A stretch of DNA of 64,000 bases from Candidatus Poseidoniaceae archaeon. GTDB lineage: Archaea > Thermoplasmatota > Poseidoniia > Poseidoniales > Poseidoniaceae. The stretch covers positions 2,316-66,315 of the forward strand of contig JBMTJI010000005.1 in NCBI GenBank assembly GCA_049438185.1. Reading direction: 5' to 3'. Made by a program: the position numbers and the translations under genes. A model generated the notes under the pieces. It searched no databases. It had not been told where the DNA came from and worked only from the letters and a program-made list of their open reading frames with translations. Positions 1-64,000 of the stretch are shown here, one piece after another. Position 1 is the first letter of the stretch, and every line of letters starts with the position of its first letter.

Positions 1-331
1 TTGAGATGTTGACGTTGATGTAGGGCTTTCGATCGTTGCTCGGCATTGCGAGAAGTATAGCGCCTGCACAAGTACCGAGGACTGGGCGATTTGGATGTTC
101 GTTCATCCAATTGTAAATGGAATCAAGAAGGCCTTCTGAACGAGAAGCAATCCGCATTGTTGTCGATTCCCCTCCTGGTAGAATGAGTCCCTGAATTGTG
201 GAGTCAACATCTTCTCCTTTACGCAATTGGACGACTTCAACGTCATGGTTGAGGTCTCTTGCAATCGAAAGAATGGCCTCTTCATGCTCATGTCGGGCAC
301 CTTGCACCATTGCAAGACCCACTCGCATCAT
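1..331 (-). CDS. pdxT: Pyridoxal 5'-phosphate synthase glutaminase subunit PdxT (N-terminal 110 aa; gene continues beyond window start)
   Basis: Minus-strand frame from ATG at 331 reads MMRVGLAMVQGARHEHEEAI...LILPGGESTTM...LGTCAGAILLA with no stop to position 1. The GGESTT and G(T)CAG motifs are typical of the SNO/PdxT glutaminase. The track ORF 103..315 is in a different frame and looks spurious. Confidence 0.7.
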   Translation of the reverse strand, partial: MMRVGLAMVQGARHEHEEAILSIARDLNHDVEVVQLRKGEDVDSTIQGLILPGGESTTMRIASRSEGLLDSIYNWMNEHPNRPVLGTCAGAILLAMPSNDRKPYINVNIS

Positions 332-439
332 GGTTGCTCCTAAACCTCCATGTCTTTAGCACATAGCATCGAGTCAAACGAAGATTTTGAGCATGCTTGA
401 GAGTCGCTATTCAAAAACCGTGCGCGCTACGATTGAATC

Positions 440-1624
440 ATGGCACACGAAGGTGACTGCTTTCTCGTCCCGGGCCCAGTACGAATGAGTGAGGCATGTC
501 TTCAGGCCATGGCAACACCAGTCATGACTGCACGTGGCTCGGAATTTCGAGATGTAATGGCAGACCTCAATGCAGGACTTCGGACTGCATTCAATCTAAC
601 GCCCTCTACCCGAGAACGCGGAACGGAGTCTTGGTCTGGCTCGGATGGCTACAAGGTCGTCGCCGTATCAGGAAGTGGTACTGCGGCTATGGAAATGGTC
701 ATTGCAAACCGATTCAGACCCAATGACCGGGTTCTCGTTCCGACCAACGGAAAATTCGGAGAACGCGTCGCTGATATTTGCAAACAATATTGCCAGGTCA
801 AGCACATCGCATACGAGTGGGGCCGCAGTTTCGATATCATGGAACTTGAGGAACAACTCGGTCGTGGAACCTTCGAAGCACTCCTGATTTGCCACAATGA
901 AACGAGTACAGGAATTACGCAGGATGCTGAAGCACTTGCACAATTGTGCGAAGAACACGGCGTGGCTTTCATTCTTGATGGAATCACATCCGTAGGAGGT
1001 TTACCAGTTCACCCAACAAAATGGAATGCAGAAGCGGTGGTGATGGGGGCACAGAAGTGCACTGCTGGACCAAGTGGGATTGCTGCGATTGCCATCAATG
1101 AACATTTCATTGAACGCGTCCAAACTATTCGTCAGCAGGGAGATTCAAATCCAGTGTATTACCTCGATTTGATCTCTGCCCTCAAGAAAGGAAACGATGA
1201 CCAAACGCCATGGACACCAGCGATCAATCTTGCTATGGGATGGGCAGTCTCACTTCGTGAACTCGAGGAAGAAGGACTCGAGAATCGTTGGGAACGATGC
1301 ACAACACTTGCCGATGGTGTTCGTCGCCTCTTTTCCGACCTCGGATTCATGTTGCTTGCTGATGCTGGTCAACAAAGCGATACAGTAACGGCCATCATGT
1401 ACCCGGAAGGAATCGATGATTCTTGGCGCAGCAAGCTCAAAGAGGATTATCAGACGCAAGTAATCGGAGCACAAGACCACCTCAAAGGAAAGATGTTCAG
1501 AGTCGGAAGCATGGGGACGACAACAATCGATGAGATGATTGAGGGGTGCAACCGCATGATTGCATGTTTCAATGAAATGGGACACACACTTCCAAACGTT
1601 GATGTTGCATCCTACTTTGCGTGA
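440..1624 (+). CDS. Class V pyridoxal-phosphate aminotransferase (serine-glyoxylate/alanine-glyoxylate aminotransferase-like)
   Basis: ATG start. N-terminus CFLVPGPVRMSEACLQAM matches the L(I/V)PGP..V....L..M start of class V aminotransferases. Length 394 aa is consistent with the AGXT/SGAT fold. Confidence 0.75.
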   Translation: MAHEGDCFLVPGPVRMSEACLQAMATPVMTARGSEFRDVMADLNAGLRTAFNLTPSTRERGTESWSGSDGYKVVAVSGSGTAAMEMVIANRFRPNDRVLVPTNGKFGERVADICKQYCQVKHIAYEWGRSFDIMELEEQLGRGTFEALLICHNETSTGITQDAEALAQLCEEHGVAFILDGITSVGGLPVHPTKWNAEAVVMGAQKCTAGPSGIAAIAINEHFIERVQTIRQQGDSNPVYYLDLISALKKGNDDQTPWTPAINLAMGWAVSLRELEEEGLENRWERCTTLADGVRRLFSDLGFMLLADAGQQSDTVTAIMYPEGIDDSWRSKLKEDYQTQVIGAQDHLKGKMFRVGSMGTTTIDEMIEGCNRMIACFNEMGHTLPNVDVASYFA

Positions 1625-1627
1625 ATC

Positions 1628-2176
1628 ATGGGCAAAGGAATCGTATTAGGTCGGTTCCAACCGTTTCACAACGGCCATGCGTACTTGGTTGAACAGGCAC
1701 TCATTCGATTTGAGGAAGTAACCATTGCGATTGGCTCCTCGCAGGACGAATGGACGGTGGACAACCCGTTTTCGTTCGAGGAGCGAAAGGACATGATCCA
1801 GCAATGGATTGGCGCCAGCGAACATCAAAGTAAGGTAAGCATTGTTGGAATTGAAGACATCAATGATCCACCGAATTGGGTCGAACATGCATCGAAGCAT
1901 CACGGGACTGGTACGCTAGTTACATCTGACGAGGCCACGAAAACACTCTACGAAGAATCTGGATTTGATGTGCATTGGGTCGATTTACACGAACGTCAAC
2001 GGTTCGAAGGCTGGAGAATTCGCCAAACCTGCATGATGCTCTCAACAGTCTATGACGATGAGGCAACTCGGATGGTTTTGGCTCCAAGCGTTCCAGCCCC
2101 AGTGACCGACTGGCTCATTGAACAAGACGGATTGTATCGCTTTTCACAGATTAACAACAGCCCGCACGCAGGCTAA
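1628..2176 (+). CDS. nadM: Nicotinamide-nucleotide adenylyltransferase, archaeal type
   Basis: MGKGIVLGRFQPFHNGHAYLV carries the archaeal NMNAT GRFQPFH(K/N)GH signature. Length is about 180 aa. Start lies 3 nt after the upstream stop. Confidence 0.85.
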   Translation: MGKGIVLGRFQPFHNGHAYLVEQALIRFEEVTIAIGSSQDEWTVDNPFSFEERKDMIQQWIGASEHQSKVSIVGIEDINDPPNWVEHASKHHGTGTLVTSDEATKTLYEESGFDVHWVDLHERQRFEGWRIRQTCMMLSTVYDDEATRMVLAPSVPAPVTDWLIEQDGLYRFSQINNSPHAG

Positions 2177-2746
2177 TCACTCGGTTGCAACAACAACACG
2201 AGCAGCTCTCAGAACACGTTCCTTGTACATGTAGCCGGGTTCGAGAACGTCAATCACTTGGCCTGCAGGAAATTGTTCAGAGGCTGGAAGTGTCGTGATG
2301 GCTTCCATCGTTGCTGGATTGAACTCCTGTCCTTTCGCCTCGATCGATTTGATACCATCAGCCTCGAGTTCTCTCCATAACTTGTTTCGCAACAATCGCA
2401 AGCCTTGAGCCACAGGTGATTCGTCACCATCCTCAACTTGACTCAATGCTCTGTCAACATCGTTAAGGATTGGAATCATTCTTCGGGCAAGACCCATCCC
2501 CCCATACTGAATCAACGAAGACTTTTCCGCCATCAATCGTTTTCGTACGTTTTGAATTTCAGCGTCCTTGTAGGCGATTTCTTTCTCAGCTTTTTCTGCT
2601 CGCTGAATCGCTTCTTCAAGGGGGTCAACAGGTTCGACGTGTTCCGATAAATCCATCTGTTCGTCGACTTCTTCGAAAACGGGTGTTTCATCATCGTGAG
2701 CGTCTTCGGTTTCGTCCAAAGGGACGTCTTTGTTCTCCTCTGACAT
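2177..2746 (-). CDS. grpE: Nucleotide exchange factor GrpE
   Basis: Acidic N-terminal region, then a coiled coil, then the C-terminal GrpE beta domain (LPAGQVIDVLEPGYMYKERVLRAARVVV). Track start 2776 is TTG. The in-frame ATG at 2746 (MSEENKDV) is preferred. Confidence 0.75.
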   Translation of the reverse strand: MSEENKDVPLDETEDAHDDETPVFEEVDEQMDLSEHVEPVDPLEEAIQRAEKAEKEIAYKDAEIQNVRKRLMAEKSSLIQYGGMGLARRMIPILNDVDRALSQVEDGDESPVAQGLRLLRNKLWRELEADGIKSIEAKGQEFNPATMEAITTLPASEQFPAGQVIDVLEPGYMYKERVLRAARVVVATE

Positions 2747-2772
2747 GATTCCACCGAAACGGATGTGGTCTT

Positions 2773-3519
2773 TCAACCCGACGCTGTTGTTTCATCAGGA
2801 AGTTCATTCGCAAGAATGGTTGAGAGATTCCAAGAAGAAGTTCCCCATTTCCTTGCTTCAAGGTGGTCACGACCGATAATCGCAACCAGATTTTCTTCGT
2901 TCATCCACCGCTTCATGGTATGGACAAGAGCCTTTGCAGCACGGTCATGCGCTTCAAAAGTTGGAACGATTCGTGGATCTTCTTTCTCATCCATCGTCTC
3001 CCCTAACTCTTTGCGACGTTCCATCCAATCCAAGCACACACGCTCGGCGTACTCTTGCTCAGGAATGTTCCATAGAGTTTGACAGACGGCATCCCAGGTC
3101 TCGCCACCGTAGAGTTCTTCTTCGCCTTCGATCGTCTTTGTCAAGGCAACGTCGAGGTACATGTAGGCTCGGCCTTCCCATGCTTCCCATGCTCCAGGAC
3201 TTGCCCATTTCATCGCTAAAAGAAGCCCCTTTTCGCCATCAGCCGAGTCTTGCAAACATGACCAGAAGCTCGCTTCGTCAGATCGTTCACGACGTTGCGT
3301 ATCCATCCAATCGAGCAATTCTGCTTCAGCGTCAATGTCGAAATGTACTTTCAGACGAGAATCTTGCACTGGCCGATTTGAACGCATGGTGCGCTTTTCT
3401 AAGCCAAAATAAAGGTCACACCATTGAGTTGTGACAAGCTGACGCAAACTTGGGACATCAACGAGAAGAACAACGATTTCCAGTCCCATGTGACAATCCA
3501 AACGTGGTCTAGATTTCAT
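2773..3519 (-). CDS. Hypothetical Trp-rich acidic protein
   Basis: Long ORF with no recognisable motifs. Track start at 3546 is TTG. The first ATG is at 3519 (MKSRPRLD). Confidence 0.4.
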   Translation of the reverse strand: MKSRPRLDCHMGLEIVVLLVDVPSLRQLVTTQWCDLYFGLEKRTMRSNRPVQDSRLKVHFDIDAEAELLDWMDTQRRERSDEASFWSCLQDSADGEKGLLLAMKWASPGAWEAWEGRAYMYLDVALTKTIEGEEELYGGETWDAVCQTLWNIPEQEYAERVCLDWMERRKELGETMDEKEDPRIVPTFEAHDRAAKALVHTMKRWMNEENLVAIIGRDHLEARKWGTSSWNLSTILANELPDETTASG

Positions 3520-3573
3520 GGCATCGGCCCAATGAAAAAACAACAAATTGAGTCACAATGCTGTAACTTTATG

Positions 3574-3579
3574 TTTATA
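3574..3579 (+). promoter_or_regulatory. TATA-like box (TTTATA) about 24-29 nt upstream of the ATG of the 3603 gene, consistent with a leaderless archaeal transcript
   Basis: The read sequence is gtttatacaattcaagatgaacggaattct followed by ATG at 3603. Spacing fits archaeal TATA-to-TSS distance. Confidence 0.3.
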
Positions 3580-3602
3580 CAATTCAAGATGAACGGAATT
3601 CT

Positions 3603-6600
3603 ATGCGAATTACCGTACTAACCATCCTACTGCTTGCTGCACTTCACCCAATGATAGGTACAAACAGCCTTGAAGAACTCTCTGTGCCGAGTCTTAGTAG
3701 TTCTGACGGTGTTGAATTGATCATCGAATCAGAGCCGAACGACTCAAACACAACCGGTCAGGAAGTCTACCCCGGTGATGTTGTACGCGGTACTGTTGAC
3801 ATGTGGTCTGACCAACAAGATTGGTATTCTGTCTGGTTGGAGCCAGGTCAAACACTCCTCCTAACGCTCTCACACGCTTCAGGCGATGGCGTCTCCATGT
3901 CCGTTTGGGATGAAGAAAACACCAACTATGGTGCAAGCAACCCTGCAAAGACACGCGATACGTTGTTCCTTGGCGAAGATGAAACTTCAGTTGGAGGCGT
4001 TTACAGCGTAGCCATCAATGCCACGATGACGGAAGCAGGAGGTGGTGCTTACGTCCTTGAAATCGATGCAGGATATGTTGTGAACTGGTATGCTCCTGAG
4101 GTCGGTTGGAATGTGGCTTCTGATATGTACGATGCAAAGGGGAACATCATGTACGCCTCCGTTCTTGATTCCTACCAATTCGCTCAAGCATCGTCCACAG
4201 ATACGCAATCTGCTCCCGTCTGGACCAACGGTGATTTCTGGAACTTTTCCGTTTCAATGCCTTCGATGTTCGGCGTGAGTTACGAAGAGTATCACCAAAT
4301 GACTGTGACAGGAACTGACACAGTTTCGGGTAAAGAGTGTTACACCGTTAGCGTTGTCGGAAAAGCAACATTGGAAATGAGTTTACCAGGCTTGGATACC
4401 AAAACAGTTGATGAAGAAAATGGTGTAGCATGCTATGCCAAGGACACGCTTGCTTTGGTCCACGAAAACATCACATTTACCTCCAAAATTGAAACGGATT
4501 CCAGCTTTGAAATGATGAGCACATCTGGCCGAAGTTGTACGGATGATTGGGGCGATCCTGACGAGGACTGTGACGGCGTATCCGACGATTGGGACGACTG
4601 CCCAGGTACAGCCAACGGTGCTGAAGTGGATGGATTTGGTTGCTCTGATGCGCAAAATAACGGTGGTGGCGGAGGTGGTTCCGAGGATACCGACGGCGAT
4701 GGAATTCCTGATTCGAACGATGCTTGCCCGAACGAATATGCCGATGCCCAAAATGACGCTGATAACGATGGCTGCCCGGATGAAAACGGCGGTGGCAACA
4801 ACGGAGGTGGTACAGGGACATCTGATGCAGATGGTGATGGCGTCGATGACGCTGATGATGAGTGTCCAAACACACCTTCCGGTGAAAGTGTCGATTTCTT
4901 TGGATGCAGTGACAGCCAGAATGGTGGAGGCAACAACGGCGGCGGCAATGGCGACGGAGGCTTCGGTGGAGGCGGTTCAGGAGGCGGAGGATACATCGAT
5001 GAAGGATGCATTCCGAGTGGTTTTGACATGAATGAAGAAACCGTGATTCGCTCTGATTTAACCTATGCAAACGGCTTGGATGCATTCAACTTCCCGCTCA
5101 CAGAAGGCAAGGTCTGGAGTGACGCTGCTGTTGGAACTGGAACGCTCGAACTTTCAATCGAAATCGGAGGATGCATCCTCTTGGACATGGCCCTCGATGC
5201 CTCTGATGCCCTTCCACTCAATTATCGCCACATTGGCACTGAATCGTTCACAGTGGGTTCTTCAACAGTCACTGCAAACGGTGTGCAAGTGTTCGCTGGT
5301 CGAGAAGGAAACAACGACTGGGCTACACCTGATTTCACAATTCTTCCAAGCGTACCCGATGACGTGGCACGAATGGGTCTACCATTCGCTGCTTGGATCA
5401 ATGTCGTTGGATTCAATGAATTTGACGAGACCGTTTCCATTAGTGCAACTGTGAATGCTGAGAATGCACCGCTCATGTACGACAATCAGGAACTCTCCAT
5501 CGATGAATTAGGTGCTGTCGTTGTCGATACCATGAACATGTCAAGCGGGGACTACGTTCTCTCAATTATGGGGACCCACGAAGGCTTTGAGCGGTCTGTT
5601 GATGTTGCTTTCACAGTTGACAACGACCCTGATTTCGAGATCATTGCATTCGATCCATGGCTCGTCGTGCCGGGCGGCGTACCCTGGGAACTTCCAACAC
5701 CAATCTTCATTGAACCACTCAATGGATTTGGAGCGGATGTTACTGTGAGTGTAACCCTGCCGAGTGACACCAACATCTCTGGAACGCTCGACTTTGCCTC
5801 GGGTACGACACCATTCATGCCCGTTTTGACACTCTCCGTGCCTGAAAATCTTCCAGCAGGCGATTATACGATTATCGTCACCGGGACGTCTGGTTCGACC
5901 GTCAAATCCGATGAAATCACCCTTAGCATTACGTCATTGCCAGAATTTACACTCGACATCGATAATCGTGAACAACTTCTCACCACTGAAGAGACCATGG
6001 TGATCAGCGGAGCAATCAATGCACACAACGGTCTTGACTTGACGCTTGGCGGCGCACTCGATATCATCATCGAACCGTACAATCAGAAGTTACTGGATAG
6101 TGCCGTCATCACGTGGGGTGCTATTGATGCAAACGGAGATTTGACTTTTGAAGTGAGCTTCATGCTCGATGAGGAGATTCCACTGCACAATTACAACATC
6201 CAATTGAATGTTGTAACGCTTGATGGTGGTATCGCCCACGCTGCATCTGTGGCGTTCGTAACGGAATCATCAACAATCTCTGGAACTGCGACCGCAGCAG
6301 GCACTTCATCTGTATCTTCAGGCAATACGGAGGAACACGATGGTACCGATTCTTCAGCTCAAAACATTGTCGAGGAAGGTGAAGAACAGAACGACGCAAG
6401 CGGTGATTCTGAAACAAATTCTGAATCTGAGTCCAAATCATCCAACACACTGGTGATTGTGGGCTCCTCCGTCGCTGTGATTGCCATCGCAGCAGTTGTT
6501 GGCTTCCTTGTCATGCGAGGCCGATCAACAGGAATTGAATCGAAGGATTTCAATCAGCAACTTTGGAATCAAGAACCCGCAGCTGCACAGCCTGCACAAC

Positions 6601-6881
6601 CTATGAACACGCAACAAATGGGTGCGATTCCTATGCAATCACAACCAATTCAACAAGCGCCTGTGGTCCAACAACCGGTTGCTCCTGCAATTGCTCCAGC
6701 TCCACCACAGGCGATGGCAACGGCGCCACCACCACCTGCTCAACCAGACCGAGTCGCCGATTACACTGGCCTACCACCCGGTGGACAGTACGATCAATCG
6801 ACTGGGCAGACCATCTACATTGGACCTGACCAGAGCCGATGGCAGATGATGCCAGATGGTAGTTTCAACCGTATCGGATGA
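3603..6881 (+). CDS. Large secreted/cell-surface protein with thrombospondin type-3-like Ca-binding repeats, C-terminal TM anchor and Gln/Pro-rich cytoplasmic tail
   Basis: N-terminal signal-like segment MRITVLTILLLAALHP. Repeated DxDxDGxxDxxDxCP loops are separated by poly-Gly/Asn linkers. A hydrophobic helix LVIVGSSVAVIAIAAVVGFLVMRGR is followed by a roughly 120-aa Q/P/A-rich tail. Confidence 0.7.
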   Translation: MRITVLTILLLAALHPMIGTNSLEELSVPSLSSSDGVELIIESEPNDSNTTGQEVYPGDVVRGTVDMWSDQQDWYSVWLEPGQTLLLTLSHASGDGVSMSVWDEENTNYGASNPAKTRDTLFLGEDETSVGGVYSVAINATMTEAGGGAYVLEIDAGYVVNWYAPEVGWNVASDMYDAKGNIMYASVLDSYQFAQASSTDTQSAPVWTNGDFWNFSVSMPSMFGVSYEEYHQMTVTGTDTVSGKECYTVSVVGKATLEMSLPGLDTKTVDEENGVACYAKDTLALVHENITFTSKIETDSSFEMMSTSGRSCTDDWGDPDEDCDGVSDDWDDCPGTANGAEVDGFGCSDAQNNGGGGGGSEDTDGDGIPDSNDACPNEYADAQNDADNDGCPDENGGGNNGGGTGTSDADGDGVDDADDECPNTPSGESVDFFGCSDSQNGGGNNGGGNGDGGFGGGGSGGGGYIDEGCIPSGFDMNEETVIRSDLTYANGLDAFNFPLTEGKVWSDAAVGTGTLELSIEIGGCILLDMALDASDALPLNYRHIGTESFTVGSSTVTANGVQVFAGREGNNDWATPDFTILPSVPDDVARMGLPFAAWINVVGFNEFDETVSISATVNAENAPLMYDNQELSIDELGAVVVDTMNMSSGDYVLSIMGTHEGFERSVDVAFTVDNDPDFEIIAFDPWLVVPGGVPWELPTPIFIEPLNGFGADVTVSVTLPSDTNISGTLDFASGTTPFMPVLTLSVPENLPAGDYTIIVTGTSGSTVKSDEITLSITSLPEFTLDIDNREQLLTTEETMVISGAINAHNGLDLTLGGALDIIIEPYNQKLLDSAVITWGAIDANGDLTFEVSFMLDEEIPLHNYNIQLNVVTLDGGIAHAASVAFVTESSTISGTATAAGTSSVSSGNTEEHDGTDSSAQNIVEEGEEQNDASGDSETNSESESKSSNTLVIVGSSVAVIAIAAVVGFLVMRGRSTGIESKDFNQQLWNQEPAAAQPAQPMNTQQMGAIPMQSQPIQQAPVVQQPVAPAIAPAPPQAMATAPPPPAQPDRVADYTGLPPGGQYDQSTGQTIYIGPDQSRWQMMPDGSFNRIG
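4536..5020 (+). repeat. Intragenic tandem Ca-binding loop repeats (DxDxDG...CP) with GGN-rich linkers
   Basis: Read directly: CTDDWGDPDEDCDGVSDDWDDCPG / DTDGDGIPDSNDACPN / DADNDGCPDENGGG / DADGDGVDDADDECPN, with GGGGGG/NNGGG linkers between them. Confidence 0.55.
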
Positions 6882-6963
6882 AGATGCAAAGCGATGAATC
6901 CTCCAAGGTTCTTACAACAGCCTTGAAGAACAGGGTCTGTTCCAAAAGGACAGGGGGGTTCGT

Positions 6964-8079
6964 ATGGCGACGATTAAAGAGCAAATCGAAATGATTCGCG
7001 CTGAGATCGACAAAACGCAAAAGAACAAGGCTACCAATGCCCACATTGGGAAGTTGAAGGCCAAGATTGCCCAACTGAAACTCAAGGAAGAGAAAGCTGC
7101 TGCACACTCGAAAGCGAGTGGTGGTGGCAAAGGCTTCGAAGTCAAGAAGTCTGGGGATGCGACAGTTTCGCTGGTCGGATTTCCATCAGTAGGAAAATCA
7201 ACACTCATTTCCAAAGTCACTGATGCTCACTCGGAGGCAGGAGGATATGCGTTTACCACGTTGACATGTATCCCTGGTGTCATGGAACATCGAGGTGCAA
7301 AAATACAGATTCTTGACTTGCCTGGTTTGATCAAGGGTGCTGCTGAAGGAAAAGGCAGAGGAAAAGAAATTCTCAATGTCATCCGCTCTTCGGACATGGT
7401 TCTCTACATCGTTGATCCTTTCCAGGACGGGCATTTTAATGTCCTTCATCGAGAACTGCATAATTCTGGACTCCGATTGAATCAACAAAAGCCTCCCGTC
7501 TTCATCAAGCGTGTCGATAAGGGTGGAATTGATGTTCGAACAACGGTTGAACAAACACATCTTACTCCTGAAGAAATGGGTGATATCATCCGATCGTTCG
7601 GATACACATCCGCCATTGTTACTCTAAGGCAAGATACGACAGCAGAACAAATTGTTGACTGTTTGGCAGGGAACATCGTCTACGAAAAGGCTGTTATCGC
7701 TATCAACAAAATTGACATCGCAACCCCTGAAGACATTGAGAGGGCAAAGTCAGGTCTTCCAAACGATTGGCCAATCATGGAAATTTCTGCGTTCAAAGAC
7801 ATCGGTTTAACCGAATTGAAAGACTTCATCTACGACAACCTTGGTTTTATGCGGGTTTTCCTCAAACCACAAGGCCAAGAAGCTGATTTGGAGGAACCTC
7901 TCATCGTCAAGGATGATTCAACGGTTGAAACAATATGCAACAAATTGCATCGGGACTTCGTACGAAAATTCAGATTCGCTCGAATCAAAGGCCCCTCAGC
8001 AAAATTTGATTGGCAACGTGTCGGATTGGATCACCAACTCAAAGATGGTGACCTCCTTACCATCGTGGTGAAGCGATGA
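6964..8079 (+). CDS. Developmentally regulated GTP-binding protein (DRG/Rbg1-like Obg-family GTPase with TGS domain)
   Basis: N-terminal MATIKEQIEMIRAEIDKTQKNKAT...KLKAKIAQLK. G1 motif GFPSVGKSTL and G3 motif DLPGLI. C-terminal TGS-like domain. Length 371 aa. Confidence 0.8.
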   Translation: MATIKEQIEMIRAEIDKTQKNKATNAHIGKLKAKIAQLKLKEEKAAAHSKASGGGKGFEVKKSGDATVSLVGFPSVGKSTLISKVTDAHSEAGGYAFTTLTCIPGVMEHRGAKIQILDLPGLIKGAAEGKGRGKEILNVIRSSDMVLYIVDPFQDGHFNVLHRELHNSGLRLNQQKPPVFIKRVDKGGIDVRTTVEQTHLTPEEMGDIIRSFGYTSAIVTLRQDTTAEQIVDCLAGNIVYEKAVIAINKIDIATPEDIERAKSGLPNDWPIMEISAFKDIGLTELKDFIYDNLGFMRVFLKPQGQEADLEEPLIVKDDSTVETICNKLHRDFVRKFRFARIKGPSAKFDWQRVGLDHQLKDGDLLTIVVKR

Positions 8080-8489
8080 AGCATTTGTGGCCTTACCACA
8101 AAGATGCACTTGCATTGGGATTGGGTGCTTTTTTCATCTACGTTGGTATTCTTCATTTTACGGATGTTGAATGGTTCACACCGATCGTTCCTGAAGCCCT
8201 TCCACTCAGTGCAGAGTTCTGGGTCATCATCAGCGGCATACCTGAAGTTCTTTGTGGATTAGGGCTCATTCTACGACCTACTCGAGTCGTTGCTGGAAAA
8301 GCAACGGTTGTACTTCTCATCGTTCTTTATTGGGCGAACCTCAACATGTGGATCAACGATATTCCACTGAATGGAAACACGTTCCCATTGTGGGCACACA
8401 TTCTTCGAGCCTTTGCACAACTCGGTATGATCGCTGTAGCAGCGTATCTCAGTGATTGGATTCCAGAACTGAAATTGGGGGATGACTAA
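8076..8489 (+). CDS. Small integral membrane protein (about 4 TM, DoxX-like topology), function unknown
   Basis: ATGA overlap with the DRG stop codon. Four hydrophobic segments. Confidence 0.5.
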   Translation: MKHLWPYHKDALALGLGAFFIYVGILHFTDVEWFTPIVPEALPLSAEFWVIISGIPEVLCGLGLILRPTRVVAGKATVVLLIVLYWANLNMWINDIPLNGNTFPLWAHILRAFAQLGMIAVAAYLSDWIPELKLGDD

Positions 8490-11400
8490 ACCCACTTATC
8501 GTCACCATCTTCTCCATTTCGCACACGGATGAAGGCGATGAGCAAAACCAAGACTGTAATGAGTATTCCAATTTGTACCACACCACCCGATAGCGCTGAC
8601 GACTGTTCTTCCTCATCGATTGTACCTGTGGAATCATTCGGTGAATTCGGACTTGGGTTGTTGTTGTCTATATCCAAATCGATGGTAACTGAGATGCTAC
8701 TCTCATTCAGATTACCTGAAGCATCAGCGCTCTTGACCACGATTGTGTAATCACCATTGGCATATGCTTCTGTAATGATTTCATGATTCTTCTTTGTTGC
8801 GAACGCATCCTCGTGGATGGTCGCCCCACCTATTGAGACAAGTTCTGTAGCACTCTCGGATGTGTACCACGATATTCGCACACGGCCATCATCGAGGACT
8901 TCTGCATCCAAATTCAATAACTCAGGAGCGGTTTCATCGATGACATTGCTGGTGTTGAAGTAAAGAACAACATCGGCTGTATCGTTTGCACGAATGAACA
9001 CCCAATACGAAGTTCCAACCTCAAGATCGGTTAGGGTCACAGCGTGGTCGGTTCCTGAATCCGTTTCAAAAAGATTCGTTGTTTCATCAACTGGTTGTTG
9101 ATCTGCCAATACGTATTGAATCGAAGTCACATCGGAAACAGTGGTCGACCAAGTAAGAACTGCGCTGGAAGAGGTGACGGTTTCAACAGAGGCTCCAAAG
9201 ATTTGTTGTGGAATCTCTGGCATTTCAAAACCGGTTAGGGTCGCATAGATGTGCCCATCTACATCGTAGGATGACAACATTTGTTCTTGTCCTGTTCCCT
9301 CTAGAATCATGTCAATGATGTTTGGATCGTAATCAATTCCATCATCTGCAGCAGGATTTGATCCTCCACCAAGAGTCCATGTTGAAGGTGTCTCATCCAC
9401 ATCTCTCCATTTTCCTGTACCGAAACCATCCTGACTTCCAATCACGATGATGTATCGGTAGTTGGGGATGTCATCACCAATGACGTCTTTGCTGATCGTG
9501 AATGTGATGGTTTTCGCATCAATGTCTCCCGACACATCAATACCGCGAGAGGACGTACTCCCTGTCTCGGATTGGACTGCGAAGACTGCACCAGGTTCCC
9601 CTGTACCACTGATGGCAACTTCCCATGCCCATGCACTATCGATACGGGCATTCGCCCCATCAAGCATCGCTGTTGAGCCATAGGTCGTCTCGCCCTGATC
9701 GACGTAAATTTGGACGATCTGATGGCTAAATCCGTTGCTCAGACCCCAGATATCGGTCATCTCATCCATCTCAATAATGAATTGAGCATTCCAAGCGCTT
9801 TGGCGAATGGTCAGTTTCTTCGCATCCCACAAACCTCCATTGTTGGGCGTGGCGAAATCAGAAGCAAGTGGATAGATGTAATCACCGTCTCCGGTTTCAT
9901 CACCAATCGCATCATCGAGTTCAAGCAAGGTCACCCACTCCTCAAGATCTGGAAGGACGACTTCTGCAGGTGCAGGTGGCGCCATTTCTTTGTCCTCTCC
10001 GTCACCATAAGCGAGCGAGTCTGCGAGGGCTGCAACCACCTTGATTCGTGTCGAATAACGAGGTGCAAGTCCAATCTCCGACCAAGGGATGACAAACTCG
10101 TAGACATCTTGAACAGCACATCCGCCAAGTGCTGAACTACCGCTCAAAACCCATTGCTCCTGGTCTCCAGTCTTCCCTTTTGCAGTGAAAAGATTCCATT
10201 TGGCACGACCATCGTCCCGTAGCGTATCGAAATCGAATGCGACCATGTATTTTGAAGGGAAACTCAGAATCTGATTGCCATAGTAGGTACGGAAATTTGT
10301 TTCTGCTTCATTGAAATTCACAGCATTTGGTTGCATGAAATAGAGTGCTAAGTCAGGGGATTTTCCACCGAGTGACATGTTCTCAAGTTCGGTAATTGTT
10401 GTGGCATCCACTCGCACAAAAACATTCGACGCATCGTAGCCGACATAGAATTCCTCGATGTTAAATGGGGCTCCTTCGACTGGTGCATCATAGCGAGCTG
10501 CACCATCCCATTCACCCGGTAATGCGACACCGTCAACCATCGGTTCAATGATCGAAGAGGCTGCTGGCGAAGGTACTGCAGGGTTTGTCCATAGATCTTG
10601 CAAATATGGAGGAAGATCGAGATTGACCGCTCGATAAATATTGGAGAGATGAACCTTAAAGAGAACGTCCCAGTTCTCGTCGTAACCGCTGTCTTGATCA
10701 AGACCATACCACCAGAACCAATCACTACCCTCGGCAATGTACAACGATTCCCAAGCGGCTTCGAGACCTGGATCGTTTGGATTCTCTTCCTCGAAGGCTA
10801 CGAGTTGTTGTCGTGCCTCTACCAGCCGTTGCCACGCAAGGGATTCCTCTTCTTCACCAGCCCATGTACGAAGTGTTCCATCAATCCATGACCCTGTTCC
10901 AATGGTTTGAATCACTGGCAACGTCGGTTCGGATTCAAGGAATTCAGAAGGCGTCGTTGTTACAATTGTGGGGTGGGTTGCCAAACGACTGTACCACTCC
11001 GCCATGAAGGGGCGAGCGTTATCCTGGTGCTGGAATTCAGACATGAACATCCAATTCTCGCCGTCGAGTGCAACAGTGAGAAGATGCTCCGATGGGTCTT
11101 CGCCCGCATCGAGAAGCTGTTGCCGTATGTTATCGAGATATGCAATAAAATCTGAAACTGCAGCCTCTGGAGTCATCGTTCCGTATTGGAAAGCAATGCG
11201 GTCAGAGATGACACGATCACGGAAAATGACGGCAACTTCACCGCCATCCGCTCCAGTGACCTTCCATGGTGTTGCAAGGTTTGTAACATCCTCAACGTCG
11301 ATGTAGTCTCCGTTTTGATTGGTGGATTGTTTGAGAATCTCTTCATCCGTTACCATCCATTCAATTCCTACATCCGTGACGGGTTGAACCATGGCTGGAG

Positions 11401-12955
11401 AGACGGCTTCTTCACTCGGCCACATTCCTGTTGGCCGGAATCCAAGTTCATCCTCGAACAAATCCATACCGGTAATCAGATGGTTTTGAACATCCTCTGG
11501 CCAAGCTTCCTTGTTCACGCGAATACCGTCTTCCATTGTCCATCCTTCCATCATCAACAACGGCATAATGGGGTGGTAATATGGTGTGGTTGTGAGTTCA
11601 ATTTGTCCGTTTGCAGCAAGTTCACTGTACATAGGCAAAACGTTCCCCATGTGGGCGTGTTGAGCATCAAGCACGTAGTTCAAATCAGCAAGTTCGTAGT
11701 TCCCATTTTGCATGAACAAATCGATGAGCCCTTGATCACGGTGGCTTGAATTGTATGAGCCAAGGACGTAATCTGGTGAGAATTGATAAAGATACCAAAG
11801 AACCTGCAAGTCGAGGAAATCCTGTGGAGGAAGCAAGTCATCGTCCATGATGGTTGCTGGTTTGAGGTTGTGAAGCGTGTTGTCGTAGAGTTCTTTGTAG
11901 CGTGCACTCGAAGGATGGAGCCATCCAAGTTTCGGGTCGTCTACAGACACATTGTAAATCCAGCCACTGTTCCAAAACGACTGGAATTGCATCGTGTGGA
12001 GTTCAAGATCGGTTGCGTTCGGATATCCTCCCGTCGCCCAAGAGCGTTTGGCGATGTCCGTATGCACGTCAAGTGTTTCTTGTTCGTGATAGTCCACGAG
12101 TTGTTCAATAAATGATGGCACAAGGTTGTACGTCACCTTCGTATCCGTATCTGCAAGGATTCCAGGCGAATCCACGTATTCGGTCATTGCATGGACTCGA
12201 ACCCAAGGCATCTCGTACATGCCAGTGAGTTTATTCTTGTAATACGGCTGATGTTGATGGAAAACGATGGCGAGATTGAGAGCATCATCCACTTTACCCG
12301 CTGCCGCTGGTTGAATCACTGGAAGTTGGTTTGGAGAGGTCGCATTGTTGACGTTCTCGATGTGCCATGCATGGGTGAACGTTTCGGCTCCGTTGTTGCT
12401 TGCCGGATTCTGTTGTGGAAACGATGCCCAAACATTCCCTTCGTCTTGCCATTGAGCATACACAACGACGTCCAACGAGGTTGGAGAGCCGAGTTCAGAC
12501 CACGGTAGAGCAAACTCTGTCACCATATTACCTTCCCATCCCGCATAGAGTTCGACAACATGAGCGCTGTCAACCCATGCACTTCCATCATAGGATACGA
12601 GTCGGAAGTAGGTGTCATCCTCGAGAACAAATCCGTAATCTGCAGCGAATGGAAGGGTGTGGGAAAAGCCCCAATCCTTACTCAACACAGAACCTTGTGT
12701 TGAGGTGTTAAAGTAAATGAAGAGATCTGCTCCTTCTGAGGTTGATTTCCAATCGGTACCATCCCAGCCGATGTAAAGGTTGGATGCATCCCACGTCAAG
12801 TGCAAATCAACGTTGGTGCTCGACATCAACTCATCCGGATTCCAATCCGATAAATCACCATCAACAGTGATTGTTGTAGGCGTTTGTGAAAGAGCGAAAC
12901 CACCCATTGTTGATGTAATGAAAAGCAGGGACAATATTACAGCACTTCTCCGCAT
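8486..12955 (-). CDS. Surface-anchored GH57-family alpha-glucan hydrolase (amylopullulanase-like), about 1489 aa, with C-terminal beta-sandwich domains and TM anchor
   Basis: All five GH57 regions are present: HQHQPYY, GQIEL, WPSEE, ALDGENW, GSDWFWWYG. N-terminus MRRSAVILSLLFITSTMGGFALSQ is a signal peptide. C-terminus VVQIGILITVLVLLIAFIRVRNGEDGDD is a TM anchor. Track start 12994 is TTG. ATG at 12955 is preferred. Confidence 0.8.
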   Translation of the reverse strand: MRRSAVILSLLFITSTMGGFALSQTPTTITVDGDLSDWNPDELMSSTNVDLHLTWDASNLYIGWDGTDWKSTSEGADLFIYFNTSTQGSVLSKDWGFSHTLPFAADYGFVLEDDTYFRLVSYDGSAWVDSAHVVELYAGWEGNMVTEFALPWSELGSPTSLDVVVYAQWQDEGNVWASFPQQNPASNNGAETFTHAWHIENVNNATSPNQLPVIQPAAAGKVDDALNLAIVFHQHQPYYKNKLTGMYEMPWVRVHAMTEYVDSPGILADTDTKVTYNLVPSFIEQLVDYHEQETLDVHTDIAKRSWATGGYPNATDLELHTMQFQSFWNSGWIYNVSVDDPKLGWLHPSSARYKELYDNTLHNLKPATIMDDDLLPPQDFLDLQVLWYLYQFSPDYVLGSYNSSHRDQGLIDLFMQNGNYELADLNYVLDAQHAHMGNVLPMYSELAANGQIELTTTPYYHPIMPLLMMEGWTMEDGIRVNKEAWPEDVQNHLITGMDLFEDELGFRPTGMWPSEEAVSPAMVQPVTDVGIEWMVTDEEILKQSTNQNGDYIDVEDVTNLATPWKVTGADGGEVAVIFRDRVISDRIAFQYGTMTPEAAVSDFIAYLDNIRQQLLDAGEDPSEHLLTVALDGENWMFMSEFQHQDNARPFMAEWYSRLATHPTIVTTTPSEFLESEPTLPVIQTIGTGSWIDGTLRTWAGEEEESLAWQRLVEARQQLVAFEEENPNDPGLEAAWESLYIAEGSDWFWWYGLDQDSGYDENWDVLFKVHLSNIYRAVNLDLPPYLQDLWTNPAVPSPAASSIIEPMVDGVALPGEWDGAARYDAPVEGAPFNIEEFYVGYDASNVFVRVDATTITELENMSLGGKSPDLALYFMQPNAVNFNEAETNFRTYYGNQILSFPSKYMVAFDFDTLRDDGRAKWNLFTAKGKTGDQEQWVLSGSSALGGCAVQDVYEFVIPWSEIGLAPRYSTRIKVVAALADSLAYGDGEDKEMAPPAPAEVVLPDLEEWVTLLELDDAIGDETGDGDYIYPLASDFATPNNGGLWDAKKLTIRQSAWNAQFIIEMDEMTDIWGLSNGFSHQIVQIYVDQGETTYGSTAMLDGANARIDSAWAWEVAISGTGEPGAVFAVQSETGSTSSRGIDVSGDIDAKTITFTISKDVIGDDIPNYRYIIVIGSQDGFGTGKWRDVDETPSTWTLGGGSNPAADDGIDYDPNIIDMILEGTGQEQMLSSYDVDGHIYATLTGFEMPEIPQQIFGASVETVTSSSAVLTWSTTVSDVTSIQYVLADQQPVDETTNLFETDSGTDHAVTLTDLEVGTSYWVFIRANDTADVVLYFNTSNVIDETAPELLNLDAEVLDDGRVRISWYTSESATELVSIGGATIHEDAFATKKNHEIITEAYANGDYTIVVKSADASGNLNESSISVTIDLDIDNNNPSPNSPNDSTGTIDEEEQSSALSGGVVQIGILITVLVLLIAFIRVRNGEDGDDKWV

Positions 12956-12965
12956 TGCATAACCG

Positions 12966-12972
12966 TATAAAT
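12966..12972. promoter_or_regulatory. AT-rich TATAAAT element in the 46-nt divergent region between the GH57 and GH77 genes
   Basis: Divergent starts are at 12955 and 13002. TATAAAT lies about 30-36 nt upstream of the + gene ATG. Confidence 0.25.
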
Positions 12973-13001
12973 GATAATTTGAAAGGCTTTGCAAAGGACT
13001 G

Positions 13002-14255
13002 ATGGAGTCTCGACACGAAAGTGGAATCCTCTGTCATCTGACATCATTACCAGAACAAAAGTTATCAGAAGGCTATCGTTTTGTCGACTGGCTTCATCAA
13101 AACGGATTTTCCTATTGGCAAATGCTGCCCCTTACACCTCCTGACAAATATCGTTCGCCATATGCCTCACCATCGGCCTTTGCAGGATGGACGGATCTCA
13201 CGGACTCGAATCAGGAACATCAAATGGAGGAAGATGCGTATTGGTTGAACGATTGGGCGTTGTTTTGCGCCATCAAAGAAGACCAAGATGGCAAGCCTTG
13301 GTACGAGTGGCCAGACCCTCTCAAGAACCGACATCCTGAGGCGTTGGCTGCGTTTGCGGGCTCGATTGAACCCTTCATTGCAAAACAACAAACGTTCACA
13401 GCAGAGTGGACGGCACTAAGATTCTATGCGAACAAGAATGGTATCAAAATGATCGGCGATGTTCCAATCTTTATCGCTCACGACTCAGCTGATGTTTGGG
13501 CGCATCGCGATTTATTCCAACTCGATGAGGAGGGCTACCCCACATACATTGCTGGCGTTCCACCAGATTACTTTAGCGAAACTGGACAAGTCTGGGAAAC
13601 GGTTCTTTACAACTGGGATGCGCATGAACAGGAAGATTGGAGATGGTGGGAAGAACGCATGAAGCGAATGTTTCGCATGTACGATGTCGTACGTATTGAT
13701 CATTTCCGTGGGTTTCATTCCAATTGGGCCATACCTTACCCCGAAGAGACAGCAACGAACGGTCATTGGCAAGATGGCCCTGGAGACATGTTGTTTGACC
13801 ATATCATGTCACTGGTCTCATCTCCAGACCAAATCATCGCGGAAGATCTGGGCATCATTCCAGAAGCGGTCATTGAATTCAGGCAACGTCACAACCTACG
13901 TGGCATGAGTGTTCTTCAATTCGGATTTTCGGACGAAATTGAAACAAACCCACATCACCCACAAAACATCAGAGAAGACCAGATTGTCTACACCGGCACA
14001 CACGACAACAACACTGCGGAGGGATGGTTCGTTTCTGCGACGAATGAGGAGCAGAAAGAGGTACGTTCACTTGCAATTCCGGGCGAAACCGTTTCCCAGA
14101 CTTTGATTCGCTTAGCACAATCAACACAGTCACCAATTTCCATCATTCCTCTCCAAGATTACCTTGGTTTAGGCGCGGAAGCACGAATGAATGTTCCCGG
14201 TCAAAAAGGTAGGAATTGGTCATGGAAATTTACTTGGCAGGAACTTGTCGGCTGA
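13002..14255 (+). CDS. malQ: 4-alpha-glucanotransferase (amylomaltase, GH77)
   Basis: N-terminus SGILCHLTSLPE matches the G(I/V)LLHxTSLP start. Catalytic motif VRIDHFRGF is present. The C-terminal NVPGQKGRNWSWKF motif fits GH77. At 417 aa it is shorter than typical MalQ. Confidence 0.75.
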   Translation: MESRHESGILCHLTSLPEQKLSEGYRFVDWLHQNGFSYWQMLPLTPPDKYRSPYASPSAFAGWTDLTDSNQEHQMEEDAYWLNDWALFCAIKEDQDGKPWYEWPDPLKNRHPEALAAFAGSIEPFIAKQQTFTAEWTALRFYANKNGIKMIGDVPIFIAHDSADVWAHRDLFQLDEEGYPTYIAGVPPDYFSETGQVWETVLYNWDAHEQEDWRWWEERMKRMFRMYDVVRIDHFRGFHSNWAIPYPEETATNGHWQDGPGDMLFDHIMSLVSSPDQIIAEDLGIIPEAVIEFRQRHNLRGMSVLQFGFSDEIETNPHHPQNIREDQIVYTGTHDNNTAEGWFVSATNEEQKEVRSLAIPGETVSQTLIRLAQSTQSPISIIPLQDYLGLGAEARMNVPGQKGRNWSWKFTWQELVG

Positions 14256-14300
14256 GGCAAGTTACAAAGAACTCATAACCTGATTAGACGAGCATACGCC

Positions 14301-15950
14301 ATGTCTGTGGTGGGGTATTTCACAGCCGAGATTGGCCTTTGGTCAGACCTTCACACGTATTCTGGTGGATTAGGGGTTCTCGCTGGAGATCACGTCAAAT
14401 CCGCTGCTGATGCTGGCGTCCCACTTGTCGGAGTTACGCTTCTGTATCATCAAGGCTATGCTCGTCAGCACATTGATGGAGATGGAGTCCAAACAGAGAC
14501 GTTCCCAGAATTTGATCCTGGCCATCACCTAACGAAAACCGACATTACCATCAAACTCCAATTGGATGACCAAACCCTTCTCGCACATGTTTGGAAAACA
14601 GAGATTACTGGTCAGAGCGGCCACATCGTTCCAGTCTATTTTATCGATACACGTCATGAATCAAATTCACCAGAGCATCAACGACTCTCTTCACGACTTT
14701 ACGGAGGTGGGGATGAAGTACGAATCCGCCAAGAATACGTTCTCGGTGTTGGAGGTGTCCAATTGTTCGATTACCTCGATGTGGAACTTCGAGGACTGCA
14801 TCTTAACGAAGGCCACTGCACCTTTGCCATGCTCGAATTGTTGAATCGTGGATGGAGCAGAGAAGAATTGGCACAACGAAGCCTGTTCACAACGCACACC
14901 CCCGTTCCTGCAGGTCATGACCGATTTGAGTGGTCTTTGGTAAGGCAGGTTGTTGGTAAGATTCTGCCAGATGATGCTCAAGACCTGGTCAGGAGCGCTG
15001 GTGATTCTGAACAAGGTGCTCGATGTTCGATGTCACATCTCGCAGTGGCTCTTTCAACATCGGTCAACGCTGTTTCTAAGCTCAATGCTGAGGTTGCGAT
15101 GACCATGTTCGAAGAACAACTGATTCAACCAATCACCAATGGAGTCCATCACATCACTTGGACATCCCCTGTCATGTCATCCCTCTTTGATGAGCATATG
15201 GCTGGATGGAGAATTCAGCCTGAATCCATCTCAAATGCTGATGCATTGCCAACGAAAGATCTCAATGACGCACGTGCAAAGACTCGAAAACAACTCCATG
15301 ATTACGTCAAATCAACAACCGGGGTCGAATTATTCTCAGACCGATTAACCATCGGTTTTGCACGCCGATTTGCAACCTACAAACGAGCAAACTTGGTCTT
15401 CAAAGATTTGCAACGACTTCGGGCAATTGGTGCAGGAAAGATTCAATTCGTTTTCTCTGGAAAAGCACATCCAAGAGACAAAGGTGGCAAACAATTGATT
15501 CGTGACATCTTTGAATCTGCACATCAAATCGCCGACGAAATCCCAGTTGCGTTCATCGAGAATTACGACATGCATACCGGATTGATGATGACCAGTGGCG
15601 TAGACATTTGGCTGAACAATCCGATTCGTCCTATGGAAGCATCGGGTACGTCGGGTATGAAGGCTGCAATGAATGGTGTTCCAAACTGTTCGATCCTCGA
15701 CGGATGGTGGCCTGAGGCTTGCATTCATGGTGTGAATGGATGGGCGATTGGGAATGCGGAAGATGACCGTAATGATGACAGAGATGCAGAAAACATCTAC
15801 AACGTACTGGAACATGATGTTCTCCCTTTGTGGGAACGAGAAGACAATGGTTGGTCGGATATGATGAAAGCAAGCATCGTAGCATCAGCTGGATTTACTG
15901 GTCAGAGAATGATTCAAGATTATCTTGAATTCTACGATCAATTCTCTTGA
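14301..15950 (+). CDS. Alpha-glucan (maltodextrin/glycogen) phosphorylase, GT35, short archaeal/bacterial type
   Basis: SGGLGVLAGDH motif and the pyridoxal-phosphate Lys region EASGTSGMKAAMNGV. Length 549 aa. Confidence 0.85.
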   Translation: MSVVGYFTAEIGLWSDLHTYSGGLGVLAGDHVKSAADAGVPLVGVTLLYHQGYARQHIDGDGVQTETFPEFDPGHHLTKTDITIKLQLDDQTLLAHVWKTEITGQSGHIVPVYFIDTRHESNSPEHQRLSSRLYGGGDEVRIRQEYVLGVGGVQLFDYLDVELRGLHLNEGHCTFAMLELLNRGWSREELAQRSLFTTHTPVPAGHDRFEWSLVRQVVGKILPDDAQDLVRSAGDSEQGARCSMSHLAVALSTSVNAVSKLNAEVAMTMFEEQLIQPITNGVHHITWTSPVMSSLFDEHMAGWRIQPESISNADALPTKDLNDARAKTRKQLHDYVKSTTGVELFSDRLTIGFARRFATYKRANLVFKDLQRLRAIGAGKIQFVFSGKAHPRDKGGKQLIRDIFESAHQIADEIPVAFIENYDMHTGLMMTSGVDIWLNNPIRPMEASGTSGMKAAMNGVPNCSILDGWWPEACIHGVNGWAIGNAEDDRNDDRDAENIYNVLEHDVLPLWEREDNGWSDMMKASIVASAGFTGQRMIQDYLEFYDQFS

Positions 15951-18691
15951 TCGTCCCAATTGATTTCAACCGATTCATCCACTTGCAATCCCTTCTTTCT
16001 TCCAGTTAAACCAAGGAAGAGGGCTGCGAGGATTACGGCTCCAATTAACAAAGATCGTGTTATCGTGTGCGTTGAAGATTTGGAATCAGAGATTCCTTCT
16101 GAGTCACATGGAGCACAATTGACCATTGGACATGGTTCATCAGCTGCAACCTCGAATACATTCCCACAACACCCTTCGCACGTTTTCATTTCATTCGAAG
16201 TCGATGAATGCCCATCCGTCTCATTGCTCGGATTTGGCAATTGAGTTTCATTGGTTGAACTTGTTTGGTTCGTCGATTCATTGGTTTGAGTTGTGGTGTT
16301 TGTTTGGTTGTTTCCGCTCGGCTCCTGACAACTTGGGCAACATTCCCCTTCCTCTGCTGGCACTGTTATCCAACCAGCAGGACACGCATCACAGAGTACA
16401 TCGGCGCATGGGTCAACAGGATCGGTCTCATACTGACAACTTCCATCGTCTTGGGTTGCCTCAACGTCAAAGTTCGTTGCAGTGTTATCCATACAGCCAA
16501 AGATTGGTACAGGAGGGTATTCACATGACCCATCATCTTCAGTAGCGGATGGGTCAAAGTTTGTTGCTGATGAGTCCGTACAGCCGTAATCAGGAATCTC
16601 GACGACATCAGCATCAAGTTCGATTACGGTCACGGAATGTGCCCCTACGGAGAGTGTACCATCGAGCATTGATGAGTCACCAAAACGAACGACATCGTTG
16701 TTGGCAAAACCAGCAACCGTCGTCGGAGCACCACGATTGAGAACGATGGACATGACCTGATCATCGTGCGTCATGTTGTAAACGAGAAGATTCGACATTG
16801 CCAGTCGTGTGCTGTATTCGCCACGTTGTAATGCAATCGATTCTGATCGTAATTTACCAAGTTCTGAGATGTTCTCAAACAATTCAGATTCCATGGTACT
16901 CCACGAACTCTCATTTCGGTACATGTGACGATTATCGGGGTCTGCTCCTCCGTATTCGCCATATTCATCCCCGTAGTAAAGCAGTGGAGCACCCGGCGTG
17001 GTCAAGAGCCATCCATAAGCCTGCAGAGCAGCATTGTAAGCGGACGCATCACCAGGCTGACCAGGAAGACCGTCCTCAACCCATTGATTGAACGCATCAT
17101 TGGTTCCACTATCTGCTCGACTGGTCAATCGAGGCACATCGTGACTACCAACATAGGGCACCATGATGGAACCGTCGAGGTATTGATCTTGACTTCGGTT
17201 AGTCCAATAATCAAGATGCATGTAGTTCTCATTGCCAGAAACGAAGACGTTGTCAACAACTGCATGATAGAGCACAAAGTCAGCTTGTCCATCCAATCCA
17301 TCCGGACCCATGTACGCGTTGATGGTTCCATATTGTTCCTGATTGTCTATGAGTGAGTGACCCGCCCAACCCATGGCTGTCTCGCCTTTGAGATAGTAAT
17401 CGGTTCCAACCGTCTCAAAGCGTTCATTGACTTGAGCAACCAAGTTTCTTGTTGCTAAATCTTCAACATGCTTGACAGCATCAATACGAAGACCATCGAG
17501 ATCGTAGGTTTCCAACCACCACAAAGCATCATCAATGAATTGCTCAGAAGCATCTCGAATCTTCCAATTGACATCGGGCATGTAGGACGTAAATTGGCAA
17601 TCCAAACGGTGCTCGGTCCAGTCGCAGTTGGAAGTCCCACAGATACAACCCGCATTGAACCATTCAGGATTGTCTTGATAGTATGTGTGCTGTTCATGAA
17701 CGTGGTTCACGACAAAATCCATCATGACGCGAATGTCGTGGCCATGGGCTGCTTCAATCAATGCATGAAGTTCTTCTTCGGTACCCAACTTCGGTTCAAT
17801 TCCTCTTGGTTCCGTTGGCCAGTAACCATGGAAGGCAGAAACATCATGGATCCCATCTGCGGCTTTGCCCGTTCCATTCGCTGCCGTATTGAACGGAGAA
17901 AGCCAGAGCGCTCCGACCCCTAACTCATCAAAATAGCCAGATTCAATCATTTGGGTGACGCCTGCAAAGTCGCCACCTTGCCAATCAGCCCCTTGTGCTG
18001 CACCAACCATGGGCCCATCGTTTGATGTATTGCCATTGACGAATCGATCGGTCATGACCATGTAGATGAGCGCGTCTTGCCATTCAAAATCAGCAGATGG
18101 GCCAGTCCAGAACGGGACGAGTAAGTCGTATGCTGGATTACCATCGACATCGAATCCATCGATTTTGAGCGTATGCTTACCATCATCCAATCCACTCACA
18201 TCAAAAGTCCAAGTGAGGAGTTGCGAATCCCAGACAGCACCAGAAAGAGCAGAAGGGGTTCCACTGAAGGCAGCTCCTGAAGAACCGGGATGATACGTTA
18301 CAACGAGGGATTGAGCAACGAGTTCAGCACTGAAATGAGGGCGAGTGTGATCACGAACACGGACAAGTGAATTTTCGATATCGCCACAATACGAACGTTC
18401 TGGATTCATCGGGTCGAAGAGATACTGGCCATCAACAATGAACTTGTAACAATACAGACCTTCTTGCAATTCAATCTCAGCAGTCCAAACACCGTTTTGT
18501 TCAACCATGGGAACAGGATCGCTCCAGTTCCATTCACCAACCACGGCTACTTCTGTTGCAAAAGCCTTGAACGAAAATGAAGTCATGGTTGTCGAAGTAG
18601 GATGGGATGATGCTTGCACATCGTTGGAAGAGAGAGGTGAGAACACGACGAGAACCATCAATAGGATCAAACATCGAGCAATATTTTTCAT
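15938..18691 (-). CDS. Secreted, membrane-anchored GH13 alpha-amylase/pullulanase-family enzyme with N-terminal CBM48-like domain and Cys-rich C-terminal modules
   Basis: Signal peptide MKNIARCLILLMVLVVFSPLS. CBM48-like WNWSD...GLYCYKFIVDGQYLFDP. GH13 regions DFVVNH, GLRIDAVKHV, KGETAMGW, VGSHDVP. C-terminal TM LLIGAVILAALFLGLTGRKKG. Its ATG overlaps the upstream ABC ATPase stop (ATGA). Confidence 0.85.
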   Translation of the reverse strand: MKNIARCLILLMVLVVFSPLSSNDVQASSHPTSTTMTSFSFKAFATEVAVVGEWNWSDPVPMVEQNGVWTAEIELQEGLYCYKFIVDGQYLFDPMNPERSYCGDIENSLVRVRDHTRPHFSAELVAQSLVVTYHPGSSGAAFSGTPSALSGAVWDSQLLTWTFDVSGLDDGKHTLKIDGFDVDGNPAYDLLVPFWTGPSADFEWQDALIYMVMTDRFVNGNTSNDGPMVGAAQGADWQGGDFAGVTQMIESGYFDELGVGALWLSPFNTAANGTGKAADGIHDVSAFHGYWPTEPRGIEPKLGTEEELHALIEAAHGHDIRVMMDFVVNHVHEQHTYYQDNPEWFNAGCICGTSNCDWTEHRLDCQFTSYMPDVNWKIRDASEQFIDDALWWLETYDLDGLRIDAVKHVEDLATRNLVAQVNERFETVGTDYYLKGETAMGWAGHSLIDNQEQYGTINAYMGPDGLDGQADFVLYHAVVDNVFVSGNENYMHLDYWTNRSQDQYLDGSIMVPYVGSHDVPRLTSRADSGTNDAFNQWVEDGLPGQPGDASAYNAALQAYGWLLTTPGAPLLYYGDEYGEYGGADPDNRHMYRNESSWSTMESELFENISELGKLRSESIALQRGEYSTRLAMSNLLVYNMTHDDQVMSIVLNRGAPTTVAGFANNDVVRFGDSSMLDGTLSVGAHSVTVIELDADVVEIPDYGCTDSSATNFDPSATEDDGSCEYPPVPIFGCMDNTATNFDVEATQDDGSCQYETDPVDPCADVLCDACPAGWITVPAEEGECCPSCQEPSGNNQTNTTTQTNESTNQTSSTNETQLPNPSNETDGHSSTSNEMKTCEGCCGNVFEVAADEPCPMVNCAPCDSEGISDSKSSTHTITRSLLIGAVILAALFLGLTGRKKGLQVDESVEINWDDQEN
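16427..16591 (-). repeat. Tandem Cys-containing approximately 25-aa module x2 (DYGCTDSSATNFDPSATEDDGSCEY / IFGCMDNTATNFDVEATQDDGSCQY) inside the GH13 gene
   Basis: Read from the translation at aa 701-755. It is followed by a further Cys-rich stretch and a Thr/Asn/Ser-rich linker, through about 16106. Confidence 0.55.
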
Positions 18692-19482
18692 TCCTCACCC
18701 TCCATATCTTCTGGCTGCTTAAACAATGAATTCGCCGTATCGACCAAATCATCGATGTGTTTGCACAAGAATGAACGTACGAAATCATTGGCAGGGTTGT
18801 GGTAAGCTTCCAACGGCGCACAATGTTGTTGCAATTCACCCTTTTCGAGGATTGCAATTCGATCAGCAAGCGTCATTGCTTCGATTTGATCGTGGGTTAC
18901 ATAGATCGTTGTAGTACCAAGTTCGTCGTGCAGACGTCGAATCTCTTGTCGCATTTGATGCCGTAACTCTGCGTCCAAATTTGAGAGAGGTTCGTCCATG
19001 AGGAGAACCTTCGGTCGTCGTACCAATGCTCGTCCAAGCGCAACTCTCTGACGCTGACCTCCACTGAGTTCCTTCGGTTTCTTCCCAAGATGTTCACTGA
19101 GTTCAAGGAGGGTTGAAATCTCATCGACACGGGACGATATTTCATCCTCAGGCAACTTGTTTTCTCCTTTCATCATCCTTAGCCCGAAGGAGAGATTGTC
19201 GCGAATCGACATGTGAGGATACAATGCATAGGATTGGAACACCATACCCAAACCTCGAGCGCCAGCGGGGAGATGATTGACTTTCATTCCATCGATAAGG
19301 ATACTACCCCCTGTCACTTCTTCCAGGCCTGCAAGCATTCGAAGTGTGGTTGACTTACCACAACCTGATGGTCCCAAGAGAACCAAGAATTCCTTGTCCT
19401 TGATGTCAAGATTCAGATTTCTGACAGCATGAAATCCGTCATCGTATCGCTTGTTTACTTCTTCAAATTGTACGTTCACCAT
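18688..19482 (-). CDS. ABC transporter ATP-binding protein (MalK/UgpC-like, without C-terminal regulatory domain)
   Basis: Walker A GPSGCGKST, signature LSGGQRQR, Walker B LLMDEPLSNLD. Track start 19503 is GTG. ATG at 19482 (MVNVQFEEVNKRY) is preferred. Confidence 0.8.
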   Translation of the reverse strand: MVNVQFEEVNKRYDDGFHAVRNLNLDIKDKEFLVLLGPSGCGKSTTLRMLAGLEEVTGGSILIDGMKVNHLPAGARGLGMVFQSYALYPHMSIRDNLSFGLRMMKGENKLPEDEISSRVDEISTLLELSEHLGKKPKELSGGQRQRVALGRALVRRPKVLLMDEPLSNLDAELRHQMRQEIRRLHDELGTTTIYVTHDQIEAMTLADRIAILEKGELQQHCAPLEAYHNPANDFVRSFLCKHIDDLVDTANSLFKQPEDMEGEE

Positions 19483-19486
19483 GTTC

Positions 19487-20734
19487 TCACCCTTTGACGC
19501 CACCTGCGGATAATCCGTCGATCAAAAATTTCTGGAAGAAGAGGAAGAGCAAGGCCACTGGCAGACTGACCAACAGACTTGCGGCCGCAAAATCACCCCA
19601 CGCTTGTCCTGTTGAAGAGATAAGTGAAGCCAATCCAACTGGGAGCGTGTACATGTCGTTTGATGTGTTGAAGGTTAGCGCCAATAAGAATTCATTCCAA
19701 GCAGCCAAGAAACTGAACAGTGCCGTCACAGCGATTGCGGGCGTGGACAACGGTAGGACGACTCTGGTGAACACTTGGAATTGGTTGCATCCATCAAGAG
19801 CAGCAGCCTCTTCAAGTTCTCGTGGTATAGTGTCGAAGAATCCTTTCAACATCCAAACACAGAGAGGTAATGCTGTAACACAATAGGCTAGAATGAGCCC
19901 TAAATGTGAGTTGAGCAAACCGAGGGTCTTCATCACCAAGAAATATGGAACGAGAATAATCACGCCAGGGAACATCTGCACGAGAAGGAACGAGAACATC
20001 GAAACATCACGTCCAGTAAACTTGTAGCGACTAAATGCATATCCAGCAGGAATAGCGATAAACAATCCAAGCAGGGCCGTTCCGATACTCACAATCAGGG
20101 AATTCGTTAACCATGTCCAGAACGAATCACCGTTGAGAATTTTTGAGAAGTGTTCTGTGGTGAATGAATCACCGATTTGTCCGCCGAGAGCATTTCCTTC
20201 CGAGAAGGCAATATCAACAATCCAGATCAAAGGAATGACGGTAATGGCAACAAAGTGAAGGAGCGTAAGGTGAGTGGATGTAGCATGGAATATCTTGCTT
20301 AGATTTGCATTTCGCATCAAACCGTATTCGATCGCAGAATCCGATAGTTTCCTTGACGTCCATACCGTAACAGGCCGCCCCGATAACCAATACAAGGTCA
20401 AGCCTGACGGCAGGATGCTCCAACAATGGATCCAGATGTTGAAAACCGTCACTTCAATGCGTAAGAGTCGATAAACGCCAATTCCAAGCAACATTGCACT
20501 CAGCACCAAGCAACTGTTTCGACGCAGGTGATCGTTGACATTGGGAAGGGATGCGCGAAGCGCTGCAAACAAAGCACAAGTGAGTATTCCAAGGAGAAGC
20601 AGATCGGACTCCGCACGGAGATAATCCACTGTGAGGAGAAGGACGTTGATGAGGAAAGCTGCGACAAGCCAACGTCTCAACATGACGATTTCAATAGGCA
20701 CATACCACCAACGCATGTCCTCTGAATTGGTCAT
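19487..20734 (-). CDS. Carbohydrate ABC transporter permease (MalG-like) with N-terminal extension
   Basis: Contains the permease EAA-loop region EEAAALDGCNQFQVFTRVVLP. An ATG at 20734 gives an ATGA overlap with the upstream fusion gene stop. The track start 20815 would overlap it by 85 nt. Confidence 0.7.
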   Translation of the reverse strand: MTNSEDMRWWYVPIEIVMLRRWLVAAFLINVLLLTVDYLRAESDLLLLGILTCALFAALRASLPNVNDHLRRNSCLVLSAMLLGIGVYRLLRIEVTVFNIWIHCWSILPSGLTLYWLSGRPVTVWTSRKLSDSAIEYGLMRNANLSKIFHATSTHLTLLHFVAITVIPLIWIVDIAFSEGNALGGQIGDSFTTEHFSKILNGDSFWTWLTNSLIVSIGTALLGLFIAIPAGYAFSRYKFTGRDVSMFSFLLVQMFPGVIILVPYFLVMKTLGLLNSHLGLILAYCVTALPLCVWMLKGFFDTIPRELEEAAALDGCNQFQVFTRVVLPLSTPAIAVTALFSFLAAWNEFLLALTFNTSNDMYTLPVGLASLISSTGQAWGDFAAASLLVSLPVALLFLFFQKFLIDGLSAGGVKG

Positions 20735-23352
20735 CGCACCGCCTCCGTAGCATTGGTTTGTTTCATGTATCGCCAAGAGAAGGCAAACAACATCATGAAG
20801 ATGATGACCGACCAAGCGGCAGCCACTCCGTAAGCGCCTTCTCTAAAGGCTACATCATACACATATGTGATCAAAATATCCGTTTGACCAGGCTCACCAA
20901 AGTAGAGATTTGGGCCTCCATCGGTCATCAAATAAATCACGTTGAACATGTTGAACGTCCAAATGAAACCGAGAAGCGTCAGAGGAATCAATGCACTGCG
21001 TAAATTTGGAAGTGTAAGATGCCGGAATGCAGTCCACCCCATGATTCCATCAATTTCAGCAGCTTCGTACATGTTCTTCGGAAGCGATTGTAATGCACCA
21101 CTAATGGACATCATCATGAAGGGAACGCCAAGCCAAATGTTGACAAGAATCACAATAATTTGAGCACCCGTTGGGTCGGAGAGGAAATCGATGTTGGTAC
21201 CCAAGAGATCGTTTACGAATCCATCAGGTTGGAACATCCCTCTCCATACGAGAACCGAGATGTACGAAGGAACAGCCCATGGCAGCAACAACAGTGTGCG
21301 GTACGCCATCTTCCCTTGAATTCGACTGCGATGCAAGAGGATCGCTAGGAAGAGTCCGATACCGATGTGCGCGGATACGTTGACGAAAGTCCAAACGAGT
21401 GTAAACAAGGTCACTCGCAGGAACCCATCAGAGGAAAACACCTCCCAGAAATTGTCCAAACCAATGAACGATTGATCCCCAAGTTGTGTCTGATTTGCAT
21501 CCGTAAAGGCAAGCCAGAACCCGTACAAGACGGGATAAAACGTGAGGATGGCTAAGGCAAGTAAAGCAGGTGCGACGTAGAAATGGGCAAGTTTGGAATT
21601 TGTTCGGCCAAGCCTTGTATCATTCCATTTTGCAAAACTCAACAAGGCGATTAAGGAGAGAACAATTGCACCAAGTGCGAACATGACTGGCGATGTATTG
21701 CCTGCTTGTGGTCGTTCATCGGCTACAGCTGTGCTTCCAGTTGTCGAATAGATCAGCACGCTGTCTGCAAAAACTTCGATTCGATGTTCTTGTTCAGGCA
21801 CCATGCCTGTAAGGTCGCATTGAATCAATTCTGTCGTTTGTGAAATGATTCGAACCTGTCCTTGTTGAAGCAACTCATCGAATCCATCAGTGCATGTATC
21901 GTACCCGAGAATTGTGCCATTGTTTGTAGATTCAAGTCGAATCTGGGTGTGCAAGGCTCCATCAACAAGGATGTCGTACAACGTGGCATTGGTCATCTGA
22001 AATTCGAGTGAAATTGTACGATATCCTTCTGTTAGGGGGTACGGTTCAGCACGAGAAATTGAATCCATTTGCTCCTGAAGTTGTTGGTTGGCACCTGACA
22101 ATGCTTCCTCAGTGGTGGCAATCTCCGAGTAAGCCTGTTCAAAGGCAGTTGACAGTGGGTCATAGACCAGCGACATCGCCCGAGTTGTTGGAGCCGGTGT
22201 TCCTTCTTTGGTTTGCTCGAGGAAACCTGAAAGCACCTCGTCTTCAGTGATTTCAGCATCGAACTCCAAAGCAACATGTGTTGGCATTGTGTACGTGTCA
22301 ACAGCGAATTCTTTCTGAACAGCCTCGGAAGAGAGCCATAGTGCAAGTTCGGTCGCTGCAACCTTGTTGGCACTTTGCTTGCTAACAGTCCAACCTTTGT
22401 AGGTTACAAGCGGTGACATTCGTTCTCCTGAGGTTTCAACCAGCGGCAACAAGGTTTGACCGATGTTTAAGCGACTTGCCTCATACGTAGCCCAATTCCA
22501 CGGGCCATCGAAAATCATCGCAGCTTTCGAGGAGATGAATTGGTTTTTCATGCCTTCAATCTGTGTCCCTGTAGCGACGACACCATGCTCCAACTCCAAA
22601 TCAAGCATCCATCGCATGGCTTCACTGGAACCGTTGGAGTTGAGGGTTGGTTCACCGTTTTCATCAAAAAGTGAGCCGCCGAATCCTTCCTGTATTGGGA
22701 ACCACCAATACGCAGTCTTGATTGGAATTGCAAGTCCTTGCACATCTTGGTAGGTCAATGATTCAGCGGCCTGGAGCAAATCTTGTTCCGTCCAAGTTTC
22801 ATCTGGATAAGCAAGACCTTGTGCATCAAACAATGCTTTGTTAAAGATTAACGAAAGACAATCTTGGCTTGCAGGTACGCCATACAACGAATCACCATAC
22901 CGCATGGCTTGCAATGCTCGCTCTTCGAACTGCGCCCTATCTTGTGGTGTAAGATGAGGACGTAGATCCTCCAGGAGTGGGAAGCCATCAACTCGAACCT
23001 CTCCAATTGCACCCAGTTGATCACTCGAGAGACGCATCAAATCAGGAGCTTGTCCCCCTTGAGCAGCCGTCATGAACAGTTGGTCTGCATTTCCAAATGG
23101 AACCATTGTCACATCAACGGTTATGTTTGGATGTGAAGATTCAAACGAATTGATTGCGTTCATGAACACTTCTTCTTCCTTACTTTCAGCCGCAAATGTA
23201 TGCCAAACCTCAAGTTCAATGATTCCATTTGAAGCGTTTTCTTCCAAATCTTGCTGGCTATTACCAAGGCAACCTGATAAGAAAATCATCGAAAAAAGGA
23301 CAATTGCAAGAAGTCGCTTCCGAGTGGAAGAACCCAGCATCATGCCCTTCAT
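20731..23352 (-). CDS. Fusion protein: lipoprotein-type carbohydrate substrate-binding protein (MalE-like) fused to ABC permease (MalF-like), 873 aa
   Basis: Signal/lipobox MKGMMLGSSTRKRLLAIVLFSMIFLSGCLG. The SBP domain runs to about aa 420. A roughly 130-aa middle domain is followed by a TM helix and a six-TM permease core with EAA-like region EAAEIDGIMGWTAFRHLTLP. It is a single uninterrupted ORF. Confidence 0.75.
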   Translation of the reverse strand: MKGMMLGSSTRKRLLAIVLFSMIFLSGCLGNSQQDLEENASNGIIELEVWHTFAAESKEEEVFMNAINSFESSHPNITVDVTMVPFGNADQLFMTAAQGGQAPDLMRLSSDQLGAIGEVRVDGFPLLEDLRPHLTPQDRAQFEERALQAMRYGDSLYGVPASQDCLSLIFNKALFDAQGLAYPDETWTEQDLLQAAESLTYQDVQGLAIPIKTAYWWFPIQEGFGGSLFDENGEPTLNSNGSSEAMRWMLDLELEHGVVATGTQIEGMKNQFISSKAAMIFDGPWNWATYEASRLNIGQTLLPLVETSGERMSPLVTYKGWTVSKQSANKVAATELALWLSSEAVQKEFAVDTYTMPTHVALEFDAEITEDEVLSGFLEQTKEGTPAPTTRAMSLVYDPLSTAFEQAYSEIATTEEALSGANQQLQEQMDSISRAEPYPLTEGYRTISLEFQMTNATLYDILVDGALHTQIRLESTNNGTILGYDTCTDGFDELLQQGQVRIISQTTELIQCDLTGMVPEQEHRIEVFADSVLIYSTTGSTAVADERPQAGNTSPVMFALGAIVLSLIALLSFAKWNDTRLGRTNSKLAHFYVAPALLALAILTFYPVLYGFWLAFTDANQTQLGDQSFIGLDNFWEVFSSDGFLRVTLFTLVWTFVNVSAHIGIGLFLAILLHRSRIQGKMAYRTLLLLPWAVPSYISVLVWRGMFQPDGFVNDLLGTNIDFLSDPTGAQIIVILVNIWLGVPFMMMSISGALQSLPKNMYEAAEIDGIMGWTAFRHLTLPNLRSALIPLTLLGFIWTFNMFNVIYLMTDGGPNLYFGEPGQTDILITYVYDVAFREGAYGVAAAWSVIIFMMLFAFSWRYMKQTNATEAVR

Positions 23353-23375
23353 GTTTCGGCCTTGAATTACGCCAA

Positions 23376-23381
23376 CTTAAA
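23376..23381 (-). promoter_or_regulatory. TATA-like TTTAAG element about 26 nt upstream of the malEF-like ATG (minus strand), in the 53-nt gap after truA
   Basis: Minus-strand reading is gtttaagttggcgtaattcaaggccgaaac followed by ATG. It is the only non-coding space upstream of the four-gene transporter/amylase operon. Confidence 0.25.
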
Positions 23382-23405
23382 CAGCACGGAGATGCATTGA
23401 TGCGT

Positions 23406-24326
23406 TCAACGTGAATTGTGATATGCAACTGGCAAGAGTCCTAATTGCATCCACTCAAGATAAAGCAAAGTCTTCATTTCCATTCGTGCGGCCTGACGCC
23501 ATCGTTTTCGCATGGTTCGTTCAGCCTCGCGACTTGGGATTGGAGCAGGGGAGAATCGACAATTGAGTTCACTGGATTCAGGTATTGGCGAATCCTTCCA
23601 CGCAACACCCCACAAGATCAACCAATCCGGTGGAGCAACTCCGAAATCGACCTCTCTGTCAGGCTCATCGATGGCTCGCTTCACATCCTCGGGAGATATT
23701 TCTCCCAATGCAAGAAGATGGAGCGCCATTGCCGTCCTTCGAACTTGGTTCCAAAGGAAGGCTTCCCCGATGATTTCGAATCCAACCGTTCGTCCGTTAA
23801 CGACCCAAGGTGTGCAGGAGAGGATGGTTCGAATCGGATTCTTTCCAGGCTCCAAACGAGCGAAATTTCTCGCATCGTAGGTTCCTTCAAACAGTTTCAA
23901 CCAATCGACAAAGACCTCACCAGGATCGTTCCAAAATTCAATCCCTTCCAGACGATAACGGTAGATTCGGTGCAAAGCCATTCGGGGGTTCCAATCCATT
24001 TCGACTTCTCGAACATCGAGGAATGAAATCTCATCAGGGAGCAAATCATCCACTGCACGAACAAACTTGCGCGGCGTGATGCTATCCCAAAGTGAACGAG
24101 CAACTCGGACGGTGCCTCCATTGAGCCGAACGTGAACACCTGCATCTGTGCGACTCGAGAGAACGAGGTTGTGTTCTTGTTCCTCTTTCGAGATCCACCC
24201 GAGTTTCTGGAAAGCATGGATGAGTTCACCTTGAACGGTGCGAACATCGGGTTGAATTTGGCTACCATGAAAGGCGTCACCAAGATAGCCAATTCGAAAA
24301 TGCAGACGGGTTTCTGCATCGGACAT
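23406..24326 (-). CDS. truA: tRNA pseudouridine(38-40) synthase TruA/Pus1-like
   Basis: N-terminus RIGYLGDAFHGSQIQ and the catalytic Asp region LSSRTDAGVHV. Confidence 0.8.
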   Translation of the reverse strand: MSDAETRLHFRIGYLGDAFHGSQIQPDVRTVQGELIHAFQKLGWISKEEQEHNLVLSSRTDAGVHVRLNGGTVRVARSLWDSITPRKFVRAVDDLLPDEISFLDVREVEMDWNPRMALHRIYRYRLEGIEFWNDPGEVFVDWLKLFEGTYDARNFARLEPGKNPIRTILSCTPWVVNGRTVGFEIIGEAFLWNQVRRTAMALHLLALGEISPEDVKRAIDEPDREVDFGVAPPDWLILWGVAWKDSPIPESSELNCRFSPAPIPSREAERTMRKRWRQAARMEMKTLLYLEWMQLGLLPVAYHNSR

Positions 24327-24335
24327 ACGTGAGCC

Positions 24336-24908
24336 TCAATCGTCTGAAGTTAGGATTTCTGCAGCTTCCTCAGGAGTGTAACCGAGTCCACCAACAGCCC
24401 AGACAAGTGCTTGCTTGACCCAAGGTTGAACCATTGGGTTTGCCTTTTCGGGGTCAATGACTTCAATCGTATCTACGATGTTTCGAGCAGCCATGTAGAG
24501 AACATCATCCGTTGGAATGTCTGCCATCTCGAGACGGCGGCTGTATCGCTGGAATTCTTTCACGGCTTGTGGGACGCGCCGACATTCGAGTGCAAAAGAA
24601 GCGAAATCGGCGATGTATTCGTCGTTTTCTTCATCGAGTTCCATGGCCTTTTTGTAAGCCATCATGATCTTTGTCCCAGGTACAACATCGTCTTGTTCTT
24701 CCATATTGAGCATGTTTGCAAATTCTGCATACGTGTGCTGAAGGACTGCATTGTCTCGGTTTGAGCGGAGTTTGCCGTCAAGGTTCTCAACCGCTCCTTT
24801 CAAATCACCTGCTCGGAACAATTCCATTGCATCTGCCATTACGTCGTCACTCATGGTTCTCTCACCAGTCCTACCAAAAATATGGGGTTCTTGAACACAA
24901 CGGTTCAT
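24336..24908 (-). CDS. Hypothetical acidic helical protein
   Basis: ORF with a 4-nt overlap to the next gene. No motif recognised. Confidence 0.4.
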   Translation of the reverse strand: MNRCVQEPHIFGRTGERTMSDDVMADAMELFRAGDLKGAVENLDGKLRSNRDNAVLQHTYAEFANMLNMEEQDDVVPGTKIMMAYKKAMELDEENDEYIADFASFALECRRVPQAVKEFQRYSRRLEMADIPTDDVLYMAARNIVDTIEVIDPEKANPMVQPWVKQALVWAVGGLGYTPEEAAEILTSDD

Positions 24909-25945
24909 TCTTGTCCTTGATTTTGTTGGGTTAGAATGTCTGCAAGGTTGTCCAACTTCGTGGATTGGCTGTGCTTTTTGTGCATTTCATTCAGCAGAGT
25001 CTTGGTATCTTCCCAACCTCGGATTTTGTAAAAACAATGTTTTGGATCTGGCCGTACTGTACGGATTGTTCGTTGGTAAAACATCAATGCAAAGAAGGAT
25101 TTGAGAAGACTCTTACCTGCTTTTTCAACGGAAGTATCGTTCTCTTTTTCCGGTAGGTTTGGAGAAATACCAACGCTACCTCCAACAGATTCTTCTACGA
25201 TTCCGACGCCAGAATCTGTAAGGATGGTGAGTGTTGCAAACCCAGTCATTGTTCCAAACGGTGTGCGTTCGACTTGAACTTCTGAAATTCGGTCAAACAA
25301 GATACGACGGTGAGCCCGACTTAGCAAGAAAGCATGCTTGAAGATGACAGCATTGCTTGTGATGGCGTAATCGAAACTTCGCTGATAGTAGAAGACCAAC
25401 GCCCAAAAGGTCAATGTGAGAGCCAATCCGGAAACAAGGAAATTGTACTTCAAACCAAGGAAAGGCTCTACATCTGCATCCGAGAACATATCACGAACAA
25501 GTGCAATGAGACCATCGAGCTGAATGAGAACCGGAAGGAAGGTTGCGAGAAGCAGCCAAACAGTAACCCACTTCCCAGAGGTTGACGTGTTCATCATGCG
25601 GTTTGTCCATGTAATGGTTGCCATGACCAAGACGAACCCAAACGGAAGTTTGGATCCACCCAATTCCATGACCCAAACAAGAAATTTAGCAACGCCTCCA
25701 GATTCGTCGTTGAGAAGTGAGTCTGGCTTCCAAAACAGCATGTGGACGCCGAAAACGATCAAACCAAGAGCATACATTCCCATGAATCCAACTGGACTTG
25801 GTGATTTCGTGAGAAGAACTTCTTCGCCTTCGATGAGCTTAAATCGGTTTTTCATAGCTTCATCATTGGATGCTTCCGCTGTTTTTTCGGCTACTTCAGA
25901 TTCAGTATTTACGACTTCGTCGGCTTGAATTTCTTCGTCACTCAT
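24905..25945 (-). CDS. Membrane protein with bacterial-PH-like (DUF304/YdbS-type) domains, function unknown
   Basis: Several TM hairpins alternate with EGEEVLL-type segments. Track start at 25972 is GTG. ATGs are at 25969 and 25945. Confidence 0.4.
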   Translation of the reverse strand: MSDEEIQADEVVNTESEVAEKTAEASNDEAMKNRFKLIEGEEVLLTKSPSPVGFMGMYALGLIVFGVHMLFWKPDSLLNDESGGVAKFLVWVMELGGSKLPFGFVLVMATITWTNRMMNTSTSGKWVTVWLLLATFLPVLIQLDGLIALVRDMFSDADVEPFLGLKYNFLVSGLALTLTFWALVFYYQRSFDYAITSNAVIFKHAFLLSRAHRRILFDRISEVQVERTPFGTMTGFATLTILTDSGVGIVEESVGGSVGISPNLPEKENDTSVEKAGKSLLKSFFALMFYQRTIRTVRPDPKHCFYKIRGWEDTKTLLNEMHKKHSQSTKLDNLADILTQQNQGQE

Positions 25946-26023
25946 GCCCTTGCACCAAGGGGTTCTCATCACACAAGCACATAAGCCCTTTGCCGTTTCA
26001 GTTCTTGAAACTGTATCATATGG

Positions 26024-27160
26024 CTAGTGCAACAAACCCCAACTGTGCTCTGCGTTACCGCGAATCCAATCGTACATGCCCTCTTTCCTCACGCCATGCT
26101 CATCCGTTATCACCAAGGACTCGACTTCGAGTGGATATTCGTTGTAGGTGAGATGCGACCATACTCCACCGCGTGTAGGTTGGTGAAAATCCCAATACGC
26201 ACGAGCAACCGCTCGGACTGTAAGCCGTATTGATGTTCTGCCATTTTTCAATTCCACGTGAAATCGTGGAAGATTGTTGGCTTGACGATCTTTTTCTACG
26301 CTCACACGCTTGAACCGCTCGCTTCTTCCATGTATCGCATCGTGAAAGAGGCCACCCTGACTTACTGCGATATGGCTAACATCTCTGCGTTTCCATTCTC
26401 GCTGATCTCGACTAAGAATGGTCGTTGAAAGATGCGGCAGAAACCAATCGAGATAGGAACCATCAGAGAAATGAAGAACACCCCAATACCATGGGACACT
26501 TGGAGCTTGCACGCATACTTTCTGAAAGTAGGCTGTTCCATTTACGTCCTCACCATCGATCGTTCCCGCAACCCTTGTCCCATGAAGTCGAAGGATATCG
26601 TAGCCCAATGAACCGAGATAGGTTGCCGTTGCTTCTCTTGCGGTCGACATGGCTGGATTCCAAGGTGTCATCTTTAATCGAACCGATTGAATTGCATCAT
26701 GTTCCAAATCCAAATTGAGCCAGAACTGTGAACGATCAGGAAGCATCCCCATCGAACAATCTCCCTCGAGCATCGGGACGACCGCTCCACCCCCCTGGCC
26801 TTCTCGACCAGGCCATGAGGAATGGTTGGATGGGACAACGACCATGTCACAAACCTTGGCAATGATCTCATCATGCATCATCGAACCATCAAACCACCAA
26901 GCACAGACCATTCCATCGATTTGAATCGCACCCTCCTCGTCAAATCCTGGCGTTCCTTTTGGTTTCCATTCAACATCATTGATGTGAACGATGTCGTTTT
27001 CCTTGGTCGACCAAAGTACCATCAATTGTTTCCCTGCCATGGGGTGTTCGTCGTCATCAAGCATGACGAGCCACCACCACCAATCCCACGTGAGGTGTTC
27101 AATCGGTGGACGTTGGTTTAATGTCCACAACGTTGAGAAGTCTCCGGCAAATGAATCCAT
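26024..27160 (-). CDS. Trp-rich soluble protein of unknown function, last gene of the ABC-2 operon
   Basis: Contains WDWWWWLVMLDDDEHP and many W/H residues. ATG at 27160 lies 8 nt after the upstream stop and is preceded by GAGGG. The track start at 27382 is GTG and runs through the permease gene. Confidence 0.5.
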   Translation of the reverse strand: MDSFAGDFSTLWTLNQRPPIEHLTWDWWWWLVMLDDDEHPMAGKQLMVLWSTKENDIVHINDVEWKPKGTPGFDEEGAIQIDGMVCAWWFDGSMMHDEIIAKVCDMVVVPSNHSSWPGREGQGGGAVVPMLEGDCSMGMLPDRSQFWLNLDLEHDAIQSVRLKMTPWNPAMSTAREATATYLGSLGYDILRLHGTRVAGTIDGEDVNGTAYFQKVCVQAPSVPWYWGVLHFSDGSYLDWFLPHLSTTILSRDQREWKRRDVSHIAVSQGGLFHDAIHGRSERFKRVSVEKDRQANNLPRFHVELKNGRTSIRLTVRAVARAYWDFHQPTRGGVWSHLTYNEYPLEVESLVITDEHGVRKEGMYDWIRGNAEHSWGLLH

Positions 27161-27168
27161 CTCATCCC

Positions 27169-28506
27169 TCACACAATCTCTTTCGATTTGAAAATTAGTT
27201 GACCTATGAACCAAAAGAACAAGGCCTGGAGAAGTAAGACAACGATTGAAACCACGGAGGTCGCATATGGTCCCATGCCGAGGCCAAGGTCGGATTGAGC
27301 CCATTCCAATGCACTGTACCCAGGCAATTCGTTCCCGCCGAATAAGAAGAACGACCCGTCGTTGTTGGAACCACCAGCCCACGAACCTGCTTCGGTAAAC
27401 ATCGCCATATCAGGCCAGACAAGATATGCACCTGAATCAATGATGCTCATCGACCATCCAACAACCGACATTCGAAGAAAACTCGATTCAGGCACAGACA
27501 TTGAGAGAAGAGCCATTCCGAGTTCCCATGCTGCGATTGGGAGCGCGAGGATAATTCCGTATTTCCACAAGACGCCTAAGAAAGCAAACAGCATACCATA
27601 CACAAGCGTTGCGAGTAGTGCCGCTATCAGTATCGAAAACCAAACACCAAGATCTGCAAATCTGAAGAATTGATCTCCCGGCCCCATGAATCCCGAAATC
27701 AGAGCGAGCATGGAACAAACCACAAGGATGTACGGCCAAACGATGGCGAGATATCCAAGCATTCGGTAGAGGAAAATTTCACCTCTGGCGATTGGTTTTG
27801 CAGTCATGTACTGCATGGTACCCGATGTCATCTCGTCTCGAATCAAGCCAGTTGCGAGGAACAGAGGGATGAAGATACTCAAGAGAAAGACAAATCCTAA
27901 TTTTCCGATTCCAAGGATAAACGCTCGATGTTGGGCTTCCTTACCGTATCGTTCCTCATCGGGGTCTTCATCGACGTTTGGATCAGCAGCAACAACATAC
28001 GTACCACTGATTGCATCGTACGACAAGATGATGTTGCACGGAATGCCATCGCCGTTGGCGTCTTGCTGACTCGGCAGCAAGGATGTTCCCGTACAATCTC
28101 CGTCATTATCAAATCCGGTTTTGACTGTTGATGCATCCGAATAATCCCAATCGTAATCGTCTTCGTTGATGTACATTGATGCCGGTTCTGGCTCGATTGG
28201 AGGTGTCAATAAACCGGGATGGGAAAAGGCATCGTAGATGTCAGTACCATACTTGAATTCTTGACCATTGACATATCCATCCCCATCCCAATCGAACGAA
28301 TCACCATCGTTATCGACCGCTTCAATTTCAGTATTCATGGCATCGATATAGAAAAGAAGCACAACGGAGATGGCGAGGAATCCAACACCCAATACAACCC
28401 ATGTTGACAGACGGGTTCGATACTGTCGCATTGTAAATTCAGCGATTGCTGTTGCCTTACGATCGAGAGAAGTCCAAATGGTCTCCCCGCGTTTTTTCTC
28501 CATCAT
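27169..28506 (-). CDS. ABC-2 family permease with a large extracytoplasmic domain carrying DxDxDG Ca-binding loops
   Basis: N-terminal TM, then an extracytoplasmic domain with DNDGDSFDWDGDGYVNGQEF, DNDGDCTG and DANGDGIPCN loops, then 5-6 C-terminal TM helices. 4-nt overlaps on both sides. Confidence 0.65.
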   Translation of the reverse strand: MMEKKRGETIWTSLDRKATAIAEFTMRQYRTRLSTWVVLGVGFLAISVVLLFYIDAMNTEIEAVDNDGDSFDWDGDGYVNGQEFKYGTDIYDAFSHPGLLTPPIEPEPASMYINEDDYDWDYSDASTVKTGFDNDGDCTGTSLLPSQQDANGDGIPCNIILSYDAISGTYVVAADPNVDEDPDEERYGKEAQHRAFILGIGKLGFVFLLSIFIPLFLATGLIRDEMTSGTMQYMTAKPIARGEIFLYRMLGYLAIVWPYILVVCSMLALISGFMGPGDQFFRFADLGVWFSILIAALLATLVYGMLFAFLGVLWKYGIILALPIAAWELGMALLSMSVPESSFLRMSVVGWSMSIIDSGAYLVWPDMAMFTEAGSWAGGSNNDGSFFLFGGNELPGYSALEWAQSDLGLGMGPYATSVVSIVVLLLQALFFWFIGQLIFKSKEIV

Positions 28507-29492
28507 CGGTAACCTCCAGTGAGGTATCCAAGAATCGATTGTAGGTCATCATCAGGGTTGTTGATGACCATGACATCATGCTCATTGTCGACAATAATCC
28601 GTGGTAAACGCTGGTGAAATTCGCCCAAATGGTGCGTGAAAACCTTCAATTTTGTAGGGCTTGGAAATTGTAGACCATGTACAACATCAAGACTCAATAC
28701 GTCTTTTGCCAATGATTTCGCATCGCTGCATTCGATTTCGATGGTATGTGGAATGTTGTCCAATTGTTCCCGAATGGCATGCAGATTTCCAATCGCCAAC
28801 AATCGTCCTTGGTGCAGAATCACAATTTGTTCCGTAATTCGTTCAATTTCGGAAAGAATATGGCTGCTCAGCAATACAGTTCTCCCCATTCGTCCGAGTT
28901 CACGTATGACATTCATAATCGTCGTACGAGCGAGCGGGTCGCAACCCTGAAGCGGTTCATCGAGAATGATCAAATCAGGGTCGTTGACCAGCGCATGGGC
29001 AATTTTCGCACGCTGACGCATACCCTTCGAGTATCTTCCAATTTTCTTGTGCATTACATCGGTTAAGCCAACGAATTCGAGGACGCGTTCTGCCTCTTGT
29101 TTGGCCTCTTCTCTCGAAAGACCATGAAGTCGAGCAAACGTGGATACAAATTCATGCGCAGTCATCCAATCGTACATGTTTTCATTTTCAGGTACGTACC
29201 CAACACGGGCATAAGGTGCAGGGTTTTTCCATGGATTCGTTCCAAACAATCGAACTTCTCCCTGAGTCGGCTGAAGTTTACCCATGAGTAGCTTGAACAA
29301 CGTGGATTTGCCTGCACCATTGAGTCCAAGGATTCCAGTAACTCCTCCACTCAGTGCAAGCGATATGCCGCCGATGGCTTGGTATCTGCCGTAGGTTTTT
29401 CCAACATTGTTGAACATAACAACAGGTGCTTGTGGCTGAGGAGCCCAATGCTTCTCCTGTGCTTTTCCTTCTTGAGCCAAATCTGGAATCAT
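28503..29492 (-). CDS. ABC transporter ATP-binding protein with about 100-aa C-terminal extension
   Basis: Walker [11 protein letters not shown], signature YSKGMRQR, Walker B LIILDEPLQGCD. Confidence 0.8.
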   Translation of the reverse strand: MIPDLAQEGKAQEKHWAPQPQAPVVMFNNVGKTYGRYQAIGGISLALSGGVTGILGLNGAGKSTLFKLLMGKLQPTQGEVRLFGTNPWKNPAPYARVGYVPENENMYDWMTAHEFVSTFARLHGLSREEAKQEAERVLEFVGLTDVMHKKIGRYSKGMRQRAKIAHALVNDPDLIILDEPLQGCDPLARTTIMNVIRELGRMGRTVLLSSHILSEIERITEQIVILHQGRLLAIGNLHAIREQLDNIPHTIEIECSDAKSLAKDVLSLDVVHGLQFPSPTKLKVFTHHLGEFHQRLPRIIVDNEHDVMVINNPDDDLQSILGYLTGGYR

Positions 29493-30493
29493 TCACGCGT
29501 CACCTCCATTGAGGAAACTCGGACGCTCAGAACATACAGTGAGACAGCGTTGATGGCAACGACCGATGCGAGTGACCATATCCACGGGTGATCGTACACA
29601 ACATTTGTGCCGATGAGTGCTTGACCAACGTGTGCGACGGAATCATACGGTGAAATAAGGTAGAGAATGGAACGATCGAACAACCCTTCGACGATCGCAG
29701 CCAGAGTTTTTGTTCCCAAGAGTAAGGCAAGTAAAGCGATACCAGGGAAGAACTTTCCACGCGATACAGAGGAAAGAGCGAGCCCAATGCTTGTGTAGGT
29801 CACAACCAACAGCAATCCACAAAAGACGGTTGTGAGAAACAGAGGGAATGTGTCGAGAATCCACGCCCAACCTCGCCCCATTGCGAGAATGTCTACAAAA
29901 TAGTAGAGAAAGAGTGTTCCAATAATGATGAAGGCTTGAATGGTTGCAACTGCGAGATATTTCATTCCAACATAATCGAAGCGATTGATGGGGCGAGAGA
30001 AATACAGAGCACTGGTTCCGTTGGAACGGTCTTCCGAAATGACACCACCAACAAGCAGAGCTGCAACAAGCGGATAATACAACATGTTTCGAGGGAAGAA
30101 ACCAAGAATATGGCCATAGAGATTGTTTCGACCAACACCCCAAAGTTCGTACAAGCTTGGCTCACCAATAACGGCGAAAAGGAGTGTTAATGCAACATCT
30201 GTCATCGATGCGATCAGCACGAAAATCAGAACCAATTTCGTTGGCACACCCCACGGGCGATGCCCTTTGCGAACTATACCAAGGACATGATGACGGAAGA
30301 TTGCCCAGTTCCGCATCCATCGTGGGTTCAATGAGCCTTCCCATGGAACGTAGACTTGTTCGAAAACCTGTCCTGTCTGAGCAACAGGTTGAGCCACGCT
30401 CGCTTGCTCTGAGGACTCTGATCCCCACGCTGCATCCATCCTACTCTGGCCGGTTACAGGCGTCGAAACATCGATGGTCGCATCTTCTGTCAT
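29489..30493 (-). CDS. ABC-2 family permease (second, different)
   Basis: Six predicted TM helices. 4-nt overlaps with neighbours. Confidence 0.65.
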   Translation of the reverse strand: MTEDATIDVSTPVTGQSRMDAAWGSESSEQASVAQPVAQTGQVFEQVYVPWEGSLNPRWMRNWAIFRHHVLGIVRKGHRPWGVPTKLVLIFVLIASMTDVALTLLFAVIGEPSLYELWGVGRNNLYGHILGFFPRNMLYYPLVAALLVGGVISEDRSNGTSALYFSRPINRFDYVGMKYLAVATIQAFIIIGTLFLYYFVDILAMGRGWAWILDTFPLFLTTVFCGLLLVVTYTSIGLALSSVSRGKFFPGIALLALLLGTKTLAAIVEGLFDRSILYLISPYDSVAHVGQALIGTNVVYDHPWIWSLASVVAINAVSLYVLSVRVSSMEVTRE

Positions 30494-31509
30494 GCACCTG
30501 AACCTCCCATCGATTCTGGGGCGTCGACCTTACGAGCCTCAGCGGGAGAGGCGAGCAAGTCTTCACTCGATTTGACGCCATAACCAAAGCGCTCCATAAT
30601 GACGATAAACAAATCCTCGAGGGAGGCTTCATATTCGTGCATGCGACGAATTTGGGCACCTGTTTCTGCTGCACATTTGAGAATTCGGTGTGTGGTTTTC
30701 TCTCCATCGTGCCGAATCCGCATCATACGTCCTTCTCGCCGAACCTCGAGACCTTCCTTTCCGAGGGCTTGTTCAAGTTCACTGGCCATGCCCCATACAT
30801 GAATTTCAATTTCACGATCGATAGCCTTCAAGTCTTCAATGCGTCCTTGAGCAGCGAGTTTCCCTTTGTGCAACAACACGATGTTTTGACAAACACGCTC
30901 AACATCATCCATCAAATGACTGGCCATGAGAACTGAACGATTCCCGGTATGAACCATGTTTGAAAGTGTCACCAACATGGCCTCACGAGAATCAGCATCG
31001 AGGCCGTTCGAAGGTTCGTCAGCGATAATCAATTGTGGGTCATGAATGATGGAACAAGCCAATTTCGTCGCTTGTTTCATACCCGTTGAGAAAGAGGAAA
31101 TCGGGCGATATCGCAACTCTCCAAGCCCCACATATTCCATTGCAGTATGAGCCCTTGACATTGCTACGACAGGATTCATTCCAAGCAGTTCTCCACTGTA
31201 TCGAACTTGATGAATCGCATCCATCTGTTCGTCCAAAGCATCGTATTCAGGCATATAACCAATCTTTGAACGAATCGCCAATCCATCCGTTCGGATATCA
31301 TGGCCGAGCACTTTGCCTTCGCCAGATGTTGCTTGTATGAGTCCTAGGATGGTTTTGAAAAAGGTGGATTTTCCTGCTCCGTTCGGACCAAGAAGGCCAG
31401 TTGCACCTTGCTCGACTTGAATGCTCAATTTATCGAGAGCAACATGAGGACCATATGATTTGGTCAACTCGTTCGTCTCGATAATGAGGTCATTGGCCAT
31501 TGTTCTCAT
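30490..31509 (-). CDS. ABC transporter ATP-binding protein (second) with C-terminal extension
   Basis: Walker A GPNGAGKSTF, signature FSTGMKQ, Walker B LIIADEPSNGLD. Track start 31545 is GTG. ATGs are at 31509 and 31500. Confidence 0.8.
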   Translation of the reverse strand: MRTMANDLIIETNELTKSYGPHVALDKLSIQVEQGATGLLGPNGAGKSTFFKTILGLIQATSGEGKVLGHDIRTDGLAIRSKIGYMPEYDALDEQMDAIHQVRYSGELLGMNPVVAMSRAHTAMEYVGLGELRYRPISSFSTGMKQATKLACSIIHDPQLIIADEPSNGLDADSREAMLVTLSNMVHTGNRSVLMASHLMDDVERVCQNIVLLHKGKLAAQGRIEDLKAIDREIEIHVWGMASELEQALGKEGLEVRREGRMMRIRHDGEKTTHRILKCAAETGAQIRRMHEYEASLEDLFIVIMERFGYGVKSSEDLLASPAEARKVDAPESMGGSGA

Positions 31510-31551
31510 CAAATACACTGAAAGGAAGTCTTTGAATGCTTTCACATCACG

Positions 31552-33795
31552 TTATTTGAATGTCTTTGAAAAGTCACTGCGCGTTCGAACTGCAATCCCC
31601 TTTCGAAATCGAAGGGCTTCATCTGCATCGCATTGCGATAACCCGTGACCAATCAACGTCCCTTTCTGATCAACGATGAAGCAGGTTTGCCCAGCCTTCA
31701 ACCATGGGTCGCAAGCAAGAATAAATCCATGGAAGACGTTTCTTCCTTTGAGTACAAATTCGACAGCATCCTGTTCAACAACAAGCAAAGGCGGCCCCTG
31801 TCCAATCGCTTTATTCGGCTGAAATTGACCATTTTGTTCAACCGGTAATGTTCGCTGTGCATGAACAATCGTTGAACCCAAATCAGTGATCGAAAGACCA
31901 CCATCCGTGAGTCGAGGGCTCAGGATATGATGACCATCCTTGTCAATGACATTCTTGACTCGGCCTGTCCCGCCGATTACGTACGTACACGATTCGATTA
32001 TTTTCGCTGCGTATTCATAGTTCACGTTCAAGCAGACCACCAATTTGTCGAGGATTTGGCGACGACGAAGTTCATCTCGAAGTTGAGGCAAGTCCGAATC
32101 CTCAACGTGGAGATCATCCTCAAGCATTCCATGTTTCTTCAATAGGTTTGAAGCGTTTTGAATGATTGAGTCGGTGCTGATGTCGAGAATGAGGATACGA
32201 TCGGCTTCGATGTGCAATCGTTGGAGCTCTTGTCGTAACAGAACCGTGTTCAGTCGGCGACTCCAAAGCCAGGATGGACCATCGACTTGAGCGAATGGAT
32301 TGAGATCTTCAAGCGAATAAGGAAGCAAACCAAGCGGTGTTTGCACAAGAATCTCAAGATTGGGGAGTAAGCTGTGAAGTCGGAGGGCGAGCAGATCGCA
32401 TCGTTGACGCCATGGACCAGGTTTGCCATTCAAAATCAACACATCGCTCGAAGCTGTGAATGAGGGTCTCCAGCGTCGTTGCAATTGCTTGCGAGCGACG
32501 AGAACGTGCGGGCGCGTGAGCGTGTCTTCACCACCCCAGCGTTCACCTTTCTTCCGTTGCGTTGCTTGTTTGTTGACGACGTTTGCCCAATCCTGTTCCC
32601 AAATTCCACCGTTCGGGTGATGCTCTCTGGCTGCTGCTCGGTCGTCTTGCACAAGATCTTCGAGTACATCCGAAGACAAACCGAAAGGGAAGGGGCGGGT
32701 TGTTAGCCAAAGGAAGGCTTCACGTAATGCGGGGTGTTGGTGACTTCGTTGCTCAGCAAGTTGCCAAATCGTTCCCTCGTGAATGGCTTGTTTGCATCGT
32801 GAAAGTTCGGCCAATGTCACTTCGAGGTTGTATCGAGCCAACAATGTTGTTCGTTCGTCTTGATTCAGCGCACGTACCTCTTCAGGCGTCCAGGTAACAA
32901 TACACGGTACCAGCTCAGGCCAAGCATGCAAATCCTTCAATCGATAGGTCCCTTGAGGCGAGAGCAAACGATCATCTCGTGCGAACAAGGCATAGGCTGC
33001 TGAATCAAACAAATCTGCACCCAATGCAATCAGCATGGAGAAGAGCATTGGATGGCCACAACCAAACATGTGACGGGGACGTTCTGGAGGGAGTTCACCG
33101 ATGGTCGCAAGCATGATTTTCGCAAGATCTTTGTAACGATGCTTTTCCATGATTGGAACAATTCCACCAATTGGATGGACAGCAAAATCAAATTGACCCA
33201 TTCCTTGAGCGGATTGCTTTCTCAAATCACGATAGATTCCACCTTGAATCGGACCGTTCAGCATCGTTCCCTGAGCCGCTTCAATGGATGCCTCACAACG
33301 TTCGATGGTTGTTAAAACCGCTTGTCGAACTTCTTCTTCGCTCATATCCGGTCGGCTAAAAACGTCGAGCATCGTTGCGATATCCACACCGATGGAACGT
33401 TGAAATTCAACGATTTCTTCAACGCCGACTTCGACATCCCCGTACACATAGGACTGGAAGGTTCCTGAATCGGTCATGATCACCCCGGGGAAATTGATCA
33501 AATCGTGAACACCGTTCTCGACGGCATGTCGTTTAAGATCGTCATGCTTCCAAATGATGTACGAGTTGGTGATTAAGCCCTGAATACCGTATCGGTCCCA
33601 CATTTCTCTAGGCTCGATAGTTCGGATGTTTGGATTTATGACAGGGAGAAGAGCGGGTGTTTCGAGAATACCGTGTGCGGTGTGAATCCTTCCAACTCGC
33701 GCGCAACCATCTCGTGCAGTCACCTCGAACTTTCCCAGATCGCTTTCCTTGCACGGCACAGGGTCGCCTCGAACATCATCTTTCCATGCCGCCAT
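31552..33795 (-). CDS. tgtA: Archaeosine tRNA-guanine transglycosylase (ArcTGT) with C-terminal extension/PUA region
   Basis: Matches along the archaeal TGT catalytic domain. PVINPNIRTI, ITNSYIIWK, MTDSGTFQ, IGVDIATMLD, HMFGCGHPMLFSMLIALGADLFDSAAYALFARDDR, NQDERTTLLARYNL and VKQAIHEGTIWQL align to the Pyrococcus enzyme as recalled from memory. At 747 aa it is longer than the usual 580-650 aa. Confidence 0.85.
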   Translation of the reverse strand: MAAWKDDVRGDPVPCKESDLGKFEVTARDGCARVGRIHTAHGILETPALLPVINPNIRTIEPREMWDRYGIQGLITNSYIIWKHDDLKRHAVENGVHDLINFPGVIMTDSGTFQSYVYGDVEVGVEEIVEFQRSIGVDIATMLDVFSRPDMSEEEVRQAVLTTIERCEASIEAAQGTMLNGPIQGGIYRDLRKQSAQGMGQFDFAVHPIGGIVPIMEKHRYKDLAKIMLATIGELPPERPRHMFGCGHPMLFSMLIALGADLFDSAAYALFARDDRLLSPQGTYRLKDLHAWPELVPCIVTWTPEEVRALNQDERTTLLARYNLEVTLAELSRCKQAIHEGTIWQLAEQRSHQHPALREAFLWLTTRPFPFGLSSDVLEDLVQDDRAAAREHHPNGGIWEQDWANVVNKQATQRKKGERWGGEDTLTRPHVLVARKQLQRRWRPSFTASSDVLILNGKPGPWRQRCDLLALRLHSLLPNLEILVQTPLGLLPYSLEDLNPFAQVDGPSWLWSRRLNTVLLRQELQRLHIEADRILILDISTDSIIQNASNLLKKHGMLEDDLHVEDSDLPQLRDELRRRQILDKLVVCLNVNYEYAAKIIESCTYVIGGTGRVKNVIDKDGHHILSPRLTDGGLSITDLGSTIVHAQRTLPVEQNGQFQPNKAIGQGPPLLVVEQDAVEFVLKGRNVFHGFILACDPWLKAGQTCFIVDQKGTLIGHGLSQCDADEALRFRKGIAVRTRSDFSKTFK

Positions 33796-33821
33796 AGACC
33801 CAGCCCCCGAACCTCATCATT

Positions 33822-34286
33822 TCAATTGCCCGATGAGACATCAACAAATTCGACGTTTCCATGTGCGAGGATAAATTCACGACCTAGTTCATCGAATGTA
33901 TCAAGAAGACTTGTCGAAAACTGAACAAGTTCAATTTCCGTATCCGCTTGCAAATCATTACGAACACCTTCGAGTGTCCCAGGAGCTGCGCCACACGATA
34001 AACAGGCTCCTGTCAAATCAAGAACAAAGTGAAACCCGGATTCTTTTCGCTCCCATTTTGAGACTGCAATTCCCCCACCATGACCATCCAGGGCCGCTCG
34101 AACCATTCCTAGTCTTGAGAGAAGAACGGGCACGAGGTGATCGGTTTCGACAACATCTTCAATACGGGTGTTTCGAAGACGTTCCTCTTCCTCAGCATCG
34201 GTCTGTTCGGCAATTCGGCGATTGGCTTCTTCTTCCATAGCCTTCTGCGCTTCAAGGGCATACGCTCGAACCAAGTCGTCGTCCAT
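33822..34286 (-). CDS. Nfu/NifU-C-terminal-domain Fe-S scaffold/carrier protein
   Basis: CxxC motif in TGACLSCGAAPGTLEGV. Track start 34304 is TTG. ATG at 34286 is preferred. Confidence 0.55.
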   Translation of the reverse strand: MDDDLVRAYALEAQKAMEEEANRRIAEQTDAEEEERLRNTRIEDVVETDHLVPVLLSRLGMVRAALDGHGGGIAVSKWERKESGFHFVLDLTGACLSCGAAPGTLEGVRNDLQADTEIELVQFSTSLLDTFDELGREFILAHGNVEFVDVSSGN

Positions 34287-34392
34287 GCTATAGCCACACT
34301 GCAACGGCGTTTGAAATCTTGCAAAGCCGTGGTATCGTGAGTGATTGCATCCATTGATAAGGGGGTGACGGTACCAAGGAACAGGTGAGAAG

Positions 34393-35136
34393 ATGACTGA
34401 AGTCTTGTTGCGTGTGGAAAACCTTCACGTTTCAGTTGGCGACACGCCAATTATTCAAGGCATCAGCCTCCAAATCAATCGTGGTGAAATCCATGCAATC
34501 ATGGGTCGAAACGGCGCAGGGAAGTCCACTCTTGCCAGCGTTATTATGGGTCATCCCGCTTACGAAATCACCAGTGGCACCATTCACTACAAAGGAAAGA
34601 ACATCGAAGATATGGAAGTGTTCGAGCGTGCGCGTGCTGGCATGTTTCTTTCCTTCCAATACCCCGCTGCCATTCCTGGCGTTCAAGTAGGTACCTTCCT
34701 GCGCAAGTCAGTCGCTTCGGTACGTGGTGAGGCCCCATCTCCACGGGCCTTCCGTCAAGAATTGAACGAGGCCATGAAGCAACTTGACATGGACAAATCG
34801 TTTCTTTCACGCTACGTCAATGATGGATTCAGCGGTGGTGAGAAAAAGCGCCTCGAAATTCTTCAGATGCTCCTCCTTCAACCAGATTTAGCGCTTCTCG
34901 ATGAAACCGATTCGGGGCTTGATATCGACGCTTTGCGAATTGTCGCTGAAGGAATCAACGCTGTCGCCAAGGAGACTGGATGTTTGATTATTACACACTA
35001 TCAGCGCCTTCTCGATCTCGTGAAGCCTGATGTTGTTCACGTTCTCATCAATGGAAAAATCATCCAAAGTGGCGGCCCTGAACTCGCCTTAAAACTCGAA
35101 AAAGAAGGCTACGATTGGGTGGAAGCCCTTGTCTGA
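34393..35136 (+). CDS. sufC: Fe-S cluster assembly ATPase SufC
   Basis: Walker [11 protein letters not shown], signature FSGGEKKR, Walker [13 protein letters not shown]. Length 247 aa. Confidence 0.9.
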
Positions 35137-35145
35137 GGTGATGCA

Positions 35146-36552
35146 ATGACACAAGAAGCTCAGGACGCAGTTGGCGACTATAAGTACGGGTTCCATGACC
35201 CTGAAGCTGCAACCATTCGATTCGATAAGGGTCTCAGCGAAAAAGTCGTACGGGACATCTCTGAACTCAAAGGAGAGCCTGCATGGATGACAGACATCCG
35301 AGTCAAGGCCTATCATCACTTCATGGAACGCGAAATGCCGACTTGGGGCAACTGTGACTCGTTGGCAGGTATTGATTTTGACAACGTCACATACTTCCTC
35401 CGTTCTTCGGACAAAACTGAGAAGGATTGGGACGATGTACCTGATGACATTAAACGCACATTCGATCGCCTCGGGATTCCTGAAGCAGAACAAAAATGGC
35501 TTGGTGGCGTCACTGCTCAGTACGAAAGTGAAGCTGTGTATCACTCAATTCGAGAAGATCTCGAAGAGCAAGGCGTTCTCTTCCTCGACATGGATTCAGG
35601 ACTCAAAGAACATCCTGAGATCATCAAGAAATACTTCGGCACCGTTGTTCCACATACCGACAACAAATTTTCGGCACTGAACACCGCTGTTTGGTCAGGT
35701 GGCTCATTCATCTATGTTCCAAAGGGCGTTCATGTTGAAATGCCTGTTCAGGCGTATTTCCGGATCAATGCGAAGAATATGGGTCAATTTGAGCGAACCC
35801 TCATCATTGCAGATGAAGGTTCATCCATCCACTATGTCGAGGGATGCACTGCACCAACATATTCGACGGATTCTTTGCACTCAGCCGTAGTCGAACTCAT
35901 CGCTATGGAAGGAGCAAAAATCCGCTATTCTACCGTCCAGAATTGGTCTGCCAACGTCTACAATCTCGTCACAAAGCGAGGAGTCGCTTACAAAAATGCG
36001 ACCGTGGAATGGGTTGACGGCAACATTGGGTCGAAGTTGACCATGAAGTATCCTGCTGTTTTACTCAAGGGCGAAGGAGCACATGCAGAGGTCATTTCTG
36101 TAGCCTATGCAGGTGAAGGGCAACACCAAGATGCTGGAGCAAAAGTTCACCACCTTGCTCCAAATACGACCTCGAACATTCTCTCCAAATCCATCTCAAA
36201 GAACGGTGGTCGCTCTTCCTACCGAGGGATGCTTCAGGTGACACCAAAAGCTTCTGGATGCCGTTCAAAGGTTGTCTGTGATGCACTTATGCTCGATGAA
36301 GACAGTCGAAGCGATACATATCCGACCATGGAAATCGGCAACTCAACAGCAGACCTTGAACACGAAGCCAGCGTTTCGAAGGTTTCTGGAGACCAACTGT
36401 TCTACCTCATGAGTCGAGGCCACACCGAAGAGGAAGCCATGGGATTGATCGTCAATGGTTTCTTTGAACCCTTTACACGGGAACTGCCAATGGAATATGC
36501 GGTTGAACTGAACCGACTCCTCGAACTGGAAATGGAGGGCTCGATTGGATGA
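35146..36552 (+). CDS. sufB: Fe-S cluster assembly protein SufB
   Basis: 468 aa with the conserved SufB C-terminal beta-helix region including [13 protein letters not shown]. Confidence 0.9.
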
Positions 36553-37583
36553 CATCGTACCTCGATGCCATAGTTCCAAATCGATCCGAACACCTTTGGC
36601 GCTACACGCCATGGTCAAGGGTTCATCCTGGACGTGTCGATTCCGTTCCTGATGTCGATTCTGCTGTCATCAAGAGTGAAGATTTTGAATTGACAAACAA
36701 GACCTTCGAACCCTTGGCTACAACCGATATCGCACGCATTTTTCTCAATGAAATTCTTCATACAACGACTGTCGTTGCTTGCGAGAACAACGATGGACAC
36801 ATTCACATTCATGCTGGGGGGCATTCTGTTGCAGCCCATCTTCACATCGCTTGCAATTCTGCCTCAAACATCGTCATTCACTTGCATGGCGAGGCCGATT
36901 GGTTTGGTCTGGCACTCACTGGTGACATCCATCCCAACGCCCAATTGAGTGTGGGTATCATCAATGAATTATCAACGGATTCCGTTATGGTTCGTGTTGA
37001 CGATTGGTCGCTTCATCGTGATGCACGATTTGAACTTGCAACACTTTCGATGGGAGGGCATCGAAACAAGTCCGACATTCGCTCAACGCTCAAGGGTTCG
37101 AATGCATCATTGAAGCAATTCATCGCCGTCCACGGGCATGGCACACGACATGATGATCATCACATCGAGATTCATCATCAACAACCGCATACGAACTCAC
37201 ATCTTTTGCTCAATGCTGCATGCGATGACCGGAGTCATTCCATCGGAACTGGTGCGCTAACCATCGATGACGTGGCTCAGCACACCGATGCAGGGCAAGT
37301 CTTCCGAAACCTTTTGCTGTCACCCTCGTCACGTGCAGAAGCAATCCCTGAACTTGAAGTTCTAGCCAACGAAGTCGCAGCTGCACACGGCGCTGCTTCA
37401 GCGCCTATCAATAAAGAGCAACTCCATTACCTCATGAGTCGAGGCTTGTCGAAGGGTGAAGCGACGTCGATGATTGTCGAAGGTTTCCTCGTCGATTCGT
37501 TCACCGGTCTCGATTCAGATCTTGTTCGAGAAGCGATGCAAACTCGACTTACAGTGCATCTTGAATGCCAACTTATTGGGTGA
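36549..37583 (+). CDS. sufD: Fe-S cluster assembly protein SufD
   Basis: SufB paralogue 4 nt downstream of sufB. Shorter at 344 aa. Confidence 0.75.
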
Positions 37584-37587
37584 TACC

Positions 37588-38778
37588 ATGGCCATTCAGG
37601 ATGATTTTCCTATCTTGCAACGTCAAGTCAACGGACACCGTCTCATTTACTTGGACAATGCAGCAACAACGCAGAAACCTGCTGTTGTCATTGATGCCAT
37701 GAACGACTATTACACAAAACACAACGCAAATGTTCACCGTGCAGTCCACACACTTGCCGGTGAAGCAACCGATGGCTACGAAGCGTGTCGAACGTCGCTC
37801 AAAACTTGGTTCAATGCTGAACGTTGTATCCTGACCAGCGGTACAACAGAGGCCATCAATCTCGCAGCACACGCATGGGGGCACCCTCAACTCAAAGGTA
37901 GAGCAATCGTGTTGACAGAAATGGAACATCATAGCGACATTGTTCCATGGCAAATGCTTGCTGAAGCGTATGGAAACGAGTTGCGCTACGTGCCTGTTAA
38001 GGAGGATTTTACGCTCGATATGGAAGCGTACGAAGCCTCGATAGAAGGGGCAGGCCTCGTCTGTGTTGTCCATACATCAAACGTGCTCGGCGTTCGAAAC
38101 CCGATTGAAGACATCATACGAATTGCTCACGAACACGGTGCTCGAGTTCTACTTGACGCTGCACAAGGGGCTCCACACTGTCAAATCAACATGGCTGAAC
38201 TTGGAGCCGACATGATGGCGTTGTCTGCACACAAGATGTGTGGTCCGACAGGCATTGGTTGTCTGTTAGTCAATGAAGAGACCTTCCAAGAGATGGAGCC
38301 GTTCATGGGCGGAGGCGATATGATTGAAACGGTCACGCTTGAGGGATCGACCTACCAAACAAACGAGCATCGTTTCGAAGCAGGAACACCTCGCATTGCT
38401 GAAGCCATTGGGTGGAACGCAGCACTCAACTATCTCGGACAGCTTAATCTCGAAGAACAGCATCAACGCCTCTTGGACATTGCCCGACATGTTGCAAATG
38501 TACTTCGTACATTGGGAATAACCGTTTACGGACGTCACGAAGATGATGATTCAGCGGTCGTTTCGTTCCTCCATCCAACGCTTCACAGTGAAGATTTCGC
38601 CCACCTCCTCGACGCACGAGGCGTCGCAGTTCGGACGGGGCATCATTGTGCTCAACCACTGCTCAACCGCCTGGGCATCAGTGGGACAGTTCGAGCATCG
38701 TTTTACATTTACAATTCGATGACGGATGCTGAAGAATTCTTAGCACATGTTCGAGATATAGTGGAGCGGTTTGCATGA
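37588..38778 (+). CDS. sufS: Cysteine desulfurase SufS (class V aminotransferase, group II)
   Basis: HRLIYLDNAATTQKP at the N-terminus, SAHKMCGPTGIG pyridoxal-phosphate Lys region and RTGHHCAQPL active-site Cys loop. ATG at 37588 is 4 nt after the sufD stop. Track start 37474 overlaps sufD. Confidence 0.85.
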   Translation: MAIQDDFPILQRQVNGHRLIYLDNAATTQKPAVVIDAMNDYYTKHNANVHRAVHTLAGEATDGYEACRTSLKTWFNAERCILTSGTTEAINLAAHAWGHPQLKGRAIVLTEMEHHSDIVPWQMLAEAYGNELRYVPVKEDFTLDMEAYEASIEGAGLVCVVHTSNVLGVRNPIEDIIRIAHEHGARVLLDAAQGAPHCQINMAELGADMMALSAHKMCGPTGIGCLLVNEETFQEMEPFMGGGDMIETVTLEGSTYQTNEHRFEAGTPRIAEAIGWNAALNYLGQLNLEEQHQRLLDIARHVANVLRTLGITVYGRHEDDDSAVVSFLHPTLHSEDFAHLLDARGVAVRTGHHCAQPLLNRLGISGTVRASFYIYNSMTDAEEFLAHVRDIVERFA

Positions 38779-39185
38779 CGTATCCTGAGCAACTCACAGA
38801 GTTGATCGAGGATTTCAAATCGATTGCTGACAGAATGGAGCGATTGGAATACGTGTTTGATCTCGCATCTGAAGTCAACGAATTGCCGGAAACTGAGTGG
38901 AACGATTCCACCCGCATCCAAGGCTGCCAATCTGAGGCTCACGTTCGTGTTAATGTGGAAGACAACACAGTTCACCTCTACGCAGGCGCTGACTCGAAGT
39001 TGGTTCAAGGATTGATGGGCATTCTCACCATTGCAATCGACCAACAACCCGTCGAAACTGCTCGATTGCTAACACCTGATTTTGCAGTTGAAATGGGCAT
39101 CCTCAATTCACTTTCACCATCACGAAGCAATGGATTTCGCAACATGTTTGACAAAGTTATGAAGGAGTTATTGGAGGTTGAATAA
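38775..39185 (+). CDS. sufE: Sulfur acceptor SufE
   Basis: 136 aa with the conserved Cys in IQGCQSEAHV. 4-nt overlap with sufS. Confidence 0.75.
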   Translation: MTYPEQLTELIEDFKSIADRMERLEYVFDLASEVNELPETEWNDSTRIQGCQSEAHVRVNVEDNTVHLYAGADSKLVQGLMGILTIAIDQQPVETARLLTPDFAVEMGILNSLSPSRSNGFRNMFDKVMKELLEVE

Positions 39186-39502
39186 TGGTCGATGAAACAC
39201 AAGTGATGCAATCGCTGCAAGCCGTTGAAGATCCTGAATTGGATATTTCAATCGTCGATCTTGGTCTTGTCTATGCCGTTCGATTTGAACATCGTGATGA
39301 GGGGCTCCATGCTGAAATTGATTTGACACTTACTTCACCAGGATGTCCAGCAGCACCTGAGATCATGGCTGCTGCTCACAGAGCAGCTCTACAAACCGAT
39401 GGACTTGAGAGTGTCCACATCAATTTGGTTTGGTCACCTCGTTGGGATCCTCGCGTCCACGCTACAGAAGATGCTCGAATGGACATGGGCATATGGGACT
39501 AA
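39185..39502 (+). CDS. DUF59/MIP18-family Fe-S assembly protein (SufT-like)
   Basis: EDPELDISIVDLGLVY...TLTSPGCPAA is the DUF59 signature with its conserved Cys. Confidence 0.7.
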   Translation: MVDETQVMQSLQAVEDPELDISIVDLGLVYAVRFEHRDEGLHAEIDLTLTSPGCPAAPEIMAAAHRAALQTDGLESVHINLVWSPRWDPRVHATEDARMDMGIWD

Positions 39503-39973
39503 TTATTCACAAACATGAAGGGTGATTTCGTTCCCATCCTCAACACCGAGACGCTCTCGTAGGAACGGTCCCGAAATCACTTCCACCACATCGACGTGAC
39601 GTGTAAGGTCTGGAATAAGAATCGCACACTCGATCGATTGATCATTGTTTGAAATTTTTGCTCGATACGCTGTTGCCCCACCAAACGAAACACCGTCGCG
39701 CAAAAATCCACGGACTCGGAGTGCTTCAAAGGCATCAACATCCACATGGCTTGCTTGCTCAATTGAGTCCGAGTCCGCATCGAGCGTGTCAATACCGGCT
39801 TTGTTTCTCAAAGCGATGTACTGAATCAAATGGTCTTGCTCGACTTTGATATTGAGTGTTCCTGGCCAAGCAGTGGTTCCAAGGATGGTTCGGAATTGTT
39901 CTTGGTAATGTGGTTGGGACATGAAGACGTGCGCCCGACCTAACCCGCTACTGACAATTCCGTTGAGTTGCAC
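39503..39973 (-). CDS. ribK: Archaeal CTP-dependent riboflavin kinase
   Basis: GIVSSGLGRAHVFMSQPHYQEQFRTILGTTAWPGTLNIK matches the archaeal RibK N-terminal GxVxSGxGxGxxF...LGxxPxPGTLN pattern. The apparent start codon is GTG. Confidence 0.65.
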   Translation of the reverse strand: MQLNGIVSSGLGRAHVFMSQPHYQEQFRTILGTTAWPGTLNIKVEQDHLIQYIALRNKAGIDTLDADSDSIEQASHVDVDAFEALRVRGFLRDGVSFGGATAYRAKISNNDQSIECAILIPDLTRHVDVVEVISGPFLRERLGVEDGNEITLHVCE

Positions 39974-40071
39974 AATGAGACGCTAACTCCTCTCCTTTTT
40001 CATCATGCGTATTGAATCCATATCTCACAAAAACCCTTAATCAACCTCGTCGAGGAGCAATTGGTGAGACC

Positions 40072-41253
40072 ATGCCGGGCGACATGACATGGATGAAACA
40101 ACGCTTTGACGAACTCAATGAGAAGTCCCTTCTTTGGGAGCCACCAACACTCGAAGGACCCAATCAACCTCGCTGTACGATGGAAGGAAAACCAACCATT
40201 ATGCTCTCAGCGAACAACTATCTGAACCTCACCACTCATCCGAAGGTTGTCCAGGCGATGGTCGATGCTACAATGACCTATGGTGCTGGTAGCGGTTCAG
40301 TGCGAGCCATTGCCGGAACCATGGATCTGCATCTCGAAGCCGAGCGTACCGTTGCTGACTTCAAGGGCGTTGAAGCCGCCTTGATTTATTCAGCAGGGTA
40401 CACGGCAAATGTCGGACTCATTCCTACGTTGGTTCAAGGCCAACAAGACGTCATCATTAGCGATGAGCTCAATCATGGCTCGATTATCGATGGTGTTCGA
40501 TTAACGAAGGCTCGACGAGGCGTATATGCACACAATGACATGGGCGAACTTGAGGCCGTCCTACAGGCGCATGAAGATGCTGAACGAAAACTGATTATTA
40601 CCGATGGCGTGTTTTCGATGGATGGCGATTATGCACCCCTTGATGAAGTGAACAAGCTTGCTGAAGAATTCGGTGCTATGGTGTTGGTTGATGATTGCCA
40701 TGGTGAAGGCGTTCTGGGCGAAGGAGGACGAGGTATCGTTGATCATTTCAAACTCCAAGGCAAGGTGGACTTTGAGGTTGGTTCCTTTTCCAAGGCACTC
40801 GGTGTACAGGGAGGCATCCTTGCTGGGACTGAAATGACTCGAACACATGCATTGAATCATTCTCGTTCTTGGCTTCTATCAGGCTCTCAACCTCCTGGAG
40901 TGGCTGCCGCTCAAAAGGCTGCTATCGAAGTGCTCATGGAAGAACCAGAGCACCACGCAAAGTTGTGGGAGAACACCAATTACTTCCGAAAAGAATTGCA
41001 ATCACTTGGTTTTGACACAGGAGTTTCAACCACACCAATTATTCCAATCATGTGTGGTGAATCTTCCACAGCCAAAGCAATGACAACGCATCTTCAAGGC
41101 GAAGGCGTAATGGCAGGAGCCATCGTCTTCCCAATGGTTGCTCGTGACAAAGCCCGTATTCGTACACAAATGTCTGCAGGACTTTCAAAAGATGATTTGG
41201 ACGAAGTCCTCCGACTCTTGGAATCCATTGGCCCGAAAGTTGGTTTGATTTGA
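40072..41253 (+). CDS. Alpha-oxoamine synthase family pyridoxal-phosphate enzyme (2-amino-3-ketobutyrate CoA ligase / 8-amino-7-oxononanoate synthase-like)
   Basis: SANNYLNLTTHP, the AGYTANVG region and FSKALGVQGGIL (pyridoxal-phosphate Lys). Track start 40012 is TTG. The first ATG, at 40072, gives a typical N-terminal length. Confidence 0.75.
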   Translation: MPGDMTWMKQRFDELNEKSLLWEPPTLEGPNQPRCTMEGKPTIMLSANNYLNLTTHPKVVQAMVDATMTYGAGSGSVRAIAGTMDLHLEAERTVADFKGVEAALIYSAGYTANVGLIPTLVQGQQDVIISDELNHGSIIDGVRLTKARRGVYAHNDMGELEAVLQAHEDAERKLIITDGVFSMDGDYAPLDEVNKLAEEFGAMVLVDDCHGEGVLGEGGRGIVDHFKLQGKVDFEVGSFSKALGVQGGILAGTEMTRTHALNHSRSWLLSGSQPPGVAAAQKAAIEVLMEEPEHHAKLWENTNYFRKELQSLGFDTGVSTTPIIPIMCGESSTAKAMTTHLQGEGVMAGAIVFPMVARDKARIRTQMSAGLSKDDLDEVLRLLESIGPKVGLI

Positions 41254-41256
41254 ACC

Positions 41257-41871
41257 CTATTCGGATTCAAAGGCATCGACAACTTCCAGAAGTTCCGTAT
41301 CTTCCCCCGCAAGATTATCCGCTAGTTCTTCAGGCGGATTTACGTATGATTTTACACTCCCAAATGGGTTGATTCCTTCATCGATCATGCATAGAAGACG
41401 CCAACGTGGGGCCCATGAAAGATGAACATAAGCAGGACCAGGTAGCAGGAGAACAAACAAAGAAATTCCACTTGGGATATCAAGTATATTGGAATAATCC
41501 AATCCGAGAAGAGCAATTCCGAGGAAGGGCATTGGATAGAGCACAATCCTTGGGGGTGTCATAGGCATCCTATTTGAAAATGAGACGAGAATCAACGATG
41601 AGAATCCGAGAATCAAACAGGCAGACATGAACAAGGCAGAAAACAAAAGCCAATTGGAAAAGGATTCGTTGAGACTGTCGTACCTCAAGATGTACGGGAA
41701 GATCAATGCGAGACTGATGAGGAAGCCGTAGAACATACCAATATTCGCAGGATGTGACAACCATAAGGGGAGTTGAGAAAATCGTCGAGAAAGCGATGTT
41801 CCGAACAGAAGATCCTCATGTTCTGGATCAAGTTCTGAAAGAACTCCAGACCATCGAACGTGACGTTCCAT
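41257..41871 (-). CDS. Hypothetical multi-TM membrane protein
   Basis: Hydrophobic ORF. Start uncertain: the track uses TTG at 41901 and the first ATG is at 41871. Confidence 0.35.
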   Translation of the reverse strand: MERHVRWSGVLSELDPEHEDLLFGTSLSRRFSQLPLWLSHPANIGMFYGFLISLALIFPYILRYDSLNESFSNWLLFSALFMSACLILGFSSLILVSFSNRMPMTPPRIVLYPMPFLGIALLGLDYSNILDIPSGISLFVLLLPGPAYVHLSWAPRWRLLCMIDEGINPFGSVKSYVNPPEELADNLAGEDTELLEVVDAFESE

Positions 41872-41929
41872 GGGTGCGTGCTGACAGGTTGAGGTTTTCA
41901 ATGCACCCGTTGATGCATCATAGATTCGC

Positions 41930-42568
41930 CTATTCTTGACGCATCAGTTTCTTGGCAATGGGTCCTGCAGCGTCTTCAAGTTCCATTTCTTCAGGCCAGT
42001 CGCGGTCGAGTAAACCGTAATCCATGGATTCTCGATGACGAGCATCCTCAATCTCGTCTTCGACCTCATTTTGCGCATCACGTAGGGCGAGTGATTGATT
42101 CAGAAGAGCCATCGTTCGACGAAGCGTTGCACCAATGGTTTTCTCATCAGTAAAGTAGCCAAGGATGGAATAATCATCATCCATTGCAACCAAATTATAC
42201 CCTGAGAGTAAATCATCTTCGATGAGCCTGTATCGATGACTACCCGCCTTCAGCCAACGCCCATCATGCAATCGTATCATCACTTCCGCTTCTTTGTCGG
42301 AATCCAATTCCATCATTGGATGCGATGGACTTACTGCAAAAGGAGTTCGTTGCCAATCCTGCCACTGTTGCAAACCAAAGGCGAGAATCAAAAGGAACAT
42401 CCCCCCTAGGAATGCACTGACGATGGATGAGCCAAAGACAAGGATACCGAGGACTGGAACAACAAGAAAAACGCTGAACCGTAAAAACAGCGTGCGCGAG
42501 TGTTCCTGTGCTTTCGGCGTTTGTGAGAATACAATGAAATGCGAGGGAAGGCCATCATCAAACTTCAT
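41930..42568 (-). CDS. Hypothetical membrane protein (2 TM plus soluble domain)
   Basis: Track start is TTG. The adjacent ATG at 42568 overlaps the DUF309 gene stop. Confidence 0.4.
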   Translation of the reverse strand: MKFDDGLPSHFIVFSQTPKAQEHSRTLFLRFSVFLVVPVLGILVFGSSIVSAFLGGMFLLILAFGLQQWQDWQRTPFAVSPSHPMMELDSDKEAEVMIRLHDGRWLKAGSHRYRLIEDDLLSGYNLVAMDDDYSILGYFTDEKTIGATLRRTMALLNQSLALRDAQNEVEDEIEDARHRESMDYGLLDRDWPEEMELEDAAGPIAKKLMRQE

Positions 42569-42960
42569 CAATCACTCACCTCGCTGCTAAGAGGAAGTCG
42601 AACGTTTTCATAGCTTTGTTGCCATTGGCCGACATCTTCAACGTAAACAGCGATGTTCAACAGATGTTGTTCAATGTCAAATCCCCATGCTGTTTTCCAA
42701 GATGTCAACTTTGGCACCAATTTTTCCCATTGATTGGTAACACCTCGTTCTTTTTGGCGTTGATGATTGTACAGCAACGCTGCTGTCTGTATGAGGCCTT
42801 GAACAAGCAAGATTTCAGTTTGCAATGCGTTTCGACGTTTGAGTGAATTCCAAAGATCCTCCCAAGCTTCATGGGCATGCCAATACCGACCATTGTCGAA
42901 CTCATGTCGACCTTGCTCAAGCAAAACCGCTTCCTCATCAGAAAGTGGGGATGCCTCCAT
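42568..42960 (-). CDS. DUF309-family protein
   Basis: FDNGRYWHAHEAWEDLW motif. Track start 43017 is GTG. ATG at 42960 gives about 130 aa. Confidence 0.5.
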   Translation of the reverse strand: MEASPLSDEEAVLLEQGRHEFDNGRYWHAHEAWEDLWNSLKRRNALQTEILLVQGLIQTAALLYNHQRQKERGVTNQWEKLVPKLTSWKTAWGFDIEQHLLNIAVYVEDVGQWQQSYENVRLPLSSEVSD

Positions 42961-43063
42961 GTTTGGCCGAAAGCATCGACCATTGAAATGCTTCTCATTT
43001 GGCATCAAGGGACACACAGTTCAAAAGATAAAAGCAAATCTAAGGGTTAGCGGGGTGAGGTAA

Positions 43064-44740
43064 TTGGTCGATTTTATTCCAGGCGATACGTTGGAATCAA
43101 GGCGTGGCGGCGTTGACGTTCTCCGGCATCTCGCTCAAGAATTAGCAACGCTGGAACGTAATGGCTCGATTCAAATCCAACGGCATATTCCGAATGTTGG
43201 CGAACGAATTGGCCACCTGCTTATCGTTGATGGTACACTTGCTGCTGCATTTCATCAGGCCGATGTCCAACGATATGGAATTGAAGCTCTCCTTGAGATT
43301 GAATCGGATGCTTCAGCACTCGATGCATCAATGAGCCTTCACGAAATGCTGGAGTCAACGTACATCAACATCCTCTCGAAATACCCGGAGGCAAGTCTAC
43401 TTGCCGACGAGAAGGAGGAAAAAGATGAGACATGGTGGACGGCCGTTAGGACGCCACGTCGTCGGATTGAACGCGAAGAGCGTTTGCCTGAACTCAAACC
43501 CAGTGTTTCCGTTCCGGAGGCGTTGCGGCGTCGAAGTGAAGCCCGAATGCGAACCCAAGGAGGCCCTGTTCTCCAGCGAGGTCAGGCATGGCTTGAGAAT
43601 TCCATTGAACCTGACGATACCTTTCAACTGGCAAGAATCTTGATTGAAAACAACATCCCAATTCAGATTATTTCAAGACAATCACCTCCACGTATGGAAT
43701 CAACATACAACATCGAGGCCAACCATTATCGATGGCTATCTGAATCAGAACACGAATGCACACTGGAACCATCACTTGAATCGATTCGCCGGACTGTGGA
43801 GACTTTCATTGAGGAGAACACCAAAAGTGTCCTCTTCATTGAAGGCATTGAATATCTCTCTGGCATCCATGGTGAGCAACGTGTCATCGAGATGATTCGC
43901 AGCATCGTTGACCACACGCGAGCGAGTGGAAACATGCTCTTTGTTTCATCAAATCTTGAAGCGTTTACAGTTCAACAACGATCTCGATTGCAACGAGAAT
44001 TCTCCAACCTTGAGAATAATCAACTCCAATCATGGTTATTGGATACTGAACTCCTTGTGGAGCATCCATTCTTCTTGACGGTAGATGAAGATGAGGAGGA
44101 CGTTATGAATCAGCACATTGAATCCAATGTACAAGATCCTGTTTTTGCACCGCTACAAGAAGTCGAACCGCCCGTGCAGCAGGTACCTTTGCCTGTTGAA
44201 CACCAGACCATGAAAATCGATGAAGCCTTGCAATCGAAAATGATGGAATGGGCCATGGATGACGACGAGAATGCGGATGAAGGAACGGCCGTTGAGGAAC
44301 CACGCATGGTAGAGAAGCACGTCGAAATCCAAGTCAAACCCCGAACCCCTCAGCGCATGGTTCGAAAGCGAAGGCCAACCGTCAAACCAAACAAACGGCA
44401 TTCCATTGACGCAGCAGCAAATCGAGAGATTACACTTCCTTCATTACAGGAACCGGATTCTTCCCAAGCCAAACCATTTGTTCCACTCAATGCATCAAAG
44501 GAACACGTATTCCCTCCATCAAAACCTCTCCTTGACCAGCAAGGAATGAAGCAGGCTGCTGCCGTTCCTTCTGGAAAGAAAGTAGCCATTTTCCCACCCA
44601 TCAAAGCAACAGGTCATGTCCCGATTGCCATCACGAAGCCAGGACAAAGACAAGCGTCAGTCAAGAAATCACCTCATGCCCGAGAGCATGCTGCATCTTC
44701 ACAGCGTCTGCCGGATGACGACTCGGAGGGCAATGCATGA
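43064..44740 (+). CDS. Multidomain protein: N-terminal globular domain, DUF835-like central domain (recalled, needs HMM check), long low-complexity Pro/Lys-rich tail
   Basis: TTG start preceded by GGTGAGG. The central VLFIEGIEYLSGIHGEQRVIEMIRSIVDHTRASGNMLFVSS resembles the archaeal DUF835 core. The C-terminal roughly 200 aa are low complexity. Confidence 0.5.
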   Translation: MVDFIPGDTLESRRGGVDVLRHLAQELATLERNGSIQIQRHIPNVGERIGHLLIVDGTLAAAFHQADVQRYGIEALLEIESDASALDASMSLHEMLESTYINILSKYPEASLLADEKEEKDETWWTAVRTPRRRIEREERLPELKPSVSVPEALRRRSEARMRTQGGPVLQRGQAWLENSIEPDDTFQLARILIENNIPIQIISRQSPPRMESTYNIEANHYRWLSESEHECTLEPSLESIRRTVETFIEENTKSVLFIEGIEYLSGIHGEQRVIEMIRSIVDHTRASGNMLFVSSNLEAFTVQQRSRLQREFSNLENNQLQSWLLDTELLVEHPFFLTVDEDEEDVMNQHIESNVQDPVFAPLQEVEPPVQQVPLPVEHQTMKIDEALQSKMMEWAMDDDENADEGTAVEEPRMVEKHVEIQVKPRTPQRMVRKRRPTVKPNKRHSIDAAANREITLPSLQEPDSSQAKPFVPLNASKEHVFPPSKPLLDQQGMKQAAAVPSGKKVAIFPPIKATGHVPIAITKPGQRQASVKKSPHAREHAASSQRLPDDDSEGNA

Positions 44741-46563
44741 GTATTGAGCGAACCAACCGCTTGCGCATTGCTTTGCAAAAGGCCAAAGCAGGCCTATCTG
44801 ATGAACAAAAGACCAAGGCCGATAATCCTTCAAAACTCGGCCAACTCCTCAACAAGCCATCATCGGTTTCAAAGGAGCGACGGTTCATACAGTCACAACC
44901 CATCCATGAGCGCCCACTCATGAAAGCGATCACAAAGGAAATTTTGGGAGACGATGTGGCCTATAACCCGACCATTGAATTTGAACGCCAACATCCTGTT
45001 TCACGATTGAAAAATCTACGAGAACGAAGTTTCGATGATTCAATTCCAGAAGGCAGTTTAGGCGATAAAATCGGCTTTTCTTCAACCGGCCAACCACTCT
45101 GGTCATCCATTCTCGACGAACAACGTCAGATGCCTCTTAACGCCCTCGATTCGAAGTTATCAAGCCCAGTTCAAGGAGAAAGAGTTCATCACTCGACCGT
45201 TCTTTCAAGCCAATTGAATTGGCCTCAACGATTGGAAATGAACCAACGTAAAACTTTCAAGCAGTGGAACGTCAATGCTGAAAACAATCAGGCCACCATG
45301 GTGTGTGAATCAATTATCGACCATTTGGGCGACCGCCATAATCCTCACATCATCATCGGAACCAACGACACCGGCAAAAGCCATCTTTTGCATGCTACAG
45401 GTCAGAGTGGTTTGCGTTATTTTGAAGGTGATGTTCGCATTCTACGGGCAACTGAACTTCTTGATCTGGACGCCTTACCCACGGATTGGCAAGAGGCGAT
45501 TTCTACGACATCACTCCTCTTGATCGATGACGTCCACCTTATTGCAAATCATGAACATCACGCACAGAAGGTTGGTCATATCATAGACCATGCACTCAAT
45601 CTTGGTGTTCACGTATTGTGTACATCAACCTCACATCCAAGTGACTGGCCGTCGTCTCGAAGTTGGGAATTGTTACGATATGCTTCCGTTTCAATCATTC
45701 AACCCGTTTCTGATGCGAGCCTAGCGACGCACATCCGGCATCAAGCATCCCTGTTGGGCATGCTTTTTGAAGACGCACACATCATGGAGATACTCCATCA
45801 TTCAGGAGCGTCTTGGAGAGGTGTTGAAGCATCCATATCCATGCTCAAAGACGCCTATGAGCGAGGAGAGAATATCCTCGATCCCGAAGATGTTGTATTC
45901 ATTCTCAAAGGCCAATCGTCACAACAATCTACCGATGAAGACGCCATCAAGGAACCATCAATTTCTCTTGCAACGGACATCCTCAAGCGGGCAACAGATG
46001 TTGTTTACTCAGAAGTTGATGTAGGTGGCATCGAACTTCATTCTTCTGCCCTCGATGTTGAGGAGGACGATTGGGAACCAACGTTGGTGACCCCAGAAGA
46101 TCTCTCAACTGCCAATGATATGCTCGAGATGCATCTTCGTACAACTTTGGAAGAATTGACCCCAGAAGCCCCAACAGTTCTCGATGTGGATGCAAGAGAT
46201 CGTCATCTAACGCATCAACTCGGAACGATCAATGCTGATGACATTGAACGTACGGCAGATGTTCTCGCAGGAATAGATGCGAACATTGACCAGGTTTTGG
46301 CAGAGCGAGAGAGGCTCATGGTTCGTGACGACCTACGATTGCGTCACCTTGAATTCAAGATGGAAGAACTCCTCGAGCGTACTGCTCATGCAGATGCCAA
46401 TGAATTGATCGATATTGTTGATGAGTTGAGAGAGATTGAGCACGAACTCGGTTTGGTCAGCGAAGATGCGATGGAGGCCTTCGAAATGGAAGATGAGGAA
46501 ATCAAAATTGCTCACCTCTCAACCATCAAACCCGCGACTCGACTTTTGGGTGAACAAGAATGA
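44737..46563 (+). CDS. DnaA-domain-III-like AAA+ ATPase without DNA-binding domain; disordered N-terminus and acidic coiled-coil C-terminus
   Basis: ATGA overlap with the upstream gene. Walker A GTNDTGKSHLLHATG, Walker B LLLIDDVHLI and sensor region ANHEHHAQKVGHIIDHALNLGVHVLCTSTSHP. These parallel the DnaA motifs GxGKTHLLHAIG, LLIDDIQF and ANKER...IILTSDRxP. Confidence 0.55.
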   Translation: MSIERTNRLRIALQKAKAGLSDEQKTKADNPSKLGQLLNKPSSVSKERRFIQSQPIHERPLMKAITKEILGDDVAYNPTIEFERQHPVSRLKNLRERSFDDSIPEGSLGDKIGFSSTGQPLWSSILDEQRQMPLNALDSKLSSPVQGERVHHSTVLSSQLNWPQRLEMNQRKTFKQWNVNAENNQATMVCESIIDHLGDRHNPHIIIGTNDTGKSHLLHATGQSGLRYFEGDVRILRATELLDLDALPTDWQEAISTTSLLLIDDVHLIANHEHHAQKVGHIIDHALNLGVHVLCTSTSHPSDWPSSRSWELLRYASVSIIQPVSDASLATHIRHQASLLGMLFEDAHIMEILHHSGASWRGVEASISMLKDAYERGENILDPEDVVFILKGQSSQQSTDEDAIKEPSISLATDILKRATDVVYSEVDVGGIELHSSALDVEEDDWEPTLVTPEDLSTANDMLEMHLRTTLEELTPEAPTVLDVDARDRHLTHQLGTINADDIERTADVLAGIDANIDQVLAERERLMVRDDLRLRHLEFKMEELLERTAHADANELIDIVDELREIEHELGLVSEDAMEAFEMEDEEIKIAHLSTIKPATRLLGEQE

Positions 46564-47018
46564 GAGGTGCTTGGTGGGCCGATGGAGTTCGGTTCTCTTG
46601 CCAACCTGACTGCGGTCGCTGTTGCGATGAACCTGGCGGAATTGTGTATCTTTCTCGCACCGATGCACAACGGCTCGCAGACCATGCAGGCCTAAGCGTA
46701 CAAGAATATCTCAGAAGGGATTGCACAACCACCTTGGATGGACGTTATGTACTACGCTCAAACCAGTCCGATGGAATTTGTATTTATCTCGATGAGAAGA
46801 AGCAATGCACCATCTACAACGTTCGTCCTCAGCAGTGCAAAGCCTTCCCATGGTGGGCAGAAAATCTCCGCAGTAAGCGCTCATGGAACCAAGTGAAATC
46901 GACGTGCCCAGGATTAACAGCTGAGGATGCGATTCTGATCAGTGGAGATGAAATCAAACTTCATGTCCATGCTGATCGACAATCAACCCAAGGTTTTCGC
47001 GTCTGGCAAGAAACCTAA
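46560..47018 (+). CDS. YkgJ-family Cys-cluster (CxxCxxCC) protein
   Basis: CQPDCGRCCDEPGGIVYL...CIYLDEKKQCTIYNVRPQQCKAFPW. ATGA overlap with the upstream gene. Confidence 0.65.
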   Translation: MRGAWWADGVRFSCQPDCGRCCDEPGGIVYLSRTDAQRLADHAGLSVQEYLRRDCTTTLDGRYVLRSNQSDGICIYLDEKKQCTIYNVRPQQCKAFPWWAENLRSKRSWNQVKSTCPGLTAEDAILISGDEIKLHVHADRQSTQGFRVWQET

Positions 47019-47064
47019 TTCGGTGTAGTTTCGCACACCTTGCGGATTCCTTTTCGTCCTTTCC

Positions 47065-47070
47065 TTTATA
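47065..47070 (+). promoter_or_regulatory. TTTATA box upstream of the citrate synthase gene
   Basis: cctttatacgaATG. It is too close to the ATG at 47074 and well placed for a short-leader transcript starting before the ATG at 47104. Confidence 0.3.
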
Positions 47071-47103
47071 CGAATGACCGAGTTGGCTCACATCGGTGAG
47101 GCC

Positions 47104-48270
47104 ATGACTGAGGAAGCAAACCACTTGCTCAACTTGACTGAAGATCACCTTGACATCGGAATGCGAGGTGTTCCTGTCGGCACCTGTCGAACATCGTTCG
47201 TTACACCAGGTGAGGGCGTCCACTACTGTGGCTATCCAATTGCAGAACTTGCTGAGATGGCTCCTGAAGATGTTGTTTTTCTTCTCCACAACAAGGAATT
47301 GCCAACGCCAGAGCAGTCTTCTGCGTTCCGTGAAGATCTTGCCAGCCGAGCAACTATTCCCGGTGACTTAGGCCCTGTGTTCTCATCACTCCCTCAAGAA
47401 GGGCATCCCATGGATTGGCTCTCAATCGGCATTCAAACACTCGGCATGTGGGATTGCAAGAACGATTGGCGAGAAGACGCTCTCAACCTCGTTGCTCGTA
47501 TGCCTCGTATGATGGGATTGTTGTTCCGATACCGAGAAGGTCGAACCGAAAACATCCCTGAAGATGATACGAGTTTGTCGATGGTGGAGCGATTCACACA
47601 CACACTGCAACTCGATGTCGATCAAGAAAAACTTGCACGCGTTCTATCAGTGTATCTCGTTCTTCACATGGACCATGGCGGCGGAAATCTCTCAACATTT
47701 GTTGGTAAAGCCGTGGCAAGTGGCCATGCTACATTGTATTCTGCAATGGCCAGTTCAATGAATGCATTGAGTGGACCGCTGCACGGACGTGCCAACCAGT
47801 CTTGCTTGGAATTCGTTCTTCGAGTTGGAACCTCAGACTCTGAAGAAGTTGAAAAGTTCGTTCGAGGAGAACTTGAAGCAGGGCGCCCAGTGTTCGGATT
47901 TGGTCATGCTGTACTTCGCGCAGAAGACCCTCGAGCAACCGTTCAGTTCGCCCTAGGAGAGAAGATTTGTCCTGATGATGACAACTTCAAGATTATTCGA
48001 ACCCTTCGTGAAGTCGCACCACGCGTCCTCTCTGAAAACCCGAAAATCTCCAATCCAAACGCAAACGTCGATATTGCATCTGGTGCGCTCCTGCACCATG
48101 TTGGTCTTAAAGATCCAAGTTACTACACGACCTTCTTTGGGTGGGCAAGAGTTGCTGGTATTGGAGCACAAATCTACGACGAGCGGGTTGTTGTTCGGAA
48201 CGGAAAAGGTGTCCCAATCTACCGTCCGAAGTATTTCGCTCGAGACCAAGTCCTTCGACACATCGAATAA
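47104..48270 (+). CDS. Citrate synthase family protein
   Basis: LHMDHGGGNLST (compare LHSDHEGGNVSA), GPLHGRANQ and GFGHAVLRAEDPRA (compare GYGHAVLRKTDPRY). The N-terminus LNLTEDHLDIG fits the archaeal GLEDVxI start when ATG 47104 is used. The alternative start is 47074. Confidence 0.8.
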   Translation: MTEEANHLLNLTEDHLDIGMRGVPVGTCRTSFVTPGEGVHYCGYPIAELAEMAPEDVVFLLHNKELPTPEQSSAFREDLASRATIPGDLGPVFSSLPQEGHPMDWLSIGIQTLGMWDCKNDWREDALNLVARMPRMMGLLFRYREGRTENIPEDDTSLSMVERFTHTLQLDVDQEKLARVLSVYLVLHMDHGGGNLSTFVGKAVASGHATLYSAMASSMNALSGPLHGRANQSCLEFVLRVGTSDSEEVEKFVRGELEAGRPVFGFGHAVLRAEDPRATVQFALGEKICPDDDNFKIIRTLREVAPRVLSENPKISNPNANVDIASGALLHHVGLKDPSYYTTFFGWARVAGIGAQIYDERVVVRNGKGVPIYRPKYFARDQVLRHIE

Positions 48271-48648
48271 TCACGAATTGAGATCAATCTCAACGTATCC
48301 TTCATGCTCGCGAACATCGTACATCTTCAGTGGAGATGGTTTCCGAAGTTTCCCCAACATTCTTCCGTACGCAGGAAAGTACGGAGCAGGTGACCATTCT
48401 TTGATCGAACCATCTTCAGGGTGATAGGTTGTTTGATGCAATGGACATCGAAGACATCCATCCTTGATTTTTCCACCCCAATGCATTGGCCAAGCCATAT
48501 GCCGACAGAGTGCATTGCTCCCAAACAATCCCTCCTCAGTTCGCATAACGAGAACCATCTTTGTTCCAATCGCCTTTCCTTTGACTTTGTTCATTTTCAA
48601 TTTTGAAGATTTGCAAACTCGTTTCCATTTGGGCTGTCCTTCGGTCAT
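48271..48648 (-). CDS. Rieske [2Fe-2S] domain protein
   Basis: CRHMAWPMHWGG ... GCLRCPLHQTTY contains CxH...CxxH. Confidence 0.6.
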   Translation of the reverse strand: MTEGQPKWKRVCKSSKLKMNKVKGKAIGTKMVLVMRTEEGLFGSNALCRHMAWPMHWGGKIKDGCLRCPLHQTTYHPEDGSIKEWSPAPYFPAYGRMLGKLRKPSPLKMYDVREHEGYVEIDLNS

Positions 48649-48724
48649 GGTGGGAATTCATTCCTTCGACTTATCAATAGATGTTCAAATTCACAAGTGA
48701 TTTGTTTCATTTTTTGAACACCCA

Positions 48725-48730
48725 TTTATA
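48725..48730 (+). promoter_or_regulatory. TTTATA box about 24-29 nt upstream of the RND exporter ATG
   Basis: cccatttatacatgacatcgaggactttgtgtcATG. Confidence 0.3.
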
Positions 48731-48753
48731 CATGACATCGAGGACTTTGTGTC

Positions 48754-51522
48754 ATGGAGAACCCATTCAATGCCTTAACTTCAGTATCTGTCACCCGCCC
48801 CAAGGCAACCATTGCATCGATCTTGGTCATTACAATCGCTCTTTCATCAATGGCTCAATTCATCGATTTCGATAACAGCGAAGATGCATTTTATCCTCAA
48901 AACGATACGACGGAACTTCTGTATGAAATTGAGGAGCGTTACCAAGCTTCGTTGGATTTCATACGCATCATCGACGAAATTGAACAAGGGGACATGCAAG
49001 ATTCAGCAGCATGGGTACAATTTGCGGCTATTGAGGCCGACCTTTCCACGAGCGAATACTTTCTCCAGTATCAAGAACCACTCTTTGGTGGAAGCGCAAC
49101 CAGTGGCCCCGCAGGTTCCGCTTTGTTTTGGCTCAACACACAAGATCCAGTTACAACACAGCCTTGGAGAGATACACTTTCTCAACACCTTGCGAATGTC
49201 ACCGTAGTGAGCGAAGAGAATTTCACGTTTGCACTCAGCGATTTGCAAGGAGCCATTGGTGCCATTCCGGCGCCTGTTGCTCCCTCGCCCCAAGCATTGC
49301 GTGATTGGAATCCAGGCATGGTCACCGAATGGCAGCAACGAATGGATTCAAATCTCAACATCAGCGAGGAACTTGGTGCAATGCTTGGTCAGATACAGGC
49401 ACTTCAACAAAGTCGCACAAATCCTGCCGAGATTGGCGCTATTGCAGCAACTACAGGTCCATTGCAAGGCGTCCTTGGAACATACATCGGATTGCAGAAC
49501 ATCGATCATCGCGGGAATATTATCGCTACTATGCCTGCTGAAGACAAACAAGATCCTTGGGCGAGTGATGGCCCTATTCTCATCAGTTTGGTTGTTTCAA
49601 CCGACCCAACCAATTACGAACAGGCGGAAATCATTGGTGACGTTCAAGAGCGCATTGTGGAATGGACGGAAGCGAGCCTTCCAGAGTTAAGAAATGCAAC
49701 AGGTGATGACGAGTTACGCGTCTTCTCATTCTCGGCATTCCAATACGAACAAAGTGCAAACATTGGCAAGGAAATAGGTATCCTTACCTCATTGGCTTTG
49801 GTCTTTCTCACCGTTCTTTTGTACATCAAATTCCGTTCTGTTCGAGATACTGCTTACGTGATTGGCTTGACAATCCTCGCCATTGCAGCAACCTATGGAG
49901 CAGCTGGCATTTTCAGATTGACCTTTAATGCTGCAATGAACAGTATTCCAATTCTCCTCTTGGCGATTGGTGTTGACTACGGCATCCACGTCGTGACAAG
50001 GATACGAGAAGTGATGCAAGAGATGGAACGCGAGAATCCCCAAGGACGAGTGACACTGAAGGATTTTGATCATGAATTACGCATCAAAGCAATCCGTTCA
50101 GGCGCGGTTTTGACTTCAGCAGCCTTGGTAATCGCTATTTTCACAGATATGGTCGGTTTCCTTTCGTTCAGACTCTCTTCACAGATGTTCCTTGTCAACT
50201 TTGGAACTGTAATCGCCCTTGGACTCTTTGCCATCTATGTGTTGAGTATTTCACTCCTACCCGCGCTGATGACAGCCCTACCGTCGAAGGCTTTACCGCT
50301 TCACAAATCGGGTGCGATGAACGAGACGAAACTAACCGTAGGAATCGGAAAAATGGCGGAACATCAGGCTTCAATCGTTTTGCTTGCAGCACTCATTTTG
50401 TCCATGCCAATGGCCTATGGGATGAGTACACTTGAGGTCGGTTTTGATACTGCAGATCAATTTGATGATTCGCTGGAAGTTGTTCAAGATTTCCTCATGA
50501 TTGCTGAAGAATTCCAAAGCAGTCCAACACCTTTGTATGTTGTTCTTGAGGGGGACATCCTTTCTGAACAAGGGATTGAAGCCTACAATACTGCGATAGC
50601 AACATTGAGCAGTACAGAAGGCGTCACAGGTGTTCCAACTGGACTTTGGGATACATTGGAATCCGAACGTGGACGAAATCCAACATTGGATGGTCTGCTC
50701 GAAAATCTGACGACGGCAAATGGATTCGTTGAACTTGAAACGTACCTCCTTGAAAACGCCACTGGAAGAGATTTGGTTGACTCGTTGTTGTACACAGATG
50801 GACGTCAAACCATCATTTCATTCCAAGCCAACACCCTTGATTGGCAAGCAACTGTTGATTTTGAGGAAGCGCTCTCTGCATCGTTGCAAGATGCTTCGAT
50901 GACCAATGAGGGCGATTATACCATGGAACTGAGTGGCCGCGCACTCATTCTTGCACAGATTAGTGCAGATGTTGCTATTTCCGCCATCACTTCCACAGCC
51001 ATCGTCGCCTTCACGATTCTGTTCGTGTTGATTTTGATTCAATTCGTACGAACACAAAGTGTGACACAAGCAGTTCTCCGAGGTGGCGTCATCTGGATTC
51101 CTCTGATCACGGTCGTTTTGTGGGTTTACGGTATCATGGGACTTGCCGGATATCAGCTGAATTCACAGACCGTAACCATCGGCGCTCTCGCATTGGGGTT
51201 AGGCGTTGATTATGCAGTGCATTATGTCATTCGCTTAGAGGAGGAAGTCGAACTTCATCCAGAGAAAACTGTGGCTGAATGGACCTCAAAAACAACCGCC
51301 ACAACGGGGCGTGCAATGCTTGGTGCTGCGATCAGTACGGCTGGTGGTTTCGCTATTCTCAACTTCTCTGGATTGTTGCCATTGCGATTGTTCGGCCAGG
51401 TGTTCATCGTCGCCATTAGCCTTGCAATGGTCTCGAGTGTAACACTCCTACCAACCTTGTACGGGCCATTCCTGCGTCGCGATGCAAAACAACATCTTCC
51501 GGATGGGTATGAGCAAGAGTAA
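48754..51522 (+). CDS. RND-superfamily exporter (MMPL/SecDF-like, two 6-TM bundles with two large extracytoplasmic domains)
   Basis: 922 aa. Two hydrophobic blocks are each preceded by a large soluble domain, with the GxxxDYGxH-like motif (GVDYGIHV / GVDYAVHY) in both halves. Confidence 0.75.
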   Translation: MENPFNALTSVSVTRPKATIASILVITIALSSMAQFIDFDNSEDAFYPQNDTTELLYEIEERYQASLDFIRIIDEIEQGDMQDSAAWVQFAAIEADLSTSEYFLQYQEPLFGGSATSGPAGSALFWLNTQDPVTTQPWRDTLSQHLANVTVVSEENFTFALSDLQGAIGAIPAPVAPSPQALRDWNPGMVTEWQQRMDSNLNISEELGAMLGQIQALQQSRTNPAEIGAIAATTGPLQGVLGTYIGLQNIDHRGNIIATMPAEDKQDPWASDGPILISLVVSTDPTNYEQAEIIGDVQERIVEWTEASLPELRNATGDDELRVFSFSAFQYEQSANIGKEIGILTSLALVFLTVLLYIKFRSVRDTAYVIGLTILAIAATYGAAGIFRLTFNAAMNSIPILLLAIGVDYGIHVVTRIREVMQEMERENPQGRVTLKDFDHELRIKAIRSGAVLTSAALVIAIFTDMVGFLSFRLSSQMFLVNFGTVIALGLFAIYVLSISLLPALMTALPSKALPLHKSGAMNETKLTVGIGKMAEHQASIVLLAALILSMPMAYGMSTLEVGFDTADQFDDSLEVVQDFLMIAEEFQSSPTPLYVVLEGDILSEQGIEAYNTAIATLSSTEGVTGVPTGLWDTLESERGRNPTLDGLLENLTTANGFVELETYLLENATGRDLVDSLLYTDGRQTIISFQANTLDWQATVDFEEALSASLQDASMTNEGDYTMELSGRALILAQISADVAISAITSTAIVAFTILFVLILIQFVRTQSVTQAVLRGGVIWIPLITVVLWVYGIMGLAGYQLNSQTVTIGALALGLGVDYAVHYVIRLEEEVELHPEKTVAEWTSKTTATTGRAMLGAAISTAGGFAILNFSGLLPLRLFGQVFIVAISLAMVSSVTLLPTLYGPFLRRDAKQHLPDGYEQE

Positions 51523-52713
51523 TCATAAGACTGGACGTTTGGTTTTTCCAGATCCTCGATGTCCGATCATGCGTACCATTTCCCAAGGCATACTGCCTCG
51601 TTGTTGCTCGGCAGAAATGAGTTCATCAACGGATTTGGACCAATTCCACTTCTTTCTCCAATAACCGAGAAGTTCTCGTTTACGAGAAGCATCGCATTCT
51701 ATCCATGGAACAACATCGCTTTCCAAGGATTTGAGAAGATCAAGGTGATTTTCCTTGGTAGCCAGGTTCAATTCCTGTTGTTGCGATTCATCCAACGGAG
51801 TCGTTGCCGGTCGAGTCCAACGAGCATGCCCACTCGGCAACCAGGTCGTATCTGGGTCACTCGAATCCGTCAATGCAGAAAGACCAGCATTGAGAACTGA
51901 ATGTTCAATCAAGAGACTGACTGGCCAAAGATACACTGGAAAGCCTTGTTGAATAGCCGTTAATCGCTTCAGTTGATTTCCTTTTAGACCAACTGTTCGA
52001 CCCACTGGAATCAAGTTCGTTGGATTCAAAACGTACTCGACAGCACAAGGCATCATTGGCGAACCGTTTCGCTGGTGCTTACGCATTAATTTTGAAAACG
52101 AAGTGCTGACAAACTCAGGGAAGGCGAGGAGACGGTGCGTTTTCTTTCCCGCAAACGGTCGGATTGTTGGCAACAATGTTGACCAATCACGTTGGAGACC
52201 GCCTACCTTTGCAGTGTTTTTCATGGTTTTATGGAAGGCATAATGCACTGTTGAATGCTTAGGAATGTCGTATTGATCGAGAAGGTTTTCTGCTAATTTC
52301 ATCGTCTTGCCCATGTGCGCGTCGTGTTTTTTTGTCGCAAACCAACCACCACTCTTCTTCACCTTGAGACTTGGTCGTTTTGTTTCAATCACCAACACCT
52401 TGCCTTCTTGTTGAATCGAACGTTGGATTGAAGCGTTTTCGAGCAACGATTCAAAGGAACAAAATCCGAGCTCGAGTAAATCATCCAAATCCCAATTTTC
52501 GACGAATGGAGAACTGTTCTTCCGTCGCGTTGGATCAACGGATACGGTGCGATCATGATGAATTACAAGCTGATCGTCCTTGGTCAAACGAATGTCAAAT
52601 TCAATCCCATCGAACAAGCTCATCGCGTGAACAAGGCTTTCGAGCGTGTTCTCTGGAGCCTGTTGATACATCGCCTTCAAGCCATCCAAATCATTGTAGT
52701 TCTTGAAGTCCAT
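51523..52713 (-). CDS. Glycerophosphodiester phosphodiesterase (GDPD)-like protein with apparent circular permutation
   Basis: N-terminal APENTLESLVHAMSLFDGIEFDIRLTKDDQLVIHHD carries GDPD motifs but lacks the leading HRG. The extreme C-terminus ends MVRMIGHRGSGKT. Track start 52737 is TTG. ATG at 52713 is preferred. A stop lies immediately upstream in frame. Confidence 0.6.
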   Translation of the reverse strand: MDFKNYNDLDGLKAMYQQAPENTLESLVHAMSLFDGIEFDIRLTKDDQLVIHHDRTVSVDPTRRKNSSPFVENWDLDDLLELGFCSFESLLENASIQRSIQQEGKVLVIETKRPSLKVKKSGGWFATKKHDAHMGKTMKLAENLLDQYDIPKHSTVHYAFHKTMKNTAKVGGLQRDWSTLLPTIRPFAGKKTHRLLAFPEFVSTSFSKLMRKHQRNGSPMMPCAVEYVLNPTNLIPVGRTVGLKGNQLKRLTAIQQGFPVYLWPVSLLIEHSVLNAGLSALTDSSDPDTTWLPSGHARWTRPATTPLDESQQQELNLATKENHLDLLKSLESDVVPWIECDASRKRELLGYWRKKWNWSKSVDELISAEQQRGSMPWEMVRMIGHRGSGKTKRPVL

Positions 52714-52770
52714 GACAACGAAATTGTCATGAATCAAGAGGCTGCTGCCTCGTAGGCAGTAAACCTCTAT

Positions 52771-54252
52771 ATGGGCAATCTACGGAGAACGGCTATGAGT
52801 CCATGGACGGTCATGATGAGCATGATCTTGTTCTTGACTCCACTCATATGCTATCTTTTTTCTCTGCATGATAAGGATTCACGCATAAAATATGGAACAT
52901 GGTTCGAAACAATTCGGAAGCATCGTTACTATCTGCATGCGTTGGGATATGTGGTCATCATTCGATGGAAAAATCTCACGGATGGGCTAAATGAACCCAT
53001 CAAAGAACGTGTTGGTCATTGGACGGATGCTGTCCATGGGATTGAAGGGAATGTGGTTCTTTGGATTCAAAATGTCTTCTATAATGATGCACTTACTTCA
53101 TTTCTCAACTTCCATTACCTCTTCGTTTACCTCTTCCTCATCTATGTCACAACCGTCTATTATGCCTACATGGGCGACAGAGATATGACAGACAAAGTTA
53201 CGTTGAATTATCTTCTTATCTATGCCATTGCAGTCCCATATTATCTGTTCTTCAACGTTGAAGTTACATCATCCTGGATACCGGGGATGGATGCTTTGTT
53301 GTATCACGATGGATGGTATTCAACGTTCTATGCAACTCATGACCCACTTGACAATGCCGTACCCTCGCTGCACGTAGCCATTCCATTTGGAATACTGATG
53401 CTCAATTATCTTCATGTCAAGTCCAAAGGCCAGACCCTCAAGGAATGGCGTCACTATCGCTATCATACGTTCATTCTCATCAATACAATCATTTTCATTT
53501 TCGCTATTCTTTATCTCGGGATTCATTGGACCATCGACATACCTCTTGGAATGCTCGTCGGGGGAATCGGTGCTTTGTTCATCCACCATATACAGCCTCG
53601 GTTAAGGAACGACCATGGTTCTATGTTCAAAGGTGTGAATCGAGAGAAGGTTTGGAAACACGTTCTTGTTGAAGGAACCATTCTCTTGATTCTCTTTGCT
53701 GCAATCATGGGTGCCGTGAATCACCAAGATGCAACCAATGAGGAACAACCATCATTTCGCCTCGGACCAGGAGATACCGTTCAAGACATTCTTGCTGAAA
53801 TCGGCTCAGAAGATACGATTACCACAACAATTCGCAACATGGACGATTCTATCGTGCTTGAATATGCGATTATCACGGTCGAACTCGCCGAAGATGGATT
53901 CTCAGATTTTGGTATTGACTGGGAACGTATGCAGGCATTAGCCAACCAACATTGCGAACAACAAGTTACCTGTACAGCAACCCTTCTCCCCAATGAAAGC
54001 ATTGATCTCAACCTTCGATCACCAAACGTCTACACGTTTGTGTTCTTGCATCACACTGGTGACGAAGGTGTCCTCGAAGTCAAAGTCGAATCGACGTATA
54101 AACACGCAGAAAATTCCATGACAAACGCTGTAGCACTTTCGCTTCCGTCGCTTTACATCACTGGATTTGTTGTTTACAGATTGTATCGACTGAACAACAA
54201 TGGTCGCAAATGGTACGATTCACACCCATCCCATACTTGGGAAGAAGAGTGA
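52771..54252 (+). CDS. PAP2-superfamily-like polytopic membrane protein with about 200-aa C-terminal soluble domain
   Basis: Multi-TM N-terminal half with NAVPSLHVAIPFG (PAP2 C2/C3-like SxH motif). Confidence 0.45.
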   Translation: MGNLRRTAMSPWTVMMSMILFLTPLICYLFSLHDKDSRIKYGTWFETIRKHRYYLHALGYVVIIRWKNLTDGLNEPIKERVGHWTDAVHGIEGNVVLWIQNVFYNDALTSFLNFHYLFVYLFLIYVTTVYYAYMGDRDMTDKVTLNYLLIYAIAVPYYLFFNVEVTSSWIPGMDALLYHDGWYSTFYATHDPLDNAVPSLHVAIPFGILMLNYLHVKSKGQTLKEWRHYRYHTFILINTIIFIFAILYLGIHWTIDIPLGMLVGGIGALFIHHIQPRLRNDHGSMFKGVNREKVWKHVLVEGTILLILFAAIMGAVNHQDATNEEQPSFRLGPGDTVQDILAEIGSEDTITTTIRNMDDSIVLEYAIITVELAEDGFSDFGIDWERMQALANQHCEQQVTCTATLLPNESIDLNLRSPNVYTFVFLHHTGDEGVLEVKVESTYKHAENSMTNAVALSLPSLYITGFVVYRLYRLNNNGRKWYDSHPSHTWEEE

Positions 54253-54282
54253 GCATTCACTTATTGGGAACAAACGCTTGGC

Positions 54283-55101
54283 ATGACCATGGCGTCCTCT
54301 TCATCCTTGGAAGACGCTGTCACTGAATTGATGGATTCGCCCGGTGGTCAGCTCCTCAATTCAGTACGGGCTTATCTCCGTCGACGAGCAACAGCACTGA
54401 TTGGACTGTTCCTAACGGGATTGGTTCTTGGCTTTCCAATCGCCAAACGTATCGTGACGTGGTTGATTGAGGAGCAAAGGCTTCCAGATGATGTCAATGT
54501 CATTGTGACATCACCTGTTGAATTCCTTATGCTTCAAATTCAACTCTCTGCGAGTTTTGGTCTCTTCCTCGCATTGCTGTTGGTCATCACAGAAACAACC
54601 CTTCGAGGCGTACGTCATCCACTCGTTCTCGAACGATTCAACGAAGTGAACATTCGACCTCCAAAACCGAGTTTCTCATTTTTCATTGCCATTGGTTCAA
54701 GTCTTCTGTTAGCCATTTGTGGAATTCTATACGCTTGGGAATTGTTGACGCCGATGCTGTTTGAATATCTGAGCAACGATGCTCAACAAGCAGGACTCTC
54801 AACGCAATGGAAGTTAGGAGCCTATGTTGGATTTATCCTGAATCTCTGCATAGCAAGCGCCATCGGTTTCCAAGCACCTGTCTTGACGCTTCTCGCATTA
54901 CGCATTGGATTGGTTGAACCACCTACGTTGGCAGCCTATCGAAAGCATATCTGGTTTGCAGCTTTTGTCATGGGTGCAATCTTCTCGCCACCAGATCCAT
55001 TGTCGCTATTTCTCGTCTCATTACCTGTGATCCTTTTGTTTGAGATAGCATTGCTCGTTCATCGGATCATGCCGATGAAATCAACTTCGGCAAACTCTTG
55101 A
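54283..55101 (+). CDS. tatC: Twin-arginine translocase subunit TatC
   Basis: LNSVRAYLRRRATALIGLFLTGLVLGF start with six TM helices. Confidence 0.7.
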   Translation: MTMASSSSLEDAVTELMDSPGGQLLNSVRAYLRRRATALIGLFLTGLVLGFPIAKRIVTWLIEEQRLPDDVNVIVTSPVEFLMLQIQLSASFGLFLALLLVITETTLRGVRHPLVLERFNEVNIRPPKPSFSFFIAIGSSLLLAICGILYAWELLTPMLFEYLSNDAQQAGLSTQWKLGAYVGFILNLCIASAIGFQAPVLTLLALRIGLVEPPTLAAYRKHIWFAAFVMGAIFSPPDPLSLFLVSLPVILLFEIALLVHRIMPMKSTSANS

Positions 55102-55948
55102 CGATGACAGGCATATGTCCTGGCCGGTGACCACCTCTGAAGGAATGAAAATCAGACCCTACGGTTACGCCTAGATTGTATTGTTCTGCAAGTTTCCAAA
55201 TCCGATAACGTTCCTCATCGGATTGACTACGATGAAAAGCCTCAATCGCATCCACCTTCGATGCCTTGAGATGCTGAATCAACGTTTCATAATCCACACC
55301 GTAGTAGCGTGGGTGAGCCAATGAAGTGATACCCCCGGCGGCATGAACCAGTGCACTTGCTTCTGCAAGTGACGGCTTTGGTCGCTCAACATTGCAAGGA
55401 CGACCATCGCCCAACCATTTCTCAAAGGCTTCATCCATAGACTCAACACAACCAGCATCCACCATTGCCATCGCTAGGTGAGGACGCCCAACGCTCCCTT
55501 TGGCTCGAGAGAGGACATCGTCCGCTTCAATAGCCATCCCAAATGCATTGACCTTGTCGATCATCTCAAGCATACGAGGGACTCGGTCTTCATGCAAAGG
55601 GGAGAGCCATTCCTCGAATTTTTTCAATCCCTCTTCAATCGGTTCGTTTGGAAAATAGGCCAAGAGGTGCCATGAAGAGGGAGGTCGTTGACGTGCATTT
55701 GCTTTGAGGAGTTCATCATTCCATGGAAGTTCAACATCGCAGGTCAATTCAACACCAGGTATGAAAGTAATACCTCGTTGTGATGCCGCAATTCTCGCTT
55801 CATCCCAGCCTGCGATGGTATCGTGATCGGTGAGAGACCAAACGGTCACAGATTGTTCTGACATGGCATCTGCGAGTTCGTCGACCGAGAGTGATCCATC
55901 ACTGTGTGTCGTATGGCAATGCAAATCAAACGATGAACTCCACATCAT
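55067..55948 (-). CDS. PHP-domain metal-dependent phosphoesterase
   Basis: FDLHCHTTHSDGSLS N-terminus (HxH...SDG). Confidence 0.75.
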   Translation of the reverse strand: MMWSSSFDLHCHTTHSDGSLSVDELADAMSEQSVTVWSLTDHDTIAGWDEARIAASQRGITFIPGVELTCDVELPWNDELLKANARQRPPSSWHLLAYFPNEPIEEGLKKFEEWLSPLHEDRVPRMLEMIDKVNAFGMAIEADDVLSRAKGSVGRPHLAMAMVDAGCVESMDEAFEKWLGDGRPCNVERPKPSLAEASALVHAAGGITSLAHPRYYGVDYETLIQHLKASKVDAIEAFHRSQSDEERYRIWKLAEQYNLGVTVGSDFHSFRGGHRPGHMPVIVKSLPKLISSA

Positions 55949-55990
55949 GTCGACCTCCTCTCCAACTGTTTTGAACCTCTCTCTTTGATT

Positions 55991-56815
55991 TCAAAACAAG
56001 TCATCCAGATTCGGCATTTGAGGGACGTCTACAGACGTAGGCATATCGTCCAAAACTGGTATCTCTGGAAGAGGTTCAGGAATTTCATCATCCAACTCTG
56101 GCAGTTCAGGAAGAGGAATGTGAGCAGGACCGTCGGATACGAATTCTGTTGATGCATCTCGAAGGAACTCCATTGGCTCCTTTTGATTCTCTCTCCCAGG
56201 CAGTGGGATGAATGCTGGTCCATCCGTAACAAAATCTCGGTCTTGTACGGTAACCTCTTCTTTCTCCTTCGGTCGAAGTTCGGATTCAAATGTTCTCGAT
56301 TCGATGTCCGTGTTCCGTTCTGAAACAACTGAAGCGGCATAGGCTCCTAACGTTCCACTCGAAAGAAGTGCAGTCGCTGACTGGACTATTTGTGTATCGA
56401 CCGTTGTGGTTTCTCCTATGATTGAGGAAATAATATTCGAAGTGTTCTGTGTTACTGAAGCGGGTTGAACAGAACCAACACTCGTTGAAGTGGACTCAAA
56501 ATCCGCTATTTGTTCTTCAACAGAACGACGCACGGGGAGTTCTGGAATAGGGCGTTCTTGTCGACACCATACGACGATCAAGGCAAGACAAATAGTGATG
56601 ATAAGCCAAACCCATTCTTGTTGCCCCCATCCAGTTGGAGCCCAGTAATCCTTTTCTGTCCCTGAAAGAAATCCAGTAAACAGAGGTTTGAGAAGTACGC
56701 GCTGACCTTCTTGTCCAGGATATTTTCCAAGAAAAGCATTGCAAAGCAATGCAATGAACGACATTGTTGCAATCGTTGAAGCAAACGCAGCGGTTCGTGG
56801 CGCTCGTTGATCCAT
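55991..56815 (-). CDS. Hypothetical membrane protein with acidic C-terminal region
   Basis: Two N-terminal TM helices. ATG at 56815 lies 10 nt after the folD stop. The track start is GTG. Confidence 0.4.
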   Translation of the reverse strand: MDQRAPRTAAFASTIATMSFIALLCNAFLGKYPGQEGQRVLLKPLFTGFLSGTEKDYWAPTGWGQQEWVWLIITICLALIVVWCRQERPIPELPVRRSVEEQIADFESTSTSVGSVQPASVTQNTSNIISSIIGETTTVDTQIVQSATALLSSGTLGAYAASVVSERNTDIESRTFESELRPKEKEEVTVQDRDFVTDGPAFIPLPGRENQKEPMEFLRDASTEFVSDGPAHIPLPELPELDDEIPEPLPEIPVLDDMPTSVDVPQMPNLDDLF

Positions 56816-56825
56816 ATCCCTCACA

Positions 56826-57692
56826 TCATGAACTCAAGTATTCTGCTGCTGTGACTGTATTGGCCATCAGCATGGCAACCGTCATTGGACCAACGCCACC
56901 CGGAACGGGCGAAAGGAGGGATGCATGTGTTGCTGCATCAGGATGCACATCACCAGCAAGCCTCCAACCACGCTCACGGCTTGCATCATCGACTCGATTG
57001 ATGCCAACATCGACAACAACAGCCCCTTCCTTGACCCAATCTGATTGAACCATTTCAGGTCGACCCACTGCAGCAACGATGAGATCGGCTTGTTGACACT
57101 CGAATTTGGCATCCTTCGTTCGAGAATGAACAACAGTCACGGTTGCGTCAGCCCCACGAGCGGCAAGCAACAGTGCTTGAGGCATTCCAACGTTGAACGA
57201 GCGTCCGAGAACAACCGCTTTCTTTCCAGTCAAATCAACTTCAGCCCATCGCAGCATTTCCATCACGCCCGAGGGTGTACACGGCACCATACCATCGCTT
57301 CGTCCTTGAACCAGACGTCCAAGATTCACCGGGTGAAAACCGTCAACATCTTTTCGTGGATCGATTAATTCTGTAAGTGCTTCTTCATCCATATGTTGAG
57401 GAAGAGGTGATTGAATCAGGATACCATGCAAATCATTTTGCTCGTTCATGGAACGAATGTACTCTGCAACAATGGATTGATCCGTATCTTCAGGTAATTC
57501 GACATGTGTTGAGCGAATTCCGAGTCGCTCGCAGGAACGAATTTTGTTGTTGACGTAGACATGGGAAGCTGGATCATCCCCGACAATGATGACTGCGAGA
57601 TGTGGTTGAACAGGGCACGCTGCAATACGCTGCTTGAGACGCTGTTCCAAATCAGCAGCACATGCTTTCCCGTCGAGTCGAGCAGCGCTCAT
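56826..57692 (-). CDS. folD: Bifunctional 5,10-methylene-tetrahydrofolate dehydrogenase/cyclohydrolase FolD
   Basis: GRPEMV, VVDVGINRV and PVPGGVGPMTVAML motifs. ATG at 57692 (MSAARLDG) is preferred. The track ORF to 57797 would overlap the tRNA. Confidence 0.85.
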   Translation of the reverse strand: MSAARLDGKACAADLEQRLKQRIAACPVQPHLAVIIVGDDPASHVYVNNKIRSCERLGIRSTHVELPEDTDQSIVAEYIRSMNEQNDLHGILIQSPLPQHMDEEALTELIDPRKDVDGFHPVNLGRLVQGRSDGMVPCTPSGVMEMLRWAEVDLTGKKAVVLGRSFNVGMPQALLLAARGADATVTVVHSRTKDAKFECQQADLIVAAVGRPEMVQSDWVKEGAVVVDVGINRVDDASRERGWRLAGDVHPDAATHASLLSPVPGGVGPMTVAMLMANTVTAAEYLSS

Positions 57693-57742
57693 GACCCAAC
57701 CAAACGCTTCAACGGTTTGAGCATTCTTGTGTGAGGGTGTAG

Positions 57743-57819
57743 TGGAGCCAACGGAGGGACTCGAACCCCCGACCGTCTGATTACAAATCAGACGCACTAC
57801 CAGACTGTGCTACGTTGGC
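57743..57819 (-). tRNA. tRNA-Thr (anticodon UGU), 77 nt including encoded CCA
   Basis: Folded by hand as 7-bp acceptor GCCAACG/CGTTGGC, D-stem GCAC/GTGC, anticodon stem TCTGA/TCAGA, loop TTTGTAA, 5-nt variable loop, T-stem GGGGG/CCCTC with TTCGAGT loop, discriminator U then CCA. Confidence 0.85.
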
Positions 57820-57904
57820 CTTGAACCGTGGGTCGCGTCACCCCTTGATGAAGGAAACGGTTCAACCTCGGTAAGGTCAAGAGGGTAACCCGCTTGGAGG
57901 GGCT

Positions 57905-59188
57905 ATGGACGAAGCACCCGGCGCATCGCTGGTCAATGCCCTCGCTTCGACTCGGCAAGGGAATGATACCATCTTTGGATGGTATGCCCGATACCTTGCA
58001 GCAAAGGAAGAAGGTCATGATGCAGTGAATGGGACGGCAGGCATCCTGCTCGAAAATGATGGAACATTGGCCATCAATCAGGTTGTCGACAGGATGCTTC
58101 GAGAAGCACCAGCACTGGAGTTTTCATCCTACGCCCCTCTCAAGGGTCTCCCAGATTTTCTTGACTTGAGTATCTCTCTTGCACTCGGGGAACATCGTGA
58201 AGCTCTTCAATCGATGGGATTTGGATTCGTTTCTACAGCATCGCCAGGTGGCTCAGGGGCTTTGTTCCTGGCAGCGAACAATCTCTGTGAACGAGGCGAT
58301 GCCATTCTTCTTCGAGACCGCCATTGGGGGCCATACGCAGGCTTCCTCAAAGGATGCGGACTCGAAATGGCAACATGGCCATTGTTGCCTGAAACAAAGG
58401 GAGATTATCCCTACTTTGCCGATGAAGCCTTTGAAGCCAGCGTCAAACAACTCGCACAGAATCAGAAGACTGTGATGGTGTGGTTGAACGATCCAGCACA
58501 CAATCCCACTGGACTGACCATGACAGCAGAAGGCCGAAGAGCGGCGCTCGACATCATAATGGCAAGTGCATCCAAGTACCCGGACGTTGGTCATACATTG
58601 CTTCTTGACACAGCCTACAGCCTCTATGCGAACGAACCGCATGGTTGGGGTCAGACCATCGTTGATGCCATGGAGGACGGAACGCCTTGGCCTGAAAATT
58701 TCCTTATCACCTATGCCCTCTCATTGTCCAAATCACATACTGCATATGGACTCCGAACTGGAGCTCTGATTGGTATTCATCCCGATCAATCTGTGACAGA
58801 ACGCCTCAGAGATATCTTCGGAACAACTGGAAGACAGACTTGGTCTGCTGCACCTCGGATCCTCCAATACACTTCGGCACAATTGCATGGAAATGAAGAA
58901 TCTGCAGAGGAATGGTCACAAGAACGGGAACGACTGCAAGGATTGCTTACTGAACGCAGGGACAAGTTTGTCAACGCATGCCATGAACACGGCGTGCCCA
59001 TCAACCCGACGCACGATGGATTCTTTGCGTGGCTTGAACATGATGATCCAGAATCCATCACTGAAGCATGCGCCGAACACCACGTCTACCTTGTTCCACT
59101 TCGAGGCGGCATCCGCATCGGCTTATGCGCCATGCCAAGTGATGCAGTCGAACGAGTCGCAAAGACGCTTGCAACCGTCCTCAACTAG
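57905..59188 (+). CDS. Aspartate/aromatic aminotransferase (class I, AspC/TyrB family)
   Basis: The SKSHTAYGLRTGALIG region (compare SKNFGLYGERVGAL) and NPTG motif. Length 427 aa. Confidence 0.8.
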   Translation: MDEAPGASLVNALASTRQGNDTIFGWYARYLAAKEEGHDAVNGTAGILLENDGTLAINQVVDRMLREAPALEFSSYAPLKGLPDFLDLSISLALGEHREALQSMGFGFVSTASPGGSGALFLAANNLCERGDAILLRDRHWGPYAGFLKGCGLEMATWPLLPETKGDYPYFADEAFEASVKQLAQNQKTVMVWLNDPAHNPTGLTMTAEGRRAALDIIMASASKYPDVGHTLLLDTAYSLYANEPHGWGQTIVDAMEDGTPWPENFLITYALSLSKSHTAYGLRTGALIGIHPDQSVTERLRDIFGTTGRQTWSAAPRILQYTSAQLHGNEESAEEWSQERERLQGLLTERRDKFVNACHEHGVPINPTHDGFFAWLEHDDPESITEACAEHHVYLVPLRGGIRIGLCAMPSDAVERVAKTLATVLN

Positions 59189-59197
59189 GTGAGAACA

Positions 59198-59578
59198 ATG
59201 GTTCGCAATGTGCGTGAGAACCTCATTCTTTCAGGAATGATTTGCATCGCTTTTGGTGCTTTTTTGTCCGTAGGAGGTGTTCTTTCAATGGGAGCAGTGA
59301 TTGGTGTTTCAGGCATACTTCTATTCACTATCGGAATGAGTACTCCAAGTCAGCGGACCATGACAGAACAAGACATTGCAGCTTGGAAACCGAGTGCTGA
59401 GCAACTTCCTGATGCGAACCGAATCATGTACAGAGTTGATGTCACGATCGATGAACCGAAAAAGACAACAATCCTTTGCGGACCATGTGGTGTGGTGACT
59501 GAACTGGATGGTGATCGACCATCCTCCTTCACATGTCCTGCGTGCAAGACATTCCTCTATGAGGATGAAGAGGAATGA
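59198..59578 (+). CDS. Small membrane protein with C-terminal zinc-ribbon (CGPCG...CPAC)
   Basis: Two TM helices, then CGPCGVVTELDGDRPSSFTCPACKTF. ATG at 59198 is preceded by AGGTGA. The track start 59189 is GTG. Confidence 0.45.
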   Translation: MVRNVRENLILSGMICIAFGAFLSVGGVLSMGAVIGVSGILLFTIGMSTPSQRTMTEQDIAAWKPSAEQLPDANRIMYRVDVTIDEPKKTTILCGPCGVVTELDGDRPSSFTCPACKTFLYEDEEE

Positions 59579-60457
59579 TCAATTCTTTTCAAATTCAAAC
59601 GGTTCTACAGTTGTATCGCTCGAACCTTCACCACTTACAGCACCATCCGATGAAGGAAACTGATACGGTTCTGCTTTCGTCATCTCTTCCGTAACAACAG
59701 ATGATGTCGTAACTTGCGAGATGTTTTGATTGACACCAACACCAACGGCGTTCGGCGGCATTGAATTCATCATATACATCCCATCAGTCCCAACCATCAT
59801 TTCAACGGGTGCATCATCTTTCAGCGTAAAGATAAGAATGACGCCGATCAGCATAATGACAACACCACAACACAATGCTCCAGAGCCACCGAGAAAGCCG
59901 AGGGCGATCAATCCAATATCCTCACCCAGTTCTTCGAAGAGGATATCATCATACGTGACTGAGACATTTCCATCGGATTCAAAGGAAAAATCACCAGGCG
60001 TACATCCATAACATGCTCGACCAACCTTCACGTATCCTTGTTCGATGCGATCGTAATTTCTGTTCTTCAAATCTGCAGTACAATCCGAGGATTCTAGACC
60101 ATCATAATCGAAGAGAACTTCAGAATAAAAGTCGCCATCGAGTGCAACAGCTTTATCGCCCCAACTTCCATCGATTTCGGGGTGTTCGGTGACTGTAATG
60201 GTTACATTATCACAAACATCCCAAATGCCGTTCTCATCATCATCAAGATACTTACCTTGTACCCAAAAGGTAACACCAAGTTCACCGAAACCATCCCGAT
60301 CCTCGATGTAGATGGTTCCGTCGGTCACTTCTTCAAGCGTGAACTCTCTCGACTCTTCAATTCCAGCGATACCAAATCCACCAATAACGAATCCGATAAT
60401 ACCGACAACAAAGATGCCAAGCCCAACGAGAATGGTAATCGTAGCACGCTTATCCAT
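59579..60457 (-). CDS. Hypothetical membrane protein (N- and C-terminal TM flanking a Cys-containing extracytoplasmic domain)
   Basis: ATG start with hydrophobic segments at both ends. Confidence 0.45.
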   Translation of the reverse strand: MDKRATITILVGLGIFVVGIIGFVIGGFGIAGIEESREFTLEEVTDGTIYIEDRDGFGELGVTFWVQGKYLDDDENGIWDVCDNVTITVTEHPEIDGSWGDKAVALDGDFYSEVLFDYDGLESSDCTADLKNRNYDRIEQGYVKVGRACYGCTPGDFSFESDGNVSVTYDDILFEELGEDIGLIALGFLGGSGALCCGVVIMLIGVILIFTLKDDAPVEMMVGTDGMYMMNSMPPNAVGVGVNQNISQVTTSSVVTEEMTKAEPYQFPSSDGAVSGEGSSDTTVEPFEFEKN

Positions 60458-60498
60458 GCTACGACCACAGTTCAGTCGTATTTGATGCTATGGGGCAT

Positions 60499-63258
60499 TC
60501 ACTCGGTCGTTTCGCCTTCTTCCGAAGCGGCCATGGTGAGGTCGTCGTCTTTCTTACCGGCCATAGCGAAGTGCATGATGACTAGAGCGATACCACCCAC
60601 GTAAAGCAACAATCCAACGTAATCGAAGCCATTGTCAAAGTTCATCCACCAGCCCATGAGTTCTTGGTTCTGGACGATGGCACTTTCCATGTCTTCAGCA
60701 TCGCCGTCTTCAATCTCTGAACCCTGAACAATTTGGAATACAGGTTGGAGGTCAGACATCGCAGGAGTTGATGCGAGATCGGTTCCTGTGCGTGTGTCAA
60801 GGTAGAAGGTTGATGTCGAATCACCAGCGATGATGAGGCCGGAGATTTCTTCAGACTTCATGTTAATTTCGCTACCAAAGTAAACAGGAAGTGCAGGTGT
60901 CATTGCATCAAGGAGCGAGTAACTCTTGATGAGTTTCGCAGTGATTGGGTTTGTTGTTGCATCGACAGATGCAGAGCACACATCGACTGGGATGTCCTTG
61001 ACTTCACCGTCACCGGTGCATGTCACTTCAGTAACAGCGTAGCCACCAGCGTTGACTTTGTCACCGTCACCAGTGAGGAAACCACCAGTTGTTCCATCAA
61101 GTGTTTCAACAGTGATGAGACCGAACGTTGCATTCATCATGTTAGTGTTGCGCCATGAGAGTTCGTTTGATCCGTCCTCAGAGACAGCTTCACCCTTTTC
61201 ACAGTCTGCATTGTGTCCAGTGCACATAACGTAGACAGAAGCAGGTCCAGTGGAGACGCCACCGGATCCGTAGTAGGTTTCGTTGGTTTCCAACGTAGCC
61301 CATCCTGCGGATGGAGCGGTTGGGTCTTCAGCGACCATCATGCTGACTGGGTCAAACCATCCATAGAGCCAATTGTTGAGTGGCATAGTCATGTATGGAC
61401 CTTGGCTACCGAAACTGTCAACGAGGAATCCTGGGACGAAGTCACCATAGATGACACTCATCATCAGGGTTCGGAGTGCGTTTGCAGCGTTTGCATCGAC
61501 TCCATAGAGTGCAGAAACGGTTGTTGCGTTCCATTCCATTGGTGCACCAGGACCCATGGTTGCAAAGTCGATTGGAGGCGTCATACCAGTAAGTTCACCG
61601 TACAGGAAGAGCGTTGCACCTGTTGTGGTAGTAAGTCCAAGATCACCGTAGAGGATGTTTCCTGACACTGCAGCGTCGAGAGCAATCGAAGGCGCACCTT
61701 CCGAGGCAGGTACAAGGGCAGTACCCCAAGCACCACCGAGGTTGAGGCTGTTGTCGAGGTAGCCACCGTTGACTGGATCTTCGTTACCGAATGTTACGTT
61801 GACGAATTGTTCCGCAGTCATGGTACCGGTTCCACCGAGGAGTGCCATTGGAAGAGAGGAGGCGCTGGACAACCAGCCTCCAGCCCATGTTGCGATAGCG
61901 CCGTATTGTGTTGGATCGAGTCCGTAAGCGCTCATTGCATCGGCTGCTTCCATACCCATGAAGTTAGCAAGTCCAAAGGAAGTACCTTCCTCATTGGTTG
62001 CGAAGAGACCCATTGGATCATCTGTGCCTTGTCCTCCAAAGAGAAGGCCCATAGCTAGAGCGTTGTCGATATCGACACCGAGGTAGTTCATGAGTCGAGT
62101 TGAAGCATCAATGGCCATTGCATCAGCGAACCAGTCGTCATCGGCTCCACCGTGAATCATCGAGAAGGTTCCTGCAACACCGAAACAAATTGCAAAGTCC
62201 ATTGCTATTGTAGCGTTGATGTCAGAGGGATTCAAGAATCCCCAAACGCCTGCACGCTGAAGAACACCAGTCGTGAAAGCGGGGCTGTTGGCGAGATCGG
62301 CCGATACAGAAGCATAGTCGTAATCCTCTGTTGGCATTGCATCGCAGTGTCCAGCAAGCAAAAGAACACCTTGCATGTCTGTGAGTGCGGCATTTTCTGT
62401 TCCAAACATAGCAGTGTCGAAAGCCGTCGAAAGGTCACCAATTGAGGCGTTTCCTGCGAAGGTAATTGCAGACTCGTTACCAGGACCGCCTGCTTCAGCA
62501 AGTTGCAATCCTTGAATCGCCGTAGTGTAATTAATCATCTCCCCGTTACCCGTCATGTTGTTCATTTCGGATCCATTGATGAGAGCGAAGTAGTCATTAA
62601 ACGCATCATACCATCCAACACCAATCATCATCGAGGCAGTGGCAGCATCAACTGCTGCACCACCGGTCATAGCACCGGCTTGGATGCCCATGTAAGACAT
62701 CTCAAGGTCATCTGCAGTCTTCTTTGCAGCGGAGAAGGATTCCAATTCAATGGCCATGACACCAGCAGAGAATCCAACCTTGGTCAAATCCATGACCCCT
62801 TCAATAGCCATTCCAGTTGCTCCAACAACTTGTGGTTGGAACGGAATGTTGAGTTGTGTGATTGGTGTGTTACAATCCTCAGGATCGTCCATTGCACACG
62901 TGAATACCTTGGATTCATCGTAGGTGAGTGTACCCGCATCCTTGTCGAATGCGATAATGTTTCGAGTGGTTGTAATCTCGTAATCAAACGGACCCAACTT
63001 CTCGTAGACAGGAGCTTCTCCAGCCATTACAGCATCAGCATTGGTCAAGTTCCAAGCGTAGTAACTGCGGTCAGAGGTGGACGATGCCCAGTCTTCTTCA
63101 GCGGTCGTACAGTCCGAATCAGCACATGCTGAATCGTATGGATAGGTTTCAAAGTTGTCTTCAACTGCGCCTTCAACCATACTTGTTGCAATCGGTGCTA
63201 GTACGACCAAATTCAGTAGAATCATGACTGCGCCAGCGATTAATTTTTCATTTCCCAT
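60499..63258 (-). CDS. Large Gly/Ala/Met/Thr-rich cell-surface protein with signal peptide and C-terminal TM anchor
   Basis: ATG at 63258 (MGNEKLIAGAVMILLNLVVLAPIATS). The track start 63276 is GTG. C-terminus VGLLLYVGGIALVIMHFAMAGKKDDD. No catalytic motifs recognised. Confidence 0.55.
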   Translation of the reverse strand: MGNEKLIAGAVMILLNLVVLAPIATSMVEGAVEDNFETYPYDSACADSDCTTAEEDWASSTSDRSYYAWNLTNADAVMAGEAPVYEKLGPFDYEITTTRNIIAFDKDAGTLTYDESKVFTCAMDDPEDCNTPITQLNIPFQPQVVGATGMAIEGVMDLTKVGFSAGVMAIELESFSAAKKTADDLEMSYMGIQAGAMTGGAAVDAATASMMIGVGWYDAFNDYFALINGSEMNNMTGNGEMINYTTAIQGLQLAEAGGPGNESAITFAGNASIGDLSTAFDTAMFGTENAALTDMQGVLLLAGHCDAMPTEDYDYASVSADLANSPAFTTGVLQRAGVWGFLNPSDINATIAMDFAICFGVAGTFSMIHGGADDDWFADAMAIDASTRLMNYLGVDIDNALAMGLLFGGQGTDDPMGLFATNEEGTSFGLANFMGMEAADAMSAYGLDPTQYGAIATWAGGWLSSASSLPMALLGGTGTMTAEQFVNVTFGNEDPVNGGYLDNSLNLGGAWGTALVPASEGAPSIALDAAVSGNILYGDLGLTTTTGATLFLYGELTGMTPPIDFATMGPGAPMEWNATTVSALYGVDANAANALRTLMMSVIYGDFVPGFLVDSFGSQGPYMTMPLNNWLYGWFDPVSMMVAEDPTAPSAGWATLETNETYYGSGGVSTGPASVYVMCTGHNADCEKGEAVSEDGSNELSWRNTNMMNATFGLITVETLDGTTGGFLTGDGDKVNAGGYAVTEVTCTGDGEVKDIPVDVCSASVDATTNPITAKLIKSYSLLDAMTPALPVYFGSEINMKSEEISGLIIAGDSTSTFYLDTRTGTDLASTPAMSDLQPVFQIVQGSEIEDGDAEDMESAIVQNQELMGWWMNFDNGFDYVGLLLYVGGIALVIMHFAMAGKKDDDLTMAASEEGETTE

Positions 63259-63301
63259 AGGTGTTCCCCAACTCACTTGGTGAACGGTTTACTACTTAAC
63301 T

Positions 63302-63805
63302 TTAGGACCTACTGTACTTGATTGCAGTGCCATATGCAATAAATTCGTAGCCAGCGGTTTTATCATTACCTGTGGCCTTCTTGGTAACCATTGATGTTTC
63401 GACGCGTACATTGATGATTTCATCGAATCCTTGTTGAAGAGCTTGCACTCTCATGTCATGCAAGACTTTGCGACGGCCGTAACTAAGCATCTTATCGTAT
63501 GATTCGATCCTACCGCCAAAGAAATTCTTCCAGCCACCAAGCATCATTTGCCACCATGATGGACCAACTGAAATGCTTGACATTACCAGCGTTGAAGATT
63601 CGACATTTGTTGATTTACTTGGTTTTGAGAGGTTGTTGAGAGGGTGACCAGCTCCCGAATCGTTTAGGGCTTTTTCTTCCGATGCGAGTTGATTGAGGAT
63701 TTTTCCTTGGTGCCAATTCCCGAACATCCAAGAGAGGACAATAGGCAGGAATACGAACAATACTATCGGAAGGACATTCAAGAGAATGATGATCAGGACT
63801 TCCAA
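63302..63805 (-). CDS. YbjQ/UPF0145-family protein with N-terminal TM helix
   Basis: C-terminal GGRIESYDKML...GFDEIINVRVETS...AYGTAIK matches the UPF0145 pattern. TTG start preceded by GAGGCGG. N-terminal hydrophobic helix VLIIILLNVLPIVLFVFLPIVL. Confidence 0.55.
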   Translation of the reverse strand: MEVLIIILLNVLPIVLFVFLPIVLSWMFGNWHQGKILNQLASEEKALNDSGAGHPLNNLSKPSKSTNVESSTLVMSSISVGPSWWQMMLGGWKNFFGGRIESYDKMLSYGRRKVLHDMRVQALQQGFDEIINVRVETSMVTKKATGNDKTAGYEFIAYGTAIKYSRS

Positions 63806-63815
63806 AAAACCGCCT

Positions 63816-64000
63816 CACTGTACAGTCACTGCAGTTCCGTACGCAAACAATTCAGCGGCACCGCCAGAAACGGCTGATGTTGCGAATCGGACGTTGACGA
63901 TGGCGTTTGCTCCACGGGATTGAGCATCCATCATCATGCGTTGAAGGGCTTCATTTCGTGATTCTTGGAGTAGTTCTGTGTATGCTTTCAGCTCTCCCCC
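63816..64000 (-). CDS. YbjQ/UPF0145-family protein (C-terminal part; gene starts beyond window end)
   Basis: The minus-strand frame reads ...ESRNEALQRMMMDAQSRGANAIVNVRFATSAVSGGAAELFAYGTAVTVQ* with its stop at 63816-63818. Confidence 0.6.

What the first reader, a model, noticed from the sequence alone, without database searches (positions are those of the whole stretch)
43064..47018. Three-gene operon: DUF835-like multidomain protein, DnaA-like AAA+ ATPase lacking a DNA-binding domain, and a YkgJ Cys-cluster protein
Three + strand genes are joined by ATGA overlaps.
- Gene 1 has an N-terminal globular domain, a central segment resembling the archaeal DUF835 core (recalled from memory) and a roughly 200-aa Pro/Lys-rich disordered tail.
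- Gene 2 has a roughly 180-aa disordered N-terminus and then an AAA+ module whose Walker A, Walker B and sensor regions track bacterial DnaA domain III motif for motif: GKSHLLHATG, LLLIDDVHLI, ANHEHH...VLCTSTSHP. It ends in an acidic coiled coil instead of a helix-turn-helix domain IV, which is Hda-like architecture.
- Gene 3 is a YkgJ-family CxxCxxCC protein.
DnaA-type ATPases are not the archaeal initiator, so a DBD-less DnaA-like ATPase coupled to two unknown partners is a candidate regulatory or structural system of unknown role.
Basis: partly seen in the sequence, partly recalled or inferred. Interest (0 to 1): 0.65.

Follow-up and report, generated by a model that had tools for sequence, protein, structure and literature searches.

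The report
Archaeal DnaA-like ATPase with iKaiC partner
Marine Group II archaea (Poseidoniales) carry a conserved, uncharacterised pair of co-translated genes, an inactivated KaiC-like scaffold protein and a bacterial-DnaA/Hda-type AAA+ protein with no DNA-binding domain. This is unexpected because archaea do not use DnaA, and in half of the lineages the protein has lost its catalytic P-loop lysine yet stays under strong selection.

Summary
Three + strand genes (43064-44740, 44737-46563, 46560-47018) are joined by ATGA overlaps. They score as DUF835 (E 5e-18), Bac_DnaA ATPase (E 1.6e-11; no domain I or IV) and CxxCxxCC/YkgJ (E 9e-11).

Sequence profiles and the AlphaFold model both put gene 2 next to DnaA domain III and Hda. 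It is not close to Orc1/Cdc6, and DnaC/IstB score far lower. The gene 1 core is a RecA-fold "inactivated KaiC" with no P-loop.

The window is from a Poseidoniaceae (Marine Group II) archaeon. I found the family only in Poseidoniales: 181 GTDB species genomes, 64 representative clusters at 50% identity, and no viral or defence-system hits.

The 4-bp gene1/gene2 overlap survives down to about 25-30% protein identity. Gene 3 is adjacent but is inverted in three lineages and missing in one.

The Walker A lysine is replaced (R, C, G or T) in 50 of 100 unique orthologues. Walker B, the box VII Arg and the sensor II Arg persist, and dN/dS stays near 0.1.

My reading is that genes 1 and 2 encode an order-specific two-protein nucleotide-binding assembly switch or scaffold, and that gene 3 is only loosely attached. 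The cellular role is unknown. It is a new variant of a known kind, of moderate to high interest.

The parts
43052..43060 (+). Shine-Dalgarno-like GGGGTGAGG upstream of the gene 1 TTG start
   Evidence: Read directly from the sequence. Orthologue N-termini align to this start.
43064..44740 (+). Gene 1, 558 aa: family-specific N-domain, inactivated KaiC (DUF835) core, acidic then basic disordered tail
   Evidence: ORF. Pfam DUF835 E 5.3e-18. 149 homologues, all named Poseidoniales or Thermoplasmatota. AlphaFold model.
43064..43399 (+). Gene 1 N-terminal domain (aa 1-112), the best-conserved part of the protein, with no known family
   Evidence: Mean conservation 0.53 against 0.44 for the core. 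Predicted alpha-beta-beta-beta-alpha-alpha topology at pLDDT about 50-60. No Pfam or PDB sequence match. Found only in fragments of the same family.
43568..44068 (+). Gene 1 DUF835 / iKaiC RecA-fold core (aa 169-335), no P-loop
   Evidence: pLDDT 83-88. Foldseek hits to FlaH/ArlH 4yds (3.6e-5), KaiC CI and RecA. No [AG]xxxxGK[ST] in the sequence. DUF835 is classed as iKaiC in PMC5847659.
44069..44737 (+). Gene 1 disordered tail: acidic segment (aa 336-420, net -19), then basic Pro/Lys-rich segment (aa 421-558, net +12) carrying the conserved motifs KPRTPQR.VRKRK, FPPIK and SPHAREHA
   Evidence: pLDDT below 50. Charge and composition. Conserved motifs.
44725..44740 (+). Gene1/gene2 junction: SD-like GGAGGG, then the ATGA start/stop overlap (translational coupling)
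   Evidence: Sequence. The 4-bp overlap is kept in about 78 of 90 loci, including the most divergent ones.
44737..46563 (+). Gene 2, 608 aa: DnaA/Hda-clade AAA+ protein with no DNA-binding domain
   Evidence: ORF. Pfam Bac_DnaA. NCBIfam DnaA and Hda hits far below their cutoffs. PDB profile search. Foldseek.
44737..45216 (+). Gene 2 N-terminal region (aa 1-160): conserved helix at aa 3-18 plus short invariant motifs in an otherwise low-confidence segment
   Evidence: No Pfam hit.
45217..45912 (+). Gene 2 AAA+ module (aa 161-392), equivalent to DnaA domain III including the lid
   Evidence: pLDDT 77-91. Aligns to DnaA 8btg residues 100-323. Target TM 0.79-0.80 to DnaA domain III and Hda.
45358..45381 (+). 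Walker A, GTNDTGKS (aa 208-215). The lysine is intact in this window but is replaced by R, C, G or T in 50 of 100 orthologues
45514..45531 (+). Walker B, LLLIDD (aa 260-265). The DD pair is kept in 97%
45655..45660 (+). Box VII Ser-Arg (S307, R308), the putative arginine finger (compare Hda ASRLDWG and DnaA SRF.WG). R is kept in 89%
   Evidence: The correspondence to the Hda/DnaA motif is my inference from known motif sequences.
45814..45819 (+). Sensor II Trp-Arg (W360, R361). W kept in 95%, R in 84%
45913..46560 (+). Gene 2 family-specific acidic C-terminal half: conserved DVVYSD..GGIELH and LTPEAPSVLD motifs, a long helical hairpin (aa 500-583) and a terminal GE(E/Q)E
   Evidence: AlphaFold helices at 500-551 and 554-583, pLDDT 73-86. 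Net charge -36 over aa 393-583. GEEE-type C-terminus in about 75 of 100. No Pfam hit apart from noise.
46548..46563 (+). Gene2/gene3 junction: SD-like GGGTGA, then an ATGA overlap. This junction is lineage-variable
   Evidence: Sequence. Variability.
46560..47018 (+). Gene 3, 152 aa: YkgJ-family CxxCxxCC Cys-cluster protein, co-transcribed here but only loosely linked across the order
   Evidence: Pfam PF03692 E 8.7e-11. Orientation and presence vary. Rate covariation with genes 1 and 2 gives partial r 0.42-0.62.
47030..47056 (+). Hairpin plus T-rich tract after gene 3, a possible end of the transcript
   Evidence: Terminator-like site. The count of such sites is not above the shuffled expectation, so this is weak evidence.

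Best explanation
Genes 1 and 2 encode the two subunits of a machine found only in Poseidoniales. They are made in coupled amounts through a conserved ATGA stop/start overlap.

Gene 2 is a DnaA/Hda-clade AAA+ module that has lost every DnaA DNA-binding element: domains I and IV are absent, the initiator-specific motif is shortened, and it carries no basic residues. I propose that gene 2 uses nucleotide binding and box VII arginine-mediated subunit contacts as an assembly or conformational switch, not as a motor or an origin binder.

Gene 1 is a P-loop-less RecA-fold (inactivated KaiC, DUF835) protein with a family-specific N-domain and a long tail rich in short conserved motifs. I propose that it is the platform or adaptor that gene 2 docks on. 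Two known precedents have this geometry: DnaC-type AAA+ proteins on the RecA-fold DnaB ring, and KaiC-like ArlH on ArlI. The oppositely charged tails (gene 1 basic, gene 2 acidic) and the short motifs would recruit further partners.

Gene 3 (YkgJ-type Cys-cluster protein) is co-transcribed in this genome but is not an obligate member.

**Shown:** the domain identities, the absence of a DNA-binding domain, restriction to one order, conserved translational coupling, motif conservation with the lysine replaced, and purifying selection.

**Inferred:** physical interaction of the two proteins, the switch-not-motor mechanism, and the docking geometry.

**Unknown:** which cellular process it serves.
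For: **Identity**
- Pfam, NCBIfam, PDB profile and fold searches agree on both domain assignments.

**Coupling**
- ATGA plus an SD-like element is present in the window.
- The 4-bp overlap is kept in about 78 of 90 loci. That includes L082, L083, L085 and L089, where gene 2 is only about 25-35% identical and gene 1 ranges from 510 to 1100 aa.
- Genes 1 and 2 both evolve fast (median Kimura distance 1.64 and 1.32, against 0.15-0.28 for flanking housekeeping genes). After removing species divergence their rates co-vary (partial r 0.56, Mantel p 0.001), whereas gene 1 against the upstream neighbours gives 0.03.

**Switch rather than motor**
- The Walker A lysine is K in 50, R in 38, C in 10, G in 1 and T in 1 of 100 unique orthologues. 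Walker B DD is kept in 97%, the box VII R in 89% and the sensor II R in 84%.
- dN/dS is 0.08-0.11 in the K, R and C classes alike.

**No DNA-binding apparatus**
- There are no domain I or IV hits.
- There is a 6-residue deletion in the initiator-specific-motif region relative to DnaA (alignment). That segment (LDLDALPTDWQEAIS) has no basic residues.

**Chromosomal, vertically inherited, not mobile**
- The collinear context is the same in all loci.
- There are no PADLOC hits, no relatives on viral contigs, and only a weak PHROG DnaC-like hit.
Against: - No direct evidence shows that the two proteins touch. A complex prediction was not possible with these tools.
- The family exists in only one order, where the whole neighbourhood is collinear. 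Gene-neighbourhood logic therefore cannot separate functional linkage from inherited gene order.
- The rate-covariation test is crude. Distances are saturated and clade structure is only partly removed. It also links gene 3 as strongly as gene 2 (partial r 0.62 and 0.42), which cuts against demoting gene 3.
- Lys-to-Arg in a P-loop may retain some hydrolysis, and the copy in this window has an intact GKS, so a true ATPase cycle is not excluded.
- AlphaFold confidence is low outside the two cores (mean pLDDT 66 and 59).
- The neighbourhood is purely metabolic and gives no clue to the cellular process.
Confidence: 0.5

Rival explanations
1. Hda-like trans-regulator. Gene 2 would donate its box VII arginine finger to another initiator- or clamp-loader-type AAA+ protein of the archaeon (Orc1/Cdc6, RFC or MCM) to trigger its ATP hydrolysis. 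That would control replication initiation, as Hda does with DnaA in bacteria. Gene 1 would be the adaptor that times or localises this.
For: - The fold and profile are as close to Hda as to DnaA.
- The arginine finger is kept in 89% while the protein's own P-loop lysine is dispensable. This matches Hda logic, in which Hda's own hydrolysis is not needed (established knowledge of RIDA).
- Orc1/Cdc6 belongs to the same initiator clade of AAA+ proteins.
Against: - There is no clamp-binding or PIP-like motif.
- There are no replication genes or GC-skew inflection near the locus.
- Walker B and sensor II of gene 2 itself stay conserved, which suggests its own nucleotide site still matters.
- Nothing connects iKaiC domains to replication.
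Confidence: 0.12
2. DNA- or chromatin-associated filament. Gene 2 would polymerise like DnaA, DnaC or IstB, while the basic disordered tail of gene 1 supplies the nucleic-acid binding that gene 2 lacks. Together they would form a nucleoprotein scaffold for chromosome organisation or segregation.
For: - DnaA-clade AAA+ proteins typically form helical oligomers on DNA (established knowledge).
- The gene 1 tail is basic (median net +12 across orthologues) and has a conserved KPRTPQR.VRKRK motif.
- Gene 2 has a long coiled-coil hairpin, a feature common in structural proteins.
Against: - The DnaA ssDNA-contacting region is shortened and acidic or hydrophobic in gene 2.
- Both proteins are strongly acidic overall.
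- The gene 1 tail varies from 0 to about 500 aa, and its charge ranges from -47 to +23 among orthologues.
- No recognised DNA-binding fold is present.
Confidence: 0.12
3. Obligate three-component system. The YkgJ-type Cys-cluster protein (gene 3) would be a functional partner of genes 1 and 2, for example a metal- or redox-sensing input.
For: - There is an ATGA overlap with gene 2 in this window and in most Poseidoniaceae.
- Gene 3 stays adjacent to gene 2 in nearly every lineage, even when it is inverted.
- Its rate covaries with gene 1 (partial r 0.62) and with gene 2 (0.42), more than either does with the upstream neighbours.
Against: - Gene 3 is on the opposite strand in L082, L085/L086 and L089, and absent from L019/L020, where citrate synthase follows gene 2 directly.
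- The junction length is variable.
- Gene 3 evolves about three times more slowly (median distance 0.47 against 1.3-1.6).
- Citrate synthase and other housekeeping genes are equally "adjacent" throughout the order.
Confidence: 0.25
4. No functional coupling. The genes are merely neighbours in a collinear genome. Gene 2 acts alone, or is a decaying relic of a horizontally acquired bacterial dnaA/hda.
For: - The entire neighbourhood, from the aminotransferase to the GDPD gene, is collinear across the order.
- The Walker A lysine is lost in half of the lineages.
Against: - dN/dS is about 0.1 in all classes.
- Dozens of invariant residues lie outside the AAA+ core.
- The 4-bp overlap is preserved while flanking intergenic distances and the orientation of gene 3 change.
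- The family is present in 181 species-level genomes.
Confidence: 0.08
5. Mobile-element or antiviral defence module. The known archaeal "DnaA-like" ATPases are virus- or plasmid-borne.
For: - Archaeal DnaA-like AAA+ proteins described so far are associated with viruses or mobile elements (SSV DnaA-like arCOG07960; PMC4158269).
- Genes 1 and 2 evolve fast.
Against: - The chromosomal position is fixed, in a conserved housekeeping context, in every genome examined.
- There are no PADLOC hits and no relatives in 2.9 million viral contigs.
- The PHROG hit is weak (E 4.5e-4) and is to a DnaC-like loader.
- No integrase, transposase or tRNA flank is present.
Confidence: 0.03

Closest known systems
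Bacterial DnaA, domain III (AAA+ initiator module; PDB 8bv3, 8btg, 1l8q, 2z4r)
   Same: It is the best sequence and structural match across the whole AAA+ module including the lid. The shared elements are the N-terminal TFxxF/W...N..A lead-in, NPL..G....GK[ST]HL Walker A, LLIDD Walker B, the box VII Ser-Arg and the sensor II Arg.
   Different: - It has no domain I, no domain IV helix-turn-helix and no DnaA-box binding.
- The initiator-specific-motif region is 6 residues shorter and lacks basic residues.
- It scores 51.6 bits against the equivalog cutoff of 343.9.
- It carries family-specific 160-aa N-terminal and 215-aa acidic coiled-coil C-terminal extensions.
- The Walker A lysine is not conserved.
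- The host is an archaeon, which initiates replication with Orc1/Cdc6.
Hda / HdaA (DnaA-related regulatory inactivator; PDB 3bos, 5x06)
   Same: It is a DnaA-type AAA+ protein that ends after the lid and has no DNA-binding domain. It has a box VII motif of S-R-L-(x)-W type and target TM 0.74-0.80. In both proteins the arginine finger may matter more than the protein's own hydrolysis.
   Different: - It has no N-terminal clamp-binding motif.
- It is about 2.5 times longer.
- It scores 48.3 bits against a cutoff of 194.8.
- Hda's partners, DnaA and the beta clamp, do not exist in archaea.
- It is coupled to an iKaiC protein, which Hda is not.
DnaC / DnaI / IstB helicase-loader-type AAA+ proteins working on RecA-fold DnaB rings
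   Same: The architectural analogy is an N-terminal extension followed by a DnaA-clade AAA+ domain with no DNA-binding domain, encoded next to and probably acting on a protein with a RecA-fold core and its own N-domain. This supplies a plausible docking geometry.
   Different: - Sequence similarity is much weaker than to DnaA (IstB 5.6e-5, DnaC 2.4e-3, PHROG DnaC-like 4.5e-4).
- The RecA-fold partner is a DUF835 iKaiC with no P-loop, not a helicase.
- Archaea use MCM.
DUF835 / inactivated KaiC (iKaiC) output domains of archaeal signal transduction (PF05763; Galperin et al. 2018, PMC5847659)
   Same: The gene 1 core passes the Pfam threshold. It has a RecA/KaiC/ArlH-like fold and no Walker A.
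   Different: - Described DUF835 proteins are REC-DUF835 or PAS-DUF835 response regulators or membrane-anchored forms.
- Here the domain sits between a novel N-domain and a long charged tail.
- It is translationally coupled to a DnaA-like AAA+ protein, a pairing I found in no paper.
YkgJ / CxxCxxCC family (PF03692)
   Same: Gene 3 passes the Pfam threshold. It has the N-terminal Cys cluster and the C-terminal C...C..Y..RP..C..FP pattern.
   Different: The family has no established function. The literature search returned only incidental mentions. Its link to genes 1 and 2 is lineage-variable.

Membership tests
DnaA (chromosomal replication initiator) | AAA+ domain III with Walker A/B, box VII Arg and sensor II Arg | tested here: met
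   Pfam Bac_DnaA 45.1 bits against a cutoff of 23. Aligned to DnaA 8btg residues 100-323. Motifs present in the window copy. Foldseek target TM 0.79-0.80.
DnaA (chromosomal replication initiator) | C-terminal domain IV helix-turn-helix that binds DnaA boxes (Bac_DnaA_C) | tested here: not met
   No Pfam hit at E<=0.1 on the whole protein or at E<=10 on aa 362-608. AlphaFold shows an acidic helical hairpin there instead.
DnaA (chromosomal replication initiator) | N-terminal domain I (DnaA_N) for self- and helicase interaction | tested here: not met
   No Pfam hit on aa 1-168 at E<=10.
DnaA (chromosomal replication initiator) | Full-length equivalog score (TIGR00362 cutoff 343.9) | tested here: not met
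   51.6 bits.
DnaA (chromosomal replication initiator) | Initiator-specific motif with ssDNA-contacting residues | tested here: inconclusive
   Two short helices remain between beta2 and beta3 (aa 238-243 and 251-256). The segment is 6 residues shorter than in DnaA (gap in the alignment) and has no basic residues. The mapping to the E. coli H and B motifs rests on my recollection of the numbering.
Hda (DnaA regulatory inactivator) | DnaA-type AAA+ protein with no domain IV | tested here: met
Hda (DnaA regulatory inactivator) | N-terminal beta-clamp-binding motif (QL[SP]LPL type) | tested here: not met
   A regex search of gene 2 found none. No archaeal PIP-box-like motif was found either.
Hda (DnaA regulatory inactivator) | Equivalog score (TIGR03420 cutoff 194.8) and compact size of about 230-250 aa | tested here: not met
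   48.3 bits and 608 aa.
Hda (DnaA regulatory inactivator) | Acts on DnaA-ATP together with a DNA-loaded beta clamp | not testable with these tools
   By established knowledge archaea lack DnaA and the beta clamp. Neither is in the window.
DnaC / IstB helicase-loader or transposition AAA+ | Family HMM above threshold (IstB NF038214 cutoff 200; Pfam IstB_IS21) | tested here: not met
   IstB scores 22.9 bits. There is no Pfam IstB_IS21 hit for the window protein. DnaC 6qel gives E 2.4e-3.
Orc1/Cdc6 (archaeal initiator) | Orc/Cdc6-type AAA+ domain plus a C-terminal winged helix | tested here: not met
   No Orc/Cdc6 family appears in the Pfam, NCBIfam or PDB profile results, or among the top 50 Foldseek hits.
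DUF835 / iKaiC (PF05763) | Pfam gathering score | tested here: met
   65.5 bits against 33.1, covering profile positions 8-136 of 136.
DUF835 / iKaiC (PF05763) | RecA/KaiC-like fold without a functional Walker A | tested here: met
   Foldseek hits to FlaH, KaiC CI and RecA. No P-loop pattern in gene 1.
YkgJ / CxxCxxCC (PF03692) | Pfam gathering score and the Cys-cluster pattern | tested here: met
   42.8 bits against 23, covering profile positions 2-85 of 85. The cysteines are visible in the translation.
Anti-phage defence systems (PADLOC) | Any component HMM hit | tested here: not met
   No hits for genes 1-3 or the three upstream genes.

The most novel reading that the evidence does not exclude
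A bacterial-type initiator AAA+ module (DnaA/Hda lineage) was captured by the ancestor of Marine Group II archaea, stripped of its DNA-binding domains and paired with an inactivated KaiC ring. The result would be a new cell-cycle or replication-control switch: the AAA+ subunit docks on the RecA-fold ring (DnaC-on-DnaB-like geometry) and acts through its arginine finger on an archaeal replication ATPase. This would be an archaeal counterpart of RIDA built from different parts.
Probability: 0.12. Interest if true: 0.85.

Novelty: new variant of a known kind. Interest (0 to 1): 0.58.

Why it matters
Poseidoniales (Marine Group II) are among the most abundant archaea in the surface ocean. They remain uncultured, so their order-specific core genes are the main clues to how their cell biology differs from other archaea.

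A vertically inherited chromosomal DnaA/Hda-type AAA+ protein is unexpected in an archaeon. The previously noted archaeal "DnaA-like" ATPases are viral or plasmid-borne. Its obligatory pairing with an inactivated KaiC domain connects two ATPase superfamilies that are each proposed to act as regulatory hubs.

The natural K, R and C series at the Walker A lysine, all under equal purifying selection, works as a ready-made experiment on how an AAA+ initiator module can function as a switch or pseudo-ATPase.

If the pair turns out to regulate replication or the cell cycle, it would be a new solution to a classic problem. If it is a structural scaffold, it still defines a lineage marker and a tractable target for heterologous biochemistry.

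Tried and rejected
1. **Gene 1 N-domain.** From memory its pattern looked like DUF4388/PATAN-type domains. That is not supported. Pfam found nothing at E<=10 on the window copy or on 12 diverse orthologues. A PDB profile search returned only designed proteins. A profile search of 5.8 billion proteins returned only truncated fragments of the same family.
2. **Origin of replication or replication context.** GC skew shows no inflection, and 30 neighbouring genes are metabolic or housekeeping.
3. **Defence or mobile-element origin.** PADLOC found nothing, PHROGs gave only a weak hit, phage tblastn gave weak AAA+-only hits, and two viral-contig scans found nothing.
4. **Literature.** I found no paper on the pair or on DnaA-like proteins in Marine Group II. 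The key KaiC-hub paper (PMC5717392) is not held, so the iKaiC description is second-hand, via PMC5847659.
5. **Motifs.** Regex searches for clamp-binding or PIP motifs were negative.
6. **Promoter and terminator scans.** These were not above the shuffled expectation and are not suited to archaea.
8. **Unused resource.** I did not use the third fold search. The low-confidence regions that remain unexplained would have given meaningless matches.
9. **Not possible here.** A complex (multimer) prediction could not be run with the tools.

Full report
**1. Observation**

The three + strand ORFs exist exactly as described: gene 1 at 43064-44740 (558 aa, TTG start), gene 2 at 44737-46563 (608 aa) and gene 3 at 46560-47018 (152 aa). 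Bases 44737-44740 and 46560-46563 both read ATGA. Each junction has a Shine-Dalgarno-like element, GGAGGG or GGGTGA, about 7 nt upstream of the downstream ATG. A GGGGTGAGG element precedes the gene 1 TTG, and orthologue N-termini align to that start. A hairpin plus T-tract follows gene 3, but such sites are not enriched over shuffles, so this is weak evidence.

**2. What the proteins are**

Pfam gives DUF835 for gene 1 (E 5.3e-18, aa 186-313), Bac_DnaA for gene 2 (E 1.6e-11, aa 168-303) and CxxCxxCC for gene 3 (E 8.7e-11). All three are above the gathering thresholds.

For gene 2:
- NCBIfam ranks DnaA (7.6e-14) and Hda (8.6e-13) far ahead of IstB (5.6e-5). All are far below the equivalog cutoffs.
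- A profile of 33 orthologues hits solved DnaA structures across the whole of domain III including the lid (8btg 2.7e-13, 1l8q 1.2e-10, 2z4r 2.5e-7). DnaC scores only 2.4e-3, and nothing of Orc1/Cdc6 type appears.
- The AlphaFold model is confident for aa 160-390 (pLDDT 77-91).
- Its best Foldseek matches are DnaA domain III (8bv3 at E 2e-12 and target TM 0.79; 2z4r at 0.80) and Hda (3bos at 0.74; 5x06 at 0.80). RuvB and RFC follow about five orders of magnitude behind.
- There is no domain I or domain IV signal. After the lid comes a family-specific acidic region with a long helical hairpin (aa 500-583) and a terminal GE(E/Q)E.

For gene 1:
- The core (aa 170-330, pLDDT 83-88) matches FlaH/ArlH, KaiC-CI and RecA and has no P-loop. 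This agrees with the published classification of DUF835 as an inactivated KaiC ("iKaiC") domain (PMC5847659).
- The N-domain (aa 1-112) is the most conserved part of the protein but matches nothing known.
- The tail is acidic and then basic and carries conserved short motifs.

**3. Organism and distribution**

Source names on the homologues identify the window as Candidatus Poseidoniaceae, that is Marine Group II in the phylum Thermoplasmatota.
- A scan of one genome per GTDB species found 181 genomes with a gene 2 relative. The 80 loci that were retrieved are all Poseidoniales, apart from two obviously mis-binned "bacterial" MAG contigs.
- An exhaustive HMM search of 1.84 billion representatives found 64 clusters at E<=1e-30. 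Beyond those, the hits are ordinary DnaA and a separate family of tandem-DnaA-domain proteins.
- I fetched contigs for five of the most divergent representatives (P0264, P0266, P0284, P0286, P0294). All lie in the same collinear context: aminotransferase, two hypothetical genes, sometimes DUF309, gene 1, gene 2, the CxxCxxCC gene, citrate synthase and GDPD.

The family therefore appears to be an order-specific, vertically inherited chromosomal feature.

**4. Linkage**

Gene 1 sits immediately upstream of gene 2 in 80 of 81 loci. The exception is cut by a contig end. The 4-bp stop/start overlap is kept in about 78 of 90 loci, including lineages where gene 1 is 510, 714, 835 or 1100 aa long and gene 2 is only 25-35% identical to the window copy.

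Because the whole neighbourhood is collinear, adjacency alone says little. Preservation of the overlap while other junctions drift is the better evidence.

Gene 3 behaves differently. It has a 4-bp overlap in most Poseidoniaceae but gaps of 2-131 bp elsewhere. It lies on the opposite strand in L082, L085/L086 and L089, and it is absent in L019/L020.

I also ran a crude evolutionary-rate-covariation test, using partial Mantel correlations that control for two housekeeping neighbours:

| Pair | Partial r |
|---|---|
| gene 1 - gene 2 | 0.56 |
| gene 1 - gene 3 | 0.62 |
| gene 2 - gene 3 | 0.42 |
| gene 1 - either upstream membrane-protein gene (up213 or up214) | 0.03 |
| gene 2 - upstream membrane-protein genes | 0.23 (up213), 0.32 (up214) |

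This modestly supports a functional tie among all three genes, so gene 3 cannot be dismissed. It is simply not an obligate operon member.

**5. Catalytic site**

Over 100 unique orthologues:

| Site | Conservation |
|---|---|
| Walker A lysine | K 50, R 38, C 10, G 1, T 1 |
| Walker B DD | 97% |
| Box VII S-R | 87% / 89% |
| Sensor II W-R | 95% / 84% |

The replacements are phylogenetically coherent. R is found in a large Poseidoniaceae subclade with 660-730-aa proteins, and C in the Poseidonia-type genomes. They therefore reflect a few events rather than fifty. The window copy and most of the deep lineages retain GK[ST].

Median dN/dS is 0.077 (K class), 0.097 (R class) and 0.107 (C class), so the lysine-less proteins are not decaying.

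The box VII context SSRLWE resembles Hda ASRLDWG and DnaA SRF.WG. On that basis I read R308 as the arginine finger, which is an inference from known motifs. HMMER's own alignment is offset by four residues there.

The region equivalent to the DnaA initiator-specific motif is 6 residues shorter and has no basic residues.

**6. Mechanism**

The conserved requirement seems to be nucleotide binding and inter-subunit contacts, not turnover. I therefore favour an assembly or conformational switch, or a scaffold, built from a DnaA-derived AAA+ oligomer and an iKaiC platform produced in coupled amounts.

Two precedents make docking of such a module on a RecA-fold ring plausible: DnaC on DnaB, and the KaiC-like ArlH on ArlI. 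This is an analogy, not evidence.

The complementary charges of the gene 1 tail (+12) and the gene 2 C-terminal half (-36), together with the many short conserved motifs, suggest further intra-complex or partner contacts.

The cellular process is unknown. The neighbourhood is metabolic, and there is no origin-like skew change.

The rivals are weighed in the Rival explanations section: an Hda-like trans-regulator of an archaeal replication ATPase, a DNA-associated filament, an obligate three-gene system, no coupling at all, and a mobile or defence element.

**7. Comparison with known families**

- Gene 2 works like, and descends from, the DnaA/Hda lineage, but it fails the membership tests for DnaA (no domains I or IV, sub-threshold score) and for Hda (no clamp motif, wrong size, sub-threshold score, no partners in archaea).
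- Gene 1 is a bona fide DUF835/iKaiC protein in a new architecture.
- Gene 3 is a bona fide YkgJ-family protein.
- Archaeal "DnaA-like" ATPases noted before are from viruses or plasmids (PMC4158269). This family is not.
- Automatic annotations already label these proteins "DnaA ATPase domain-containing", "DnaA/Hda family" and "DUF835 domain-containing". I found no paper that discusses them or the pairing.

**8. Verdict**

- Novelty: a new variant of a known kind.
- Interest: 0.58. A core, order-wide DnaA-type module in an abundant uncultured archaeal group, with a natural pseudo-ATPase series, is surprising and experimentally approachable, but no function can yet be assigned.

Noticed in passing
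window 41257-43017 (- strand): 42568-43017 DUF309; 41930-42571 and 41257-41901 predicted membrane proteins: Three genes of unknown function are transcribed divergently from gene 1: a DUF309 protein and two proteins with hydrophobic, membrane-like segments and no Pfam hit. The set is conserved next to the pair across Poseidoniales, although DUF309 is missing in many loci. Their rates covary only weakly with gene 2 (partial r 0.23-0.32) and not with gene 1 (0.03).
   Followed up: partly
window 60499-63276 (- strand): A 925-aa protein has a significant CD36-family Pfam hit (E 4.6e-13, aa 62-155). CD36/SCARB is mainly a eukaryotic lipid-scavenger family, so an archaeal homologue is unusual.
   Followed up: no
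P0299, P0310 and about 40 similar representatives (not in the window): A separate family of ~650-aa proteins has two tandem, strongly scoring Bac_DnaA AAA+ domains (E down to 1e-104) and apparently no domain IV. They turned up as the next-best hits to the gene 2 profile. Their organisms and functions were not examined.
   Followed up: no
L082 11404-12126: In one divergent high-GC lineage, a 240-aa active-looking KaiC/RadB-like ATPase gene (Pfam ATPase PF06745, AAA_25, DUF7125) is inserted between the CxxCxxCC gene and citrate synthase, close to the iKaiC/DnaA-like pair.
   Followed up: no
L003 (CAXQWT010000063.1, labelled Salipiger bermudensis MAG) and L004 (CALDQY010000035.1, labelled Rhodobiaceae MAG): Two contigs filed under bacterial MAGs carry the complete Poseidoniales locus at 77-79% identity to the window protein. 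This indicates archaeal contamination or mis-binning in those public assemblies.
   Followed up: no
window 8486-23352: A large alpha-glucan utilisation cluster is present. It holds a 1502-aa GH57 enzyme with a glucodextranase-type SLH-like C-terminal module, a GH77 4-alpha-glucanotransferase, a glycogen-phosphorylase-like protein and a 917-aa alpha-amylase with a CBM48-like module. Next to it is an ABC sugar transporter whose 873-aa component fuses a solute-binding protein to a permease domain.
   Followed up: no
L019 and L020 (two Poseidoniaceae genomes): Both the CxxCxxCC gene and the DUF309 gene are missing from the locus in the same two genomes, while genes 1 and 2 and the other neighbours remain. 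The joint loss may hint at a link between those two small proteins.
   Followed up: no

Follow-up and report, generated by a model that had tools for sequence, protein, structure and literature searches.

Glycerophosphodiester phosphodiesterase-like proteins of Poseidoniales and Heimdallarchaeota with the first barrel strand at the C-terminus: a predicted natural circular permutation

The window, by which we mean the whole 64-kb stretch of DNA that was analyzed, contains a gene for a predicted glycerophosphodiester phosphodiesterase (GDPD) that carries its HRG motif at the C-terminal end. A polytopic membrane protein is encoded divergently on one side and a membrane transporter convergently on the other. 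The features of the locus are collected in Table 1; residue numbers of the GDPD refer to the 396-aa form.

Table 1. Features of the GDPD locus in the window
Feature	Position	Strand	Remarks
Permuted GDPD, coding sequence	51523..52713	-	396 aa from ATG 52713; stop codon 51523-51525
New GDPD N-terminus, M15-YQQAPENT-T23	52645..52671	-	Pfam match from profile position 6; P20, E21 and N22 invariant
Strand GIEFDIRL with E38 and D40, the canonical beta2 ExD metal ligands	52585..52608	-	aligned to 2pz0 E44 and D46; invariant; model strand 36-43
H52-H53-D54, H53 being the counterpart of the catalytic His of the HD motif	52552..52560	-	aligned to 2pz0 H59 and D60; H53 invariant
E110-T-K112, the canonical ExK strand	52378..52386	-	invariant; model strand 106-111
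Conserved insert of about 90 aa (residues 288-378), from the old C-terminus (beta8 SALTD) to relocated beta1	51580..51852	-	helices 309-372 at pLDDT 93-97; R298 and W299 invariant
Relocated beta1 and catalytic motif, V380-R-M-I-G-H385-R386-G-S-G-K-T-K-R-P-V-L396	51526..51576	-	invariance; DSSP strand 382-385; hhalign
PAP2-superfamily polytopic membrane protein, divergent neighbor	52771..54252	+	493-aa ORF; likely true start ATG 52795
Conserved TATA/BRE-like element in the shared intergenic region	52761..52775	.	aaacctctatatggg on +, CCCATATAGAGGTTT on -; DNA alignment with three homologous loci
MMPL/RND-type membrane transporter, convergent neighbor	48754..51522	+	922 aa; stop abuts the GDPD stop

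The preliminary description of this DNA had pointed out a divergent PAP2-like membrane protein with an SLH motif. This assignment was borne out, as the neighbor scored 31.5 bits with Pfam PAP2 (PF01569, cut-off 27.2) and contains PSLH (53362-53373, residues 198-201), which resembles motif C2, and HWTID (53524-53538) with the C3 core H252xxxD256. Both motifs are conserved in homologs. When the sequence is read against the three-motif signature of PAP2 proteins (C1 KX6RP, C2 PSGH, C3 SRX5HX3D), C1 and the SR of C3 are absent. The neighbor shares the His-His-Asp triad (PSLH, HxxxD) and the polytopic membrane architecture with the PAP2/lipid phosphate phosphatase-phosphotransferase superfamily, but differs from it in that about 170 additional residues form a C-terminal domain, to which a terminal membrane segment is added. 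Its motif pattern is closest to the Aur1/sphingomyelin-synthase-like PAP2_3 type, with a score for PAP2_3 itself under the cut-off (17.7 versus 27, E 0.0033), and presumably resembles that of phosphotransferase-type members. No sequence relative of this protein was found among solved structures.

The maximal open reading frame of the GDPD gene spans 51523..52737(-) and opens with TTG 52737. Start codons were compared by DNA alignment with three homologous loci. The gene likely starts at ATG 52713 (396 aa) or at ATG 52671 (382 aa, MYQQAPENT). The latter start gives the N-terminus common to the whole family. The 14 additional codons that follow ATG 52713 form an open frame in the closest clade alone; in locus L015 an in-frame TGA interrupts them, and substitutions across this stretch have no bias to third codon positions. 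The chain opens within the beta1-alpha1 loop, where PENT marks the usual beginning of helix alpha1. The GDPD and PAP2 genes had been described as lying 33-57 nt apart, which is probably too short. A distance of 81-123 nt is likelier because the likelier starts are the conserved ATG 52795 for PAP2 and ATG 52671 or 52713 for the GDPD. The TATA/BRE-like element in between, which precedes the conserved PAP2 start by about 27 nt, may act as a promoter.

It had been claimed that the GDPD frame opens at the PENT block without a preceding HRG and directly behind an in-frame stop. We found this stop at 52777-52779, 14 codons upstream of TTG 52737 with 13 sense codons between, and no HRG in any of the three frames upstream of the gene. 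In the six frames of the 64-kb window, two hydrophobic residues followed by HRG occur a single time, namely at the C-terminus of the GDPD frame, which ends in ...VRMIGHRGSGKTKRPVL. Beyond the stop codon no GDPD-like sequence was found, and a second, shortened GDPD copy in this place was accordingly rejected. The same termini recur in 245 homolog clusters from independent metagenomes and MAGs and in at least 80 species-representative genomes of Poseidoniales in GTDB. Because HRG is lacking in the upstream frames and the termini are the same in these clusters and species representatives, a sequencing or assembly error at the gene ends, including one near the start that would hide an N-terminal HRG, is excluded on sequence grounds.

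The protein matched the Pfam GDPD family (PF03009) with 51.4 bits, well above the gathering cut-off of 23.6; this match covers positions 6-70 of the 244-position profile and begins just past the HRG of the model. Searched as a profile against the PDB, the family found the GDPD of Thermoanaerobacter tengcongensis (2pz0) at E 1e-14. An alignment against canonical GDPDs, proposed earlier as a check, put the Glu, Asp and His of the window protein on the corresponding residues of 2pz0. E38xD40, H53 and E110xK112 keep the normal GDPD order, and in the alignments of homologs these five residues are invariant together with H385 and R386. The catalytic roles of the HRG, ExD, HD and ExK residues are presumed here to be those known from published GDPD structures. 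While the canonical order has beta1 with HRG at the N-terminus before PENT, HRG makes up residues 385-387 of 396 in the window protein, and in its deduced sequence the displaced motif is the one respect in which it departs from the family definition. Structure models of the window protein predict the (beta/alpha)8 PLC-like barrel fold of the family. Neither a membrane anchor nor a signal peptide was found in its sequence.

That the protein ends in what is canonically an N-terminal catalytic motif had already been noted, and the conservation of the tail agrees with this. Even in homologs with only 29% identity, R381, H385, R386, G387 and G389 do not vary, nor does the C-terminal pattern R-x-I-G-H-R-G-x-G, and R..GHRG.G is invariant in alignments of 20, 70 and 15 sequences; the motif is judged not to be there by chance because of this invariance. 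Of the proteins fetched, 197 were permuted and 86 canonical, with none possessing both motifs, and about 200 protein clusters, which come from two archaeal lineages, conserve the permuted arrangement. One protein (P0397, 254 aa) with KHRG near its C-terminus was considered as a further kind of permutation. It seems to be a canonical GDPD with a truncated N-terminus and was left out of the count. GHRGSGKT also fits the P-loop pattern [AG]x4GK[ST], a coincidence, as its Lys and Thr are unconserved in divergent members and in the short form of the family described below.

The homology of the tail to beta1 was approached by moving it to the front of the sequence. The Pfam GDPD match then reached profile position 1, the score of the window protein rising from 51.4 to 54.3 bits and that of the short-form protein P0239 from 44.4 to 46.9 bits. 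In hhalign comparison with 13 canonical domains the score rose from 139.5 to 155.9, and VRMIGHRG came to lie on the canonical vvaHRG (in vvaHRGa), with an insertion of 9 residues that corresponds to the new termini. These gains, of about 3 bits for Pfam and 16 for hhalign, are modest. When searched on their own, the C-terminal 33 residues, a fragment too short for this purpose, matched no Pfam family. In a covariation analysis (MI/APC), V380 coupled with the barrel-strand residues 111, 181, 221 and 260 at ranks 12-51; with 159 family members (effective number about 50), this set is too shallow to prove strand contacts, and the couplings are confounded by phylogeny and suggestive only. Ahead of the relocated strand, the insert of about 90 residues comprises a WLPSGHARW..P...PLD loop and four helices and contains many conserved Trp, Lys and Arg residues, as in WRKKWNW.

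A second set of permuted proteins was found in Heimdallarchaeota/Kariarchaeaceae. In all of these approximately 35 proteins (267-284 aa) the C-terminus reads II(A/G)HRGTGTKG or IxIHRGCG, and an N-terminal HRG is missing throughout. The short forms, among them MCY3413320.1 (P0239), P0250 and HeimC2_44250 (P0323), share the permutation point of the window family, with PN(T/S)I at the beginning of the chain and IIAHRGTG at its end; PENT of the window family is shortened to PNT in them. Unlike the window family, which has about 90 residues between beta8 and relocated beta1, they have about 15 and lack the helical insert. They also differ in their loci, where no PAP2, MFS or citrate synthase gene lies nearby and Pfam returned nothing informative for the neighbors. 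In profile-profile comparison they are the best match to the window family (hhalign 214.5, E 5e-30), whereas either family scores 117-163 against canonical GDPDs. The closer match of the long and short families to each other than to canonical GDPDs speaks for a single origin of the permutation. The most likely course is one event of tandem duplication followed by trimming, and both ends of the permuted GDPD still carry the beta1-alpha1 loop in copy. Such a single event would have been passed on to both the long form of Poseidoniales and the short form of Heimdallarchaeota.

Two template-free AlphaFold models were calculated as monomers, one for the long form and one for a Heimdallarchaeota short form. 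The long-form model has a pLDDT of 86.5 and a pTM of 0.86, with strands assigned by DSSP to residues 36-43, 49-51, 106-111, 155-159, 176-179, 221-224, 260-265, 279-282 and 382-385. Confidence for its tail is moderate (pLDDT 80 at residues 381-390 and 60 at 391-396). In the short-form model (pLDDT 94.4), likewise a GDPD barrel with a C-terminal strand, that strand (residues 257-260) reaches pLDDT 96-98. In both models the GDPD barrel has seven strands without the tail, and the C-terminal IGH/IAH is the single remaining candidate for closing it. Judging by strand count, DSSP assignment and pLDDT, we infer that the C-terminal strand docks between beta8 and beta2, beside the active site. The proposal made at the outset, that beta1 with HRG was moved to the C-terminus of the GDPD TIM barrel, thus gains support from a tail that is invariant in two archaeal families, from both models, from Pfam and hhalign matches that reach the canonical beta1-HRG upon un-permuting, and from the exclusion of a sequencing error.

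We regard the arrangement, as predicted from sequences and models, as a genuine natural circular permutation, and the window protein is very probably a cytoplasmic, metal-dependent GDPD with a circularly permuted (beta/alpha)8 barrel that is probably active. Its chain would start at PENT and run through beta2 to beta8, contributing E38xD40, H53 and E110xK112; the helical insert would follow and lead to the final strand VRMIGH with His385-Arg386 of HRG, which would slot between beta8 and beta2, close the barrel and complete the usual active site. The chemistry would be that of ordinary GDPDs, i.e. two-histidine acid/base catalysis on a metal-bound phosphodiester yielding glycerol phosphate and an alcohol.

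Three other explanations were weighed against a permutation completed within one chain. The HRG strand could complete the barrel of an adjoining subunit in a dimer or oligomer, so that the protein would be permuted in sequence and assembled in trans. The helical arm of about 90 residues in front of the strand could reach another subunit and the long-form tail has moderate pLDDT only, but we consider such a swap improbable, given that only about 15 residues link beta8 to the strand in the short form, that this strand is predicted with high confidence in a monomer, and that a closed GDPD fold is confidently predicted for either form as a monomer. Still less probable, to a degree that it hardly competes, is an N-terminally truncated and impaired GDPD-like protein whose C-terminal GHRG is an unrelated motif outside the active site, serving for example in partner binding or regulation. 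The restriction of the Pfam match to positions 6-70 and the failure of the isolated tail to match any family would fit this explanation. Against it, the remaining catalytic residues are all invariant, which is unexpected for a pseudoenzyme, profile-profile comparison puts the tail on canonical beta1-HRG, the models need the C-terminal strand as the eighth barrel strand, and two families of very different linker length keep the ending hydrophobic-hydrophobic-x-H-R-G. An artefact, in which a frameshift, misassembly or wrong gene call hides an N-terminal HRG or in which HRG opens a second truncated GDPD, has next to no probability in view of the few sense codons behind the upstream stop, the HRG-free upstream frames, a stop codon that abuts the convergent MMPL gene with nothing GDPD-like after it, and identical termini across hundreds of independent assemblies.

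Compared with canonical GDPDs of the UgpQ-GlpQ type (PF03009, 2pz0), whose strands run from beta1 to beta8, the window protein has the order beta2..beta8-beta1. Its catalytic His and Arg lie 11-12 residues from the C-terminus, its termini are in the active-site beta1-alpha1 loop, and a conserved helical insert replaces a simple C-terminal helix. No permuted GDPD was detected among PDB chains by sequence search: all matched from about chain residue 14 onward, mostly from 16-56, which leaves room for an N-terminal beta1. Other natural (beta/alpha)8 permutations relate GH70 glucansucrases to GH13 amylases and transaldolase to class I aldolases. These are likewise TIM-barrel enzymes with cyclically shifted strands and retained active-site geometry. 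In contrast to them, the window GDPD belongs to another superfamily, the PLC-like phosphodiesterases, and a single strand with two catalytic residues has moved, the new termini lying at the catalytic face. A full-text search, of incomplete coverage so that absence is no proof, found no description of a circularly permuted GDPD, and the protein is apparently an undescribed variant of a known enzyme family. It would add a clean and widely conserved natural circular permutation of a TIM-barrel enzyme to protein evolution, and the two linker solutions (about 15 and about 90 aa) allow direct comparison. Family HMMs see about a quarter of the permuted domain and miss the catalytic HRG, so that such proteins carry the annotation "hypothetical" or generic GDPD; checks that rely on motifs would mistake them for inactive or truncated ones.

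The GDPD gene is a core, syntenic gene of Poseidoniales, as it is found in at least 80 species representatives of this order, whose members are among the most abundant archaea of the surface ocean. The immediate divergent neighbor is PAP2 in 38 of 72 species loci and an ATG22-like MFS transporter in the other 34. In 15 of these 34 loci PAP2 lies just past the transporter and in 19 it is absent, so that 53 of the 72 loci have PAP2 within the upstream divergent block. The MMPL/RND gene is present only in the close clade of the window, with citrate synthase in the same place elsewhere. Because the divergent MFS transporter recurs, hydrolysis of glycerophosphodiesters that are imported or derived from turnover is the likeliest predicted role. 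The second option, suggested for the gene pair in the preliminary description, would be that the enzyme works with PAP2 on the head groups of membrane lipids.

Under this second option the same permuted enzyme would serve as a lysophospholipase D or head-group phosphodiesterase that, with PAP2 (and MMPL in the clade of the window), remodels polar lipid head groups instead of catabolizing soluble glycerophosphodiesters. The frequency of PAP2 in the divergent block, the flanking of the GDPD by PAP2 and MMPL in the clade of the window, lysoplasmalogen- and lysoPG-specific phospholipases D of the GDPD fold family (7ymp, 8ghi) among the structural matches, and the Trp-, Lys- and Arg-rich insert all speak for such a role. 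We nevertheless hold it to be possible but rather unlikely: the MFS transporter takes the place next to the GDPD in nearly half of the species loci, often without PAP2, the Heimdallarchaeota loci have no PAP2 at all, the enzyme carries neither membrane anchor nor signal peptide, and citrate synthase and TatC are as syntenic around the GDPD as PAP2, which makes gene order a weak functional signal.

A further and more speculative idea, which we consider clearly unlikely, is that a single ancient archaeal invention, common to Poseidoniales and Heimdallarchaeota by descent or transfer, produced a dedicated lipid-backbone or head-group enzyme rather than a generic scavenging UgpQ. A catalytic His-Arg pair on a free C-terminal strand beside the active-site loop might then provide a new substrate specificity or a gate, and the enzyme might act with the MFS transporter and PAP2 in turning over lipid head groups of archaeal or mixed type or in supplying the glycerol-phosphate backbone. 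For Poseidoniales as well as Asgard archaea there is debate on the stereochemistry of the lipid backbone and on "mixed membranes".

The enzymes of Poseidoniales and Heimdallarchaeota, as a distinct permuted clade, offer a specific target for biochemistry. Poseidoniales have been reported to be devoid of the G1P-forming enzyme, G1P dehydrogenase (PMC6461757), and in the discussion of the "lipid divide" GDPD/UgpQ homologs have been named as enzymes from which Asgard archaea might obtain glycerol-3-phosphate (PMC6737245, PMC9723677).

The minus-strand ORF of the window's glycerophosphodiester phosphodiesterase (GDPD), which counts 404 aa from TTG in the window ORF calls, has the N-terminal region ...MDFKNYNDLDGLKAMYQQAPENTLESL..GIEFDIRLTKDDQLVIHHD and ends ...PWEMVRMIGHRGSGKTKRPVL, followed by the stop codon. 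Of the 244 positions in the Pfam GDPD profile, only 6-70 were matched, by residues 25-102 (51.4 bits; cut-off 23.6 bits), and the match therefore begins just past the HRG that opens the model. In a phmmer comparison with the PDB, 'PENT...GIEFD...HHD' aligned with 2pz0, a GDPD from T. tengcongensis, over its residues 22-60. The preliminary description had placed the GDPD catalytic motif at the protein end, with no HRG at the N-terminus and an in-frame stop just upstream, and all three points were confirmed: the stop lies 14 codons 5' of TTG, no HRG occurs in any upstream frame, and HRG preceded by two hydrophobic residues is found in the six frames of the window solely at the ORF C-terminus. 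No GDPD-like sequence was found beyond the ORF stop, and the stop codon of a convergent MMPL gene is immediately adjacent to it. An error hiding an N-terminal HRG was not borne out, since the same arrangement is kept across homologue clusters. The permuted arrangement, with the beta1 strand and its catalytic HRG at the C-terminus, is conserved and not an artefact. Which start codon GDPD uses is ambiguous: the 14-codon extension from ATG 52713 is open in the closest clade only, an in-frame TGA interrupts it in the homologous locus L015, and its substitutions show no third-codon-position bias.

Features of the window and strands of the long-form GDPD model (residues numbered from ATG 52713)
Feature	Position	Strand	Remark
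MMPL gene	48754-51522		922 aa, plus strand; adjoins GDPD stop codon (51523-51525)
GDPD ORF, longest	51523-52737	-	TTG start
GDPD ORF from ATG 52713	51523-52713	-	396 aa
'GHRGSGKT'	51541-51564	-	residues G384-T391
Ambiguous GDPD start	52671-52737	-	family-wide N-terminus = ATG 52671 (M15)
Intergenic element, 13-15 nt	52761-52775	-	CCCATATAGAGGTTT as read on the minus strand; lies between GDPD and PAP2, both strands
PAP2-superfamily ORF	52771-54252	+	polytopic
TatC gene	54283-55101	+
PHP-domain gene	55067-55948	-
FolD ORF, longest	56826-57797		GTG start
tRNA-Thr (TGT)	57743-57819	-
CD36-match ORF	60499-63276	-	925 aa
Model strand	residues 36-43		ExD
Model strand	residues 49-51		precedes HHD
Model strand	residues 106-111		ExK
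Model strand	residues 155-159
Model strand	residues 176-179
Model strand	residues 221-224
Model strand	residues 260-265		YxWP
Model strand	residues 279-282		..LTD
Model strand	residues 382-385		MIGH

A search of 5.8 billion proteins gave 245 homologue clusters, the best 120 at 45-92% identity; all named clusters were from Poseidoniales (Marine Group II) archaea, and lengths were mostly 382-396 aa. Alignments of 20 and 70 homologues shared the N-terminus M-(Y/W)-x-Q-x-PENT, and in both P20, E21, N22, E38, D40, R42, H52, H53, D54, E110, K112, R113 and P114 as well as the C-terminal G384, H385, R386, G387, G389, K390 and P394 were invariant. An exhaustive HMM search through 1.84 billion representatives yielded some 15 full-length representatives of the family (29-50% identity), in which R381, H385, R386, G387 and G389 were still invariant. 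The 80 loci in GTDB species representatives carried titles that were nearly all Poseidoniales, Poseidoniaceae, Thalassarchaeaceae or MGII, so that this long form counts among the core genes of the order. The contig of locus L059 (CAXRAI010000032.1) is deposited under a 'Salinimicrobium sp.' (Bacteroidota) MAG and carries a permuted GDPD of the typical Poseidoniales kind, flanked by PAP2, TatC and citrate synthase; this probably reflects a binning error. The C-terminal 'GHRGSGKT' matches the P-loop pattern [AG]x4GK[ST] and would be flagged as an ATP/GTP-binding site by pattern scanners; K and T vary in divergent members and in the short form, and the match seems coincidental.

The same HMM search recovered 273-280-aa proteins that start '..PN(T/S)I..L.WGL.NFDG(V/I)EFD(I/V)R..KD...(V/I)HHD' and end 'II(A/I/M)HRG(C/T)G'. 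In a follow-up search this short form comprised about 35 clusters, named Heimdallarchaeota, Kariarchaeaceae or HeimC2, and every full-length member had HRG at the end and none at the N-terminus. Among all fetched proteins HRG was C-terminal only in 197, N-terminal only (canonical) in 86 and at both ends in none. Comparison of long and short forms by hhalign gave 214.5 (E 5e-30, 196 columns), that of long and canonical forms 139.5-139.6 and that of short and canonical forms 117-163. As judged from these profiles, the two permuted families are each other's closest relatives and have a cut point in common, which favours a single origin of the permutation. The helical insert (about 90 residues) would later have been either gained in Poseidoniales or lost in Heimdallarchaeota. 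Permuted GDPDs of intermediate length (~332-347 aa, P0127 and P0130 among them; GDPD match of ~996 nt at loci L064, L065, L068, L069, L071, L073-L075, L078, L079, L085, L087 and L094) have a shorter helical insert joining beta8 to the relocated beta1, so that linker size is stepwise across the clade (~15, 50, 90 aa). Tandem GDPD-GDPD proteins exist in bacteria (P0228, P0255, P0260, P0267, P0268), which makes a duplication step plausible; no archaeal tandem intermediate was found.

The proposed alignment with canonical GDPDs was carried out, and the ORF E, D and H fell on 2pz0 E44, D46 and H59, while the tail fell on the canonical HRG after un-permuting, that is, after moving the tail to the front. 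With the last 23 residues placed ahead of M15, the Pfam match of the window protein rose from 51.4 to 54.3 bits and reached profile position 1, the His of HRG; the Heimdallarchaeota protein P0239 likewise reached position 1 (44.4 to 46.9 bits), and the short-form P0250 reached position 9 only (35.9 to 37.2 bits). When profiles of the 159-member family and of 13 canonical GDPD domains were compared, un-permuting raised the score to 155.9 (E 2.5e-21), against 139.5 (E 6e-19) before, with 'VRMIGHRGs' aligned on canonical 'vvaHRGa'. A 9-residue insertion in this alignment is accounted for exactly by the initiator Met together with the new C-terminal tail, indicating that the cut lies within the beta1-alpha1 loop. 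Loop-like residues are kept at both ends ('SGKTxRPVL' and 'MYQQA', versus 5 residues in 2pz0), as would be expected of a remnant of duplication and subsequent trimming.

Both forms were modeled template-free. The long-form AF2 model, obtained from the 70-sequence alignment, had pLDDT 86.5 and pTM 0.86, with four helices (309-372, pLDDT 93-97) ahead of the last strand. The preceding strands are predicted to match canonical beta2, beta2' and beta3 to beta8 one-to-one, which would leave the C-terminal strand alone as beta1. We infer that this strand docks in the barrel, because DSSP assigns it as a strand, for which H-bond partners are required, because pLDDT is high, and because the barrel would not close without an eighth strand. 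Covariation links V380 to positions in four barrel strands, a signal that is only suggestive (effective number ~50). No permuted GDPD was present among solved structures matching the family profile.

Judged by HMM, fold and catalytic residues, the protein is a GDPD that departs from the canonical form only in linear order; its chemistry is probably conventional. By analogy with the family, the ordinary mechanism is most likely: E38, D40 and E110 would hold the divalent metal, H53 and H385 would act as general acid and base, and R386 and K112 would bind phosphate, the sole departure being that the chain's last strand supplies H385 and R386. Circularly permuted TIM barrels occur naturally in other superfamilies (GH70, transaldolase). 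We found no report in the full-text literature searched of circular permutation in GDPD or PLC-like phosphodiesterases, and homologues are named 'hypothetical protein' or generically 'glycerophosphodiester phosphodiesterase family protein'. Asgard lipid-gene papers consider UgpQ/GDPD a possible G3P source and do not mention topology (PMC6737245, PMC9723677); Poseidoniales were reported to lack a G1P-forming enzyme (PMC6461757). The permutation of this GDPD is well established and occurs widely; it has apparently not been described before, and it is of use to studies of protein evolution and to annotation.

The protein is probably cytoplasmic, as neither signal peptide nor membrane segment was detected. 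Its divergent neighbor, described beforehand as a PAP2-like polytopic membrane protein, proved to belong to the PAP2 superfamily, with conserved PSLH and HWxID and without KX6RP; no sequence relative was found in the PDB. Among the 72 species-representative loci whose flanks were long enough, the upstream divergent block held PAP2 only (38), an ATG22-like MFS transporter adjoining GDPD with PAP2 just beyond (15) or the transporter only (19; Thalassarchaeaceae-type, 36-41% identity). The immediate neighbor is thus a 610-656-aa ATG22-like transporter instead of PAP2 in 34/72 Poseidoniales species loci, and PAP2, where it lies beyond, is on the transporter's strand. Loci with an MFS neighbor were recorded in two lists (L019, L029, L064, L065, L068, L069, L071, L073-L075, L078, L079, L085, L087, L094; and L055, L058, L060, L066, L067, L070, L072, L076, L077, L080-L084, L086, L088-L091, L093, L095). 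Ancestrally, the genes may have been arranged as PAP2-MFS <-> GDPD.

GDPD, MFS transporter and PAP2 form a recurrent trio. Gene order is generally conserved in these genomes, TatC, PHP, FolD and citrate synthase being equally syntenic, and the trio is therefore weak functional evidence. In E. coli, glpT-glpQ likewise places a transporter beside a GDPD, and this resemblance favours a putative role in catabolism of imported glycerophosphodiesters; the PAP2 and MMPL flanks may also point to a lipid head-group role.

On the downstream side, 72/75 loci have citrate synthase convergent with GDPD, and MMPL and Rieske genes are inserted there in the window's close clade. Most Poseidoniales lack this insertion of MMPL and a small Rieske gene and have citrate synthase directly adjoining GDPD; 0-2 bases separate the convergent MMPL and GDPD stops, an arrangement kept in the close clade (L013-L015). 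PAP2, MFS, citrate synthase and MMPL neighbors were all absent from Heimdallarchaeota loci. The intergenic element is conserved in four genomes (window, L013, L014, L015) and looks like an archaeal TATA/BRE. The first ATG of the PAP2 ORF lies inside it and the conserved ATG 52795 about 27 nt downstream, so PAP2 probably starts at the latter, from a leaderless mRNA; the element could serve the GDPD direction too. The TatC and PHP-domain genes converge with a 35-nt 3' overlap, likewise in L001, L004 and L013. Because the longest FolD ORF runs at its 5' end into the tRNA-Thr, FolD must start further downstream. Residues 62-155 of the 925-aa ORF matched the Pfam CD36 family (E 4.6e-13, 48.9 bits, cut-off 26.5); such a match is unexpected in an archaeon of the Poseidoniales, CD36/SCARB being a family of lipid scavenger receptors of eukaryote type.
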